Source: a virus (Duplodnaviria; Heunggongvirae; Uroviricota; Caudoviricetes). Taken from it: a stretch of DNA of 64,000 nucleotides. Every line of letters begins with the position of its first letter. Position 1 is the stretch's first letter. The translations under genes were made by a program, and so were the position numbers. This document shows, piece by piece, positions 1 through 64,000 of this stretch. A model generated the notes under the pieces. The model saw nothing but the letters and a program-made list of their open reading frames with translations. It was not told the DNA's origin and ran no database searches. Where the stretch lies: the IMG/VR virus record IMGVR_UViG_2778261631_000002, one strand, 5' to 3'.

Positions 1-483
1 GATGATATACAAGAGATGATCGGCGTGTTCACCAGCCAACGCCTCCTCATTTCCGGGGCGACAGGACTTTATCAATATTGTCCAAACACCCTTGCCAGTC
101 ACCTCAAAAAAAGACGTTTCTGTAAGAATGAAATACTTCGACAACCACGGGAATCTGCTAACAGCAGTAGCCCAATTGCTCTTTATGTATTTGAAAATAC
201 CATCAAGGACTTGCTGTCTTTTGTTAGCGACCAGAATGACGCGAGCGCCGGGGAAAAACATGATGAAGAGTATTGCAATGATACTCGTCATATCCGATTT
301 ACCAGTACCATGGCCGGAGGTCACACTTGTCCAACTGCCGTCCTGCTGCGTGGACTCAATGATCTCATCCTGCTGCCAGGTTGGTGTCTTCCCAAACAAC
401 ACATCAGCGGCCGCAATCCAGTCATAACGATATAGCGCCACAAGCTCGCGCCAACGTGGGTCCGTTACGCAACTTCTGGCCAT
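1..483 (-). CDS. pacB: PacB terminase large subunit, N-terminal ~161 codons only (gene runs off the window start)
   Basis: Minus-strand frame is open from ATG at 483-481 (overlapping the pacA stop, TAATG) to position 1; lies directly downstream of pacA as in P1. Confidence 0.6.
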
Positions 484-1676
484 TAATCATCATCCCCGTA
501 CAGTTTGCGGGTAACTTCTTCGTCTTCCTCCTCGTCTTCGTCCAGATCCTGTTCAAGCCATGCTTCGTTTGATATGCCTTCCGCATCGACATCACCATAA
601 CCACCTGTATCGACGATATCGGCAATTTCTTCTCTACGATGCTCAATCCACAATGCCGCATCAGCGCGGCGGCTGGCGGCCCGTTCTCGCGCGATTTTAT
701 CCAGATCTTCAAGTGATGGAGCGCCAGATGCTGTTTGGTTTTCCTCATCATCGGTATTGGTCTTAGGAGCACGCAGATCGGCTTTGATTTGCTCCAGCAT
801 CAGGGGCGGCACTTTTCCTCCATGCGCCTCGATGAATTCAGCCGCTTCCAGCACTGACCAGTTATTTTCACGCTTTCGTTCGTATGCCAGCTTAACAATG
901 CCAGCTTGCCCCATAGACAAAGCGTGCTTTTCCGCCTCCCGGCTTTCTTTTCGATAGTTATTCCGGATGCTGTAAATGGTGTTGATCAGACTGCTTATCT
1001 GCGCGGAACAGCTGTTTAGCATGCTCGCGATACGGTATTCAGGCGGAGTACCTTCATCATCGTCTTTTTGCTGATCGCGCATTTCCTGCACCAGGCGAAT
1101 ACACGTATCCCTGGCGTTCTCCAGCATAAGGAGATGAGAAAGAGACTTTTCAAGAAGAGTGGTTTCCAGAACATCGGCCCCGGACCGACGCAACATAGCG
1201 CGCGCGGCCTTCCGCGCTTCAACGTTATCTATCAGGTAATCGCCAGCTTCGAATTCAAAGCGTTCACCATCATCATCCAGGGTGTCGCGTTCCAGGCGAT
1301 CACGTAAGGTCCGGTGGGCGCGGTTGATCACGTCATGATCATCCGAACGATCATTTATGCGCTTATTTTGGCGCTTCGCATTCTCGACTGCGGCACTGAC
1401 AACGGCATTAACTCTCTGTTTTTCCGCTATTTCAGCCGCAATATGATCACCTGCATGTTGATCATTAGAGTGATCAATGATCATGCTTTTTAGTGGCTTC
1501 CTGACTGGCTTATTTGGCTTGCGGCTGTCCGCAGTCCTGGTGTCTTCTTTGAAGGCACGGAGATAACGACGTGCGGTATTAGGGTTAAGATTAAACTCGG
1601 CGGCATACTGTGCGATGGTGTAACCACCATCTCGCGCCAGGCGAGCAAAATTCTTCTTGTGATCGTCCCAGGTCAC
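483..1676 (-). CDS. pacA: PacA terminase small subunit / pac-site recognition protein (397 aa)
   Basis: 397-aa ORF with acidic C-terminus; contains the GATC-clustered pac site within its coding sequence; length and context match P1 PacA. Confidence 0.8.
1326..1482. other. pac packaging site: seven GATC (TGATCA/G) Dam sites in about 157 bp, in two clusters flanking the presumed cleavage region
   Basis: GATC at about 1326, 1337, 1349, 1445, 1460, 1472, 1479; this is the known architecture of the P1 pac site inside pacA. Confidence 0.75.
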
Positions 1677-1710
1677 TTATGCTTCCTTTCGTAAAAACTC
1701 TTTTTGACGC

Positions 1711-1737
1711 GAGGGTAACGAAAGTCACATGTCAAAA
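1711..1737 (-). promoter_or_regulatory. Candidate Lpa-dependent late promoter element upstream of pacA
   Basis: Minus-strand CATGTGACTTTCG followed by a weak -10, similar to the motif found upstream of three late operons in this window. Confidence 0.3.
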
Positions 1738-1761
1738 GGCCCGGAACGGGCAAGTAATCAA

Positions 1762-2214
1762 TCAGATACGTGCGGATGTGGCATTACCGTAATGACGGTG
1801 CTGACGGGCCACCTTATTGAAAAGTTGACGCGCCATTACCCAAGGCTGGTGCTCCCGGCGTTCCTTTTCGTCCTGCGTCATATAGAGTTCATTCTGGAGT
1901 TTTTCATCAAACCGGCGCGGAGCGCGGCTACGGCGAAAGAATTCAGGATTCAGAGAGTGGATCTGAAATCTACGTGGGCGTGTACTGTCATCAATCAAAA
2001 CAGACGAATACTTAGACACAGCGATAGCCTTTAAGCGCAGATAAACATCGCGCTTATCGACATCCAGATGCGGGTATTCCTTTTCAAGAATTGCTGCGAG
2101 TTCTTTCGCTGATAGAAGAGATTTAGTGCGGATCATGTAATCCGCAATCTCGTACGATGTTATTCGTGAGTGATTTATTTCCATGAAGTGGCGTCCCTGC
2201 CAGTTAAGTAACAT
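1762..2214 (-). CDS. lpa: Late promoter activator Lpa (gene 10), 150 aa
   Basis: 150-aa ORF directly upstream of pacA with a C1 operator match in its promoter region, as for P1 lpa. Confidence 0.6.
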   Translation of the reverse strand: MLLNWQGRHFMEINHSRITSYEIADYMIRTKSLLSAKELAAILEKEYPHLDVDKRDVYLRLKAIAVSKYSSVLIDDSTRPRRFQIHSLNPEFFRRSRAPRRFDEKLQNELYMTQDEKERREHQPWVMARQLFNKVARQHRHYGNATSARI

Positions 2215-2284
2215 CCTGTCACCTACTGATTAGCCCATGTCAACTAATCAACGTGGAATATAATACCCTCGACTAAAGAAATAG

Positions 2285-2301
2285 CAATACATTAGAGCAA
2301 T
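2285..2301 (-). promoter_or_regulatory. C1 operator-like site in the lpa promoter region
   Basis: Minus strand ATTGCTCTAATGTATTG, 14/17 match to ATTGCTCTAATAAATTT. Confidence 0.5.
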
Positions 2302-2302
2302 T

Positions 2303-3346
2303 TTATCTAACACTCGACGAATGACTTGTGATAACGCCAACTCCAAGCGCGTAATCAAAGAACAATCGTTGATGCATCGCCAACCTACCGTGCGTCTTCT
2401 CCCAATTATCGCGGTCACGCTCAATATCACGCTGGCATGACTGGCACAGAGGAATTGCGTAAATGTCATGCGCGCATAATCGACTATGACGAACGATATA
2501 AGGCGTAATGTGAGCGCCAGCTCCCGCAGCTCCACACCCACAGCATGGACGGGAAGCAACAAAGTCCATGTACTCAGGTAATTTTAGCGATTGCAGTTTT
2601 GGTATTTTGAAATGCGCCATGCCAGGGTCGGAGTCAACATCCACAGGGCATACTTTTGCACGCATCGGCGCGGCGCGTTCTTCCATCATCTGAACATATG
2701 CTGTAGCGCGATCGTCATACGGGCGAATATCCGCCTCTTTCAGAGGTCCGCTATCCTGCGGAGTAGCCTTCATCTTATTTATTGATATGCGGCAGACTTC
2801 TTCCGGCATCAGGTGCATCATGTTGCGCATGAAAGCCCACCAGCACAGCTCCTGAATACTTAAATCATGGCTATTTGAAAGGCCCATTTCCTGACGGGCG
2901 ACATCCAGTATCCAGTTAACGCGATTATTGTGCAGCGTTTCTTTCAGCTCATTAAAACCACGCATCCGATAATGGTTATCGTGATGCCAGCACAACAACA
3001 CCGCGCTATTGTCTCGTTCAGCGTGGACAATATGGTTGTCACACCAACTACGATCTGCGGCCTGGCATTGACCCTCTTTCCTACGCAACCACGCCACCAG
3101 CGCGTCAATTCCACCAATACGGCGAAACAGTTCATCGCTGTTAAAAAACGGCTGCAACGCCTCATTTGTTGCCATGGTTTGCTCGGTAACAACGAGGCCG
3201 TCTTCCATGTGCTCGATTAACTCACGCGGCACCGGCTCCATAATAAATTTACGGCCAGCCTCCACCAGCTTTCTGACCTCCTGATCCACTTTGAATGTGG
3301 CGACGCCAAGCTCTTTCTGTACAAAGGGAGTAATTACGGCTTTCAC
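2303..3346 (-). CDS. Hypothetical Cys/His-rich protein (347 aa) at the P1 pdcB position
   Basis: Long ORF downstream of doc; C-terminal CCGCG...H...C..C..C cluster suggests metal binding; function unknown. Confidence 0.5.
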
Positions 3347-3373
3347 ATCACACCTTTCATCACTGATTGGGCT

Positions 3374-3574
3374 TTATCTGCTGCCCGGCATTCTCTGTTT
3401 AAGCGCAACCATTTCCTGACGGCATAACACAGCAATAGCGGTCCTGACTCCAATTTGCTTACCAACCAGGTATTGCTTTACCTTGCGGCGACTCACGCCA
3501 TCAAGAAGCATCTTTAACGCTTCACGGGACAATTTGTTGTATTTGCGTGCCATTAATCTACTCCGCAGAACCAT
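3374..3574 (-). CDS. Small basic protein (59-66 aa) at the P1 pdcA position
   Basis: Short ORF overlapping the doc 3' end; basic, possibly DNA-binding; start uncertain. Confidence 0.35.
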
Positions 3575-3938
3575 ACAATCTACGTAACGTGTCGGCGACA
3601 GAAGATACAGATATCTCGCCAGTCGCAGCGCCTACAGTAAGGTCTGCCAGTTCAGGTGAATCAAATACCTGCACCCCGTTACGGCGTAGAAATAACAGCG
3701 CACTGTTTAGCGCGGTACGCTTATTGGCATCATTGAATATATGCCCTCTCGCTGTAGCCACCAGGTAGGTGGCGGAGACTTCGAAAAGGTCGGTGATCTC
3801 TTCGTAGGCAACTCTGGCCTGAACTCTCCCGATAATGGCCTCTGCCCTACCCGGATCTGACATTCCCGGCAGGCCGCCGTAGCGGTTTATATTCGCATCA
3901 TGAAGCGCAATAAGTTCTTCCGGTGATATATGCCTCAT
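3558..3938 (-). CDS. doc: Doc toxin (death on curing), Fic-fold kinase, 126 aa
   Basis: Translation [22 protein letters not shown]...[13 protein letters not shown]... is recognised as P1 Doc; start overlaps the phd stop. Confidence 0.9.
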
Positions 3939-4159
3939 TATCGGTTAACCAGTTCCTTGTTGGTGGAGTCCAGGGTGTCAAACAGGGATGCAAATTCAGC
4001 ATCCAGCGCCGCTTTTTTGTAGGCTTCGAAAGTAGCCTTGCTGACAATTACTGCTGGCTCACGGCCTCTGCGGGTGATTTCAACCTCTTCCCCGGCTTCA
4101 ACATTGTTGAGCACTTCAGAAAGGTTGCCGCGCGCGGTACGGAAGTTAATGGATTGCAT
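3938..4159 (-). CDS. phd: Phd antitoxin (prevent host death), 73 aa from the second Met
   Basis: Translation [73 protein letters not shown] is recognised as P1 Phd. Confidence 0.9.
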
Positions 4160-4230
4160 AAACACCTCGTGTACTCGTTATGTGTACATAATTATAAACT
4201 TCACAGGCATAAAGCACCAGCACTTTGCAG
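4160..4230 (-). promoter_or_regulatory. phd-doc promoter/operator region
   Basis: TATAAT on the minus strand followed by repeated GTACAC/TGTACA palindromic half-sites just upstream of phd; Phd/Doc autoregulate via palindromic operators. Confidence 0.5.
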
Positions 4231-4231
4231 C

Positions 4232-4621
4232 TTAAATGACCGGACAATCATCAAACTCCCCACTCCGGGCATCATTGATGACATGAGTGATCACACCAAA
4301 AACAGCATTACTACCCGTGTAACCATCGTCATCTACTGGTAACGCCTCTTTCTTCCCGGTGCTTAAATCCTCCAGGTGCTGGCGCGGATACTTTCGGTAT
4401 CTCTTTATGCGATATTCACCCTCCATAGCGCACACAAGCAGAGAACCATCAACCGGAGTAAGCGAGGAATCAACCACCAGCAAAGCACCCTGCAATATTC
4501 CCTCACGGTGATGGCTATCAGCTGCCCGCATGAAGTAGGTTGCTGATGGATGCCTGATTAGTTGCTGATCAAGAGAAATTCGGCTTTCAACATAATCCGC
4601 CGCAGGAGAAGGGAAGCCCAT
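4232..4621 (-). CDS. humD: HumD, UmuD'-like SOS mutagenesis protein homolog (129 aa)
   Basis: 129-aa ORF adjacent to phd-doc with a LexA box just upstream, as in P1. Confidence 0.75.
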   Translation of the reverse strand: MGFPSPAADYVESRISLDQQLIRHPSATYFMRAADSHHREGILQGALLVVDSSLTPVDGSLLVCAMEGEYRIKRYRKYPRQHLEDLSTGKKEALPVDDDGYTGSNAVFGVITHVINDARSGEFDDCPVI

Positions 4622-4640
4622 AGCGTTTTTACCTCAATAA

Positions 4641-4660
4641 TACTGTTCATTTATACAGTA
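4641..4660. promoter_or_regulatory. LexA box (SOS box) between divergent humD and the 4796 operon
   Basis: TACTGTTCATTTATACAGTA matches CTGT-N8-ACAG. Confidence 0.75.
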
Positions 4661-4795
4661 TACATTAAAGAGACACCTTTGGTGCAAACGCGTTACGTAC
4701 ATCAACCACCGCTGATGATTTTGTGCTCTTTGCTACTATTCATCACCGCGGGATCAGCGTAACCTCGTTGCCAATCAGTTAATAAGGAATTAGCT

Positions 4796-5380
4796 ATGCC
4801 TAATCGCATTCCTCTCGATCCTGTATTGCCCAAAAATTTTGACTGCACTCCTAACGAGAAACGCTCTAAAGCTCAGCTGGACGCCTGGTGGGACCATCCA
4901 TATGGGGTTACACAACCTGACGGGAAAATTGTAGTTTATTGTCTGAATGGTGGGGCGTGGGACCGTCCATCCGTGCTTTGTTTGGCAGATAACTATGATG
5001 AAGCCTGTGAACTTGCCGAAAGACAGCAGGCAAGCTGGGTAAAAACACGGTCTGAACCGACATTCATGTTTTCAAAAGAACCGCCATTTATACTGGCGAG
5101 GATGCCGCAGCGACCGGATCATCAACAAGAAATTGTTGCTGAATTTTCCTCAAGGGATGAGATGAATCTCTTCTCATTAAAGCAGGAAGAAAGGGATCGC
5201 GTCGAAGTGTCTCCAACTCTCGACCACAACCGGATGAACCTAGCCCAGCTCGCCTGGTACAGCAAAGAATTAGAGATGTCTATTGCCCGGCTTGAAAACG
5301 AAAAAGCCGCTATCCAAGTCCAGCACGAAGTAGTTCTGAACCGGATTAGAGAAATGCAAAACGATAACAGGGGATTTTGA
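4796..5380 (+). CDS. Hypothetical protein (194 aa), probably LexA-regulated (P1 lxr-like position)
   Basis: ORF with RBS TAAGGA, divergent from humD across the LexA box. Confidence 0.6.
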   Translation: MPNRIPLDPVLPKNFDCTPNEKRSKAQLDAWWDHPYGVTQPDGKIVVYCLNGGAWDRPSVLCLADNYDEACELAERQQASWVKTRSEPTFMFSKEPPFILARMPQRPDHQQEIVAEFSSRDEMNLFSLKQEERDRVEVSPTLDHNRMNLAQLAWYSKELEMSIARLENEKAAIQVQHEVVLNRIREMQNDNRGF

Positions 5381-5737
5381 ATGGCTAAAATCGAGTACCA
5401 TCGCGATCGCGGTAATTACCTGGAAATATACGATCATGAATCTCTTAACGATATCAACGATGCGTTATATGAATACTGTGAAAAAACGAGCATCACAGAT
5501 GCACCTGATGCATTTGTCGAGATGCCGGTATATCTCCGCGACATCTATGCAATACGAACACCGCCCGTATCGGTGATTCACATTGGCTATGTCCGCCTGT
5601 CCATCGAAGAAGATGAAGATCGTTATATCGTGCGCCACTATACATTGGACAGAAAAGAACTTCCTAATGAATGGAACATGAGTAATTTCTACAACGGTGA
5701 ATATGGCTTAAAATCCGCTAATAATTTACGGTCATAA
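5381..5737 (+). CDS. Hypothetical protein (118 aa), translationally coupled to the upstream gene (TGAATG)
   Basis: Stop-start overlap with the 4796..5380 ORF; no resemblance to theta/Hot. Confidence 0.55.
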   Translation: MAKIEYHRDRGNYLEIYDHESLNDINDALYEYCEKTSITDAPDAFVEMPVYLRDIYAIRTPPVSVIHIGYVRLSIEEDEDRYIVRHYTLDRKELPNEWNMSNFYNGEYGLKSANNLRS

Positions 5738-6599
5738 TCTATACAGGCATGTATAACAACAACGAGCCTATTAGCTGTCAACAACGTTATTTCCTCAAAT
5801 AAGAAAAAGCAGAAAAAAAATTGTTTAAGGTCACAAATTGTGGCCTTGATGGAGGAGGGAGGCTTATTGGCTATGGCTAAAAATCAAATTAGACACTTCA
5901 TGTTGCTGTAGCTCATCAAGATCCGAGGCCACAAAACCTTTTCCGAAAAACTTCACAAGTAACTCACTAGCCGCATCATTGTCACCTATTACACGAAAGT
6001 CATACGGCAACGTCGCAAGTTGACGATGTAATCCTGCTGAGAAAGTCGAATCTAACAGCGCCCAGAATTCCCACCGCAGGATAATACTCGCCTCTTAATA
6101 CTGTATATATGTTGTTACGATATGTTTTTCTGTCTCTAAAAAAAGATGTTAATAGAATGCTAACCATTGAAGGGGATAAAAATATACAATTCCAACAAAC
6201 GTTATTTTTAACAATTTTTTTCTTTGCGTTGACTTTCCCGGACACCTTGTCTGACCGAAGGTGCGCGAAAGCCACTTTTTCCTTCCTGAGTTATCCACAA
6301 AGTTATGCACTTGCAAGAGGGCCATTTTCTACATATTGTGGTGGCTAACAGATGAAATGAATGTAGATTAATTGAAGATAAGGAGAAAATTTGAGATGCA
6401 ATCATGACGTTAATAGATAGGGTCTGCATTACAGACCCCACCCGCATCAAGGAATTAGCCGTTCCCTGATGTTTTTCCGAAAACATGTGCCGTAAGCTCA
6501 CGTTAACGACTTTCATTCACCGAATCCAACTATATAGGGGTTGGGTTTCTACGTCAACGTGAGCAAGTGCACCTTTACATTTGACAAGGAACCACCTGA

Positions 6600-6737
6600 A
6601 TGAACGCTTTTTTTCAGTTCCTGAGTGCATTTTTAGATGCGCCTATTATTAGCCAGATTCTGGCTATTATCCTCATCATCGTTTTGATTTTGCTTTTAAG
6701 GTCAGTAAAAAATGGAATTATGCACTGGCTTACTTAA
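6600..6737 (+). CDS. Small hydrophobic protein, 45 aa, single predicted TM helix (MNAFFQFLSAFLDAPIISQILAIILIIVLILLLRSVKNGIMHWLT)
   Basis: ATG with AAGGA RBS 9 nt upstream; sits in an AT-rich convergent intergenic region; below the 60-aa ORF-track cutoff. Confidence 0.35.
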   Translation: MNAFFQFLSAFLDAPIISQILAIILIIVLILLLRSVKNGIMHWLT

Positions 6738-6756
6738 TGTTTCAGTGAAACATTAA
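6734..6756. repeat. Perfect 23-bp palindrome TTAATGTTTCA-G-TGAAACATTAA straight after the small ORF stop
   Basis: Exact 11-bp inverted repeat with a 1-nt centre; no flanking U-run, so more likely a protein-binding site than a terminator. Confidence 0.4.
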
Positions 6757-6812
6757 AATCTCCTTGATGTGGAAACAATCATTTTCTGTATGTGCTGGTG
6801 GGCACCTGTAGT

Positions 6813-7175
6813 TCAGCTTTCGTTGGCATTTAACTTCGTCTTTGCTTTCTCCACCAGCAACTTCCAGATGCCTATTTCATTAGCAGCCGCCTTGATGGCG
6901 GCATAAAAAGCATCTTGCTGATCGTAACGCTGGATCTGTTTTTTCAGTTTTGCCTCCACCAATTTAATTTCATTACGTGCTTTCTGAAGCCGCATCACCG
7001 CCCGGTTACATCTGTTCTTGTATAGCGTGTTAATCTCTGACAATTGCTTTAATTTACCAGCCTGACTGCGGATTATCGCCTCCCTGGCTTCTGCCGTGCG
7101 TCTCATCTGATCTCTTAAGAGTTCACCGTTTTCGATAATTCTTTCAAGGTGTTTGATGTGATCTGCAACTCTCAT
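6813..7175 (-). CDS. Hypothetical coiled-coil protein (120 aa)
   Basis: Last gene of a minus-strand operon; overlaps the upstream gene. Confidence 0.6.
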   Translation of the reverse strand: MRVADHIKHLERIIENGELLRDQMRRTAEAREAIIRSQAGKLKQLSEINTLYKNRCNRAVMRLQKARNEIKLVEAKLKKQIQRYDQQDAFYAAIKAAANEIGIWKLLVEKAKTKLNANES

Positions 7176-8470
7176 ACTTCACCCTCGCTTGTATCACCAG
7201 CGTCCACCAACGACAATAAAGCCCTGGCCATCTTATGAACCAACAGTGCATCAATAATGCCAAGCGTATGCCCCGGCTTAATGTTTAATGCTGCCTCAAG
7301 ATGACACCTTTCCAGACCGCTTTTCTCGGCTTGTTTATGATGATATGGCGTAATAACGTCGCCCAAAACACGGCTAATTCTTTCTCGTAATTGCTGGGTG
7401 CCAGCACACTTGATCGCTGTATCGTGGAGACGGTTAACCAGTTCGCGATAAACATGCGGCTTAATGCGGATACGTTCACCGGTGACGCCCTTTCCTGGCG
7501 CTGGCACCGAACTATCCGGAATATCCGGATAGTTGCCAGCCTCGTAAGCTACCCGCAGCCAGTGCATGAATGTTTCAGTGGACACACAACCACAGTCCAC
7601 ATCGATTTTCCCGCGTTGCTGTTCCAGCCATTGCCCAAAATCCAACCTGTAAGTCTTACTTTGGCTTACAGGTTGGCTACCCTGAAGCATGGCAGCGTGG
7701 CAGGCATACTCAACGCCCTTAACTGCATCTGCGCAGTAGTTATAGCGATTGCATTCCACTAATTTCCGTTTGAGTTTTTCAATTGCCTGCGCGACATCAG
7801 CCTGTATTACAGGAACTGGCGGAACGGCTGTTTGCTCTCGAACGTCATTAGTCGCTATCGGTTCTGCTGCCAACTGACTGGCATATTTGTTAATGGTAAC
7901 GATAAGCTCTTGCTCAGCCTCATCCAGACAATCACCGATACCTCGCCTGTCACCGTCAAAATCATCGAAATCGGCACGAATCTTGGCAACCTTCAGGATT
8001 GCGGACAACACCTCACTAGGAATTACCGGATAGTTGGTTGACGTTTCCGCGATTTCCCGAAAATTATTGGTTGACGAATTCTTGTTTTCCCGAAAGTTTC
8101 CGGACTGAAGCATGGCGGCGCGGCAGGCGTTCCAGCCATCTGCGTAACAATCTCTGTGTGTCTTGAAATATGTCACCGCCCTTGGTACATCGTTTACGTC
8201 TATTTCATCCGGCACAACCGGCGCAGGTGAGTCAGCATAAACAGGAATAACGTCCGGTTGCTCTTTATTGCTTTCATCCGTTAAAGCCCAGAATAATTTC
8301 CCGGCCGGATGTTTGAAAATATAAGCAACTGGTTCTGCTTCCAGCGATGCCAGAGCAATTCGTGCCAGTTCTTCCGCTTCTTCTGCTGGCAGTACAACGT
8401 TGCTACCAGGTCCGTATGTTTCGCGCCACTGCTTGATTGTCAGTAGTCGCTCTTTGGTAATAGTGATCAT
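7172..8470 (-). CDS. Hypothetical protein (432 aa) with an internally duplicated Cys motif
   Basis: Two copies of CYADGWNACRAAMLQSG / CADAVKGVEYACHAAMLQGS-like segments. Confidence 0.6.
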   Translation of the reverse strand: MITITKERLLTIKQWRETYGPGSNVVLPAEEAEELARIALASLEAEPVAYIFKHPAGKLFWALTDESNKEQPDVIPVYADSPAPVVPDEIDVNDVPRAVTYFKTHRDCYADGWNACRAAMLQSGNFRENKNSSTNNFREIAETSTNYPVIPSEVLSAILKVAKIRADFDDFDGDRRGIGDCLDEAEQELIVTINKYASQLAAEPIATNDVREQTAVPPVPVIQADVAQAIEKLKRKLVECNRYNYCADAVKGVEYACHAAMLQGSQPVSQSKTYRLDFGQWLEQQRGKIDVDCGCVSTETFMHWLRVAYEAGNYPDIPDSSVPAPGKGVTGERIRIKPHVYRELVNRLHDTAIKCAGTQQLRERISRVLGDVITPYHHKQAEKSGLERCHLEAALNIKPGHTLGIIDALLVHKMARALLSLVDAGDTSEGEV

Positions 8471-8982
8471 GCCGCGTTTCCTTCTTTCTTATTAACAATT
8501 ACACCGTCATATATTTCATTAAGGTGCCCTCTCAACTCCATGCGCCTTAATGCAGATAACATGTAATCGCATTCAACCTGCTTATTTCCAGTAAATGGCT
8601 TATCGTCAGGATTACCCCAACAGCAATTACCCTTGGGCCACCCATGTACTTTCCGTACTCTTCCGTTAACAACGTGAAGTAATCCCCAGCCAGGTGGTAA
8701 ATCCTCAATTGAAATAATTCCCGGCTCACTAATAAAGAATCGCCAGTCGCCCATTCCAAGAGACGGATTTTTACGAAAACGCTTTTTTCTATCTGCCAAC
8801 AAGTCAGCACGAGAACACTTCGCCTCTATCAGGCATGATGCTGAATTTCTGAATCCCATAGCATCTGGCTGTTCTCCGGTACTGGTTACAGCTATAAAGC
8901 GGTCATGAAAACAAACCTTGAACCCGTTGCGCTTAAGGAACTTGTACGCAATCTGACAGAGTTCGCGGTGTGTTAACGCCAT
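8467..8982 (-). CDS. Putative PD-(D/E)xK-family nuclease (171 aa)
   Basis: Motif ...QPDAMGF...CLIEAKCS... resembles the D...E-x-K restriction-endonuclease-like catalytic core. Confidence 0.5.
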   Translation of the reverse strand: MALTHRELCQIAYKFLKRNGFKVCFHDRFIAVTSTGEQPDAMGFRNSASCLIEAKCSRADLLADRKKRFRKNPSLGMGDWRFFISEPGIISIEDLPPGWGLLHVVNGRVRKVHGWPKGNCCWGNPDDKPFTGNKQVECDYMLSALRRMELRGHLNEIYDGVIVNKKEGNAA

Positions 8983-8983
8983 A

Positions 8984-9670
8984 TCACTCTCCTTTGATGC
9001 GAATGCCAGCGGCGCGGATTGCAGCGATGACTTCAGAAACTTTGTATGCCATTACCGTTTGGTAATCATCGTGAAAATCTGTTCGATGAAGCATGCTGCT
9101 ACGTTCCGGGAGCGATATTTCCCGAGCATCCAGTTCCTTAACGCGTTCCTCCAGTTCGTAGACCCTGCATTGTTCTCTATCATCAATCAGATATAACCCA
9201 AGACATTCGCTTTCTACCCAACCGCCAAAATCATGATCGTAACGCTCACATGAAAACTCACCGTCACCGTCCTTTGTTGGAATGGTGTAACTATCTAATG
9301 GGCCACCATATGTCGGCACATTCCCCAATGTTGGATGCTCAATCCACATGAAAAATGCACGTCCGGTTATTGGGCAAATATCTGGCCGCCATTGGTTACG
9401 AACAGCCTTGGTTTCGGATAATTCTTCAGCGTGTTGTTTTACTTCCTCAAGCTCAACTCTCAGCTTCCCAACCGTAAGAGCAATATCCTCGTTCTCCTGG
9501 TCACGGCGTTTGATGTATTGCTGGTTTCTTTCCCGTTCATCCAGTAGTGCCAGTGCCACCGATGGCGTGAACGCCATACGAAACGCCACAAAATTTTGAT
9601 GCATAGGTTCTGTTTCTACTGCAACTGCCGCATCTCGCAGTGCCTGATAGTCAATTGTCATTCTCGCCAT
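8984..9670 (-). CDS. Hypothetical protein (228 aa)
   Basis: ORF in an operon of tightly packed genes. Confidence 0.55.
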   Translation of the reverse strand: MARMTIDYQALRDAAVAVETEPMHQNFVAFRMAFTPSVALALLDERERNQQYIKRRDQENEDIALTVGKLRVELEEVKQHAEELSETKAVRNQWRPDICPITGRAFFMWIEHPTLGNVPTYGGPLDSYTIPTKDGDGEFSCERYDHDFGGWVESECLGLYLIDDREQCRVYELEERVKELDAREISLPERSSMLHRTDFHDDYQTVMAYKVSEVIAAIRAAGIRIKGE

Positions 9671-10302
9671 CCTTCACAGTTGTAATCACTACAGCCTTCA
9701 AAATCATATGGGCTGTACTGCCAGGTTATTTTTCCGCAATGCGGACAATTCCAACGCACCTTCCCGCTTCGCGACTTCTTTCTTCTGTTCTGCTCTTTCA
9801 ACCAGTCAGGCATGACCAAACCTGCGCCCTGAACCATTGTTCTGCGGTTAAAGTTATTGATATTGAACGTCCGACGCTTTGCTGCATCAGCAATGGAAAA
9901 TGGCAACCAAACTATTCCTGGTTCGTTTTTGTTGGCGACGCTAAAGATGGTCGCTTTACTGAAGTCATCTGTTGGCAATCCACCGTGTTGAAGCCAGTAA
10001 ACATCGTTGCCGTTCCAGCTACCTTTTTTGTAGGCCACATACGCAGTGCAATCTGACTCAATCAGGCTTTCTGTGGGGATGTACTGGCAATCAACGTGCC
10101 ACACAGCCATTGCATCCACGCTATCAGCGCAAACAGGCTGATCGATATCTCGTCCACAATTCCAGGCTTTTTGGGCTTCTTCCAGCGTGTAAACATGAGC
10201 GCGATCGATATCAGAACTGTAACCATTGCCGTTATGGCAATGGAATGAGGCGTTATTACCCACAGTTTCACGCAAGCACATCATGTAAAAGCGGTTATTC
10301 AC
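9658..10302 (-). CDS. Hypothetical protein with C-terminal zinc ribbon (214 aa)
   Basis: CPHCG...C..YNCEGW cysteine pairs near the C-terminus. Confidence 0.55.
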   Translation of the reverse strand: MNNRFYMMCLRETVGNNASFHCHNGNGYSSDIDRAHVYTLEEAQKAWNCGRDIDQPVCADSVDAMAVWHVDCQYIPTESLIESDCTAYVAYKKGSWNGNDVYWLQHGGLPTDDFSKATIFSVANKNEPGIVWLPFSIADAAKRRTFNINNFNRRTMVQGAGLVMPDWLKEQNRRKKSRSGKVRWNCPHCGKITWQYSPYDFEGCSDYNCEGWRE

Positions 10303-21960: not shown

Positions 21961-22959
21961 TTATCCGTTACCTCGCGACGGTTTCTGCGTGATAAACGTC
22001 TCAAGCATCTTTTCCGCGATTGCCGACCAGGTGTGACACTGGACCTTTTCAGCATTTTTCACGCGATCAACGCGAGCAATAACCTCATCCCAATCAATCC
22101 GCGACTTGATAACCATATGGTTCACCAAAGCCAGGCGATCTGGCGGAAGGCAATCTGGCGGCGTTAATATCAACGCCCCACACATTGCCGCCTCAAGAAC
22201 AGTTAATCCAAGGCTTTCGGGATGCGTAACGATAAAAACGTCACTCTTACGCAATTCAGCTGCAAATTCGGTTGCTGGTACCGGCGTCCGTCTGTATGGA
22301 GTTACCGAAATATTCCCCGGATCAATGGTAACCAATCCGTCATCGGTCAACGTTCTGGCCTCATACGGAACGGTCAGACGCTGAAGGTTCATAAGGATAC
22401 TTAAGGAGTGATCAAACCCACTAACATCAAATGCAGCGTGGTCTACAAAAATACGCAGAACATCGTCTGTCTTGGTTTCCAGATGGAACAGTTCCTGATT
22501 CGCTGCCCATCCAACATGTTTGTTAAAGCGATTATGACGCTCTAACCTGCCGGGATTATCCAGGTACCGCCAGGTATCATCGCGGACAGTAAAAGTAATA
22601 TCGACTGGTGCCGAATCCAGCATAGAACCGTCATATACCTGGGCCACCCATCCAGAGAATCGGCGACACAGTTGCATGCCTATTTCCCTGGGTACCGTAG
22701 TAAAATACCTCAATCCTGGTGCCAAAATGGCCTTCGCAGAACATGCGGTCGCAGCAGTCAACACAGCTTCAACATAATCCTCCGGGCTTTCGACGCCAGG
22801 GGAATATGGACGATGGTATTGCAATGTTACCCCTGCCTCACTAAAGGCGCAGGCCAGGTTATAAGCCCACATTTCCGTATATGTTTTCACATCACTGATG
22901 GCTTCAAATTTTCGCCCAATGATCAGGATGTTCATCGGCTTTTCCTCATTCCATTGCAT
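21961..22959 (-). CDS. GT-B fold glycosyltransferase (GT4-like), 332 aa, at the position downstream of ban
   Basis: C-terminal ...VFIVTHPESLGLTVLEAAMCGALIL... resembles the GT4 nucleotide-sugar binding region. Confidence 0.55.
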   Translation of the reverse strand: MQWNEEKPMNILIIGRKFEAISDVKTYTEMWAYNLACAFSEAGVTLQYHRPYSPGVESPEDYVEAVLTAATACSAKAILAPGLRYFTTVPREIGMQLCRRFSGWVAQVYDGSMLDSAPVDITFTVRDDTWRYLDNPGRLERHNRFNKHVGWAANQELFHLETKTDDVLRIFVDHAAFDVSGFDHSLSILMNLQRLTVPYEARTLTDDGLVTIDPGNISVTPYRRTPVPATEFAAELRKSDVFIVTHPESLGLTVLEAAMCGALILTPPDCLPPDRLALVNHMVIKSRIDWDEVIARVDRVKNAEKVQCHTWSAIAEKMLETFITQKPSRGNG

Positions 22960-24329
22960 TAATAATCCTCTTGCCAGTCAGCACCGGCATAGTTATCAAA
23001 CCGTGAGTATTGGCCGTTAAAAGCCAATCTCACCGTGCCAATTGGGCCATTTCGTTGCTTTCCGATAATTACCTCGGCAATGCCCTTCATTTCGCTATCC
23101 GGGTGATAAACTTCGTCGCGATACAGAAACATGATCAGGTCTGCGTCCTGCTCAATTGCTCCTGATTCACGTAAATCTGAATTTACCGGCCGTTTGTCCG
23201 CACGCTGTTCAAGCGATCGATTAAGTTGTGACAATGCCACCACCGGTACTTGTAATTCCTTCGCCAACGCCTTCAGTGAGCGAGAAATCTCGGCAATTTC
23301 CAGCGTTCGGTTATCTTGCAGCTCGGGGACGCGCATAAGTTGCAGGTAGTCGATCATAATCATGCTCAAACCACCATTTTCTTTATAAATACGACGAGCG
23401 CGGGAACGTAGCTCTGTCGGCGTCAGGGCACTTGAGTCATCAATAAAAATATTCTGCTTGTCCAACAGAATCCCCATTGCGCCAGAAACCCGCGCCCAAT
23501 CCTCGTCGTTAAGTTGCCCTGTTCGAATACGAGTCTGATCAACGCGTGCAAGAGAAGCCAGTGAGCGCATCATCAGCTGGTGGCTCGGCATCTCAAGGCT
23601 AAAAACCAATACTGGCTTATCGTTACGGACTGCGGCATTTTCGACGAGATTCATCGCAAACGTAGTCTTCCCCATCGATGGGCGGGCGGCGACAATAATG
23701 AGATCGGACGCCTGAAGTCCTGCCGTCTTCTTATTGAGATCGGTAAATCCGGTATCAAGCCCCGTTACACCATCATGCGGTCGCTGAAACAACTCTTCTA
23801 TGCGAGATACCGTTGCATCGAGAATGCTGGCGATATCTTTTGGACCACTACCGCTCTTTTGTCGTTTTTCAGCTATTTCAAAAACGCGGCGCTCGGCCAT
23901 ATCCAGCAATTCATTGCTGCCCCGGCCATCCTGCGCATATCCAGCTTCAGCTATTTCATTTGCGACGGAAATCATTTCACGAACAACCGCGCGTTCACGA
24001 ACGATATCCGCATAAGCACAAATATTTGCCGCGCTGGGCGTGTTCTTTGACATCTCCGCAAGGTACGCAAAACCACCGGCGCGTTCTAATTTACCGTTCT
24101 GTTCAAGTGCTTCAGCAAGTGTTATCAAATCAATCGGTTTGCCATGACTTAATAACCTCTCCATCTCACTGAAAATTTCACGATGAGCACTGGTATAAAA
24201 ATCATCAGCAACTATACGATCTGCAACTTCATCCCAGCGGCAGTTATCAAGCATTAAGCCACCAAGCACAGCTTGTTCTGCACTAAGGGAATTTGGCATG
24301 GATTCAAGAGGGGATGCAGACATTAACAC
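22959..24329 (-). CDS. ban: Ban, DnaB-family replicative helicase (456 aa)
   Basis: DnaB N-terminal domain and RecA-like core with Walker A (GKT) and Walker B motifs; context matches P1 ban. Confidence 0.85.
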   Translation of the reverse strand: MLMSASPLESMPNSLSAEQAVLGGLMLDNCRWDEVADRIVADDFYTSAHREIFSEMERLLSHGKPIDLITLAEALEQNGKLERAGGFAYLAEMSKNTPSAANICAYADIVRERAVVREMISVANEIAEAGYAQDGRGSNELLDMAERRVFEIAEKRQKSGSGPKDIASILDATVSRIEELFQRPHDGVTGLDTGFTDLNKKTAGLQASDLIIVAARPSMGKTTFAMNLVENAAVRNDKPVLVFSLEMPSHQLMMRSLASLARVDQTRIRTGQLNDEDWARVSGAMGILLDKQNIFIDDSSALTPTELRSRARRIYKENGGLSMIMIDYLQLMRVPELQDNRTLEIAEISRSLKALAKELQVPVVALSQLNRSLEQRADKRPVNSDLRESGAIEQDADLIMFLYRDEVYHPDSEMKGIAEVIIGKQRNGPIGTVRLAFNGQYSRFDNYAGADWQEDY

Positions 24330-24609
24330 TCCATCCTGGTGTGCTGAATGTCAGATATAATCGGCATACTCAAATCACTCCTAACGATATGAGTCATCAC
24401 CAGAAAATCAGGATTAATGCGCCGGACTCTTCCCGGCTGTCACACCGAATCGCCAGGATGGTGAATCCCTTTACCCGAAAAACAACAAACGGTGGCTTGC
24501 ACATTCCGGCTACCTGGTTCGTTGCCTGAGCTAGGGGCAAGGTTCCCCCCTTTTAACGTCACCAGACCGCTAACGACGCATGTGCCAGACGCCGTGTTAC
24601 AACCAAATG

Positions 24610-24685
24610 TGGTGGCCCCTACCGGACTTGAACCGGTGACCGTGCGATTATGAGTCGCCAGCTCTAACCACTGAGCTAAGGGGCC
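24610..24685 (-). tRNA. tRNA with anticodon CAU (Met, or Ile2 lysidine-type as P1 trnI)
   Basis: Cloverleaf GGCCCCT acceptor, GTGG D-loop, CUCAUAA anticodon loop, TTCAAGT T-loop, CCA end; 76 nt. Confidence 0.8.
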
Positions 24686-24688
24686 GGA

Positions 24689-24796
24689 TTACTGTTTACT
24701 AAGTGCTTCAATGGCGCTAACAATGCCGCCTACAACTATGGCAACAATAATAATGAGAACAATTGGATACTTGTCAGCAAAATCCCAGAAGCCCAT
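24689..24796 (-). CDS. Small membrane protein, 35 aa (P1 tciC-like position)
   Basis: ATG overlaps the stop of the upstream small ORF (TGATG); hydrophobic core PIVLIIIVAIVVGGIV. Confidence 0.4.
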   Translation of the reverse strand: MGFWDFADKYPIVLIIIVAIVVGGIVSAIEALSKQ

Positions 24797-24960
24797 CACT
24801 GATCCTTCGAAGCTATTTTAAATATCGGCCATACCAATGTTACAGCTACTGCCACCAACGCCCCGTCCGATAAAACTGACAGGATTGTGCTGGTGAAATC
24901 CACCAGCACGGACAGCAAGAGAAAACCAATGGCGATTGCGATACGTGCCTTGCTTGTCAT
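24796..24960 (-). CDS. Small membrane protein, 54 aa (P1 tciB-like position)
   Basis: ATG overlaps the tciA stop (TAATG); hydrophobic segments. Confidence 0.4.
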   Translation of the reverse strand: MTSKARIAIAIGFLLLSVLVDFTSTILSVLSDGALVAVAVTLVWPIFKIASKDQ

Positions 24961-25394
24961 TACAGATAATCTTCCACACGAAGACCTAAACGACGGCCTA
25001 CTTCTTCCAGTACTTTGTGTTCTGCTGGCTCGATTTCACCGTCCGCTTCTGCAATTGTCAGCATGTTAACGAATACTTCTTCCGCTTCTTTTGGATCGTT
25101 TTTGATATCTTCAATTTCGCGAAGGATATTCATGCGACCAACACGGAAGCCAGCTTCCAGTTGCTCGGTAAAGCGGGTAATTGTTGCAGTAATTTCGTTA
25201 CCAAAATGACTAAGACGCGGATTAGAGCGGACAAGCTGATCAAGTTTCGCTGTTTCTTCTTTTTCGATTTCACCATCAGCGGCAGACACCAACAAACAGC
25301 CACCGATAATGGCCTCCATCAGATCGCGATTCTCAACTTTTTTCAGCTCTACTTTTGCAGAAGCGACTTTCTTGCCGAACAATTTACCGAACAT
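24960..25394 (-). CDS. tciA: TerB-like tellurite-resistance-family protein (144 aa)
   Basis: TerB-like repeats (...AADGEIEKEE... / ...EADGEIEPAEH...); lies upstream of ban as P1 tciA does. Confidence 0.65.
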   Translation of the reverse strand: MFGKLFGKKVASAKVELKKVENRDLMEAIIGGCLLVSAADGEIEKEETAKLDQLVRSNPRLSHFGNEITATITRFTEQLEAGFRVGRMNILREIEDIKNDPKEAEEVFVNMLTIAEADGEIEPAEHKVLEEVGRRLGLRVEDYL

Positions 25395-25418
25395 TGGTTA
25401 TCCCTCAATAAAAGTGAC

Positions 25419-25435
25419 ATATTTATTAGATTGCG
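25419..25435 (-). promoter_or_regulatory. Possible C1 operator-like site upstream of tciA
   Basis: Minus strand CGCAATCTAATAAATAT, 11/17 (the 3' part matches). Confidence 0.3.
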
Positions 25436-25559
25436 GTGCCGGGTTCCTCCCGGTGTCCTTTGGCTGGTTATCCACCGTGGACGTGGAAACAAGGAGAAAT
25501 AATGGACAGATATAACCATTTCCCCGCGTGCGCTTAGCCGCATTCACCGCAACGGAAAG

Positions 25560-26320
25560 AGCATTCTTGGTGGACCTGTAGATTGGGATATGAACCCGTT
25601 ACAGGAGAATGCTCTTACCTGTTACGTGCTCCGTTTCGTGGAGCTAACGGCGGGTGATCGGGCCGCACCAGACTGGACTTATTTCAGCGTTATGCTCATG
25701 CCAGAGAATCAAACTGTGATGGTCGGTGCTGAACTCCGACACAGGGTTGTAGCAAGCCCCGCAAAGCGCGCACTACTGTAGTTGCGGCACATCAGCCTGT
25801 GCATTCACCACAATGTTGAGAACACTGGTTGTCACGCTGCAACGCAACATTTATTCGTAGATTGGGATATGACCCCGTTACGCCAGTGTTCTCAACGTTG
25901 TAGTGCCGGTTACGGTTCCGGCCAGGCCTCTTCCTCAACGGGGTGTTCTCCATACGGACTACCGTTTATTGGTCGTTCCTGCGGTTTATGTTGTGAAGCC
26001 AGATGCTTATCTTCTGGTTGCTTCAAAGAGCTGCACTTCATCACAACGGTAAGAGCACTCGATGCATTTAAGCCAAGCCCCATAAGGGAGAATGCCCTTA
26101 CCTGTTGTGTTGTGATGACCGGTGCTGATCTCCGGCTTGCGGTTATTTCAGACTCTCACGGGCGTTTAATTGCCCCGCCGAACAGCTCTTTTCCGCAATA
26201 GCTGCAATGTCTTTCGCGCATCAGCCTGCGCATTCATCACAACGGTAAGGGTACTTCGTAGGGATTCGAACCCTCTGCCAAGCTCGGCGATCTCCGACGT
26301 CGCAAAATACCCTTACCTGT
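25560..26320. repeat. Non-coding block of repeats and long inverted repeats with tRNA-like T-arm fragments
   Basis: Recurring GTAGATTGGGATATGA(A/C)CCCGTTAC units (about 25566 and 25850); inverted repeats CACAACGGTAAGGG...CCCTTACCTGTTGTG enclosing GGGTTCGAATCCC (26240-26318) and similar at 26037-26112 and 25810-25900; no convincing ORF. Confidence 0.5.
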
Positions 26321-26325
26321 TGTGC

Positions 26326-26401
26326 TGGTGCCGATTAACGGACTCGAACCGCTGACATCCTGCTTACAAGGCAGGCGCTCTACCAACTGAGCTAAACCGG
26401 C
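26326..26401 (-). tRNA. tRNA-Thr (anticodon UGU)
   Basis: 76-nt cloverleaf GCCGGTTTAGCTCAGTTGGTAGAGC...CUUGUAA loop...GGTTCGAGTCC...CCA. Confidence 0.85.
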
Positions 26402-26403
26402 AT

Positions 26404-26479
26404 TGGCGATGGTGGATGGATTTGAACCATCGACCCGTTGATTAACAGTCAACCGCTCTAACCGCTGAGCTACACCATC
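26404..26479 (-). tRNA. tRNA-Asn (anticodon GUU)
   Basis: 76-nt cloverleaf GATGGTG acceptor, CUGUUAA anticodon loop, GGTTCAAATCC T-arm; 2 nt from tRNA-Thr. Confidence 0.85.
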
Positions 26480-26943
26480 ACTTGCCGGGTACGTCTCCGG
26501 CGAGGGCTTCCACCTCCGTATGCTTTTCGGCGCACCGCGCCCTGGCTGCAATTCGGTAACAGGGGATGCACAACCCTGGCTTCCAGCGTGATTAGCGCCT
26601 TCAGCATGACGGGATATACCCGTAAATTCGTGGAACTGTACCCAAAGTGCTGTTAAGCACCGCTGTTACGCTGAAAAGAAAACGCAACAGGAAAGGACGC
26701 TGACCAACAGATGGCCCCTTCTCGTTCATCTGGTTAATCACACCAGCGCCCTTACCTGTTGTGCCTCCCCGTTCCCTAATACACAGACGGGGACACTCTG
26801 CGGTCGATTTTTTGACGGGGGACGACTCATACCCCGTGGCATCTGGCTTCTTAGGCCGCTACCATCATCAGATCATCGTTTGCATTTACTTTAATGGTCA
26901 GTTTCTAAACCGCCGCAAAGTCGCTAACCATGACGAAAACCCT

Positions 26944-26970
26944 GAAAAAAACGCCCACCCGAAGATGGGC
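26944..26970 (-). terminator. Rho-independent terminator with UUCG tetraloop, about 180 nt downstream of dmt
   Basis: Minus strand GCCCAUC-UUCG-GGUGGGC followed by GUUUUUUU. Confidence 0.6.
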
Positions 26971-27144
26971 AAACTGGAAGCTCGTAACGCACTTCGGCGT
27001 TGCCACTTAGGCGCATGGTCAACCTGGCAACTCGGTGGTTTGTCTGGGAGGACTAGGCCCAGCCATGCTTACCGCCGCGCCTGTCGCGGCTAACAGCTAA
27101 ATCGCTCTATAAATCACGATTCATTGAGGCGATATTACACTAAT

Positions 27145-27161
27145 AAATTTATTAGAGCAAT
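27145..27161 (-). promoter_or_regulatory. C1 operator, exact consensus, overlapping the dmt stop
   Basis: Minus strand ATTGCTCTAATAAATTT, 17/17. Confidence 0.65.
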
Positions 27162-29416
27162 ATACCCAAAACGTCATGAGCTACACCTCGAGTGTCCCCC
27201 TTACAAGACACAGAACGTCTGGCAAAAAGAGGTTCCACTCTGAAGCCACTGTCATGATAAAGCTCTCTGATGTTTGGCGCGCCACTGTTAGTAATGAGAA
27301 CCTTTGCACCTCGACGATGAGCATCCGTCAACAGAGACACCAGGCGTTTTTGCTCTTCAAACTTAAAGTCATGACCGGAATAGTTCGTGAATCCCTCTGT
27401 ATTTGGAAGCGGTTCATACGGCGGATCGCAAAAGATGACATCTCCTTCTCCGGCAGCTTCAATCACCGCTGCAAAATCACCGCATACAAACTCAGACCGC
27501 CCTTCCGCACCGAGGAAGGCTTCCATCTCCTGTAATGGGAAATACGGAGTTTTATACTTCCCATAACCGACATTGAACTCACCGGCCTGGTTGTAACGCG
27601 TCAATCCGTTAAAACAATGTCGGTTCAGGAACAAAAACGCCGCTGCGCGATGTAAATCATCATAGACTTGTTTGTTAAACGCATTCCGTACTGCCAGGTA
27701 TCCTTCCTGTGTGTTGTAGTCCTGGAAGAAACGATGTGCCAGAGTGATAAGTGAATGCGCCTCGCGTTGCAGAGTCTTGTAAAAGTTAATCAGGTCAGCA
27801 TTCACATCATTTAGCAGATTTTCCTGGTATCCGGCATTCATGAAGACAGCTCCGCCACCAACGAAAGGTTCAATCAGGCGCTTCCCTTCTGGCAAATAGC
27901 GAAAGATTTGTTCCAGAACACCAAATTTTCCACCAGCCCATTTGAATATGGACCGTTCGAATTCTGCCGCTGGTTTAACTTTTCGCTCTTTTGTTTCACT
28001 TCCTTCTTTCTGCCGACATACGGCCTTAGTAATCCGATCGCCAATCCAGCGCATTACTGGTATTGCCATACTATTGCCGATCGCTTTGTAACGCGGTCCG
28101 TCAGCTGCAAGCATCGCGGCCTCTTCTTCGCTTAAATCTGGATAGTGATTGCGAAGATATGCCAGTTCATCTGAATTAACTTTTTTACGCTTTTCCGTCG
28201 GGATCAACGTATGCCCATCAGGAAAACCTTGCAGCCTTTCACATTCGACAGGGGTAAGACGGCGGACAGCTACTTCTGCGTTTCTTACTTCATAGCAAAC
28301 AGCTGTTGGATTTTTAGCCATTAGAGATGGTGAAGTATTCTTAGTTGCAGCATGTTGTGTACCGCTCATACGCTCAGGAAAAGCCAATGTAACAAGATGC
28401 TCATGGCTTTCTTGCTCACGTGCCCGCAATGTACCATGCCCTTCTGACCAAAAACCTGCTCCTGTGCTGCTAAAAACGGCAAGGTCAGTGGCATCTTTAA
28501 AATCTCTTGCCTTTACTGTCGATGCGGTTTCATCGTCAATATATTCCCCAAATGCCGCCATCCTGAAACCGTTTACGGCTTTCGTCGATTTCATACCGGG
28601 AGACATGCCAGCGTGTAGGCATGGATTTAGGCTTTCGCCACTGATTGCAGCGCCATTTGCAGTAATGGCGGAAGCGATTTCCTTCTTTTTTCGGCTCGGC
28701 GCAATATTCCGGCGCACGCCTTCGAACTCAAAAAGTACCGTTGCGGGATCGAGGTCTGTTCGAGCACTTGCGACAACAAACACGCGTCGGCGTCGTTGTG
28801 CCACTCCGAAGTATTGGGCATCAAGGATTCTCCAGGCCACCTTTCGCTGCGGTCCATAAATACAACCACACTGCGGCCACTTTGGAACATGGCAACCGGT
28901 TTTGCCATCCCACCGCCAGAACGCGTTGCTTTTTCCTGATTCAGGTCGATCACCTGGTTCAAATGGCACATCTTCTCCAGCCAATCCGGCAAGGAAACAT
29001 CCGAAGGCGTTATCTGCGGATGACAAGACTCCTGGGACATTTTCCCAGACGATAACGGCTGGTTTGAGAAATGACTCAGCCCGTTTGTCGTCAATTGCAT
29101 TTGCAAGCTCCACATACTTTAAAGTTAGCGCGCCACGCTCATCATCAAGCCCACCACGTAAGCCCGCGATACTGAATGCCTGACAAGGTGTTCCCCCGAC
29201 GAGCACATCAGGGGATTCGATTTCCCCAGCCAGGACTTTTTTGGCAAGTTTTGTCATGTCGCCAAGGTTGGCGACATGGGGCCAGCGGTGCGCAAGAACG
29301 GCAGATGGAAAAGACTCGATTTCAGCAAACCACACCGGACGCATACCCAACGGTTCCCAGGCAATACTCGCGGCTTCAATTCCACTGCAAACAGATCCAT
29401 AGCACAGCTCTTTCAC
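27152..29416 (-). CDS. dmt: Dmt, fused C5-cytosine and N6-adenine (Dam-like) DNA methyltransferase (754 aa)
   Basis: N-terminal C5-MTase motifs ([17 protein letters not shown]); C-terminal Dam-like region with DPPY. Confidence 0.8.
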
Positions 29417-30318
29417 TGCTTAGCCTCTCCACCAAGGGCATTTACCAGAGCATCAACCAGGCACGAAATTTCACTGGTCAACAGGAAGAAATCTGCGTCC
29501 AGTCGCTGCGCAACATCTTCACTATCAATATCAGAGTTCTGCTCAAGCAATTCATCCGCAAATTTGACGCTGGTAAGGCTGAAGTTATGGTCCAGTGTAA
29601 ATTTAATGCGGTTCTGCCAGTCGAGTGCCAACTTAGTGACGAGCTTGCCAGCTTCCAGGTGTGTGGAAATTTCATCGCTTCCCAAATCCTGCTTTTTCAC
29701 TCGGGCAATACCGCCATCCTCAAGCACTGCCTTAAGTTCTGCCGCATCCCCCATTTGAAATCCCTGTGGAGCACTACCATCACGTACCCAGTCGGTCAGC
29801 GTTAACTCAATGGGATTTTCAACACTTAGGGGAACAACAGGAAGAGAACCCAGAGATTTACGCATAAGCGCGAGCATATCCTCTGCCTGCCGCGCGCTGG
29901 CATTGATATAGATACGTTTAGTTGAACCGTCGTAGATCGCCTGGATAACAGAAAACTTTGAAAAAGCCCGTGGCAGAAGAGAATGCAGAACTTCGTCTTT
30001 CAGGGAGTCCTTCTCTGTTTTCTTCAGTTTACGCGCTTGTTCTTGCTCAAGTTTTTCAATTTTTTCTTGAATAGCTCGCTGGATAACCGGCGGGGGAAGA
30101 ATTTTTGTTTCGCGCTTTGCTTCAACAAGGATAAAACCATTTCCATGCATAGCGATAACTTCGGAATTATCACCAAATGGCGATACAAAACCGAACTTGG
30201 CCATATCCTGACTACCGCATGGTGTGAAAAGGATCATTTTCTTTTTATCTTCTAAGTCGGTCAGATCCGCCTCACGAGAAAGTTTATAAATAGTAATATT
30301 TTTCCAGTGCTTAAACAT
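29413..30318 (-). CDS. hrdC: RdgC homolog (recombination-associated protein), start taken at [13 protein letters not shown]
   Basis: High similarity along the length to E. coli RdgC (...[10 protein letters not shown]...[22 protein letters not shown]...LGGEA...). Confidence 0.75.
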
Positions 30319-30667
30319 GTTGTAACCCTTGAATATCAACCACAGAAAGCTCGTCTTTATAGAAAAAGGCCAAGTTGTGGCACCCCCTCGTTTGAGCGTA
30401 TGAGCTGGGACCAATTTCGTTCTTCCAGACAAATGGCTTCAAATCCGTACGGCGAAGCATAAAAACGCGATTTGTTCCGCTCTGATTCCCAATGAGGCAA
30501 AAGCCTTCTTTCACCTTGATAGCCTGCAAGTTGTCGAGTTCACCGCTGGTTACACGGCTATCGAACTCCTTGCGGCTTATTAGCTCCATCTGCATCTGAC
30601 GACTCCAAACAAATGCCCATTGAAGGGCGATGGCTGAATGGTACCGAAAACACGATATAAAAAACAA
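30311..30667 (-). CDS. Hypothetical protein upstream of hrdC (start uncertain, possibly the internal MQMELIS)
   Basis: First ORF after the C1 operator at 30667. Confidence 0.45.
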
Positions 30668-30683
30668 TATTTATTAGAGCAAT
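30667..30683 (-). promoter_or_regulatory. C1 operator upstream of the hrdC-dmt operon, in a divergent region
   Basis: Minus strand ATTGCTCTAATAAATAT, 16/17. Confidence 0.6.
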
Positions 30684-30764
30684 TTTGTAATAAGTAAACG
30701 CCATACAGACCACAAATAACCTAAGTTAAAATAACGAAAATCAGAGCAAATCCTTGGTGACGAC

Positions 30765-31049
30765 GTGGCAAGTATTGCAACAAAAGACAGCATTTGTTCG
30801 GGGCACGGAGGATTCCCATCCAGGCCTCCTGTAGAGAGTGAACCACTACTTAAAGTCAACGGAGTCGAAGTGTTAGTTGATGGTAAGCAATATGCACAGC
30901 ATACCGATGGAAACAGTACGCACGGTGGGCAAGCTATATCAACCAGGGCATGGTTTACCGTCAATGGTAAAGGGATCGTATGCGTTGGTGACCCTGTTTC
31001 ATGCGGATCTACCGTAGCGTCCGGAGACGGCCTGGTTCAGGTAAGTTAG
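30765..31049 (+). CDS. PAAR-like small Gly/Cys-rich protein (94 aa)
   Basis: ICSGHGG and VCVGDPVSCGS motifs resemble PAAR-repeat spike-tip proteins; tentative. Confidence 0.4.
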   Translation: MASIATKDSICSGHGGFPSRPPVESEPLLKVNGVEVLVDGKQYAQHTDGNSTHGGQAISTRAWFTVNGKGIVCVGDPVSCGSTVASGDGLVQVS

Positions 31050-31057
31050 GAGATATC

Positions 31058-31846
31058 ATGCTGGAAAAAGACTACCAGTTATCCGCATATAAAAAATTGG
31101 CCGCAGCCGGTGGGATGAAAACACCTGGTGCCATAACATCGGCACGAAACAGTGCTAACACGGCAAAACAGCTTGCAGAAGAATTGATCGGATTAATTTT
31201 GGATACAATTGTCTATCCCGACACTATTACCAGTTATGTTTCAACGATCAGAACAACCACAACAGGCTTAACGAACATTGTCGAACTGGCAACTAAGCAC
31301 GCGGACCTGTTGGCTGGTTATGCAGATCTGTCAATGCTGCTTCAACTCGATATTGGTTGGGATGTTTACTGCCGTGCTAATGAGCGAGAAGTTTCAGAAC
31401 TGCCGATCTCTATTGCCATTGGTGATGTGACTATTACTAAATCGCTTGAGGACGCTGTTAACGCGCTTAATACATCAAGTTTAGTCGCTGCTATGGGGGA
31501 GATTAACCAGACCCTTAACACTGGCTCAGGAAGCTCGTCAGGCTCTGGTTCAGGCGGCGGCACTGCCACTCCCCCACCAGCACTAACAGAAGAGCAAATT
31601 GAATCTCTGAAAGTAGCAACTGAACAGTTTGGGGTTGTTTTCAACCAGACAACAGCGCCCACAACTGCGTTACAACAGCAGTATGAACGAGCGAATGAAA
31701 GCGCCAACGTAGCCATAACTGCTTATAACCATGCTATCGGTACCGCGCTTGCGGAAGCATCAGCAAATAAGGCCAGCACAGCCAGCGCAGTTGCCGCTTT
31801 GGTTCCTGATTCTGTTCTTGATGAATTAAACAAAGCGGCACAGTAA
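31058..31846 (+). CDS. Hypothetical protein with Gly/Ser linker (about 262 aa)
   Basis: ORF starting at MLEKDYQ; GSGSSSGSGSGGG low-complexity linker. Confidence 0.5.
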   Translation: MLEKDYQLSAYKKLAAAGGMKTPGAITSARNSANTAKQLAEELIGLILDTIVYPDTITSYVSTIRTTTTGLTNIVELATKHADLLAGYADLSMLLQLDIGWDVYCRANEREVSELPISIAIGDVTITKSLEDAVNALNTSSLVAAMGEINQTLNTGSGSSSGSGSGGGTATPPPALTEEQIESLKVATEQFGVVFNQTTAPTTALQQQYERANESANVAITAYNHAIGTALAEASANKASTASAVAALVPDSVLDELNKAAQ

Positions 31847-31885
31847 CAAAGGACTTCATTGATAATTTTTCTTCAGGAGGAAGAC

Positions 31886-32308
31886 ATGTCATTCTTTTCT
31901 ACGTTAAAAACAGCTTTGTCTTTGAAGGAGAAACTTGCTGCTACTGGTGTTCTTGTTCTGATTTGCGCACTTGTTGGTGCTGGGTTTGCATGGGAACGTC
32001 ATCAGCTAAAGCAAGCCATGGAGAAAATTGGCAGTCTTGATCAGGCTGTTAAGGAACGTGATAAGTCAATAATGGATCTTAACCAGACCATTGAGACGAT
32101 GAACAAAGCAGAGCAACATTTTCACAGCCAGGAAGTGAAAAATGAATCAGAACAAGCCAAATATGCTGACAGGCAAATGGAACGAAAAGCTGAAGTTCAG
32201 AAACAACTGGTTGCGGCGGGTAATGTTCGCCAGCGTATTCCTGCTGACACTCAGCGGTTGCTCCGGGAGTCGATCAGCGAATTTAACGCCGACGCCGACA
32301 AAGGTTAA
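31886..32308 (+). CDS. Rz-like i-spanin candidate: N-terminal TM anchor plus periplasmic coiled coil (P1 ppfA-like)
   Basis: MSFFSTLKTALSLKEKLAATGVLVLICALVGAG TM segment followed by coiled coil; overlaps the lipoprotein gene. Confidence 0.5.
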   Translation: MSFFSTLKTALSLKEKLAATGVLVLICALVGAGFAWERHQLKQAMEKIGSLDQAVKERDKSIMDLNQTIETMNKAEQHFHSQEVKNESEQAKYADRQMERKAEVQKQLVAAGNVRQRIPADTQRLLRESISEFNADADKG

Positions 32309-32474
32309 CCACCCTGACCCAAAAAGTGCATTTATGTGCAGGATGCCAGAGTTTAGCAGTGAATATTTTGATGATCTGCCAGCGTATATCCTCGATACAG
32401 AAACGATGCTGATGGGGATTAACAGGAAGAATCGCAACGTTAATGATTACAACCGAGCTATTAGCGGTAACTAA
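32223..32474 (+). CDS. Rz1-like o-spanin candidate / membrane lipoprotein (P1 mlp-like), partly embedded in the preceding gene in another frame
   Basis: Lipobox LLTLSGCSG then a Pro/Thr-rich mature region; overlapping architecture typical of Rz/Rz1. Confidence 0.5.
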   Translation: MFASVFLLTLSGCSGSRSANLTPTPTKVNHPDPKSAFMCRMPEFSSEYFDDLPAYILDTETMLMGINRKNRNVNDYNRAISGN

Positions 32475-32485
32475 AAGGGATTTTT

Positions 32486-32878
32486 ATGTCTGATAAAGTA
32501 ACAGTAAAGCAAACTATCAACAAAGCGACTTCAATCTACAAAATTGAGCAAATCACTGTTGGCAAGCCAGGATCTGAACAATACCGTCGTGCTTTCGAGC
32601 TTGCCGATCAGCTTGGTTTAAAACACCCGGATTGCATTGAGCATGTATTTCCGACCTATGCTGATGAGCAATGTACTCATGTTCTTACCGAAGAGGATTT
32701 TTTCAGCACTGAAGAACGAGAAGGCGTTGATCGCTGTATTGGTGTGATTTGCTCTTCAGTGAGTTATGAGTTATTCCCTAATGTCCATGAAGATGGTGGT
32801 ATTGGATACCAATTCCTGTACGAAGGCGATGAGCTTAAATGTTATGAACATGGTCTTCTCATCGAAAGCATAGAATAA
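32486..32878 (+). CDS. Hypothetical protein (130 aa) upstream of the plasmid origin
   Basis: ORF with RBS; no recognisable motifs. Confidence 0.55.
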   Translation: MSDKVTVKQTINKATSIYKIEQITVGKPGSEQYRRAFELADQLGLKHPDCIEHVFPTYADEQCTHVLTEEDFFSTEEREGVDRCIGVICSSVSYELFPNVHEDGGIGYQFLYEGDELKCYEHGLLIESIE

Positions 32879-32892
32879 TACAGCTTCCTTCC

Positions 32893-32916
32893 AACCGGCT
32901 TTGTTGGCCGGTTTTT
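32893..32916 (+). terminator. Rho-independent terminator before oriR
   Basis: AACCGGC-TTTGTTG-GCCGGTT followed by TTT. Confidence 0.5.
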
Positions 32917-32919
32917 CAC

Positions 32920-33180
32920 TTATCCACATTATCCACTGGATAGATCCAATAATTAGGTCCATACAGATCCCAATTAGATCCATATAGATCCCTGATCGTT
33001 GCAGGCCGCGCCACGTCTGGCCTAGAAGTGTATCGCGATGTGTGCTGGAGGGAAAACGATGTGTGCTGGCGGGATAAAAATGTGTGCTGACGGGTTGCTA
33101 ATGTGTGCTGGCGGGATATAGGATGTGTGCTGACGGGAAAGCCTGGGTAGTTATCATCACTTATAAAAACTATCCACATA
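32920..33180. other. Plasmid origin oriR: tandem DnaA boxes, GATC-containing heptamer repeats, five 19-bp iterons (incC), distal DnaA box
   Basis: TTATCCACA / TTATCCACT at 32920-32937; five AGATCC-type GATC repeats at 32943-32997; iterons (G/A)ATGTGTGCTG(G/A)(A/C)GGG at 33038-33140. Confidence 0.8.
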
Positions 33181-33196
33181 ATTCGGAAAAAGTAAT

Positions 33197-34057
33197 ATGA
33201 ATCAATCATTTATCTCCGATATTCTTTACGCAGACATTGAAAGTAAGGCAAAAGAACTAACAGTTAATTCAAACAACACTGTGCAGCCTGTAGCGTTGAT
33301 GCGCTTGGGGGTATTCGTTCCGAAGCCATCAAAGAGCAAAGGAGAAAGTAAAGAGATTGATGCCACCAAAGCGTTTTCCCAGCTGGAGATAGCTAAAGCC
33401 GAGGGTTACGATGATATTAAAATCACCGGTCCTCGACTCGATATGGATACTGATTTCAAAACGTGGATCGGTGTCATCTACGCGTTCAGCAAATACGGCT
33501 TGTCTTCAAACACCATCCAGTTATCGTTTCAGGAGTTCGCTAAAGCCTGTGGTTTCCCCTCAAAACGTCTGGATGCGAAACTGCGTTTAACCATTCATGA
33601 ATCACTTGGACGCTTGCGTAACAAGGGTATCGCTTTTAAGCGCGGAAAAGATGCTAAAGGCGGCTATCAGACTGGTCTGCTGAAGGTCGGGCGTTTTGAT
33701 GCTGACCTTGATCTGATAGAGCTGGAGGCCGATTCGAAGCTCTGGGAGCTGTTCCAGCTTGATTATCGCGTTCTGTTGCAACACCACGCCTTGCGTGCCC
33801 TTCCGAAGAAAGAAGCTGCACAAGCCATTTACACTTTCATCGAAAGCCTTCCGCAGAACCCGTTGCCGCTATCGTTCGCGCGAATCCGTGAGCGCCTGGC
33901 TTTGCAGTCAGCTGTTGGCGAGCAAAACCGTATCATTAAGAAAGCGATAGAACAGCTTAAAACAATCGGCTATCTCGACTGTTCAATTGAGAAGAAAGGC
34001 CGGGAAAGTTTTGTAATCGTCCATTCTCGCAATCCAAAGCTGAAACTTCCCGAATAA
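33197..34057 (+). CDS. repA: RepA plasmid replication initiator (286 aa)
   Basis: Translation MNQSFISDILYADIESKAKELTVNSNN... is recognised as P1-type RepA; flanked by iteron arrays. Confidence 0.9.
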   Translation: MNQSFISDILYADIESKAKELTVNSNNTVQPVALMRLGVFVPKPSKSKGESKEIDATKAFSQLEIAKAEGYDDIKITGPRLDMDTDFKTWIGVIYAFSKYGLSSNTIQLSFQEFAKACGFPSKRLDAKLRLTIHESLGRLRNKGIAFKRGKDAKGGYQTGLLKVGRFDADLDLIELEADSKLWELFQLDYRVLLQHHALRALPKKEAAQAIYTFIESLPQNPLPLSFARIRERLALQSAVGEQNRIIKKAIEQLKTIGYLDCSIEKKGRESFVIVHSRNPKLKLPE

Positions 34058-34343
34058 GTGTGTGCTGGAGGGCAGCTGCATTTGAAAAATGTGCGCTGCC
34101 GGGAATGCCTGCCCATTTTCCTGTTTTTGGTGTGCGCTGGAGGGTTGCGCCACGCAGTTTGCCCAGACATTCCCTCCAGCACACATCTAACCATCCAAGT
34201 TTCCCTCCAGCGCACATCTAATCTTCTATCTTTCCCTTCAGCGCACATATTTGATACCAGCGATCCCTCCACAACACATAATTCAATGCGACTTCCCTCT
34301 ATCGCACATTCTGGTCCTGCATCATCCCTCCAGCACACATCTA
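34058..34343. repeat. incA copy-control locus: nine 19-bp iterons (three direct, six inverted)
   Basis: GTGTGCTGGAGGG-type repeats at about 34058, 34088, 34129, and CCCTCCAGCACACAT-type at 34170, 34201, 34232, 34263, 34292, 34325. Confidence 0.8.
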
Positions 34344-34450
34344 ATAGCCTCATCGCCATTTCTTTACGTGCAATAATTTGCGCACGAATCAAAATAAGTT
34401 GCACGTAGCAGAATCAAACGTACAATTCACTCATACGAAATGATAAGGAG

Positions 34451-35662
34451 ATGATGATGAAACGCGATTACGGCGGTGTCGGCACCATAGCTCTTCGTGC
34501 AAGCGCATTACTTAAGGCCATGAGTCAGGATATTGAAGATCAGCGCAAAGAGTTCAATCAGACCGAGTATTATCAGACGTTCACTCGTAACGCTGTGGCA
34601 AAGTTGCCGAAGCTGAGCCGCCGCATTGTGGAGCAGGCCATCAAAGAGATGGAAGATGATGGGTACCAGTTCAACAAGAAACAGGTCGGTAACGTTGAAC
34701 AGTACGCGCTGACCATCCAGAACGTCATTGATATCTATGCCCACCGTAAGATCCCAAAATATCGCGACATTCACAAATCGCCTTACGTTATTTTTGTCGT
34801 AAACCTGAAGGGTGGCGTATCCAAAACGGTTTCCACAGTCACGTTGGCGCACGCTCTGCGTGTGCATCAGGATTTACTGCGTCACGATCTGCGCATTCTG
34901 GTAATTGACCTTGACCCTCAGGCATCCAGCACAATGTTCCTCGACCATACTCACAGTATTGGTTCCATCCTGGAAACCGCCGCGCAGGCGATGCTGAACG
35001 ACCTGGACGCGGAGACGCTACGCAAAGAGGTGATTCGTCCGACCATCGTTCCTGGCGTAGACGTGATTCCAGCCTCTATCGACGATGGCTTTGTTGCCAG
35101 CCAATGGAAAGAGCTGGTTGAAGAGCATCTTCCCGGACAAAATCAGTACGAAATCCTTCGACGCAATATCATTGATCGTGTTGCGGATGATTATGACTTT
35201 ATCTTTATTGATACCGGTCCACACCTGGATCCGTTCCTGCTCAACGGTCTGGCGGCCAGCGATTTGCTGCTTACCCCTACCCCACCAGCCCAGGTTGACT
35301 TCCACTCAACACTGAAATATCTCACCCGTCTGCCAGAAATGCTGGAGCAACTGGAGGAGGAAGGCGTAGAACCGCGTTTAAGCGCCAGCATTGGTTTTAT
35401 GTCGAAGATGACCGGCAAGCGCGATCACGAGACATCACACAGCCTTGCGCGTGAGGTTTACGCCAGCAACATTCTGGACTCTTCTCTGCCTCGTCTGGAT
35501 GGATTTGAGCGATGCGGCGAGTCTTTCGACACCGTAATCAGTGCCAACCCGCAATCGTATCCAGGCAGTGCAGAGGCGCTGAAGAAGGCACGAACCGAGG
35601 CCGAGCGTTTCACTAAGGCTGTGTTTGATCGAATTGAGTTTGTTAGGGGTGAGGCGGCATGA
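34451..35662 (+). CDS. parA: ParA partition ATPase, P1/P7/pMT1 family but clearly diverged from P1 ParA
   Basis: Deviant Walker A NLKGGVSKT, ...ILVIDLDPQ...; alignable along its length to P1 ParA with many substitutions. Confidence 0.85.
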   Translation: MMMKRDYGGVGTIALRASALLKAMSQDIEDQRKEFNQTEYYQTFTRNAVAKLPKLSRRIVEQAIKEMEDDGYQFNKKQVGNVEQYALTIQNVIDIYAHRKIPKYRDIHKSPYVIFVVNLKGGVSKTVSTVTLAHALRVHQDLLRHDLRILVIDLDPQASSTMFLDHTHSIGSILETAAQAMLNDLDAETLRKEVIRPTIVPGVDVIPASIDDGFVASQWKELVEEHLPGQNQYEILRRNIIDRVADDYDFIFIDTGPHLDPFLLNGLAASDLLLTPTPPAQVDFHSTLKYLTRLPEMLEQLEEEGVEPRLSASIGFMSKMTGKRDHETSHSLAREVYASNILDSSLPRLDGFERCGESFDTVISANPQSYPGSAEALKKARTEAERFTKAVFDRIEFVRGEAA

Positions 35663-36624
35663 AAAAAATAGTTTCCCGTGGACGAGTGCTGGGCAAGAAT
35701 AGCTCCGAGTTTGCTCGCATGCTTGAAGGCAGTGAAGGCACCAAAACCTTTACCCTAAAATCTGGCCGCCAGGCTAAATTTTTGCTTACCGTTGTGCTGA
35801 GTGGTGAGATTGAGTCGCGCACGTTCGTTGACCCGGCAGTTAACGGCCGCGATCAGTCTCTGCTCACCCCTGAGTCGGTAAGCGATATTTCCCGCACCAT
35901 TAAATTGCAACAGTTCTTCCCGGCTATCGGTCGTATGGTTGGGGAGCGCATTGAGGTATTGGACGGATCACGTCGCCGCGCTGCGTGTATCTTCAATGAA
36001 ACGAAATTTGAGATTCTGGTGACGAAAGATGAGATCAGCCTGGCGGATGCACGCCAGCTGGCCATTGATATCCAGACAGCCCGCGAACACACCCTGCGCG
36101 AACTGGGTAAACGCTTCGAGGTTATGTATGGTAAGAGCATGACCAAAGAAGAGATCGCCCGCGCTGAGAACATTTCAAAGGCTAAAGTTACGCGCGCGTT
36201 CCAGGCGGCAGCGGTGCCGGATGAGATGATTGCTGTCTTCCCTGTTGCCAGCGATCTCGCCCTGCCAGATTACCAGTTACTGCTCCAGATCTCCGAGGAT
36301 GCCAACGCTAAAAGCGTGCCTATTGAAGAGCTGGTTGATACGGTGCGCGAACGAATTGCAGAGACTGAGGGCGCGAAAGAGGATAAAGCGAAGATACTGG
36401 CTATCTTCAAAGCGGAAAGCAAAAGCCTGAAGCCCGCGCCGGTTAAATCTGTGGTGGTTGAGAAGCTGCGAGACTTCTCTGACCGTCGCCAATATGCTCG
36501 AAAGAAGTCCGATCCGAAAAAACGGGTTGTCGCCTACGAGTTCTCCAGACTCCCGTCTGAAGTGCAAACTGAAATTGACGAAGCAATAAAAAAAATCATT
36601 GGGAAAATGTCTGCTGGGGAATAA
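35659..36624 (+). CDS. parB: ParB centromere-binding protein (321 aa), diverged from P1 ParB
   Basis: ParB box ...ILDGSRRRAA... and HTH region; start overlaps the parA stop. Confidence 0.8.
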   Translation: MKKIVSRGRVLGKNSSEFARMLEGSEGTKTFTLKSGRQAKFLLTVVLSGEIESRTFVDPAVNGRDQSLLTPESVSDISRTIKLQQFFPAIGRMVGERIEVLDGSRRRAACIFNETKFEILVTKDEISLADARQLAIDIQTAREHTLRELGKRFEVMYGKSMTKEEIARAENISKAKVTRAFQAAAVPDEMIAVFPVASDLALPDYQLLLQISEDANAKSVPIEELVDTVRERIAETEGAKEDKAKILAIFKAESKSLKPAPVKSVVVEKLRDFSDRRQYARKKSDPKKRVVAYEFSRLPSEVQTEIDEAIKKIIGKMSAGE

Positions 36625-36677
36625 TCCCGCTGGTGGGAGGTGGTGTTAGCCCCTCCCCTTCCTAAAATGTCCCGCAC

Positions 36678-36748
36678 CAATTTCATTGCTAACATTATGA
36701 TTTGCATGTGTTTTTTAGGAGAATTTCAGACTGAAATTCCCACGATTT
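36678..36748. other. parS centromere candidate: ParB box A heptamers around an AT-rich IHF-like core, with a variant box B
   Basis: ATTTCAT ... ATTTCAG-AC-TGAAAT-TCCCAC-GATTTAAC; same layout as P1 parS, but box B reads TCCCAC rather than the TCGCCA I recall for P1. Confidence 0.55.
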
Positions 36749-36812
36749 AACGCCTGCATTCACCGTCCACTTCCCCGCACAAAAAATTTAAAAAATTACT
36801 TTTCGCGAGAAA

Positions 36813-36837
36813 GTCAACAAGTGACTTTCAATAAAAT
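36813..36837 (+). promoter_or_regulatory. Candidate Lpa-dependent late promoter of the head/sheath operon (GTCAACAAGTGACT then TAAAAT)
   Basis: Motif shared with sites at 17109 and 49289. Confidence 0.4.
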
Positions 36838-36867
36838 CTCTTCCGAAAAGGGATTCACACAAGTGCC

Positions 36868-38595
36868 TTGTGTTTAAGGAAGAGTAACTTGAGTAACTTA
36901 CGCGAATACCAGAATCGTATTGCAGATATCGCAAAACGCTCTAAAGCCGTTCTTGGCTGGGCAAGTACAGCACAGTTCGGTACTGATAACCAATTCATCA
37001 AAGATGATGCCGCGCGTGCCGCATCTATCCTTGAAGCTGCACGTAAAGACCCAATTTTTGCGGGTATCTCTGATAATGCCACCGCTCAAATTGCTACCGC
37101 GTGGGCAAGTGCACTGGCTGACTACGCCGCAGCACATAAATCTATGCCGCGTCCGGAAATTCTGGCCTCCTGCCACCAGACGCTGGAAAACTGCCTGATT
37201 GAGTCCACCCGCAATAGCATGGATGCCACTAATAAAGCGATGCTGGAATCCGTCGCAGCAGAGATGATGAGCGTTTCTGACGGTGTTATGCGTCTGCCTT
37301 TATTCCTCGCGATGATCCTGCCTGTTCAGTTGGGGGCAGCTACCGCTGATGCGTGTACCTTCATTCCGGTTACGCGTGACCAGTCCGACATCTATGAAGT
37401 CTTTAACGTGGCAGGTTCCTCTTTTGGTTCTTATGCTGCTGGTGATGTTCTGGACATGCAATCCGTCGGTGTGTACAGCCAGTTACGCCGCCGCTATGTG
37501 CTGGTGGCAAGCTCCGATGGCACCAGCAAAACCGCAACCTTCAAGATGGAAGACTTCGAAGGCCAGAATGTACCAATCCGAAAAGGTCGCACTAACATCT
37601 ACGTTAACCGTATTAAGTCTGTTGTTGATAACGGTTCCGGCAGCCTACTTCACTCGTTTACTAATGCTGCTGGTGAGCAAATCACTGTTACCTGCTCTCT
37701 GAACTACAACATTGGTCAGATTGCCCTGTCGTTCTCCAAAGCGCCGGATAAAGGCACTGAGATCGCAATTGAGACGGAAATCAATATTGAAGCCGCTCCT
37801 GAGCTGATCCCGCTGATCAACCACGAAATGAAGAAATACACCCTGTTCCCAAGCCAGTTCGTTATCGCGGCTGAGCACACGGTACAGGCGGCGTATGAAG
37901 CACAGCGTGAATTTGGTCTGGACCTGGGTTCCCTACAGTTCCGCACCCTGAAGGAATACCTGTCTCATGAACAGGATATGCTGCGTCTTCGCATCATGAT
38001 CTGGCGTACTCTTGCGACCGACACCTTTGACATCGCTCTGCCGGTTAACCAGTCCTTTGATGTATGGGCAACCATCATTCGTGGCAAATTCCAGACTGTA
38101 TATCGCGACATTATTGAGCGCGTTAAATCTTCTGGTGCGATGGGGATGTTTGCTGGTGCTGATGCAGCATCTTTCTTCAAACAGTTGCCGAAGGATTTCT
38201 TCCAGCCAGCCGAAGACTATATCCAGACTCCGTATGTTCACTACATCGGTACCCTGTTCGGTAACGTGAAAGTGTACGAAGTACCTGCTGGTATTTGTAA
38301 GAACTTAACGACAGAGAACATTCAGTTCAGCTCGATGGATGTGCTGTGCTACGTCCGTGATGAAAATCCGGGTAAAGCAGGCTTCGTGACTGGTGATGCT
38401 GTCCCGGCTATCCCGTTCCAGCATCCGACCACTCCGGCGCTGGTCAACCGTACCACACTGTGGGGTTCGGCTATCAACGATATGCACCCACGCAACGGCG
38501 CTGATTACTTCACTCGTGTAACGCTGACAATGGCCAAAAAAGGCGGGCTTAACTTCATAAGCGGCGACACGATTGATGCCGGTGACTCTGAGTAA
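36868..38595 (+). CDS. Major head (capsid) protein, P1 gene 23 equivalent (true start possibly TTG at 36889)
   Basis: About 570-aa ORF after parS, as gene 23 is in P1; RBS AAGGAAGAG precedes the TTG at 36889. Confidence 0.65.
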   Translation: MCLRKSNLSNLREYQNRIADIAKRSKAVLGWASTAQFGTDNQFIKDDAARAASILEAARKDPIFAGISDNATAQIATAWASALADYAAAHKSMPRPEILASCHQTLENCLIESTRNSMDATNKAMLESVAAEMMSVSDGVMRLPLFLAMILPVQLGAATADACTFIPVTRDQSDIYEVFNVAGSSFGSYAAGDVLDMQSVGVYSQLRRRYVLVASSDGTSKTATFKMEDFEGQNVPIRKGRTNIYVNRIKSVVDNGSGSLLHSFTNAAGEQITVTCSLNYNIGQIALSFSKAPDKGTEIAIETEINIEAAPELIPLINHEMKKYTLFPSQFVIAAEHTVQAAYEAQREFGLDLGSLQFRTLKEYLSHEQDMLRLRIMIWRTLATDTFDIALPVNQSFDVWATIIRGKFQTVYRDIIERVKSSGAMGMFAGADAASFFKQLPKDFFQPAEDYIQTPYVHYIGTLFGNVKVYEVPAGICKNLTTENIQFSSMDVLCYVRDENPGKAGFVTGDAVPAIPFQHPTTPALVNRTTLWGSAINDMHPRNGADYFTRVTLTMAKKGGLNFISGDTIDAGDSE

Positions 38596-38621
38596 TCAGG
38601 GGAAGTTCTCCGTTTAACATA

Positions 38622-38640
38622 GCGCCCCCGTGCGGGGCGC
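38622..38640 (+). terminator. GC-rich stem-loop between the capsid and sheath genes (possible attenuator; no U-run)
   Basis: GCGCCCC-CGTGC-GGGGCGC. Confidence 0.3.
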
Positions 38641-38655
38641 ATAACAGGGAAAGTT

Positions 38656-40245
38656 ATGTCTCAATATTCAATTCAACAGTCATTAGGTAATGCATCCGGC
38701 GTCGCGGTTAGCCCGATCAATGCCGATGCTACGTTATCTACCGGTGTTGCATTAAATAGCAGCTTGTGGGCTGGTATTGGCGTATTTGCGCGTGGCAAGC
38801 CGTTTACTGTTCTTGCGGTTACTGAGTCCAATTACGAAGATGTTCTCGGCGAACCGCTGAAGCCGTCTTCCGGCTCACAGTTCGAACCAATTCGCCATGT
38901 GTACGAAGCTATTCAGCAAACGTCTGGTTATGTTGTCCGTGCTGTTCCGGATGATGCGAAGTTCCCGATTATTATGTTCGATGAATCAGGCGAACCGGCT
39001 TACAGTGCGTTGCCATATGGTTCTGAAATTGAACTTGATAGCGGCGAAGCCTTTGCTATCTACGTTGATGATGGTGATCCGTGTATTTCACCTACCCGTG
39101 AGTTAACCATCGAAACGGCAACAGCGGACAGCGCGGGTAATGAACGCTTCCTCTTAAAACTGACCCAGACGACTTCGCTCGGTGTGGTAACGACCCTGGA
39201 GACACACACTGTGTCTTTGGCGGAAGAAGCGAAAGATGACATGGGCCGCTTGTGTTATCTGCCTACGGCTCTGGAAGCCCGTTCTAAATATCTGCGCGCG
39301 GTTGTTAATGAAGATCTGATTTCTACAGCGAAAGTAACAAACAAAAAATCGTTGGCGTTCACTGGTGGTACCAACGGTGATCAGTCGAAAATCTCAACCG
39401 CTGCGTACCTGCGTGCGGTGAAAGTGCTGAACAATGCGCCGTACATGTACACCGCTGTTCTTGGCTTGGGCTGCTATGACAATGCGGCTATCACCGCATT
39501 AGGTAAAATCTGTGCAGATCGCCTGATTGATGGCTTCTTTGATGTCAAACCGACATTGACGTACACGGAAGCGATCTCTGCTGTTGAAGATACCGGTTTA
39601 CTTGGTACCGATTATGTAAGCTGTGCTGTCTATCACTTCCCGTTCTCCTGCAAAGACAAATGGACCCAATCCCGTGTGGTCTTCGGTCTGTCTGGCTCGG
39701 CGTATGCGGCGAAAGCTCGTGGCGTCAAGAAAAACTCTGATGTCGGCGGTTGGCATTACTCACCGGCTGGTGAAGAACGTGCCGTCATTGCTCGTGCGTC
39801 AATTCAACCGCTGTATCCGGAAGATACCCCGGACGAAGAAGCAATGGTCAAGGGCCGTCTCAATAAAGTATCTGTTGGCACCTCTGGCCAGATGATCATC
39901 GACGATGCTTTAACTTGCTGCACGCAGGATAACTATCTGCACTTCCAGCACGTCCCATCCCTGATGAATGCAATCAGCCGTTTCTTTGTCCAGTTAGCCC
40001 GACAGATGAAGCATAGCCCGGACGGTATTACTGCGGCTGGTCTGACTAAAGGGATGACCAAACTTTTAGATCGCTTTGTCGCCTCCGGCGCTCTGGTGGC
40101 TCCTCGTGATCCTGATGCTGACGGTACAGAACCGTATGTGCTGAAAGTTACGCAGGCGGAATTCGATAAATGGGAAGCAGTCTGGGCCTGCTGCCCGACT
40201 GGCGTAGCCCGTCGTATCCAGGGCGTACCGCTGCTTATTAAGTAA
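38656..40245 (+). CDS. Contractile tail sheath protein candidate, P1 gene 22 equivalent (529 aa)
   Basis: Size and position after the major head gene; assignment by synteny. Confidence 0.55.
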   Translation: MSQYSIQQSLGNASGVAVSPINADATLSTGVALNSSLWAGIGVFARGKPFTVLAVTESNYEDVLGEPLKPSSGSQFEPIRHVYEAIQQTSGYVVRAVPDDAKFPIIMFDESGEPAYSALPYGSEIELDSGEAFAIYVDDGDPCISPTRELTIETATADSAGNERFLLKLTQTTSLGVVTTLETHTVSLAEEAKDDMGRLCYLPTALEARSKYLRAVVNEDLISTAKVTNKKSLAFTGGTNGDQSKISTAAYLRAVKVLNNAPYMYTAVLGLGCYDNAAITALGKICADRLIDGFFDVKPTLTYTEAISAVEDTGLLGTDYVSCAVYHFPFSCKDKWTQSRVVFGLSGSAYAAKARGVKKNSDVGGWHYSPAGEERAVIARASIQPLYPEDTPDEEAMVKGRLNKVSVGTSGQMIIDDALTCCTQDNYLHFQHVPSLMNAISRFFVQLARQMKHSPDGITAAGLTKGMTKLLDRFVASGALVAPRDPDADGTEPYVLKVTQAEFDKWEAVWACCPTGVARRIQGVPLLIK

Positions 40246-40254
40246 GGGAATACA

Positions 40255-41070
40255 ATGAGCAAAAACTTTTTTCAATCCGGGGCATTTTTGGGGAATGGAC
40301 TGTCCCGTTTCGCTTTGAACTCTGATCCTGTGCAGCTGATGGAGTCTGCCCGAGCAAGCGCCGAACCGCCAACAGATCCGGTTATTAATAATAATCCGGA
40401 ACCGGCGGCACAGACTAACGATAACGTTCCATCTGATCCGGCTCCTGAGCAAATCCTGGAAGAGAAAGACGGTAAAGAATGGACCGTTGAACAGGCGCAC
40501 CAGATGATTCTGGAAGCTGCAAATCGAAGTGCGATGCAGAATGCGTTGAGTGATGCGGCCGACGCCGTTTTCGCCTGGGCTGATAGCGGTGATCTGACTT
40601 TCGACTCCCTTGATGGTTTCATTCAGGCTATCGCTGGTATCTCTGATGACGACGACTCCGAAGTTACAGAAGAACAGGACGATGCCTATAACGAAGCATG
40701 GGCAAATGTTGCTGACTTCCTCGCAGCATGCGGTGTAGATGATGACATGATCGAAGCACTGGCTGACGATGAAGACGACGACGCTGCTGCTGATGTTGGT
40801 GCCTCTATCGCTGGTTTAGATAGCGACGACCGCGACGAACTGGAAGCGGCGTTTGTTGTTGCTGGCACTTCTGATGAAATGCTGACTGAAGCATTTAAGA
40901 AGGTTGTTCGTAACGGTGAGATCAAACTCATCCGTAAACGCCTGCGGAAAAAACGTCTGACTGCGGCTCAAAAATCGGCGCTGAAAAAAGCGCGTCGAAA
41001 AGCCCAGACCGGCGCGGCAAAACTTGCCCGCAAAAAGTCAATGAAACTGCGCAGTAAGCGCCTTGGCTAA
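40255..41070 (+). CDS. Highly acidic protein with Lys/Arg-rich C-terminal tail (271 aa)
   Basis: Asp/Glu runs (DDDDSEVTEEQDD, DDEDDDAAAD) then KRLRKKRLTAAQKSALKKARRKAQ. Confidence 0.55.
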   Translation: MSKNFFQSGAFLGNGLSRFALNSDPVQLMESARASAEPPTDPVINNNPEPAAQTNDNVPSDPAPEQILEEKDGKEWTVEQAHQMILEAANRSAMQNALSDAADAVFAWADSGDLTFDSLDGFIQAIAGISDDDDSEVTEEQDDAYNEAWANVADFLAACGVDDDMIEALADDEDDDAAADVGASIAGLDSDDRDELEAAFVVAGTSDEMLTEAFKKVVRNGEIKLIRKRLRKKRLTAAQKSALKKARRKAQTGAAKLARKKSMKLRSKRLG

Positions 41071-41105
41071 AGGAGGAGGCCGGAGAACTCCGGCCTTTAA
41101 CTTGA

Positions 41106-41687
41106 ATGGCACCTATACCTTATGGGGTTTACAGCCAGGCTGATGGTGTATCGCCATTTCTGAAAGTTACTTTAACGAACTCTCAGTACCAGGTTACCGG
41201 ATATATCAGCCAGGGGGCAGCAATGAACATGGCCCAGAATTGGGAAGCGCCGTTTACCGGTATGTCCATGGGGTCTGTTGCTGGTGCTTTCAGTGGTTTT
41301 GCGCAGGTTGGTACTGAAACAACGTCGGTGGCCCGTTGGAACAGCTTAATGGTTTGGGAGGGGGGAACACCGCCGACTTTCACGCTGCCAGTAACTTTCA
41401 TCGCTTTGTTTGACCCATTCACGGAGGTTTCAGGAGCTATCGCCGCATTGTCAGCGATGATTAGCCCGGAACTTAAAGATGCCAGTATTGGTGGTCGAAT
41501 CCCGGAGCGTGTGACGCTAAACATTGGTCGCCGGATCAACATCATTGATGTCGCTATCCAGGACATAAGTTTCGATCTCGATGCACCCAGGGACAGCAAT
41601 GGGCATTTCCTGAAAAACACCGTCAACCTCCAGTTGACCGGTTCTTCGATATATAACAGCTCCGATATTGTTCGGGCGTTCCAGTAA
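41106..41687 (+). CDS. Tail structural protein candidate (193 aa)
   Basis: ORF after a short hairpin at 41075-41095. Confidence 0.5.
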   Translation: MAPIPYGVYSQADGVSPFLKVTLTNSQYQVTGYISQGAAMNMAQNWEAPFTGMSMGSVAGAFSGFAQVGTETTSVARWNSLMVWEGGTPPTFTLPVTFIALFDPFTEVSGAIAALSAMISPELKDASIGGRIPERVTLNIGRRINIIDVAIQDISFDLDAPRDSNGHFLKNTVNLQLTGSSIYNSSDIVRAFQ

Positions 41688-41698
41688 AAGGATTTTAT

Positions 41699-42208
41699 AT
41701 GGGGCACAATAACACTAAGGGAAACCGTAAATTTATTAAGGGCCGCTATACTGCCAACGCGGCCAAAGGCGAACGACTGGTATCTTCTGAATTCCAGCTC
41801 ACTTTTGCAGGCCATGAAGATATCAGCGTACTGGTTCGCACGTCGCAAATTCCTGAAATGACCCGCGAGGATGTGGAGGACTATGGTCCGAATGGTGTGA
41901 AGTTCAACCAGCACGGTCCAATTCGAAACTCTGGGGAAATCCAGGTCCAGTGCGTGGAGACTATCGAAGGCGATATTCTTCAGTTCATTAAAGATCGCAT
42001 TGCGGCGAAGGACTATGTTGATATCACGATGGCTGCTACCCCTGAATCCAAATCTTCCGGGGTTAACGCTGTGACAAAAGCTGCTACAACAATTGAAATG
42101 TTGGACTGCAAAATCTACAGTGATGCAATCGACTTTAGTACCGAAGATGTGACTGCCGCTGTGCGCCCGTCACTTCGTATCGTCTACAACTGGATTGAGT
42201 GGGATTAA
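41699..42208 (+). CDS. Tail tube-like protein candidate (169 aa)
   Basis: Size and position typical of myovirus tube proteins; tentative. Confidence 0.45.
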   Translation: MGHNNTKGNRKFIKGRYTANAAKGERLVSSEFQLTFAGHEDISVLVRTSQIPEMTREDVEDYGPNGVKFNQHGPIRNSGEIQVQCVETIEGDILQFIKDRIAAKDYVDITMAATPESKSSGVNAVTKAATTIEMLDCKIYSDAIDFSTEDVTAAVRPSLRIVYNWIEWD

Positions 42209-42238
42209 GTGTTATCCCTTGTACTTTTAATCTTCTTC

Positions 42239-42259
42239 GGGGGAGGTTTACCTCCCCTT
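42239..42259 (+). terminator. Stem-loop at the boundary of the AT-rich island (weak U-run)
   Basis: GGGGAGG-TTTA-CCTCCCC. Confidence 0.4.
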
Positions 42260-42505
42260 GATACAACCGCATTCCACCGCCTAGCGAATAGAGTAAAATA
42301 ACATCTTGTAAATACTCTGGTATGAAGTGAGTGTAAACTAACAGTTACCTATTAATAAATACTCCTATACTTTTCTACCTTAAATATTTAGTATGCACAT
42401 GGTTAAATTTATGTAGCGTCAAAGTTTGTGAAGGCAAGATGTCCGTTAATCTTTGTCGAAGCATATATGGTTCTAGGAAGTATTGGCTTATTTAAGAGGA
42501 ATGTC

Positions 42506-43498
42506 ATGTTACGTATCAATGATATGAGCAATATTATTGTAGGTATTTACAGCAAAAAAAATGAAGAAAAATCATTTGAGTATATGTACTCTTATCTGAC
42601 AAGGAAAACAGCTTATTTAACACGTGAGTTTATTCGTGATGGTAATCAGGATAAAGAATTATTAAAAAATACCTATATAGAAGCATTGTCTTGGCTTTTT
42701 GCAATCTGTGATAAACTTGAAATACAACCACAGGAAGCATTTTATAAAAAATTTCCTAGTTGCTGTCCTTATTGCTTAGGGGCGCCTTGTTCCTGTTCTC
42801 AAACACACAGAAAGCCAGAGAAAATAAGAAGCGCAAAAGGAATTAAAGATGAGCTTTTCAATAAATATAACGCTATTAAACCTATGCAATTTCCGCCTTA
42901 TGCGCCACGAATGATTAATGACATCTATCCGTCGAATAGAACCATTTGGTCTACTTTTGGTGGGTTTTATCATTCATCCAGGTTATTCGAAGAGTTGGGT
43001 GAGTTGCAAGAGGCTTATGCTAAATCAATTGAAGATAAAAATTACAACAAAGAAAATCTTCATGAAGAGTGTGCTGATATATATGCTTGGTTGTTTTCTT
43101 TATGGGGGATTATTTTTAAAGATGATGATCTTGGCGAGGCGTTTGAAAGTTATTATCTAAATGGTTGTCCTGTCTGCAATAAAAGAGAATGTGTTTGTGT
43201 CAGTTATTCAGGGAAGATTAGTAAAACTGATGAGAAAAGAGCATCATTGGAAAAACTTAAACAAGAGTTAGAACTTCTCTTGAAGGATGAGACGACAGGT
43301 GAGTTTAAGGAGAATTTAGAGTCTGCTATATCTGCAATTAAAGATGCGATAGACTCAGGAAAAGATGCAGATAGCAGAAGAACTTTATCGGAAGTCGAAA
43401 GTGTTCTTGACTCAATCGAAAAAAATTCAGCCAAGATGTCTAGTGTGGCAAGTAACGCCCTTAATGTTTTTAATGTAATCAGTAAGTTATTCCAATAA
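42506..43498 (+). CDS. MazG-like NTP-pyrophosphohydrolase-fold protein with two Cys clusters and C-terminal coiled coil (330 aa from ATG 42506; alternative ATG at 42467)
   Basis: FEELGELQEAYAKS...HEECADIYAWLFSLWG matches the EExxE / EExxD helices of MazG/HisE-type all-alpha NTP-PPases; CCPYCLGAPCSC and CPVCNKRECVC clusters; strongly AT-rich codon usage unlike its neighbours. Confidence 0.6.
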   Translation: MLRINDMSNIIVGIYSKKNEEKSFEYMYSYLTRKTAYLTREFIRDGNQDKELLKNTYIEALSWLFAICDKLEIQPQEAFYKKFPSCCPYCLGAPCSCSQTHRKPEKIRSAKGIKDELFNKYNAIKPMQFPPYAPRMINDIYPSNRTIWSTFGGFYHSSRLFEELGELQEAYAKSIEDKNYNKENLHEECADIYAWLFSLWGIIFKDDDLGEAFESYYLNGCPVCNKRECVCVSYSGKISKTDEKRASLEKLKQELELLLKDETTGEFKENLESAISAIKDAIDSGKDADSRRTLSEVESVLDSIEKNSAKMSSVASNALNVFNVISKLFQ

Positions 43499-43505
43499 TG
43501 GTGCC

Positions 43506-43550
43506 CACCGGTTTGTTAGAAAATGAACCGGTGTTGTATTATTTATTATT
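43506..43550 (+). terminator. Rho-independent terminator after the MazG-like gene
   Basis: CACCGGTT-loop-AACCGGTG followed by a T-rich run. Confidence 0.6.
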
Positions 43551-43852
43551 AAATTAATTTTAATCCTAATAGATGGATGTTTGTTGTGGATATAATTTGT
43601 TTAAGTTTTAGGTGTATTTTTCCATATATAATCTAGGTGGTATTAGCGAAGCAAGTATGGAATTTTGTTAACAGCTAGATATTTCTGAAAGTCATCATGT
43701 CGCGAAGGCTATTGGGAGATATGGTCTGAATCTTTGCATGATGTGAAATAACTCCTTCTACTTCATTGTGTTTTACACTATTGGGGAGAAAAGGGTGCAT
43801 TGAGGTTACCAGACACACGAAGAGTGGCGGGGATCACTCCCCGCCAGGTCTC

Positions 43853-44008
43853 TTACCTTTCAGATTCGTAGGCTGTGAAGACAGTGACCTCCGTCTGGCC
43901 GGTTCGGATTCGTACCTCGCAGAGGTCTTTCCTCGTTACCAGTGCCGTCACAATGACGGTTAAACAGATGACGATCAGAGCGATTAACATCGCTTTTTGC
44001 TGCTTCAT
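43853..44008 (-). CDS. hok: Hok/Gef-family type I toxin, 51 aa (MKQQKAMLIALIVICLTVIVTALVTRKDLCEVRIRTGQTEVTVFTAYESER)
   Basis: Near-identity in pattern to HokC/Gef (MKQHKAMIVALIVICITAVVAALVTRKDLCEVHIRTGQTEVAVFTAYESE); AGGAG RBS; below the ORF-track size cutoff. Confidence 0.8.
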   Translation of the reverse strand: MKQQKAMLIALIVICLTVIVTALVTRKDLCEVRIRTGQTEVTVFTAYESER

Positions 44009-44066
44009 AGCCTGCTTCTCCTTGACCTTTTGGTCGGTAAGAGGCTAATCTACGTATGCTAAGCAT
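43860..44066 (-). CDS. mok: mok-like overlapping reading frame (68 codons) coupling hok translation
   Basis: ORF in a different frame starting upstream of and overlapping hok, the canonical hok/mok/sok arrangement. Confidence 0.5.
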   Translation of the reverse strand: MLSIRRLASYRPKGQGEAGYEAAKSDVNRSDRHLFNRHCDGTGNEERPLRGTNPNRPDGGHCLHSLRI

Positions 44067-44090
44067 AGATATGGCCTCAGATTAATGTTA
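44010..44090 (+). ncRNA. sok: Predicted Sok-like antisense RNA region (boundaries not determined)
   Basis: By analogy with hok/sok loci the antisense RNA is antisense to the mok start region; TTGACC -35-like hexamer at about 44023 on the plus strand. Confidence 0.3.
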
Positions 44091-44189
44091 AGCGTCTTGC
44101 AGGACGCGTAATGTTATCTGGGGCTTTCTTCTATCTGCTTTTCGGGTCATGCCTGAAGCAGATAGCCTCAAGCACCCGCAACGATTGTA

Positions 44190-44516
44190 TCAATGTCTGG
44201 CTTTTTTTCTATAGAAATCACCTGGAAGGGTGAATATCCACATCAGAAGAAATGTTGCAGCAAACATGATCCCTAATGGCCAGACCGCGCCAAAGAAAAT
44301 CCATACTAAGATCTCCTCTGCTCGTTCTTTGCGGTCGATATCGACAAGCATTTTTCGGCTGATCATGTATACACAGAAGCCAATACAAACATATCCTGCA
44401 AAAGCGATCGCTAACTGTAAAAAATCAGATTGCATCTCCGACCTCAAACTGAAAACGCCAGGTGACTCCAGATTAGAGCAATCTATCACCCCCTGAATCC
44501 TGCCGGTATACCCCAT
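44190..44516 (-). CDS. Small membrane protein (two predicted TM segments; start uncertain, possibly the internal MQSDFLQ)
   Basis: Hydrophobic stretches; overlaps the repL 3' end. Confidence 0.4.
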   Translation of the reverse strand: MGYTGRIQGVIDCSNLESPGVFSLRSEMQSDFLQLAIAFAGYVCIGFCVYMISRKMLVDIDRKERAEEILVWIFFGAVWPLGIMFAATFLLMWIFTLPGDFYRKKARH

Positions 44517-45295
44517 TTTTCGTTATCTTTATTTTTGGCTAAAACCGCATTAAGAGCTTCGTTTACCGTCATGCAATGCGGTAGATTATCGAAGTTTGAT
44601 ATCCCGCCAATATCAGGCGAACGCTTGTTCTTCAGGTAAGCATATTTCCGCGCAGCCGCCTCTACTTTCTGCTTGAACTCATGTTTTTGAGCGCGTTTTT
44701 TGGATAACCGCAGATTGTCAGCCTTTGCTTTTGCCTCAGCGATCCATGAAGTCAATTTTTTGAGTCTTGTCGTTCCGGCACCGCCGGAAACTGATCTTTT
44801 TGTTTTTTTAACTTGTGACTTCTTATTCTTTATTGCCACGTCATCCTGACAGGGGGAGGGGGTATCATTTTGACATGGGGGTGTGGATAAAAAATCAAAT
44901 AAAGCCAATGTCTTAGCGAGAACAGCTTTAACCTTGGTTGCGGCTGAAGAGATCTTTAATTTGCTTTCAATCAGCGCGTTTTTAGCGTGTTGTGCGAAGG
45001 CCAAAAAGGATGGTGTAAACCGGTACAGGTTAGCGCGGCGTTCACGGTGATCGCCGATAACAATCTCTACCGACAGGATTCCTTTGTTTACAGCTTCACG
45101 GAATGCGCGAACGACGGTTGATTGGCTATAACCAGTTTCTGCCGCGATCATGCGGTGAGGCTTGTGAATGAAGTATTCACTGGTTGTTGCCGCGAGATTT
45201 GCACATTGCGACAGGATATGCCCGGCGCTACGGGATAGACCGGAGTGTGTTACAAAGCAGGCCAATTCATAGCCAGAAAAAGTAAAATCGCTCAT
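44486..45295 (-). CDS. repL: RepL lytic replication initiator (start taken at MSDFTFSGYEL)
   Basis: Translation recognised as P1 RepL; follows kilA as in P1. Confidence 0.8.
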   Translation of the reverse strand: MSDFTFSGYELACFVTHSGLSRSAGHILSQCANLAATTSEYFIHKPHRMIAAETGYSQSTVVRAFREAVNKGILSVEIVIGDHRERRANLYRFTPSFLAFAQHAKNALIESKLKISSAATKVKAVLAKTLALFDFLSTPPCQNDTPSPCQDDVAIKNKKSQVKKTKRSVSGGAGTTRLKKLTSWIAEAKAKADNLRLSKKRAQKHEFKQKVEAAARKYAYLKNKRSPDIGGISNFDNLPHCMTVNEALNAVLAKNKDNEKWGIPAGFRG

Positions 45296-45360
45296 CGTTA
45301 TACAGCTCAGGAAAGTGACTTTAGCCAGCATTACAATGCTGGTGGTTCTTACTACGTCTG

Positions 45361-46161
45361 TTAGCGCGTAGCCGCGACATGTACCAGCACACCAGCATCA
45401 AGCAATCGCTTCATTAGCCACTGCTGACCTTTGCCGGTTATACGAGTCGTGAAAGAAATCCTGCTTCCGTTGCTTGTATCGATCACGGTTTCTTTGAGGG
45501 TGAAGTACCCACGGGATATGTATTCTTGTTTGGGGACGTTCCTGCGTTCACCGGTTGCGATCAGAATTCCGTTATCACGCAACCAGGTGAAGAGATAGTT
45601 TTGGCCCAGGCCGAGCACTTTGGCATAGTTGCCGATTAGAACCCCGCTGGCGGTAGCAACGCGTTCGGCGAATTCGACTTTAGGCGCATCCATAAGCATT
45701 TTTTGCTCCAGCCGTTGCTTTTGCTCTGCCAGGTCGGCAGCCAAACGGAGAGCTTCAGGGAGACTCTGCGGAATAGCAGGTTGCAATCTTCCGGCTCGAT
45801 AGTCGATAAATGTCTGGTTTACCTTCAGCCGAAACGCGGGAGAAATCCAGCCTGCGTACTCCACAGCGAGCAATTCATGGGCAAACGTACCGCCGCCACG
45901 GCCTTCGAACGAAACTATGCAATTCTGCATAGTTTCTTTTTCAAGCTCTTCGATGAGCTGTTTGGCTGACAGCGTTCTTAGCCATTGAGCTGGCGCTTTA
46001 TGGGCACCGAGTCCGCTCGCTCTGTGTAGAGCATTAAGGTTGTAACGGCCAGCGCGGTCGGTCGTAATTTCAACACCACAAATAACAGGCAGAGTGGTTG
46101 AAGGATCGACATTTTGATGAAGGTTTGATATATTCATATCCGCATTGAATGTTTGTTGCAT
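45361..46161 (-). CDS. kilA: KilA (KilA-N domain protein), 266 aa
   Basis: KilA-N-type N-terminus; C-terminal half paralogous to the upstream Ant protein; preceded by a C1 operator. Confidence 0.7.
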   Translation of the reverse strand: MQQTFNADMNISNLHQNVDPSTTLPVICGVEITTDRAGRYNLNALHRASGLGAHKAPAQWLRTLSAKQLIEELEKETMQNCIVSFEGRGGGTFAHELLAVEYAGWISPAFRLKVNQTFIDYRAGRLQPAIPQSLPEALRLAADLAEQKQRLEQKMLMDAPKVEFAERVATASGVLIGNYAKVLGLGQNYLFTWLRDNGILIATGERRNVPKQEYISRGYFTLKETVIDTSNGSRISFTTRITGKGQQWLMKRLLDAGVLVHVAATR

Positions 46162-46230
46162 TTTTTCTCCAAATTTGCATCAACCTTCAATCACCAGCTC
46201 GAAATGGTGATTCTTTGCACTTAGAAAACG

Positions 46231-46247
46231 AAATTTATTAGAGCAAA
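46231..46247 (-). promoter_or_regulatory. C1 operator upstream of kilA-repL
   Basis: Minus strand TTTGCTCTAATAAATTT, 16/17. Confidence 0.6.
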
Positions 46248-46324
46248 TTTTTCTGACTCGATCCAGATCGGGTTGGTCGATCTGCTCAGAAACCTGCCAG
46301 TTTGCTGGCAGGTTTTTTCTTTTG

Positions 46325-47368
46325 TTAACCTATTGCTACTGGTTTTAACAAACCAGCATCAAGTAGCTTGCGAGTTAACCACTGCTGGCCTTTACCCGTT
46401 AATTGGGGCGTCAGCCGTATCTGGTAGCCATTTTCATCATCCAGCACCACTTCTTTCACCGTGAAATACCCGGCGTTAATGTACTGCTGGCGCGGTACGT
46501 TTTTGCGCGCACCAAAAGCCATGAGAATGCCGTTCTGGCGCAACCATGAGAAAAGGGCGTTTTGCTTAAGTCCAACGACCTTTGCAAAGTTCCCGATCAG
46601 GATTCCATTAGCCGCTGATACCCGGTCGGCAAAATCGACTTTAGGGGCTGCGGCCACCAGCTGTTGTTCCAACTGCATTTTCTGTTCTGCCAACTCGGCA
46701 GCCAGGCGTAGAGCGTCTGGTAATGTTTGGGGGATCGATGGGGCAGGGGAGTTTGCCTGCTGCAATTCTTCCAGTTTGTCGATCAGCGAACGGCGGACTG
46801 CTTTTGACTCGCGCGCGGCGACTCGCAGGGCTTGTTTGTAGGTCATGGTTATGACAACCATAGGCGTACCGCCACCTGGCGGCACGGTTGCACTTTTTGT
46901 GTAACCGTCCTCACCTTCTAATTCGTCGAGTATTTTTTTGATGAATTTGTTGTTCCGAACCTCTGGTTCCCCACATAACTTACGCGCTTCATTGACCATC
47001 TTTAACAGCGTCTGGCTGTCGATTGTGTCTCCAGTGTTGGAGATAACATTCACAGCTGGTGATGGCGTAGCTGAAGCAAAAGATGCTGGTTTTTTAACAT
47101 TCAAATTATTACTGGTCATTCTATGTGCCTCCTTTCTCATTTCTGCTGCCACCGTTGCGTAACGTAGACGTCCTTGTTCAATCAAATAATCCCTGATCTC
47201 GGCTATCAGTAGCCTGTTGATCACAGCCTTATCTGTTCGGGTATAAAAACGTCTGGTTATCATGAAATAGTTGGCAATTGCGCCGGGGATCTCCCGTGTC
47301 GGCATACAGGCAGTATGCAGGGCGATCGCTTCGGCTATGTCATTACGGGTGACGAGAGGTTTTTTCAT
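46325..47368 (-). CDS. ant1: Antirepressor Ant (347 aa)
   Basis: Position downstream of icd/c4 in an immI-like region; C-terminal domain shared with KilA. Confidence 0.7.
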   Translation of the reverse strand: MKKPLVTRNDIAEAIALHTACMPTREIPGAIANYFMITRRFYTRTDKAVINRLLIAEIRDYLIEQGRLRYATVAAEMRKEAHRMTSNNLNVKKPASFASATPSPAVNVISNTGDTIDSQTLLKMVNEARKLCGEPEVRNNKFIKKILDELEGEDGYTKSATVPPGGGTPMVVITMTYKQALRVAARESKAVRRSLIDKLEELQQANSPAPSIPQTLPDALRLAAELAEQKMQLEQQLVAAAPKVDFADRVSAANGILIGNFAKVVGLKQNALFSWLRQNGILMAFGARKNVPRQQYINAGYFTVKEVVLDDENGYQIRLTPQLTGKGQQWLTRKLLDAGLLKPVAIG

Positions 47369-47586
47369 AAAACCCCCTGAACGTCGGAAGAGAAGGGGAG
47401 GTTCCAGTAACTAAGTGAATTGCGCGAGTTAGTTGAAAAACGGGCAGTAAAAATGCAGGGGCCATCAGGCAATTGAGAGCGTGCTTCGTCTTCTGTTGCT
47501 GCGATGACGAAGTGATAGTGGTGTTTTTTGCAGGAATAGAAACGCCAGATGAATTCTTGGCGTGCGCAAGGATTGGCATTAACCAT
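47365..47586 (-). CDS. icd: Icd-like small protein (73 aa) upstream of and coupled to ant
   Basis: 73-codon ORF ending 3 nt before the ant start, the size and position of P1 icd. Confidence 0.55.
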   Translation of the reverse strand: MVNANPCARQEFIWRFYSCKKHHYHFVIAATEDEARSQLPDGPCIFTARFSTNSRNSLSYWNLPFSSDVQGVL

Positions 47587-47624
47587 AGTTACGGCCTCAC
47601 AATCAGGTTTAACAACCTGCTACC

Positions 47625-47715
47625 CGCTGCTAAACAGGTGGCAGGACGTGACGGGGTTAGCAGACTGGCGATTGTGAAACCAGCAGGCCGAAGCCTCCCC
47701 ATCACGCCCCACCAT
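47625..47715 (-). ncRNA. c4: c4-like antisense regulatory RNA region (approximate)
   Basis: Between the operator at 47900 and icd; GTTTAGCAGC occurs twice and its complement CTGCTAAC downstream, consistent with c4 pairing with targets in its own transcript; stem-forming GGTGGGG...CCTGCCACC ends. Confidence 0.4.
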
Positions 47716-47899
47716 AATTTGGGCGTAACGCGGTTTTACGGACACAAAAATACCGCAATATCGGATATCTGCGGCTGTCCGCACAATCATTCAGGCTGCT
47801 AAACCCGGTCGCAGAATTTGCTACGACGGCGAAACTATAAGCCTGAACGATTAAAAGGTCAATATGATGCAAAAAGATAGCATTCGCGACTTAAAAATA

Positions 47900-47916
47900 C
47901 AAATTTATTAGAGCAG
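47900..47916 (-). promoter_or_regulatory. C1 operator of the immI operon
   Basis: Minus strand TCTGCTCTAATAAATTT, 15/17. Confidence 0.55.
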
Positions 47917-48198
47917 ATTAGCGTCGTGCAATAGATATATTATTTGTGATGAAAAATAATGCAGAGGGATATTGTAACTTTAAGATGGATATCAATAGTC
48001 GATACATAAATTAAGTTAGCAATAAACTATTAACTTAAGAAATAATGCAGATGGTGAACTTGTCTCTGACTTTTCAGCTATACACAATAAGTTAGGGATA
48101 GCTTATAAAAAGTTGATTAATTGATATAAGTCAATGGGAGTATTCTTGTTTACTTTCCGTTCTCGTGGTAACTTCTCGCCGGTTTTTGTTTTTCTGGG

Positions 48199-48720
48199 AT
48201 GATTCTTATGTCTAAAAAGTATACTTTATGCGCTCTTGTTGTATCTGCAATTCTTCTTTCTGGGTGTCAATCTAGCGGTGCTGATTATGCTGCCGATGTT
48301 TATGATACCGCTCAATTGAATTCGAAGCAGGAAACAAAGACAGTCAATATTATCTCTGTGCTTCCAGCTAAAGTGAAAGTTGATAATAAAGCTAATAAAG
48401 AAGCGGCACAGACATTTGGTGCGGTACTGGGAGCTGTTGCTGGGGGCGTTGCCGGTTATAATGTTAAAGGCACATCGACACTGGGTGCTGTAGCTGGCGG
48501 TACTGGTGGTGCGGCTCTTGGTGCAGCGGCTGGTTCTTTGGTTAGTGATAAAACAATTGTTGAAGGTGTTTCACTGACTTATAAAGAAGGAACTAAGGTG
48601 TTCACTTCAACTCAAGTTGGTAAAGCATGCCAGTTTACAACGGGGCTTGCTGTGCTTATTTCAACTAAAGATAATGAAACTCGAATTCAGCCAAATGCTA
48701 CTTGTCCAGAAAAGAAATAA
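48199..48720 (+). CDS. Lipoprotein with glycine-zipper region (lipobox LLSGC), about 170 aa
   Basis: Signal peptide plus lipobox; GAVLGAVAGGVAGYNVKGTSTLGAVAGGTGGAALGAAAGS glycine-zipper-like segment. Confidence 0.6.
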   Translation: MILMSKKYTLCALVVSAILLSGCQSSGADYAADVYDTAQLNSKQETKTVNIISVLPAKVKVDNKANKEAAQTFGAVLGAVAGGVAGYNVKGTSTLGAVAGGTGGAALGAAAGSLVSDKTIVEGVSLTYKEGTKVFTSTQVGKACQFTTGLAVLISTKDNETRIQPNATCPEKK

Positions 48721-48723
48721 TTT

Positions 48724-49263
48724 ATGAATAAAATTATTTTATTTCTAATCTTTTCTACGTTTAGTGTAGGCACTGCCTTGGCTAACTCGTTGCAAAGTCA
48801 AATTGCTGCTATTGCTCAAGCGGAAAATGAAGGGCGAGCTAAAGAGCAGCAAGCTGAGGATGCCAGAAAAGAACTTATTCGCCAACAAGCACAAGCTGAA
48901 CGTATTAGAAGAGAAAAAGCAGCATCTGCCGCTGCTGCACGCGAAAAACAGCGTGTTGCTGCAGAAAATGAACGTAGAGCGAAACGAGAAGCCGAGCTAG
49001 CAAATGACAAGAAGCGAGATCAAGCTTATGAGGATGAGCTTCGCAAGCTGCAACTCGAAAGCATGAAACTCGAACTGCAAGCAAAAGCGGCTCGTGTCCA
49101 GCGAGAAAACGATTTTATAGAGCAGGAGTTGAAGGAGAGAGCAGCTAAGACAGATGTAATTCAGTCTGAGGCTGATGCAAATAGAAATATTTCTACAGGA
49201 AGTAAAGATTTACTGCAAAGCGAAGGAAAAGCTAGAGAGAAGAAAGCTAGCAGTTGGTGGTAG
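48724..49263 (+). CDS. Secreted/periplasmic coiled-coil protein rich in Ala/Glu/Arg/Lys (179 aa)
   Basis: N-terminal signal peptide MNKIILFLIFSTFSVGTALA then charged helical repeats (TolA-like composition). Confidence 0.55.
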   Translation: MNKIILFLIFSTFSVGTALANSLQSQIAAIAQAENEGRAKEQQAEDARKELIRQQAQAERIRREKAASAAAAREKQRVAAENERRAKREAELANDKKRDQAYEDELRKLQLESMKLELQAKAARVQRENDFIEQELKERAAKTDVIQSEADANRNISTGSKDLLQSEGKAREKKASSWW

Positions 49264-49288
49264 TAATCACTACGATTGCGAGCATACT

Positions 49289-49312
49289 GTCACAAATGAC
49301 AACTCGTAGAAT
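49289..49312 (+). promoter_or_regulatory. Candidate Lpa-dependent late promoter (GTCACAAATGACA then TAGAAT)
   Basis: Motif shared with sites at 17109 and 36813. Confidence 0.4.
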
Positions 49313-49319
49313 CTGTTAA

Positions 49320-49910
<591 letters not shown>

Positions 49911-49920
49911 GGGGGCTGAT

Positions 49921-50532
49921 ATGGGGCTTAATGTTGCTTCAGTAAAGTCTTATGTATCTTCAGCATTAACGACGACATTATTTGGCTCCGGCGTTGGTGA
50001 ACGGGAAGTTGGTAAGCTGACGTCAATCATCATGAACAAAATGCTGTTCGCGCAAGGATGGCAGTTCTCTGTCGAAGTTGATGGACTGGAGGGGGCAGAC
50101 TTCTTTGCCAAAGATATTACCTACCACGATTACAGCATCGAATATGAAACGATTAAAATCGGCGGAGGGAATATCCTTCAGCCAACGGAGCGTTCGCCTG
50201 GGCAGATAACCATGATGGTCAGGGATACCGTTGATGGCCTCGTTTTGGACTGGTTTAAGACGGCAAAAAGTCGGGTGATCAATCCGGACGGTACCGGGAA
50301 TATACCGTCTAAATATTTGCTCAATGTGCGTATTTATCGGTTGCTGTCCTCCGGTTTAACCAAACTGGAAAATGAGATGACGGTATTCCCGGTCACTACC
50401 GGCGATGTCACCTATGCGCGGGATCAGGTTACGGAATTTAAGTCATTCCCAATGACCTTCGCATTGCACAGCACGTTTAACCAATCCTCAAGTTCTTTGG
50501 CTTCCCTTCTGGGCTTTAGTTTTTCTCTTTGA
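49921..50532 (+). CDS. Tail tube candidate (203 aa)
   Basis: Size and position upstream of the tape-measure-like sit gene; tentative. Confidence 0.45.
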   Translation: MGLNVASVKSYVSSALTTTLFGSGVGEREVGKLTSIIMNKMLFAQGWQFSVEVDGLEGADFFAKDITYHDYSIEYETIKIGGGNILQPTERSPGQITMMVRDTVDGLVLDWFKTAKSRVINPDGTGNIPSKYLLNVRIYRLLSSGLTKLENEMTVFPVTTGDVTYARDQVTEFKSFPMTFALHSTFNQSSSSLASLLGFSFSL

Positions 50533-50546
50533 ATTAAGGAGCAAGG

Positions 50547-51428
50547 ATGCTTTTACCCCTTTTCCCGCTACCATCGCGGCCAACTGAATTGATCCAGTTC
50601 CGTCAGCCAAATATTGCTGATGCGATGCGTTTCAACTCGATAACACCGGAGGAACAAGAACAACAGACAACGGCATATTTAAAAGCCTTGCTGGTTGAAC
50701 CCGCGAAACATGATCCCCTGACATGGACGGCGCAGGACCGGATTACCGCGTTATGGTGGATATTTACCGGCTCCCGTGAAACACCGGTCGAGACATTCAC
50801 CTACACCTGTAAACATTGCGGTAAAGAGCATTATTACGATTGCGATATGAATGCTCTGGCTGAAGATATCCAGGTCCTGGAAGTGGAACCGTTCATTGAC
50901 GATATTGAGGTGTCTGTAGAGGGAGTGCCTTATCAATGGCGTATCGTGCCGCTTGATGGTTGGGCAATGGAAATGCTGGAGATGCGCCGTGCAGCATTGC
51001 CACCTGAAGACGACGCGGAATTCAAAGAAGCGATCGTTGATTTGCGTTTTTGGGAATTCGCTTATCAGTGTGAGCTTTATAACGATGTTAGCGGTACTCG
51101 TGAAGATCAGGCTGAGCGTCGTTATGAAACGATTAAACGGATGGCCATTGATACTGAATTTATGAAGCTGGCGGCACACATCCGACTGGCTCATGAAAAG
51201 CTCGAACATGGTTTACCGTGCTACATCGATAAAGGTGAAATGCGTCTTCGTCTCCCGCCGCATAAATGCCCAAATCAGGATAAAAAGGAGTCCACAGAGG
51301 GTGCGTATACCCGTCTGTGGGTGCCCTTTCGGGCTACCGACTTCATTCCACAGGTGGGGATTGAAAAGCTATCAGACCTTAGTGTCCAACCTGGTTTTGT
51401 ATGGGGGTATACCGATTCAGGACGCTGA
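50547..51428 (+). CDS. Hypothetical tail assembly protein (293 aa)
   Basis: ORF directly upstream of sit. Confidence 0.5.
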   Translation: MLLPLFPLPSRPTELIQFRQPNIADAMRFNSITPEEQEQQTTAYLKALLVEPAKHDPLTWTAQDRITALWWIFTGSRETPVETFTYTCKHCGKEHYYDCDMNALAEDIQVLEVEPFIDDIEVSVEGVPYQWRIVPLDGWAMEMLEMRRAALPPEDDAEFKEAIVDLRFWEFAYQCELYNDVSGTREDQAERRYETIKRMAIDTEFMKLAAHIRLAHEKLEHGLPCYIDKGEMRLRLPPHKCPNQDKKESTEGAYTRLWVPFRATDFIPQVGIEKLSDLSVQPGFVWGYTDSGR

Positions 51429-51509
51429 AAGGCTTACTGAATCCTATGCGTTTTTCCTGTTGGAGAAACTGGAAGAAAAACTTAAACCGAAACGGTAGGC
51501 GATAAGATC

Positions 51510-54500
51510 ATGGAAAGAAAAAACGCCAACATTGACGATGTTATAAGGACAGTTGAAACCGCCAGCGCAAAAGAGCTGGAAGAGCTTGCAGGTATCCGGG
51601 AAGCTGTTGAAGATTTGAAAGGGGGACGCGTTGCAACTGTTGATCCTGTCTCTCGCAGTGTGTCGGCATTAAATCGCACAATCGAAAATTCACGTCCTGA
51701 CTTTGTGACCAATGCGCCATCAGTGGACCCTATTGTTGACGCAATGAAACGGCTTAATTTAGGGGACGTTTCTCGTGTAGTTCAGGAGGGCATTGCTCAA
51801 CAGGAACAGCAGGACAAATCAACTACACCAAAGGGTAAAAAACGACGCAGGAAGGCTATACCAGAGGATATAAAGGCACAACGGACCGAAGCAGCCGAAC
51901 ACGCTCGCGAAATGTTCGATCAAAAAGGCGGTGCGCAAAAAAGCCAAAACCAACGCGATGCGCGTGGTCGTTTTATTGGAAAGTCAGGGAGTAAGGCCGC
52001 AGCGGAAGATGCCCGTGCTGAACGTGCTGAAAAGGCCAGGCGCAAAGAGGATGATGAGCGTCTAAATGTTGAATCAGGTTTATTAAAAAAACTGTCAAAA
52101 GTAGCTGAAGGCATAGGTAACTCTTCAGAGACTCGTGCCGTCGATGCGTTAGGTTATGCCGTTGCTGGTCCATTGTGGGCAGCAGGGAAGGAGCTTGGCG
52201 GGATATCAAAAGAAGTTGGTGGATCGCTTAATGGTGCCAGAAAGTCTATTGCCGATGTGATTCGTGGCAATGACGATAACAGCCGTAGAAAAGGTTTTTT
52301 TAGGCGTAAATCGCAAAATAGTGCCGATGTCGTTCAGGTTAACACCCAAAAACGGACGGTTCAGGAACTTCAGGAGCAGACCAGCGAAATTAAAGAGGGC
52401 AATGACAAGATTCTCAGCGCCCTTGATCAGATAGCCAAAAACACCGGGAAAAAGAAGGGCGGCTTGCTGTCCAAACTATTTAGCCTGTTAGGGAAGGGGG
52501 CCGGTGGCGTCGCGTCGTTGTTAATGGGGCATGGCATGCTGAAAAAAGCTGGAGCACTCGCTTTTGGCGCTCTGGGGGCAAAGAAACTTGTAGGAATGCT
52601 ACGCGGTGGTGGCAAGAAGACTCTCGCCCATGAAGGTGGAGATTTGGCTGCCCGGGCAGCAGGTAAACTTGGATTAAAGGCAGTTGGTAAAGGGGCGTTA
52701 CGCGCAATTCCCCTAGTCGGCACAGTGGCTGGAGGTATTTATGATGCGGTAACCGGTTGGAATGATACAGAAGCGCAACGTCGAGCGTTTGGGCTTAAAT
52801 CAGGACAAGATCCATCATTCCAGCAAAAAGCCGCTTATACGTTAGCCAATGTTCTTGATATGGGGGGACTGGTATCTGGTATTAGCAGCGCCATTGGTGA
52901 GGTTCTCAAATCACTTGGATTTGAGGATATCGGCAATATGTTGCAATCATTTTCGACGGAAAGTATTGCCCAGGCCATTGATAGTGGGATTACCAACTTA
53001 GAAACATATATTTCTAACCTTGGCGACACCATTTCTACCAAGTTCGAAGATTACACAGCAAAGATTGGTGATGCTGTTTCAGCATGGTTTAGCGATACAT
53101 CTAATAAGCTGCTTGAAAAGCTGGATGCCATCAAAGACTTCTTTACTGTTGATAACCTGAAACAGGTTTTCAGTGATGCAATTGATAGTGCAATTGATTT
53201 CATTAAGAACCCAGGGAAACACATTAAAGAGGCGGCTGGTAATATTTGGGATGGGGTTAAAAATTTACCTGGTAAAGCATTAGATGCAGCGGTTGATGCC
53301 GTTAAAAATACCCCTGCGGCAATGATTGTATCAAAAATACCCAATCCGATCGGCGAGGCTAATGCGAAAGAAATCACTCCAGAGTTAAAAGCTCCGGTTA
53401 ATAGCCACCAGGAGACATCTGATTCTAAAACTGAATCCGATGCCAAACAGACTAATATTGTTACCCGCGTGATAAATGCGGCACTGGACACGGCGAAAGA
53501 TAGCAATAAAACAGTTAAAGAAACTGCTAATCAGATTATCAATGCAAATGCCGTAGAAACGGGCAATAGCGCGTTGCAGAAAATTGATAATGCTATTGGA
53601 CAAAATAGCTCGTCATCATCGTCGCTTAATACCACTGGCACCAGGAATGACATTCAGAAAGCAGCGGATACCTACAACAATGGCAACTTGGATGTAAAAG
53701 TCGGAAATCTTGGTGCTGAAGGTAAGGCAAATCTAGATAAGTTGGCACCGTATTTTGCTGAACTAGAGAATAAATATGGCCTTCCAGAAGGCACTCTTTA
53801 CTCGATTGCTGCAACTGAATCAGGAGGGGATCCTAACGCAAAGTCTCCGCTTACAAGATCACCAGATGGAAAGTTAAGTGGTGGCGCACTCGGGATGTTC
53901 CAGTTCACGAGTATTGCTCGTAAAGAGACTGGGATATCGGAACCGGATGCATTTGATCCTGTGAAATCGGCAGAAGCTGCGGCTCTTCTCATGAGCAAGT
54001 ATCTGAAGCAAGCCAATGGAGATTTAAACGAGGCCATAACTGCATATAACGCTGGGTTTGGCACTATTAATAAGTGGAAAAAAGGCACCGGTGACTTATC
54101 GAAAGAAAACCGTGAGTACGCGATCAAGGTCAATACTCATCGTGCTCGCTATTTAGGTGGTGACATCTATACACCTGGAGCAGGAGCACAGGGTGGGGCG
54201 CAATATGGAGTGAGGGGACCACTGCCTGATAACGCTGTTATCGATCAGTCTACTGGCCTGGCGTTTACCCCTGGTGATAGCCCGTTTGAGAAAGGCGGTC
54301 TGGTAGACAAAATAGGTAATGCTGTTGGCGTTAACGATCTGGTCAACAAATTCATGAATGGCCGGGGTATGCGTCGGGAAGTCGTTCAGGGAACGCTCGA
54401 AGAACGTGCACGAGGGAAGGGGACCGCAACAGCAGCTGGCAATGTGTATGTTGATACTCCGATGCCAGTTGAAGAGGCGCGTCCGGTGGCCAGCAACTCA

Positions 54501-54932
54501 AGTTACTTTGACCAACTCGGCGCACAAATGGGGATTGATGGACTATTCGATAAACTCCGCAATTCGCCGGGGATGCGGAAAAATAATGCGCCTGAACCAG
54601 CCTCCACGTCCCAAGTGACGACTGCCACCAACGATTTGCAGCAACCAACCGGTCGTATGCAGATAGACGGGCAGGTTATTAGTGACCTTGGCGGTTCTGG
54701 TGCCAAGCCGACAATGCAGTTGGCTGATAATACCGTTTCACTTGATGGTGAAACGAAGCGGCTGTTTGCGCAGATGACCTCATTGCTTGCCAGGATTGAA
54801 GAGCACACCAAAGACTCGGCGAAAGGCCAGGGAACTGTCGTAAAGGTCAGCACGCCTCAGCCGGGCGTTATGCGCACGGTACCACTGTCAATTGATGATC
54901 CGTTGATGAATGACTACGCGAGAGTTGATTGA
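51510..54932 (+). CDS. sit: Sit: structural injection transglycosylase / tape-measure-like protein (1140 aa)
   Basis: Gly/Ala/Lys-rich helical repeats and a C-terminal soluble lytic transglycosylase domain (...TESGGDP...GMFQF...AYNAG...); the length equals what I recall for P1 Sit. Confidence 0.8.
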   Translation: MERKNANIDDVIRTVETASAKELEELAGIREAVEDLKGGRVATVDPVSRSVSALNRTIENSRPDFVTNAPSVDPIVDAMKRLNLGDVSRVVQEGIAQQEQQDKSTTPKGKKRRRKAIPEDIKAQRTEAAEHAREMFDQKGGAQKSQNQRDARGRFIGKSGSKAAAEDARAERAEKARRKEDDERLNVESGLLKKLSKVAEGIGNSSETRAVDALGYAVAGPLWAAGKELGGISKEVGGSLNGARKSIADVIRGNDDNSRRKGFFRRKSQNSADVVQVNTQKRTVQELQEQTSEIKEGNDKILSALDQIAKNTGKKKGGLLSKLFSLLGKGAGGVASLLMGHGMLKKAGALAFGALGAKKLVGMLRGGGKKTLAHEGGDLAARAAGKLGLKAVGKGALRAIPLVGTVAGGIYDAVTGWNDTEAQRRAFGLKSGQDPSFQQKAAYTLANVLDMGGLVSGISSAIGEVLKSLGFEDIGNMLQSFSTESIAQAIDSGITNLETYISNLGDTISTKFEDYTAKIGDAVSAWFSDTSNKLLEKLDAIKDFFTVDNLKQVFSDAIDSAIDFIKNPGKHIKEAAGNIWDGVKNLPGKALDAAVDAVKNTPAAMIVSKIPNPIGEANAKEITPELKAPVNSHQETSDSKTESDAKQTNIVTRVINAALDTAKDSNKTVKETANQIINANAVETGNSALQKIDNAIGQNSSSSSSLNTTGTRNDIQKAADTYNNGNLDVKVGNLGAEGKANLDKLAPYFAELENKYGLPEGTLYSIAATESGGDPNAKSPLTRSPDGKLSGGALGMFQFTSIARKETGISEPDAFDPVKSAEAAALLMSKYLKQANGDLNEAITAYNAGFGTINKWKKGTGDLSKENREYAIKVNTHRARYLGGDIYTPGAGAQGGAQYGVRGPLPDNAVIDQSTGLAFTPGDSPFEKGGLVDKIGNAVGVNDLVNKFMNGRGMRREVVQGTLEERARGKGTATAAGNVYVDTPMPVEEARPVASNSSYFDQLGAQMGIDGLFDKLRNSPGMRKNNAPEPASTSQVTTATNDLQQPTGRMQIDGQVISDLGGSGAKPTMQLADNTVSLDGETKRLFAQMTSLLARIEEHTKDSAKGQGTVVKVSTPQPGVMRTVPLSIDDPLMNDYARVD

Positions 54933-55288
54933 TGGCCAACAATAACGAAATTGATCCTTTGCTGACGCTGGAGTTATCCGGCGTAAAAACGTATGAGTCC
55001 CAGGAGGAGGCCTGGGGCGCTCGTTTATATGAGTGGCTAAACACTTATCAGGGTGAGGTATACGGGGATCCGTCATGGGGCAATGTTTTACCGCAGTTTA
55101 AACACGAACCGACCAACTTGTCGCATGTTCAAATTGCGGTTGAGGCAATGCTGTTGCAAAAACTGACGGTAGATTTACCTGACATACCTATTTCTGGCTT
55201 GTCAGTTGCCGAGGGAGATGCTTTTGATAAGTTGAAAATATCCATTCGTATCAGGGATATAACTATCACACAGGACGTGGTGCTATGA
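54929..55288 (+). CDS. Baseplate wedge protein, gp25/gpW-like (119 aa)
   Basis: Size and position; weak similarity in pattern to the gp25 family. Confidence 0.45.
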   Translation: MMANNNEIDPLLTLELSGVKTYESQEEAWGARLYEWLNTYQGEVYGDPSWGNVLPQFKHEPTNLSHVQIAVEAMLLQKLTVDLPDIPISGLSVAEGDAFDKLKISIRIRDITITQDVVL

Positions 55289-56718
55289 GTAAAACAACAC
55301 CGACTAAAGACAGTATTCGTGCAGAGTTTGAAGAGCTTGTCGAGAAAGATTCATTCTGGTCGAAGTTTGTCGGCTCTCAATTTGTCTCGATGCTGACATT
55401 GTTTATTACCCAGATTGTCTACAGGTGCTTTCAGTATGCCGATGCGGCGCTGGCTGAAGGCTTTATATCGACCGCGACGCGGCGTTCCTCTATCCTGGCA
55501 GCGGCAGAAACGAATAGTTACGTTGGTACCAAGCCAACACCGTCATCGGGGATGATTGAGATCACTGCCACAAGTGAAGATGCCCCAGCGGTAATCCCCA
55601 AAAACATGCCTTTAATATCTGACGACCAGTACCCTTACATGACTATGGATGTATGCAGGTTGGTTGACGGCACCGGTACGGTAGAAGTGGCACAGTTGGA
55701 AATCCAGGAGGTGACATATACCGTTACGGCAGCCAAAGAATTTCTGGAAGTCGTGTTATCAAAGGCTCTCACTGCTGTCTGCTATAAGCTGGAAGTATTC
55801 GTGACGACCGATGGTAAGACCACGCAGTGGTCTTCCAGCACTATGTTCCGGTTAGCCGGTAGTAAAAGCCAGGTCTACGTTGAGTTTTATAAACCATCCG
55901 AGCAGTTGGGGGTTCGATTCGGCGATGGGCTAATTGGGCAAATACCGCCAGAAGGCTCGACAATTACGCTTAAGGTATGGTGCACCAGCGGCGATATAAC
56001 CCTGGTTGCTGGCCAAAACCTGACGCCTGTCGATTCTGCGACTAATTTAGCTAATTTGATTTCAGTTAAGACAACTACACCTATAACCGCAGGTACTGAT
56101 GCTGAAACAACGGAGATCACACGTAACCGTGCACAATATTACCTTGCCTATGATGATCAGGTCGTATGGGGCGGGGACTATACGTATTTTCTGGTTCGTA
56201 ACATCCCGGGGCTGTCCTGGGTAAAGGCATGGGGCGAAGGCCAGCAAGAGAAATTAGATGGTGCTTATAATGTTCAGAATATCAATAAGATATTTATTTC
56301 AGGATGGCATCCCAATAAAAGCCAGTCAGAGCTTGAAGAAATGATCCTAGCTGCCTTTAAGAAGGTACCGAATGAACTGAACAAGAAATTCTCGTATAAA
56401 GAGGTCAGAAAACTACCATTTAAGATAACTATCACCGGACGGATATCGGCAAGCCTGACCATTGAGAATGTAACCGATGAGCTGAAGTCGGCACTGGAAA
56501 CAAAATTTGGGCGCGACTCAACTTTCTTTGATCCGAACCGCGTCGGCAAGTACATCCTAATCAAGAAAAAAGACGTTTGGGCTTTTATCGAAACGCTGGG
56601 TTATTTCCGCGACTTTTATCTGGAATTTGTCGAGTGGAATGAGTCCAACGGCTTTTACGATTTCGTTTATCTGGATACAGAAAACTCCACCTTTAATATT
56701 TCGTATGAGGAGGAGTGA
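55285..56718 (+). CDS. Baseplate protein, gpJ-like (477 aa)
   Basis: Overlapping gene order W-J-I typical of contractile-tail baseplate modules. Confidence 0.5.
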   Translation: MSKTTPTKDSIRAEFEELVEKDSFWSKFVGSQFVSMLTLFITQIVYRCFQYADAALAEGFISTATRRSSILAAAETNSYVGTKPTPSSGMIEITATSEDAPAVIPKNMPLISDDQYPYMTMDVCRLVDGTGTVEVAQLEIQEVTYTVTAAKEFLEVVLSKALTAVCYKLEVFVTTDGKTTQWSSSTMFRLAGSKSQVYVEFYKPSEQLGVRFGDGLIGQIPPEGSTITLKVWCTSGDITLVAGQNLTPVDSATNLANLISVKTTTPITAGTDAETTEITRNRAQYYLAYDDQVVWGGDYTYFLVRNIPGLSWVKAWGEGQQEKLDGAYNVQNINKIFISGWHPNKSQSELEEMILAAFKKVPNELNKKFSYKEVRKLPFKITITGRISASLTIENVTDELKSALETKFGRDSTFFDPNRVGKYILIKKKDVWAFIETLGYFRDFYLEFVEWNESNGFYDFVYLDTENSTFNISYEEE

Positions 56719-57554
56719 TGCAGCGTTCCTGGTTTAATAACCGGCTTACATCAGCTAAGCAAAAGTCATTGCTCTATAAATCATTGGCTGATTTGGTTCA
56801 GTCAATGATGGATACCTTTGTTGACCCATGGTTGGAGCGAATTACCAACCGGAAGTCTATTTTTTCCATGAGCAAGGAGGATCTGGAGACCAGGACAAAT
56901 GAACTTGGCCAGTTCTTTACTATCAGAACGTCGAACTCATCTTCCGTTCCGATGTTGTTACAACAGCGTCTTGATGAGATTCACTTTAAGGGGACTGAAC
57001 GCCCTATAAACCAGACAATTTACCGCGAATTTAACGGTATTTCTGTTTTATGGGATCCGATATATGCACCGGTGGACCTTGAGCGTCATCCCTATGGCAC
57101 GGTTCTAATACCTGAAAGCACACTGGAGACTACCGGCGGCACATTCGGCGAGATGTTTCTGACTTCCAGAGGGATGATCAGTATTCCCATAAACGACCTG
57201 GCCCGGACAATGGGGATTACTGGCACGATAGATCAGTCCGCAATTACAGAAGAAATTCTCAGAAAGTTTAATCAGTTCGTAAAGCCTCTACTGCCACTGC
57301 ATATAGTGTTTGATGGGCTTACGCTCTATTTGTCGGTTGTTGTAAATGAACACGCCGACATGATCACTTTGAACGAGATTTCTGATACCGAAAAAGCGTA
57401 CTGCTGGTTTGAAACTTCGGATACAACTTCGCTTACTGGAGTTACGTCGATTAGCGCTCCGATCACTGCAACGCCGGGCGGCACTATTGTGAAAGCAACG
57501 CCTACGTTTGATCGCACCCGCGCAGATGATTTGCTGCTGGATAGTGATGCCTGA
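56715..57554 (+). CDS. Baseplate / tail-fibre attachment protein (279 aa)
   Basis: Last gene of the baseplate operon, followed by a terminator. Confidence 0.5.
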   Translation: MMQRSWFNNRLTSAKQKSLLYKSLADLVQSMMDTFVDPWLERITNRKSIFSMSKEDLETRTNELGQFFTIRTSNSSSVPMLLQQRLDEIHFKGTERPINQTIYREFNGISVLWDPIYAPVDLERHPYGTVLIPESTLETTGGTFGEMFLTSRGMISIPINDLARTMGITGTIDQSAITEEILRKFNQFVKPLLPLHIVFDGLTLYLSVVVNEHADMITLNEISDTEKAYCWFETSDTTSLTGVTSISAPITATPGGTIVKATPTFDRTRADDLLLDSDA

Positions 57555-57557
57555 TAA

Positions 57558-57590
57558 TCACCCCGTCCGCAGGGCGGGGTGACAAGTTAC
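57558..57590 (+). terminator. Terminator hairpin between the baseplate operon and the tail-fibre operon
   Basis: TCACCCCG-TCCGCAGGGC-CGGGGTGA followed by a T-rich stretch. Confidence 0.45.
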
Positions 57591-57632
57591 TTATCTTACA
57601 ATGAGGCTTCACAACATTGATTAGGGAAAATC

Positions 57633-58067
57633 ATGTCTGACGTCTCAACAAACCTCTATAAGAGTCAGTTGTTGGACTATTACTATCAGCGGCGCGCTGA
57701 ATCGTCCATTAACAAAGGCTCTCGATTTTTAATCAGCAAGGCCGTTTTCGGTACCAGTTCGCTGGTTACTAAGAAAGGAGATGGCACTTATGAGATTGGA
57801 GAACTGCCAAAGGCTTTCGAACTGGCAGAACTGACCAGTCAATTTTGCACCATCAACCTCGTCCCAACCTACTCAGGCGGGATAATTACTGTCCGAATGG
57901 ACCTTGATCAAAGCCAGTTGCAGGAAGGGAAAAACTACCCATTCAACACTCTGGTTGTTCTGGATAACGAGAACAAGCCAATCGCCATTATTTGTGTCCA
58001 GGAAGACTCGCTGTATGTGGGCAAAACATATACCGCAGTTATGGCCATAAACACGACTACAGCATAA
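57633..58067 (+). CDS. R: Tail-fibre operon first gene, P1 R equivalent (144 aa)
   Basis: Small ORF immediately upstream of S. Confidence 0.6.
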   Translation: MSDVSTNLYKSQLLDYYYQRRAESSINKGSRFLISKAVFGTSSLVTKKGDGTYEIGELPKAFELAELTSQFCTINLVPTYSGGIITVRMDLDQSQLQEGKNYPFNTLVVLDNENKPIAIICVQEDSLYVGKTYTAVMAINTTTA

Positions 58068-58078
58068 GGATATGCTTG

Positions 58079-61000
58079 ATGAATGACGTTACAGTTGTTA
58101 CATCGGTTACTTACCCATCATCCGAGTCGTTGGCTCTGGTGGCCGATGTGCAATACCACGAACCATATCTGTCAGCCGCGCTAAACCGAAAATTCAGGGG
58201 GATTGTTGACCCGGGATTTTATGCCGGTTTCTTACCTAAGCCAGGCGGTGGGATGAACCTGTTAATTACCTCAGTGGATGGTGATAAAACCGCAGGCGCG
58301 GCGTCGGTGGATATTGGTGAATTTTACCAGGTAACTATTCAGCAACGTAAGGATATTTCTCTTGCACTTAGTGCAGGCAAGAAATATGCAATTGTGCTGA
58401 AGGGAAGATACCTCCTTGGAGAAGATACCTACCAGGTGAATACCGCGTCACATATTCATGCGGCTGAATTTGTTGCCAGAACCTATACCGATTCATATCA
58501 GTTAGGAGATGGGGAGCTGCTTGTTTGTACGGTGAATATCCCTGCTAGTGTATCTGCCATTACCCAGGAGATGATTGATACATCCGAGCGTATCAACCGC
58601 TCGATCGGCATTGATATTTCAGACTCTGTAACCAGTACCAGAAGTGATGTTGCTGCAAGTTCGCTGGCAGTTAAAAAAGCCTACGATCTGGCGAAAAGCA
58701 AGTATACGGCACAGGATGCAAGCACAACGCAAAAGGGATTAGTTCAGCTCAGTAGCGCAACTAACAGCGACAGCGAAACAATGGCGGCTACCCCTAAAGC
58801 TGTTAAGTCTATAAAAGATCTGGCTGATACCAAAGCGCCAATAGAAAGCCCGAGTCTGACAGGAACGCCAACCGCGCCGACGGCAGCGCAAGGTACAAAT
58901 AGCACGCAGATCGCAAATACAGCCTTTGTTAAGGCAGCTATAACGGCACTTATCAACGGTGCACCTGGCACACTGGATACGCTTAAAGAAATAGCTGCTG
59001 CGATCAATAACGACCCGAATTTCAGCACAACTATCAACAATGCTCTGGCTCTTAAAGCTCCTTTAGCAAGTCCTGCATTAACGGGAATACCTACTGCGCC
59101 TACCGCTGCACAGGGTACGAATAACACGCAGATTGCTACGACCGCTTATGTAAGAGCTGCCATATCCGCATTGGTTGGTTCATCACCAGAAGCTCTTGAT
59201 ACCCTGAATGAGCTTGCCGCAGCACTTGGCAATGACCCGAACTTTGCGACAACAATGACAAATGCGCTGGCAGGCAAACAGCCTCTGGATGCAACTTTAA
59301 CCGCTCTCGCTGCCCTTGCGACTGGTGCAAACAAACTGCCTTATTTCACTGGTAAGGATACGGTAGCTCAGACTGATTTAACGTCAGTCGGTCGCGATAT
59401 TCTGGCTAAAACAAGCACACTGGCCGTTATCCAATACCTTGGTTTAAGAGAACTCGGTACCAGCGGTGAAAAGATCCCCCTGTTGAGCACGGCTAACACA
59501 TGGAGTGCGCGCCAGACTTTCAACGGCGGGATCACCGGGGCGCTGACAGGGAACGCCGACACCGCGACGAAATTAAAAACAGCCATAAACATTAATGGCG
59601 TCAGGTTCGATGGTTCGGCTGACATTACGTTGACTCCTAAAGATCTGGACGTTTACAGCAAAAGCGAAATAGACAATAAAAAAGGGATGCGAAAATACAC
59701 TTTTTCAGCGCCTGCAAATGCAGTAAGCGGTAAGTGGTATCCTATAGTCTTTCGCCGATCTGGAGGCAGTACCGATGAATTAGCCTCACGAGTTGTGATA
59801 ACTACTTATTCCTCAGCTGGCGGATACGCCATGAATAATTGTGAATTTAATGGGTTTGTTATGCCTGGCGGTTGGTCTGATCGCGGTTCATATGCGGCTG
59901 GTTTTTTCTCAATATATTCTACTGCTGAGCGAGCTATACACTCGATTATTTCAAGTGTGAAAGATGACGATTTGTGTAGTGTATTTTACGTTGAAGCCAG
60001 AGCATTTCCTATCAAGATATTTGCTGAGGAGGGCTTGAACGTAATTGTTCCAACTACTGACTATACCGTTGGTCAAGCCACCTATAAGTGGGGGGCCACA
60101 GATCCAGTAGCAGAAAGTACAAATACTCAAACCATTCTGGATTTTAAAAATGGACGTGGTTATTACTGCTCACATCAGTTTGTTTCAAGCCTTTCAGGAA
60201 ATGCAGCAACAGCAACGAAATTAGCAAGTTCAATAAACATAGGTGGTGTATCCTTTGATGGTTCAGCCGATATAGATTTGCCTGGTGTGAATACAAAAGG
60301 TAATCAAGACACTACCGGTAATGCAGCGACAGCGACCAAGTTGCAGACAGCATGTACTATCAACGGCGTCTCGTTTGATGGTTCTAAAGATATTGAACTT
60401 AACCCACGGTCTATAGGCACGATCAACTCCACAACAATGTCTTTTAGTGGTGGTGCTGGATGGTTCAAGCTGGCAACTGTAACCATGCCACAGGCCAGTT
60501 CCGTGGTTTACATAAGCCTGATTGGTGGTGCAGGGTATAACGTTGGCTCCCCGCATCAAGCAGGCATCTCTGAGCTGGTTCTGCGTGCCGGAAATGGAAA
60601 TCCAAAGGGTATTACTGGTGCATTATGGCGACGGACCTCGATTGGATTTACTAATTTTGCATGGGAGAATACATCTGGTGATACCTATGATGTTTATGTT
60701 GAAATAGGTAATTACGCCACAGGTGTTAATATTCAGTGGGATTATACCAGTAACGCCAGCGTAACGATTCATACATCACCAATTTATACAGAGAATAAAC
60801 CAACAGGCCTGACAGATGGAACTGTATATGTAATTTACAGTTCGCACATTAAACCGACTGCTGCTGATGTTGGGGCGTTGTCATTATCTGGTGGTCAATT
60901 GAATGGTGCACTGGGTATCGGAACATCCAGTGCTCTTGGCGGTAACTCGATTGTTTTGGGTGATAATGACACGGGCTTTAAACAAAATGGCGACGGTAAT

Positions 61001-61336
61001 CTGGACGTTTATGCTAATAACGTCCATGTTATGCGCTTTGTCTCCGGCAGCATTCAAAGTAATAAAACCATAAATATTACAGGGCGTGTTAACCCCTCGG
61101 ATTACGGTAACTTTGATTCTCGTTATGTAAGAGACATGCGACTTGGTGGAGCATCTACATATAAACCAGCAAATAACACCTCGACATGGACGCATCAGGC
61201 ACCATCAGGCTGCGTTTATACTGGCATTATAGTCCAGGATACCGGCTCGAATTCTGCCGATAATATTGGAGGTGTATATTACAGGCCGGTTCAGAAACAG
61301 ATTAATGGAACATGGTATAACGTGGCACAGGTTTAA
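58079..61336 (+). CDS. S: Tail fibre S: constant part (to about 59440) fused to the currently expressed variable part Sv
   Basis: About 1085-aa ORF with repeated GNA(D/A)TATKL...NINGV(R/S)FDGS(A/K)DI units; the cix site lies inside the gene. Confidence 0.8.
59428..59453. promoter_or_regulatory. cixL crossover site for Cin/Gin/Hin-family invertase
   Basis: TTATCCAATACC-TT-GGTTTAAGAGAA, 12-bp dyad half-sites resembling the gix/cix/hix consensus. Confidence 0.6.
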
Positions 61337-61340
61337 ATTT

Positions 61341-61868
61341 ATGCAGCATTTGATCAATATAACAGCGGGTAATCCAAAAACAGTTGAGCAATACCAGCTG
61401 ACGAAACATTTTGATGTCATCTGGTTTTTTACAGAAGACGGTAAAAACTGGTATGAGGAACAAAAGAACTTCCAGGATGGCACGATAAAATTAGCGTATG
61501 ACAAAGATAACATCATCCGCTATGTGGAAAAGGATGTAACAGCTATCAGACCGGATGGATTAAGTGTTGTTGAAGTGCCGGATATTACTGCTAACCGACG
61601 TGCCGACATTTCTGGTAACTGGATGTTTAAGGATGGCGCAGTTATTAAACGTATTTATACGGCAGAGGAATTACAGCAGCAGGTAGAAAATCAGAAAGCC
61701 AGACTTCTTGCTGATGCTGAATCAGTCATTCAACTACTAGAGCGTGCAGTAAGGCTGAATATGGCAACGGATGAGGACCACAGCCGACTGGAAGCATGGG
61801 AACGCTACAGCGTTCTTGTAAGCCGCGTGGATACGGCAAAGCCAGAATGGCCACAAAAACCTGAGTAA
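61341..61868 (+). CDS. U: Tail fibre assembly chaperone U (175 aa)
   Basis: Tfa-family pattern [15 protein letters not shown]; paralog of U'. Confidence 0.75.
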
Positions 61869-61895
61869 AAATAAGGCCCGATAACGGGCCTTTTC

Positions 61896-62429
61896 TCATT
61901 CTGGTTGTTCGGGAAACGTTACTGGCAGGATGGAGGTATCTGTAGATTCTACTTTCTGCGCATATAGCATCCACGCGGTTAATTTCTGTTTATTCTCATC
62001 GGAAATGATGCCCAGCCGTAGCTGTGAGTCCCACAGTTGGGTTTTATCCCTGACAAGTTGCAATAGGCTTTGCTTTTCATTTTCAGCTTGTTGCCTCTGT
62101 TCTTCCTCGGTATAAGTTCGCTTTATCACTACGCCATCTTTGAACATCCATTTACCAGAAATGTCAGCACGGCGATTTGCAGTAATGTCAGCAACCTCAA
62201 CCACACTTAAACCTTCTGGATTTATTGTAGATACGTCTTTATTTATAGCCACAATAACTCCATCTGATGTGTAAGCAATTTTTATAGTGTCATCCTGGAA
62301 GTTCTTTTGTTCCTCATACCAGTTTTTACCGTCTTCAGAATACAACCAGACAACACCAAATTGTCGCGTCAATTCATATTGTTCAACAGTTTTTGGATTA
62401 CCTGATCTGATGTTTTTTAAATGCTGCAT
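61896..62429 (-). CDS. Alternative tail fibre assembly chaperone U' (177 aa)
   Basis: Paralog of U on the opposite strand inside the invertible segment. Confidence 0.75.
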
Positions 62430-62431
62430 AA

Positions 62432-63946
62432 TTAAATACTTCCCGCGTTATACCATGTACCATTGATACAATACTGCACCGGCCTTGCCTGAGTTGTATC
62501 AATAAGTTCGTCCTTATTTGAGTTAATTGAGGCAGTAACAACATAACCAGATTTATCGTTCCATCCAGGACCATTCCATGTTTGCACAGACGATTTTGTA
62601 CCTAATCGAATACCTGTAATAAATCGTGAATTACATTCTGCTTTGGTATATGCCCCAACATCTCCCGCAGATGGTTTACGTGTTGTAGTATAAAATTCCG
62701 ACCAGTCGGCTTCAAAACCATAACCGTCACGCGCAGAACGATAATAAATACCGCCGTTCTTATAATTCACGCGGAACTGAACAGCCGGACAACTACCAGC
62801 TCCCATATAAAAATGGAGAATCAACGTAGATGCTCCACCAATATTAGCGTTATAAACCCCGCTAATCGAGTTCCATCCAACAGCTTTGTCATTTCCAACT
62901 GTGCTTCCTGTCTGCCCTAAAGCAAATGCAGGTTGCTGGTTTTTTGTGCTGTAGTCGCGCCGCCAGCCTGGGGCGTAATCTGCACCATGGTTTATATAAG
63001 TAAATTGCGCATTAGTGGTGCCACCTCCGGTGGAAGTGCTTGGTGTTGTTACACGGATGGTCATGGCACCTTTATTACCCATAACCTCAATAACGCAACC
63101 GGCAAGATGAATAGTTCCACAGCCAGTATCGGTTATAATTTTATTATTGCCGTACGACCATGAACATTTGCACATCCAGTATGGGTGATTGAATGCCCCT
63201 TGAGAATCCAGCCATTCAATCAATTGTGCCGTTGTCCAGTTCCCTGCACCTGTACTAATAGAACTGTGAAAAGCGCGACATGCACCAATATTTTTAGTGA
63301 AGGTATCTTTTCCAGGAATATCCGCGCCATTCTGGTTTTTCTGCAATGATCCAGCGGCTAGTTCTACGGTTTGCTCAAGATTTAAATTTTCAGCCGTTAG
63401 CTCAATATTTTTAGAACCATCAAACGAAACACCGTTAATAGTGCGCGCCGTCTGCAATCTGGTCGCCGTAGCAGCATTGCCGGAGGTATCCTGATCCCCT
63501 TTGGCATTGACGCCGGGAATTGAATCTTTTGACGTATAGACCTGCGCCCATTCAGACCAGTTGGCAGAATCAGTATCTCGCCGCGAACGGATATGTACGG
63601 GCGCATGGGCACCGCTCGTGCCACTCCAGCCAATGAATAACTCACCTTCGCCAGCAGCGGTGGCACCTTTAAGGTGAAGCACATTGCCATAGGGGGAAGG
63701 GTAGCCATTGTTGTATGCCTCATACAGCTGAATCCCAGATGTTCCCTGTGCATTCGCCTCCAAGGCCGTTACGCGACCGCGCGATACCAGAGTATTGATA
63801 TTAATGTCAGCCGAACCATCGAACCTGACGCCATTAATGTTTCTGGCTGTTTTCAATTTCGTTGCGGTATCGGCGTTCCCTGTCAGCGCCCCGGTGATCC
63901 CGCCGTTGAAAGTCTGGCGCGCACTCCATGTGTTAGCCGTGCTCAA
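62432..63946 (-). CDS. Alternative tail-fibre variable part Sv' (expressed only after inversion, fused to the constant part of S)
   Basis: N-terminal [46 protein letters not shown] shared with S inside the inverted repeat; C-terminal INGTWYN motif shared with Sv. Confidence 0.7.
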
Positions 63947-64000
63947 CAGGGGGATCTTTTCACCGCTGGTACCGAGTTCTCTTAAACCAAGGTATTGGAT

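Follow-up and report, generated by a model that had tools for sequence, protein, structure and literature searches.

The window analysed here, a stretch of 64,000 nucleotides from a Caudoviricetes virus record (IMG/VR IMGVR_UViG_2778261631_000002), raises the question of whether an element that carries the addiction module phd-doc also possesses an intact type I toxin-antitoxin system, and which role such a system would have. A hok/mok/sok-like locus had been proposed at 43790-44190. This was borne out almost to the base, since homology to lambdoid hokW loci spans 43793-44189. Judged from its sequence, the locus is a structurally intact, ordinary member of the hok/mok/sok family. We consider it highly probable that it is a functional type I toxin-antitoxin cassette of the HokD/HokW subgroup in a P1-like plasmid prophage, with post-segregational killing as its primary role. 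By analogy with characterised systems, this role, as a backup to phd-doc and partition, is the most likely one, and a secondary effect, possibly on lysis timing after induction or on superinfecting phages, is also likely. The reading as an intact cassette is based on a full-length HOK_GEF match, the RF01794 leader, tac/fbi covariation, the switch energetics, conservation and distribution. The anatomy of the gene and RNA, the family membership, the conservation and the distribution were observed directly.

The predicted 51-amino-acid ORF was present on the minus strand at 43853-44008, with the Shine-Dalgarno sequence AAGGAG at 44018-44023. Its product, MKQQKAMLIALIVICLTVIVTALVTRKDLCEVRIRTGQTEVTVFTAYESER, covers positions 1-42 of the 42 in the Pfam HOK_GEF profile (PF01848; E 2.4e-22, 78.7 bits, cutoff 22) and matches PHROG 251 'MokW-like host killing' (E 4.9e-32). 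The conserved residues C15, C30 and A46-Y47-E48-S49 (the C-terminal AYES motif) are all in place, and the ORF is thus not disrupted. The peptide had been likened to HokC/Gef. This likeness held at the family level (41 of 50 aligned residues identical when counted by eye, ~82%), but not for the subgroup, since HokD (96%) and HokW (92%, 47/51) are closer. PGAP names identical copies of the peptide HokD. Identity to R1 Hok was 42%, and the ORF stayed under the strict cutoffs of the NCBIfam subfamily and HokA models (49.5 vs 73). [quoted passage not shown]

The candidate hok mRNA promoter was found by a consensus scan at 44184-44211 on the minus strand, within the 3' end of an upstream 81-aa ORF. 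It is composed of the -35 box TAGAAA (44211-44206), a 16-nt spacer with TG and the -10 box TACAAT (44189-44184), which amounts to 9 of 12 consensus matches plus an extended -10 TG. The -10 box aligns with TATAAT, TAGAAT and TATGAT of other hok loci, and G at 44177 is located 7 nt downstream. From this presumptive +1 (GGGUGCUUGAGG) to the end of fbi, the fold and the hokW homology predict a full-length mok-hok mRNA of at least 385 nt (43793-44177, minus strand). Its fold, in which the 5' and 3' ends are clamped together, had a minimum free energy of -156 kcal/mol (z = -7.5 relative to shuffled sequences). The scan found no intrinsic terminator after fbi, which makes the length of this mRNA a minimum. 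An Rfam match to RF01794 ('sok') was detected at 44003-44177 (113.9 bits, gathering score 59, E 3.8e-25, model positions 1-157 of 157). Since this match is on the hok-sense strand (minus) and ends at the hok AUG, we rejected it as proof of the antisense gene and assigned it to the leader of the hok mRNA.

Structure prediction and alignment to the hok/sok mRNA elements revealed that tac, fbi and ucb were all present. The translational activator element, tac (GGGUGCUUGAGG, 44166-44177, minus strand), pairs at 12 of 12 positions, with one bulge, with the fold-back inhibition element, fbi (CCUCAAUGCACCC, 43793-43805, minus strand). The two elements covary between subfamilies, being GGGUGC/GCACCC in the window and GGCGC/GCGCC in R1-type loci, and fbi was retained in each of the 37 aligned cassettes, where nothing but G-U changes occurred. 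The ucb or anti-SD box (AAGCCCCAG, 44118-44126, minus strand) has two predicted pairing partners: the mok Shine-Dalgarno region when the RNA is closed, and tac when it is open. The former pairing appeared in the consensus fold (columns 56-62 with 100-106) and, as a predicted fold, is conserved among the aligned cassettes; the latter formed when the 5' 58 nt were folded alone, and it is also part of the Rfam consensus. For the truncated mRNA, we used a constrained fold comparison, which is more informative than unconstrained folding. The enforced tac-ucb pairing cost 14.8 kcal/mol in the full-length RNA and 2.6 kcal/mol in the 3'-truncated RNA, and these switch energetics match the model summarised in PMC9841398. 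In the unconstrained fold of the truncated RNA, a local 5' hairpin was favoured over tac-ucb by 2.6 kcal/mol. This hairpin may be the metastable structure described for R1.

The overlapping mok-like frame was likewise present at 43860-44066 on the minus strand, where the ORF and the alignment define 68 codons, with a GAGG Shine-Dalgarno sequence (44075-44078) 8 nt upstream. The mok ATG is placed 58 nt upstream of the hok ATG and out of frame with hok, and the mok stop precedes the hok stop by 7 nt. Both the mok ORF and its GAGG sequence were retained in 78 of 79 related cassettes. The dcb box (GCCUC, 44041-44045, minus strand), which falls inside the invariant GCCTCTTAC block, is predicted to pair, once the RNA is open, with GAGGC of the mok Shine-Dalgarno sequence. 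In the constrained fold of the truncated RNA and also in the Rfam consensus, this pairing closes the Sok-target hairpin with the loop CUUAGCAUA (44055-44063). The structured 3' end of the original prediction was found as a stem-loop at 43826-43845 on the minus strand (GGCGGGGA-GTGA-TCCCCGCC in the DNA, GGCGGGGA-GUGA-UCCCCGCC in the RNA), in which two pairs have changed in a compensatory way (GC to AU in 6 sequences; GU/GC/AU). As in R1 (PMC9841398), it would form the end of the processed (truncated) hok mRNA and protect it.

On the plus strand, a candidate Sok promoter was read from the sequence at 44022-44051: the -35 box TTGACC (44022-44027), an 18-nt spacer and the -10 box TAATCT (44046-44051). 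It is positionally homologous to TTGCGC-N17-TATCCT (R1-type) and TTGCCT-N17-TAACCT (lambdoid), and this homology was used to place it, as a generic consensus promoter scan did not call it; the -10 box and the 18-nt spacer are imperfect. For the predicted Sok antisense RNA (~75 nt, 44058-44132, plus strand), the coordinates were taken over from sokW as annotated in phage 933W. It would have a single-stranded 5' tail GCUAAGCAUAGAUAU, a hairpin of ~25 bp and a U-rich end (GGGGCUUUCUUCU), and its sequence complements that of the mok translation-initiation region. Its predicted fold (-30.4 kcal/mol, z = -4.6) has the same architecture as that of sokW.

Across the cassettes, the hok ORF (column entropy 0.05 bits), the hok Shine-Dalgarno sequence and the Sok hairpin are nearly invariant, and the Sok-recognition loop is the hypervariable part. 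The consensus fold of 37 cassettes keeps tac-fbi, the 5' hairpin, the ucb/SD hairpin and the 3' hairpin, with 9 pairs doubly compensated. A decayed remnant was ruled out, given that the ORF, both Shine-Dalgarno sequences, tac/fbi, ucb/dcb, the 3' hairpin and the Sok elements are intact and conserved. A rival reading takes the cassette for an inert passenger, a selfish ~400-bp unit recombined into P1-like genomes which is neither expressed nor toxic any more. In some P1-like plasmids, IS421 is inserted ~23 nt after the hok stop (3' UTR) or only the first 148 nt of the cassette are left. Because such plasmids tolerate IS421 insertion or loss of the hok ORF, the cassette is dispensable. Many chromosomal hok loci are inactive, several of them in E. 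coli K-12, and Pedersen and Gerdes are said to have described in 1999 the inactivation of chromosomal hok loci by IS elements. However, every element is intact in the window, and the ORF and the regulatory stems are constrained with compensatory changes, while only the Sok-recognition loop diversifies. Furthermore, the cassette is retained at 95-100% identity in ~500 plasmids, compared with ~515 plasmids that have the P1 repL (PLSDB). An inert passenger is thus very unlikely.

For a functional cassette that acts in post-segregational killing, we propose the following course, in which transcription, processing, toxicity and plasmid stabilisation of the window copy are modelled on the R1 and hokW systems. 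A stable mRNA of ~385 nt or longer would be transcribed from the weak promoter and locked shut by the pairing of 5' tac with 3' fbi; in this closed mRNA, the ucb box would mask the mok ribosome-binding site. Slow 3' trimming to the GGCGGGGA...UCCCCGCC hairpin would strip off fbi. Then tac would pair with ucb, and the mok start region would open as a hairpin, which could be translated or bound by Sok. As long as the cell keeps the plasmid, the convergent plus-strand promoter would supply short-lived Sok (~75 nt), which would bind to the mok-start hairpin via its single-stranded 5' tail and block mok translation, so that the coupled hok translation would also be off, and the duplex would be destroyed. 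When the plasmid is lost or transcription stops, Sok would decay first and the processed mRNA would be translated. The 51-aa Hok peptide would then depolarise the inner membrane, leading to cell death. Against a functional cassette stand the imperfect Sok -10 box and spacer, the lack of an intrinsic terminator after fbi, the local 5' hairpin preferred in the truncated RNA, the inactivity of many chromosomal hok loci and the dispensability of the module in some P1-like plasmids. The known workings of hok/sok are unchanged by our findings.

The hokW-mokW-sokW locus of Stx2 phage 933W and the Sakai prophage Sp5, which belongs with the broader set of chromosomal or prophage hokD-type loci, shows ~88% DNA identity to the window over 43793-44189 and has the same tac, fbi, ucb, hok Shine-Dalgarno sequence, 3' hairpin and Sok hairpin. 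However, the mok and hok starts are 57 nt apart in hokW, where mok is an in-frame N-terminal extension (70 codons), whereas one additional base between the two start codons puts the 68-codon mok of the window out of frame. The Sok promoters also differ (TTGACC-18-TAATCT in the window, TTGCCT-17-TAACCT in hokW), as do 3-8 of 15 positions of the Sok recognition tail in comparison with the hokW type. Moreover, the window represents a low-copy plasmid prophage, while hokW belongs to an integrated lambdoid prophage.

The hok/sok (parB) locus of R1 and those of related IncF plasmids are built in the same way from the same RNA elements, and their mok likewise starts 58 nt ahead of hok in another frame. 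R1 and the window have in common the GCCTCTTAC/dcb block, the AAGGAGAAG hok Shine-Dalgarno sequence and the 5'-3' clamp. In R1, the tac/fbi pair differs compensatorily (GGCGC/GCGCC), the 5' hairpin has an additional insertion, and a clear terminator follows fbi, unlike in the window. Post-segregational killing by R1 hok/sok has been described (PMC9841398), and since R1 hok/sok is also plasmid-borne, the same role is expected here. The hokC (gef)/mokC/sokC locus shares ~75% DNA identity over the entire cassette and possesses the same elements. In contrast to the window locus, it resides on the E. coli chromosome, its mokC is in frame, and its Sok-hairpin region is shorter (an 18-nt deletion in the alignment).

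The genomic setting is that of P1. Positions 36000-52000 of the window have 97-98% DNA identity to P1, P7 and P1-like phages, and the P1 backbone around the locus comprises c4, icd-ant, kilA, repL, bplB, tail genes and phd-doc; C4 RNA and its targets were detected by Rfam. Pfam confirmed phd (3938-4165, with the canonical ATG at 4159) and doc (3558-3938). The element therefore contains two unrelated addiction modules, a type I locus and a type II locus, as originally predicted. P1 phd-doc presumably serves the same purpose, namely to kill or arrest cells from which the plasmid prophage has been lost. However, phd-doc uses a protein antitoxin degraded by protease and a kinase toxin with the Fic fold, whereas hok/sok uses an antisense RNA and a membrane peptide, and the two have no sequence relationship.

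The ~400-bp cassette is located just downstream of repL, the lytic replication gene, and stands in place of rlfA-rlfB-pmgF of the reference P1 and P7, in which no remnants of the hok cassette were found. The gap between repL and bplB is a variable cargo site, with a MazG-like gene in some elements. Neither PADLOC nor Pfam gave an assignment for the two neighbouring ORFs of the cassette. The cassette points in the same direction as the C1-repressed kilA-repL lytic operon, from which only a weak terminator-like hairpin separates it. The loss of the C1 operator downstream of repL was given little weight as a meaningful rewiring: the junction is inside the operator, but P1's own operator half is already divergent.

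This position is relevant to another explanation, in which the cassette mainly benefits the lytic cycle. After induction, Sok would vanish, Hok would damage the inner membrane, and lysis would be advanced or assisted, giving more progeny; read-through from kilA-repL could hinder the convergent sok promoter. The relatedness to hokW-sokW (~88% DNA, 92% protein) is in line with this, and hokW-sokW accelerated growth arrest and, after mitomycin C, doubled the release of Sp5, while sokW RNA disappeared upon induction (PMC8621323). However, the Sp5 effect was no more than about two-fold, and the near plasmid-exclusive P1-type allele and the R1-like out-of-frame mok both fit addiction. Furthermore, the reference P1 and P7 lyse well without hok, and P1 has a set of holin, antiholin and endolysin. 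A mainly lytic benefit is possible but not probable, and the lytic-cycle and addiction roles can coexist.

The cassette might instead be chiefly an abortive-infection or exclusion device that shields the lysogen population against unrelated lytic phages that shut off host transcription, upon which Sok would decay and Hok would kill the infected cell early. It had been remarked that hok loci can interfere with phage infection. This is supported by R1 hok/sok on a high-copy plasmid, with which, as related in later papers, the plating efficiency of T4 fell by 42% and its plaque size by ~85% (Pecota & Wood 1996, cited in PMC8621323 and PMC10305079). The variable cargo site with its MazG-like gene would also suit such a device. 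However, the T4 effect is modest and required a high copy number, while P1 plasmids have few copies, and it comes from the R1 system, not from the HokD/W subgroup. In addition, no PADLOC model matches Hok or either neighbour. Exclusion as the chief role is decidedly unlikely.

The distribution of the cassette bears on post-segregational killing, the role that we prefer. The cassette was present in 475 of 5,426 complete E. coli genomes (~9%), and in these the P1-type allele occupied 475 plasmid places and 4 chromosomal places. This allele is almost exclusive to plasmids, a pattern that fits an addiction module needing to escape chromosomal antitoxins. Chromosomal or prophage hokD-type copies are present in virtually every E. 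coli. A more specific proposal, which we regard as rather doubtful, is a specialised plasmid-prophage allele. Its Sok-recognition loop would have diversified from the hokD-type copies, so that resident Sok cannot disarm it, and its placement after kilA-repL would couple Hok release to induction by transcriptional interference with the sok promoter. [quoted passage not shown] In this plasmid-exclusive Sok recognition allele, the divergence of antisense specificity, by which cross-neutralisation from chromosomal homologues would be avoided, can be tested in a simple case.

The hok cassette, and not rlfA/rlfB of laboratory P1, is the majority state in natural P1-like plasmids. This corrects the perspective given by the textbook P1 and P7 with their rlfA-rlfB-pmgF, as most natural P1-like phage-plasmids have an intact hok/sok besides phd-doc. 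The module probably contributes to their very stable carriage. The cassette is not new: hundreds of public P1-like records already list its toxin gene, as hokD or MokW. These annotations contain the toxin CDS only, and leave out mok, Sok and the regulatory RNA elements. A literature search for hok in P1-like elements turned up hok solely on further plasmids of the strains concerned, and nothing on the P1-like copy. Many of the hok-bearing P1-like phage-plasmids spread resistance genes.

The original prediction, a hok/mok/sok-like locus and phd-doc in one phage, was correct in both its observation and its interpretation. In the ORF listing, the minus strand of 43790-44190 contained the 51-codon hok ORF (43853-44008) and the overlapping 68-codon frame (43860-44066) as claimed, and the 3′ hairpin, GGCGGGGA-GTGA-TCCCCGCC, was located at 43826-43845. 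The window also contains phd (3938-4165) and doc (3558-3938), each confirmed by Pfam. The 51-aa peptide matched the entire Pfam HOK_GEF profile (78.7 bits, cutoff 22, E 2.4e-22) and also PHROG 251 "MokW-like host killing". Although these matches were clear, the peptide did not attain the strict Hok subfamily cutoffs of NCBIfam.

The Rfam covariance model RF01794 matched 44003-44177 over all of its 157 positions (113.9 bits, gathering score 59, E 3.8e-25). This model is named "sok antitoxin"; the match sits on the hok-sense strand and terminates at the hok AUG. Thus, what the match certifies, and what RF01794 in practice models, is the hok mRNA leader, not an antisense transcript. A chance pattern is ruled out for the hok ORF, leader, hairpin and phd-doc matches.

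In the canonical model, a tac/fbi stem closes the full-length hok mRNA and ucb sequesters the mok Shine-Dalgarno sequence, whereas 3′ truncation leaves an open mRNA in which tac/ucb and SD/dcb stems form; the truncated form is the target of Sok, and a terminal 3′ stem-loop protects it (PMC9841398). By comparison with this model, the cassette has all of its elements as sequence or predicted structure. The promoter scan placed the hok promoter, TAGAAA-16-TACAAT with TG, at 44211-44184 on the minus strand, and G44177, the first base of the conserved GGGUGCUUGAGG, lies 7 nt downstream of it. The fold of 44177-43790 had an energy of -156 kcal/mol (z = -7.5), and its first 12 nt pair with CCUCAAUGCACCC at 43805-43793. 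In eight loci from across the family, compensatory changes preserve this clamp (hokC/D/W group, GGGUGC/GCACCC; R1-type loci, GGCGC/GCGCC). The consensus fold of 37 distinct cassettes kept tac/fbi, the 5′ hairpin, the ucb-SD hairpin and the 3′ hairpin, with both-sided changes at nine pairs. Enforcing tac/ucb cost 14.8 kcal/mol in the full-length RNA, whereas the cost was 2.6 kcal/mol after trimming to the 3′ hairpin. In the tac/ucb conformer of the trimmed RNA, the mok Shine-Dalgarno GAGGC pairs with the dcb box GCCUC (44045-44041), and a hairpin with the loop CUUAGCAUA is formed. In R1 hok an intrinsic terminator follows fbi, whereas none was found 3′ of the fbi box in 43700-43793 (minus strand).

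A mok ORF preceded by GAGG was detected in 78 of 79 related cassettes. In P1-type cassettes, the mok ATG precedes the hok ATG by 58 nt; this mok has 68 codons in a different frame from hok and terminates 7 nt short of the hok stop. R1 mok is likewise out of frame, 58 nt upstream. In contrast, hokW, hokC and most lambdoid copies have a 57-nt offset and a mok of 70 codons, so that Mok is Hok with an in-frame N-terminal extension. In the alignment, this difference is a one-base indel within 44008-44066, GGTCAAGG vs GG-CAAGG.

The Sok coordinates were obtained by transferring the sokW annotation of phage 933W onto the window. The predicted RNA extends from about 44058 to about 44132 on the plus strand, and its predicted promoter, TTGACC-18-TAATCT (44022-44051, plus strand), is imperfect; it aligns with TTGCGC-17-TATCCT of the R1-type and TTGCCT-17-TAACCT of the lambdoid loci. 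The predicted fold (-30.4 kcal/mol, z = -4.6) consists of a single-stranded 5′ tail, a hairpin of ~25 bp and an GGGGCUUUCUUCU tail, the same architecture as in sokW of 933W. The 5′ tail has complementarity to the region around the mok AUG and to the target-hairpin loop.

Column entropy was calculated by segment for 35 distinct hokD/W-type cassettes. The means were 0.05 bits for the hok ORF, 0.01 bits for the hok Shine-Dalgarno and 0.07 bits for the Sok hairpin, vs 0.79 bits for the 15-nt target of the Sok 5′ tail (44058-44072). Variability peaks in the 10 nt at 44054-44063, which essentially correspond to the target-hairpin loop. One recognition allele is common to 20/20 P1-type cassettes, bar one single-base exception, and 54 lambdoid cassettes show 3-8 mismatches to it over the 15 positions. 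Among 5,426 complete E. coli genomes, a 50-nt probe of this allele hit 475 plasmid places vs only 4 chromosomal ones; some hok homologue was found in 5,425 of these genomes (median, three places each). Cross-talk is lacking between R1 hok and chromosomal hok (PMC9841398). The recognition diversity and the plasmid bias would be expected if specificity diversifies so that a resident Sok cannot neutralise an incoming addiction module.

Judged from its sequence, the cassette is very probably a functional hok/sok. That the copy in the window is instead an inert remnant is unlikely, even though some relatives are disrupted, either by IS421 ~23 nt past the hok stop or by truncation to their first 148 nt. 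The IS421 insertion (about 43830) was observed in about a dozen P1-like plasmids, for example at 1897-3009 of plasmid locus L091 (CP063732.1); it lies within the 3′ hairpin and splits the fbi box from the remaining hok mRNA. These copies resemble the chromosomal hok loci that IS elements have disrupted in K-12. Five plasmid hits (H85-H88 and H164) cover only query nt 1-148 (window 44043-44190), the leader and sok without the hok ORF, and are possibly orphan antitoxin remnants.

About 500 PLSDB plasmids carry the cassette at ≥95% identity, and 449 cover ≥80% of it; P1-type repL was found in 515 plasmids and P1-type rlfA/rlfB in 101. Most of the cassette-bearing plasmids are about 95 kb in size and non-mobilizable. 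RefSeq names their toxin gene "hokD: type I toxin-antitoxin system toxin HokD", and the toxin ORF is labelled "MokW" in GenBank MH422554. Thus, the gene is already catalogued; the system is of a known kind, with the toxin gene annotated at the same position in hundreds of P1-like plasmids. No feature is annotated over the sok/mok segment in public records, and no paper discussing hok/sok in P1-like elements was found in the searchable literature library. The remaining interest is that laboratory P1 is atypical at the repL-bplB position and that the Sok-recognition allele is confined almost entirely to plasmids.

The window is a P1-like phage-plasmid: in Rfam it matched the C4 antisense RNA together with the targets of this RNA, and 36000-52000 has 97-98% identity with P1, P7, RCS47, SJ46 and further Punavirus records. 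The minus-strand gene order is c4, icd/ant, kilA (45361-46161), repL (44486-45331), a membrane-protein ORF (44190-44516) and the hok cassette; repL is upstream in 19/19 P1-type cassettes from IMG/VR. The membrane-protein ORF (probable start 44435, 81 aa from Met28) encodes a predicted two-helix small protein of PHROG 3772 (unknown function), is beside the cassette in 17 of the 19 loci, and contains the hok promoter within its 3′ end. In reference P1 and P7, rlfA-rlfB-pmgF occupy the repL-bplB interval instead, and local BLAST placed the homology breakpoints at 42241 and 44472; pmgF is missing from the hok-bearing version. This interval (42242-44471) is a cargo hotspot, where about 500 plasmids have the 81-aa ORF and hok/sok. 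In the P1-like phage MH422554, bplB directly adjoins the cassette; therefore, segment 42242-43780 is a further insertion. It consists of a 356-aa ORF (42428-43498, plus strand), elsewhere called "MazG-like family protein", and an AT-rich spacer (43500-43780) beside the hok 3′ end. The ORF had no match in Pfam or PADLOC and a weak one to PHROG 2245 (NTP pyrophosphohydrolase), and its insertion is rare (about 16 PLSDB records, 2/19 IMG/VR P1-type loci). Since homology with the hokW loci of lambdoid Stx phages is limited to 43793-44189, the mobile unit is the ~400-bp cassette, coinciding with the predicted transcript and the -10 box.

Post-segregational killing as in R1, redundant with phd-doc, is the best-supported reading of the cassette. 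The closest characterised system is hokW-sokW, in which HokW is toxic and localised to the inner membrane, and sokW RNA neutralises it in partial dependence on RNase III and Hfq (PMC8621323). On prophage induction sokW disappears, and deletion of the locus delayed growth arrest and halved phage release (PMC8621323). Assistance of lysis on induction, as with hokW-sokW, is plausible here and compatible with post-segregational killing. The cassette immediately follows the C1-repressed kilA-repL operon in the same orientation, with only a weak terminator-like hairpin in between. Phage exclusion is possible but weakly supported.

Homology to P1/P7 breaks within the 17-bp C1 operator that follows repL (44465-44483, minus strand), at operator position 12; the site reads ATTGCTCTAAT|CTGGAG in the window vs ATTGCTCTAAT|TATAAC in P1. 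Thus, C1 control over the genes downstream of repL may differ here from that in P1.

Follow-up and report, generated by a model that had tools for sequence, protein, structure and literature searches.

The DNA analyzed here (the window, a stretch of 64,000 nucleotides) is a phage-plasmid of the P1 family and of the P7 type. Two open reading frames on its plus strand, spanning positions 48199 to 48720 and 48724 to 49263, are located where an earlier sequence-only reading had placed a gene for a lipoprotein and a gene for a secreted helical protein. Both genes are already annotated in phage P7, wherein the first is called upf50.5 and the second is called upf50.0, and both are 99 to 100% conserved in P7, SJ46, RCS47, phi456, and JL22. 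The sequence-only reading had missed this annotation, as well as the paralogy of the pair with the bacterial genes yfgH and yfgI and its occupancy of the slot that holds simABC in P1.

The two genes had been described as diverging from the immI control region, and this arrangement is borne out. The C4 antisense RNA of the immI operon (47634 to 47719), the a1/b1 targets of this RNA in the c4-icd-ant leader (47788 to 47840), and the C1 repressor operator Op51/Oc4 (47901 to 47917) all reside on the minus strand. The two RNA features, which provide context outside the cassette described below, were identified with the Rfam models RF01695 (69.6 bits versus a gathering score of 45, E = 5.9e-13) and RF03163 (54.6 bits versus a gathering score of 46.7), and P7 annotates c4 at the same place as the C4 RNA of the window. 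The operator was located from the P7 annotation via a gap-free alignment. It carries two mismatches to the operator consensus, and ten such sites are present in the window versus 0.35 expected.

The lipoprotein gene and its yfgI-like neighbor

The first gene (48199 to 48720, plus strand) encodes a yfgH-like lipoprotein of 173 amino acids, or of 170 amino acids from an alternative in-frame start at 48208 that is preceded by GGGA 8 nt upstream. The N-terminus of the protein, MSKKYTLCALVVSAILLSGC followed by QSS, includes an L-S-G-C lipobox with Gln at position +2. The lipobox cysteine is encoded by codon 23 (48265 to 48267) and is invariant across 43 family members. Judged by rule, a lipobox cysteine with a residue other than Asp at +2 assigns this protein to the outer membrane, and it is predicted to be exported, lipidated at Cys23, and sorted to that membrane.

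The remainder of the protein contains a Gly/Ala zipper hairpin at residues 74 to 112, and all 33 invariant columns of the family, including two C-terminal cysteines, are retained in the window sequence. The protein is 67 to 68% identical to the core E. coli YfgH, and a search of PDB sequences with the lipoprotein family profile yielded a full-length match to SlyB (PDB 7OJF; residues 8 to 163, E = 1.3e-9). The lipobox and this match uphold the proposal of a glycine-zipper lipoprotein that resembles SlyB. The score of the single sequence against Pfam PF05433 is 18.2 bits, which is below the threshold of 24.2, and the AlphaFold2 monomer computed from a 43-sequence alignment is of low confidence (pLDDT 53). 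The predicted architecture is that of SlyB and YfgH, wherein a short beta segment is followed by a glycine-zipper helical hairpin and a small beta domain with a cysteine pair. By analogy with the SlyB structures and with a preprint on YfgH (bioRxiv 10.64898/2025.12.22.696046), the lipoprotein probably localizes to the outer membrane and assembles into rings.

The RefSeq records of P7, SJ46, RCS47, and TL-2011b, along with the protein family PHROG 1277, label this gene as a DNA methyltransferase. We assign a negligible probability to this function, for which only the database labels speak, as it is contradicted by the signal peptide, the lipobox, and the full-length homology to SlyB and YfgH, and as no methyltransferase family was matched in Pfam or NCBIfam scans. 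The label is apparently mistaken, and the annotation error, flagged here as such, seems to have spread via the PHROG 1277 family name.

The second gene (48724 to 49263, plus strand) encodes a yfgI-like protein of 179 amino acids with a signal peptide at residues 1 to 20 (MNKIILFLIFSTFSVGTALA, followed by NS). This protein matches Pfam PF17358 (DUF5384) over profile positions 4 to 145 of 145 (E = 3e-43, 147.8 bits versus a cut-off of 25). Its mature part consists to 70% of Ala, Glu, Lys, Arg, Gln, and Asp, and AlphaFold2 models residues 3 to 178 as one continuous helix (pLDDT 87). These characteristics agree with the signal-peptide protein of charged helices foreseen by the sequence-only reading, and the product is predicted to comprise a signal peptide and then essentially one helix of ~155 residues. 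A charged helical spacer of variable length precedes a conserved C-terminal region of ~80 residues. The additional description of the protein as TolA-like is accurate for composition and shape, and should be understood as a resemblance between long helices rich in Ala, Glu, Lys, and Arg because Pfam and NCBIfam scans yielded no match to a TolA family. Likewise, no relative was found among solved structures. The sole reported phenotype of YfgI is nalidixic-acid sensitivity (PMC3536626).

The two genes are separated by 3 nt on the same strand. In 78 of 80 species-representative loci, the yfgH-like gene is followed immediately by an open reading frame for a DUF5384 protein, the arrangement is present in all eight genomic contexts examined, and the identity matrices of the two genes run parallel over these eight contexts. 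That the yfgI-like protein partners the lipoprotein is almost certain. The combination of a full-length YfgH/SlyB homolog, an exported DUF5384/YfgI protein, and a conserved operon provides good support for the earlier view of the pair as an envelope module.

An exchangeable slot and its borders

The pair resides in a 1.4-kb cassette (47916 to 49291) whose left border is the C1 operator of c4 and whose right border is the late promoter LPsit, as defined by breaks in homology and by shared junctions. Homology to P1 and to Ro157c2YLVW ends at position 47915 and restarts at 49287 to 49292. In P1 this slot is filled by simABC, and two further alleles are found elsewhere, such that the cassette of the window (the yfgHI-like allele A) is one of four with the same junctions, wherein the sequences are identical up to 47915 and are again conserved from 49292. 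This comparison shows that at least four interchangeable cassettes occur between the C1 operator of c4 and LPsit. The sim region is known as variable region 4 of P1-like phage-plasmids (PMC9603915), and P1 does not need the slot for lytic growth (PMC10695390). Conservation at this position among P1 relatives, which the sequence-only reading had put forward as a check, is found for P7 and others that keep the pair, but not for P1, where simABC is present instead.

An N-terminal signal or transmembrane segment is present in 9 of 9 proteins of the four slot alleles (SimA, SimB, SimC, two Ro157-type ORFs, both yfgH-like/yfgI-like pairs, and a DUF559 protein). The first of the Ro157-type ORFs also carries a 47-residue stretch that is 49% identical to residues 937 to 979 of Sit (E = 7e-9).

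The right border is formed by LPsit (49293 to 49312, plus strand), with a −22 box and a TAGAAT −10 element as located from the P7 and P1 annotations via gap-free alignment. Overlapping its −10 element is a stable hairpin (49303 to 49337, plus strand), for which the fold of positions 49264 to 49345 has a free energy of −24.3 kcal/mol (z = −4.9). This hairpin is invariant in all four alleles and its U-tract is weak (GUUUC). It should be complete only in transcripts that read through from the cassette because its left arm precedes the start site that late transcripts would be expected to use, given the position of the −10 element, and we consider it a candidate insulator or terminator. Next is pmgC/tubA (49344 to 49910, plus strand), with which the conserved late tail operon begins.

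Given that the late tail operon pmgC-tub-pmgB-sit immediately follows the cassette and points in the same direction, the pair could in principle serve the lytic cycle or the virion as a tail or baseplate part, as a spanin-like lysis factor, or as a factor that keeps the outer membrane intact until lysis. The phi456 record labels the proteins as "minor tail protein" and "tail tip protein," and the PHROG search gave a weak match with an Rz-like spanin (E = 0.038). However, the cassette is upstream of LPsit with the strong hairpin between, and the pair is a chromosomal operon in non-lysogens. The spanin match is limited to residues 10 to 67 and a PHROG match to Cor (E = 0.022) is limited to residues 10 to 54, both of which extend over no more than the signal peptide and lipobox, with no homology to either protein beyond these. 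Moreover, the window proteins lack similarity to Sit, the tail labels of phi456 are unsupported by every search made, and homology to a virion structural protein, which the sequence-only reading had named as evidence against its proposal, was found in none of our searches. A role in the lytic cycle or the virion is very unlikely, and is largely refuted by the distribution of the cassette: P1 and some three quarters of P1-like plasmids lack it and still make virions.

Between the C1 operator and the lipoprotein gene is an AT-rich region of 281 bp (47918 to 48198, plus strand; 32% GC) that presumably holds the promoter and regulatory elements of the cassette. It includes a direct repeat, AAATAATGCAGAGGG and AAATAATGCAGATGG, at 47954 to 47968 and 48040 to 48054. 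An alignment of alleles A and B revealed a conserved non-coding block (48118 to 48151, plus strand), within which is a near-palindrome, ATTGATATAAGTCAAT (48120 to 48135). This block is kept between the two alleles despite saturation of synonymous sites in the coding regions (dS 1.4 to 2.7), and is a candidate operator or promoter element. A promoter search upstream of the cassette yielded just weak sigma-70-like matches that are not above chance, and no sigma-E-type motif, second C1 operator, or LPsit-like late-promoter motif was found there.

A mobile lineage of yfgH-yfgI

The chromosomal yfgH-yfgI genes are located between yfgF and guaA in 5420 of 5426 complete E. coli genomes. The phage pair resembles them in gene order, spacing, and protein lengths (170 to 173 and 179 amino acids for the phage pair versus 172 and 179 in E. 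coli), and the lipobox, glycine zipper, cysteine pair, and conserved C-terminal region of DUF5384 are all common to both. In contrast, the phage pair resides in the sim slot of a phage-plasmid, its proteins are 67% (lipoprotein) and 48% (partner) identical to those of E. coli with synonymous sites that are saturated, and its upstream regulatory region is unrelated. The AT-richness claimed by the sequence-only reading is even stronger at the codon level, wherein the pair has GC3 values of 0.24 and 0.31 versus 0.42 to 0.53 in the late genes pmgC, tub, pmgB, and sit. Core E. coli yfgH-yfgI have GC3 values of 0.41 and 0.50, and the phage pair belongs to a separate mobile lineage of low GC3. At the level of sequence comparison, the two genes are shown to be a phage-borne, mobile, and anciently diverged copy of the bacterial two-gene envelope operon yfgH-yfgI. 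Among species representatives, the copies closest to the mobile lineage are 71 to 80% identical (Kluyvera, Pantoea, and Xenorhabdus), and a search of these representatives for its donor gave no clear source.

The cassette is present, in place of sim, in 168 of 628 P1-like plasmids in PLSDB (about a quarter). Among 5426 complete E. coli genomes, 182 have a plasmid that carries it. Diverged copies are found at three chromosomal sites at the ends of phiP27-like prophages, where they have the tail-fibre genes on one side and the host junction on the other. Further copies occur within an integrase/IS island and next to a replication gene of the RepB type. The RepB-type carrier (L013), a Salmonella element of ~102 kb, has only a weak repB match among plasmids and no match to the phage collection by megablast. 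The low GC3 together with the prophage, island, RepB-type, and plasmid copies and the dispensability of the sim slot is indicative of accessory, moron-like behavior. We did not count as proof of phage carriage most IMG/VR "viral" matches at 67 to 69% identity, which represent core yfgHI at the edges of prophage calls. The match in TL-2011b is probably also core yfgHI because it is 68.9% identical and is located at the end of the record.

The foreign composition of the cassette and the lack of an identified promoter are also what might be expected of decaying hitch-hiker DNA that has no current function. However, the open reading frames are intact in all carriers, the cassette is present in 168 plasmids, the non-coding block is common to alleles A and B, and both genes exhibit dN/dS values of 0.05 to 0.10 versus diverged mobile copies with dS > 1. 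These values, along with the 99 to 100% conservation in five phages, also establish that the pair does not represent chance open reading frames. By this measure, the pair and its diverged mobile copies are judged to be functional genes under purifying selection, and the hitch-hiker explanation, to which we give hardly any credence, is in practice refuted by this selection.

Possible roles and comparison with known systems

The explanation we favor, and which we consider to have about an even chance of being correct, is that the cassette is a lysogenic-conversion module whose products reinforce the outer membrane. The cassette would be transcribed in the lysogen from its own AT-rich, regulated promoter, and the lipoprotein would assemble in the outer membrane as host YfgH and SlyB do, where a ring is predicted for YfgH after SlyB. 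The lysogen would thereby gain extra or differently regulated capacity to stabilize its outer membrane, and with it tolerance to envelope stress. A tighter or remodeled outer membrane could hinder incoming phages as a side effect.

This explanation builds on what has been described for the host protein. YfgH is located in the outer membrane, and its deletion causes sensitivity to SDS/EDTA, permeability, and loss of outer-membrane proteins; its overexpression rescues knock-downs of outer-membrane biogenesis genes, and damage to the outer membrane induces its gene (bioRxiv 10.64898/2025.12.22.696046). A genetic interaction between yfgH and lptD is also known (PMC3219608). Curing of phi456, whose cassette is 99.8% identical, lowers acid, oxidative, and macrophage survival, although this is an effect of the whole prophage (PMC10967188). 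This effect of curing bears on the stabilization role circumstantially rather than at the level of the genes. Arguing against this role, the host already carries yfgHI at 67% identity and no convincing promoter was found. Moreover, the neighboring slot alleles, with Sim exclusion in one and a Sit-like segment in the Ro157-type, point to exclusion and not to general robustness.

A dedicated function in superinfection exclusion is plausible and a serious alternative, though we consider it less likely than stabilization. The cassette would then be the functional counterpart of P1 simABC and would block phages at or after adsorption. The ring-forming lipoprotein and its rod-like periplasmic partner might tie up outer-membrane proteins or patches of LPS, or might impede the Sit/tail-tube injection machinery as it crosses the periplasm, and the outcome would be similar to the exclusion of conjugation by the plasmid lipoprotein TraT. 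Consistent with this possibility, the slot, orientation, and junctions are those of simABC, every protein of the four alleles carries an N-terminal signal or transmembrane segment, and the Sit-like stretch in the Ro157-type ORF looks like a decoy of an injection protein. The predicted helix of ~155 residues has a calculated length of ~23 nm, which is near the width of the periplasm, and the zipper hairpin and following strands partially match the profile of TraT, which forms a ring and has been captured by plasmids repeatedly (PMC11733297). On the other hand, the match to TraT covers only part of the protein and does not reach the gathering score of Pfam, the window proteins have no similarity to the Sim proteins, and no PADLOC model matched either protein at E values up to 1. 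E. coli serves P1 and P7 well as a host despite its core yfgHI, experiments on YfgH describe a role in stabilizing the outer membrane, strong purifying selection is observed with no sign of an arms race, and variable phage slots often carry unrelated cargo. We know of no YfgH-family protein for which exclusion activity has been reported. More speculative still, and in our estimation improbable, is the proposal that the sim slot as a whole is an allelic superinfection-exclusion locus and that the yfgH/yfgI-like cassette is a working allele, wherein a ring lipoprotein and a periplasm-length helix bar DNA delivery.

The answer matters because P1-like phage-plasmids, which disseminate resistance genes, occur commonly in both E. 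coli and Salmonella. Should the cassette reinforce the outer membrane, it would represent a phage-delivered fitness or virulence trait, which would fit the stress and colonization defects caused by curing of phi456 (PMC10967188). If it excludes phages, it would tie the membrane-nanodomain lipoproteins of the SlyB/YfgH kind, which have only recently been described, to phage defense and would provide a handle on the mechanism of Sim-type exclusion. If the slot as a whole serves exclusion, ring lipoproteins of the SlyB, YfgH, and TraT kinds would constitute a general "entry-exclusion" fold of phages and plasmids, and host yfgHI would contribute to innate phage resistance. The slot itself is a natural experiment, with four unrelated exported-protein cassettes placed between identical junctions.

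Among known systems other than yfgH-yfgI, SlyB (PDB 7OJF/7OJG) is an outer-membrane lipoprotein under PhoPQ control whose rings encircle nanodomains of lipid and outer-membrane proteins. The window protein shares with SlyB its lipoprotein nature and, in predicted secondary structure, the glycine-zipper hairpin and the layout of the beta domain. The relationship is distant and of family level rather than orthologous, and to our knowledge SlyB has no DUF5384 partner gene. Suppressor genetics also separate YfgH, which is linked to clsA, from SlyB, which is linked to the Mla pathway (bioRxiv 10.64898/2025.12.22.696046).

TraT, the surface-exclusion and complement-resistance protein of IncF plasmids (PDB 9FS5, 9E2V), is like the lipoprotein in that it belongs to a chromosomal family repeatedly captured by mobile elements and has a Gly/Ala-rich helical hairpin, and it builds a ring of the kind predicted for the lipoprotein. 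TraT is a decameric outer-membrane lipoprotein ring, and plasmids have taken it from chromosomes several times (PMC11733297). The window lipoprotein scores 23.1 bits against Pfam TraT (PF05818) over residues 59 to 145 only, below the cut-off of 31 for membership, and hhalign aligns its family with F TraT at 89.8% probability (E = 1.8e-6) over 73 of 236 TraT residues. This alignment is limited to the hairpin and two strands, and a distant relatedness between the hairpin region and TraT is possible. Unlike the window pair, TraT, a protein of 243 amino acids, possesses a large extracellular ring domain and lacks a YfgI-like partner.

P1 simABC and the window cassette have an identical slot, orientation, and junctions, are transcribed away from c4 between Oc4/Op51 and LPsit, and are both AT-rich with exported products. 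However, simABC comprises three genes and no lipoprotein, whereas the cassette of the window has two genes, and BLASTP comparisons of the window proteins with SimA, SimB, and SimC gave a best E value of 0.2. Other prophages also encode small outer-membrane lipoproteins, such as Cor of phi80 and N15, Llp of T5, and Bor of lambda, whose genes are usually found beside tail-fibre genes or immunity regions, and Cor and Llp each target one receptor, FhuA. None of these lipoproteins is homologous to the window pair. The copies of the pair in phiP27-like prophages are placed as these morons are, beside tail-fibre genes.

A yfgH-yfgI paralogue beside immI

The window belongs to a P1-family phage-plasmid of the P7 type: positions 47800 to 49400 are 99.3 to 99.8% identical to P7, SJ46, RCS47, JL22, and phi456, and positions 47500 to 49900 are 100% identical to one E. 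coli plasmid. A sequence-only reading had placed genes for a lipoprotein and a secreted, charged helical protein next to immI. Both ORFs are present at the coordinates it gave (48199–48720 and 48724–49263), and the immI neighborhood is borne out by C4 RNA (47634–47719) and its a1/b1 targets (47788–47840), which are on the minus strand and score above the Rfam threshold. The minus-strand genes icd, ant1/2, kilA, and repL come next after the C4 region (ORF calls and P7 annotation), and the C1 operator Op51 is located at 47901–47917 (P7 annotation and operator consensus scan). Across the window, the 17-nt C1 operator consensus with no more than three mismatches has 10 matches (2285, 11308, 13400, 13449, 17073, 27134, 27145, 30667, 46231, and 47901) versus 0.35 expected by chance, and a C1 regulon dispersed in this way is typical of P1 and P7. 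The Salmonella sRNA isrK is matched in Rfam below threshold at 47746–47827 on the minus strand (43.7 bits, gathering score 50, E = 1.4e-7). This stretch overlaps the c4 operon's a1/b1 leader, which suggests a relationship between the two leader regions.

The first gene (upf50.5 in P7, "outer membrane lipoprotein of unknown function," signal peptide annotated) encodes a classical lipoprotein signal peptide that ends in LSGC with Gln at +2. Translation could begin at 48199 or 48208, which are both in frame and leave the mature protein unchanged. Single-sequence Pfam searches gave weak, sub-threshold matches to TraT (23.1 bits) and to the glycine zipper 2TM family (18.2 bits). A search of 5.8 billion proteins yielded 483 relatives, mostly 170 to 172 aa in length and labeled "glycine zipper 2TM" or "SlyB." The 33 invariant columns of a 43-member alignment include the lipobox Cys, the glycines of the zipper, and two cysteines in the C-terminal part, and the profile made from this alignment matches E. 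coli SlyB (PDB 7OJF/7OJG) over the full length (E = 1.3e-9). The AlphaFold2 monomer is poor (pLDDT 53); in it, as expected, a strand is followed by a helical hairpin and then by a beta domain.

The partner gene (upf50.0 in P7, "membrane protein of unknown function," signal peptide annotated) encodes a Pfam DUF5384 protein (E = 3e-43). Beyond an AxA signal peptide, 70% of its residues are Ala, Glu, Lys, Arg, Gln, or Asp. AlphaFold2 models it with good confidence as one uninterrupted helix (pLDDT 87), and by our calculation ~155 helical residues at 1.5 Å per residue would extend roughly 23 nm, so that the protein may be a rod or spacer in the periplasm. Relatives differ from one another in the sequence and length of the charged N-terminal half, the last ~80 residues are conserved, and no relative was found among solved structures.

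It is essentially certain that this pair is paralogous to yfgH-yfgI, a chromosomal operon that yfgF and guaA flank in 5420 of the 5426 complete E. coli genomes; Escherichia, Citrobacter, and their close relatives keep the order yfgF-yfgHI-guaA. Of 80 species-representative loci from Enterobacterales, Pasteurellaceae, Pseudomonas, and others, 78 have a DUF5384 ORF immediately downstream of the lipoprotein gene, and thus the two genes form a functional unit. YfgH is located in the outer membrane, is induced on depletion of LpxC, LptD, or BamA, and has been modeled as SlyB-like rings; without it, cells become sensitive to SDS/EDTA and permeable and lose outer-membrane proteins, and its overexpression rescues knock-downs of outer-membrane biogenesis genes (bioRxiv 10.64898/2025.12.22.696046). 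In addition, genetic interactions between yfgH and lptD are aggravating (PMC3219608), mutation of yfgI confers sensitivity to nalidixic acid (PMC3536626), and srgIL, the S. Typhi orthologues of yfgHI, are regulated by SdiA and AHL (PMC11619404). The best-supported reading of our analysis is that the pair is a lysogenic-conversion module, which would add outer-membrane stabilization of the YfgH/YfgI type, a function transferred here from the host homologue.

A slot with four alleles

Homology of the window to P1 and to phage Ro157c2YLVW ends at 47915 and returns at 49287–49292; the slot corresponds to window positions 47916–49291. The left junction coincides with the C1 operator core and the right one with ACAAATGAC at the start of the late promoter LPsit, and alignments reveal that both are identical across four alleles of the slot: simA-simB-simC in P1; the yfgHI-like pair of the window (allele A); a second yfgHI-like pair in plasmid pMB7206_1, 84% and 80% identical to the first and accompanied by a DUF559 gene (allele B); and two unrelated ORFs that Ro157c2YLVW shares with several plasmids. 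Synonymous sites between alleles A and B are saturated (dS 1.4–2.7) on a backbone that is 95 to 98% identical, and therefore the cassettes were swapped by recombination rather than diverged in place. Allele A is carried by 168 of 628 matching plasmids in PLSDB and by 182 of 5426 complete E. coli genomes. The sim region is "variable region 4" of P1-like phage-plasmids (PMC9603915), and lytic growth does not require the sim genes (PMC10695390). On its plasmid, the allele B lipoprotein is annotated from the second ATG. The DUF559 gene (positions 2163–3422 of our pMB7206_1 record, L019; GC 36%) encodes 419 aa with two N-terminal transmembrane segments.

The main rival to conversion is that the pair is dedicated to superinfection exclusion. 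This reading is favored by the slot being common to the pair and sim, by the N-terminal signal peptide or transmembrane segment in all proteins of the four alleles, all of which are exported, and by a Sit-like segment (49% over 47 residues, E = 7e-9) in ORF1 of the Ro157-type allele. It is opposed by the absence of sequence similarity between the pair and the Sim proteins.

The Ro157-type ORF1 (2715–3362 of the Ro157c2YLVW record, L016) encodes an exported protein of 215 aa. Its Sit-like stretch aligns with residues 937 to 979 of Sit (..GMRxxVQGTLEERARGxGT..), and a second, weaker match covers residues 1013 to 1051. ORF1 looks as though it mimics, in the periplasm, a portion of Sit, the injected tape-measure/transglycosylase protein (sit is at 51510–54932 in the window), and could serve as an exclusion decoy. 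P1 SimA (52 aa; 5187–5345 of the P1 record, L002) is nearly identical to the N-terminal ~40 residues of ORF1, beginning from an internal Met (MRKLLLPLLFMAGTVNAASSVKEICTDYTKYLGHVY...), and the two alleles have ~60 nt in common past the C1 operator. Therefore, simA seems to be a truncated remnant, and the sim allele seems to have partly replaced an allele of the Ro157 type.

GC content is 32% over the 281 bp that precede the lipoprotein gene. Within them, sigma-70-like matches are weak and no more frequent than chance, and no second C1 operator, sigma-E motif, or late-promoter motif was found. A 15-nt direct repeat, AAATAATGCAGA(G/T)GG, occurs in copies 86 bp apart (47954–47968 and 48040–48054). 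Despite their saturated coding divergence, alleles A and B have in common a conserved block of ~34 nt (48118–48151) that includes the near-palindrome ATTGATATAAGTCAAT and is a candidate operator or promoter; both the repeat and the block are possible regulator binding sites. At the opposite end, a strong hairpin (49303–49337) overlaps the LPsit −10 element and does not vary among the four alleles; the fold of 49264–49345 has −24.3 kcal/mol (z = −4.9). The left arm is upstream of the expected late transcript start, and therefore we infer that the hairpin fully forms only in cassette-derived transcripts, where it could terminate or insulate transcription from the cassette into the tail operon.

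Other mobile copies and host copies in prophage calls

Diverged copies of the pair, with lipoprotein identities of 57 to 86%, reside in several other places. Some lie between the tail-fiber/DUF4376 genes and the host junction of phiP27-like prophages (myoviruses), which occupy three different chromosomal sites in E. coli and Salmonella. The closest relative (86% and 78% identity) is on an island that also carries an integrase and IS elements, and another copy adjoins the RepB/Rep3 replication gene of a ~102-kb Salmonella contig. Both genes co-diverge in all mobile homes, with dN/dS of 0.05 to 0.10 wherever dS can be estimated. The AT-rich codon usage suspected earlier is real. GC3 is low (0.20 to 0.34) in mobile copies except that of the RepB element, compared with 0.41 and 0.50 in the core E. 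coli operon. Thus, the mobile copies represent an old separate lineage and are not recent captures of E. coli genes.

Most IMG/VR "viral" matches were rejected as phage carriage, as they are core yfgHI caught where prophage calls end. Approximately 60 such contigs (L038–L099) end in core yfgH-yfgI, 97% identical to the chromosomal protein, without guaA beyond. A prophage appears to insert beside yfgI in many strains, and boundary calls take in the host operon, so that phages seem to carry the family more often than they do. The match in TL-2011b (JQ011317, 41921–42421) is probably the same artefact because its identity is 68.9% and the record ends there.

Copies of the lipoprotein are found in the records of P7 (NC_050152), SJ46 (NC_031129), RCS47 (NC_042128), TL-2011b (NC_019445), and phi456 (OR339795). 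The RefSeq label "DNA methyltransferase," which is the name on PHROG 1277, found no support in searches, nor did "minor tail protein" and "tail tip protein" in the phi456 record. Virion, spanin, and methyltransferase readings of the pair were rejected on the basis of Pfam, NCBIfam, and PHROG scans, plasmid distribution, and comparison with Sit.

Conversion, exclusion, and known systems

Phage carriage of the pair at classic accessory-gene positions fits conversion. Curing of phi456 lowers acid, oxidative, and macrophage survival (PMC10967188), an effect that also fits conversion and is not specific to these genes. For exclusion, there is a partial profile match to TraT (89.8%, E = 1.8e-6), which forms a decameric outer-membrane ring and has been taken from chromosomes by plasmids (PMC11733297). 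Against it, the pair has no PADLOC match, the host already possesses a yfgHI operon, and the genes are under purifying selection without an arms-race signal. The two functions are compatible with each other. Of the earlier proposal of an envelope or exclusion module, the envelope part is certain, and exclusion is a possibility.

Both genes were already annotated, and the host member of the family has recently been characterized. What the analysis adds to this knowledge is the identification of the pair with yfgHI, the exact structure of the cassette and its four alleles of exported proteins, and the recurrence of the pair in unrelated temperate elements.
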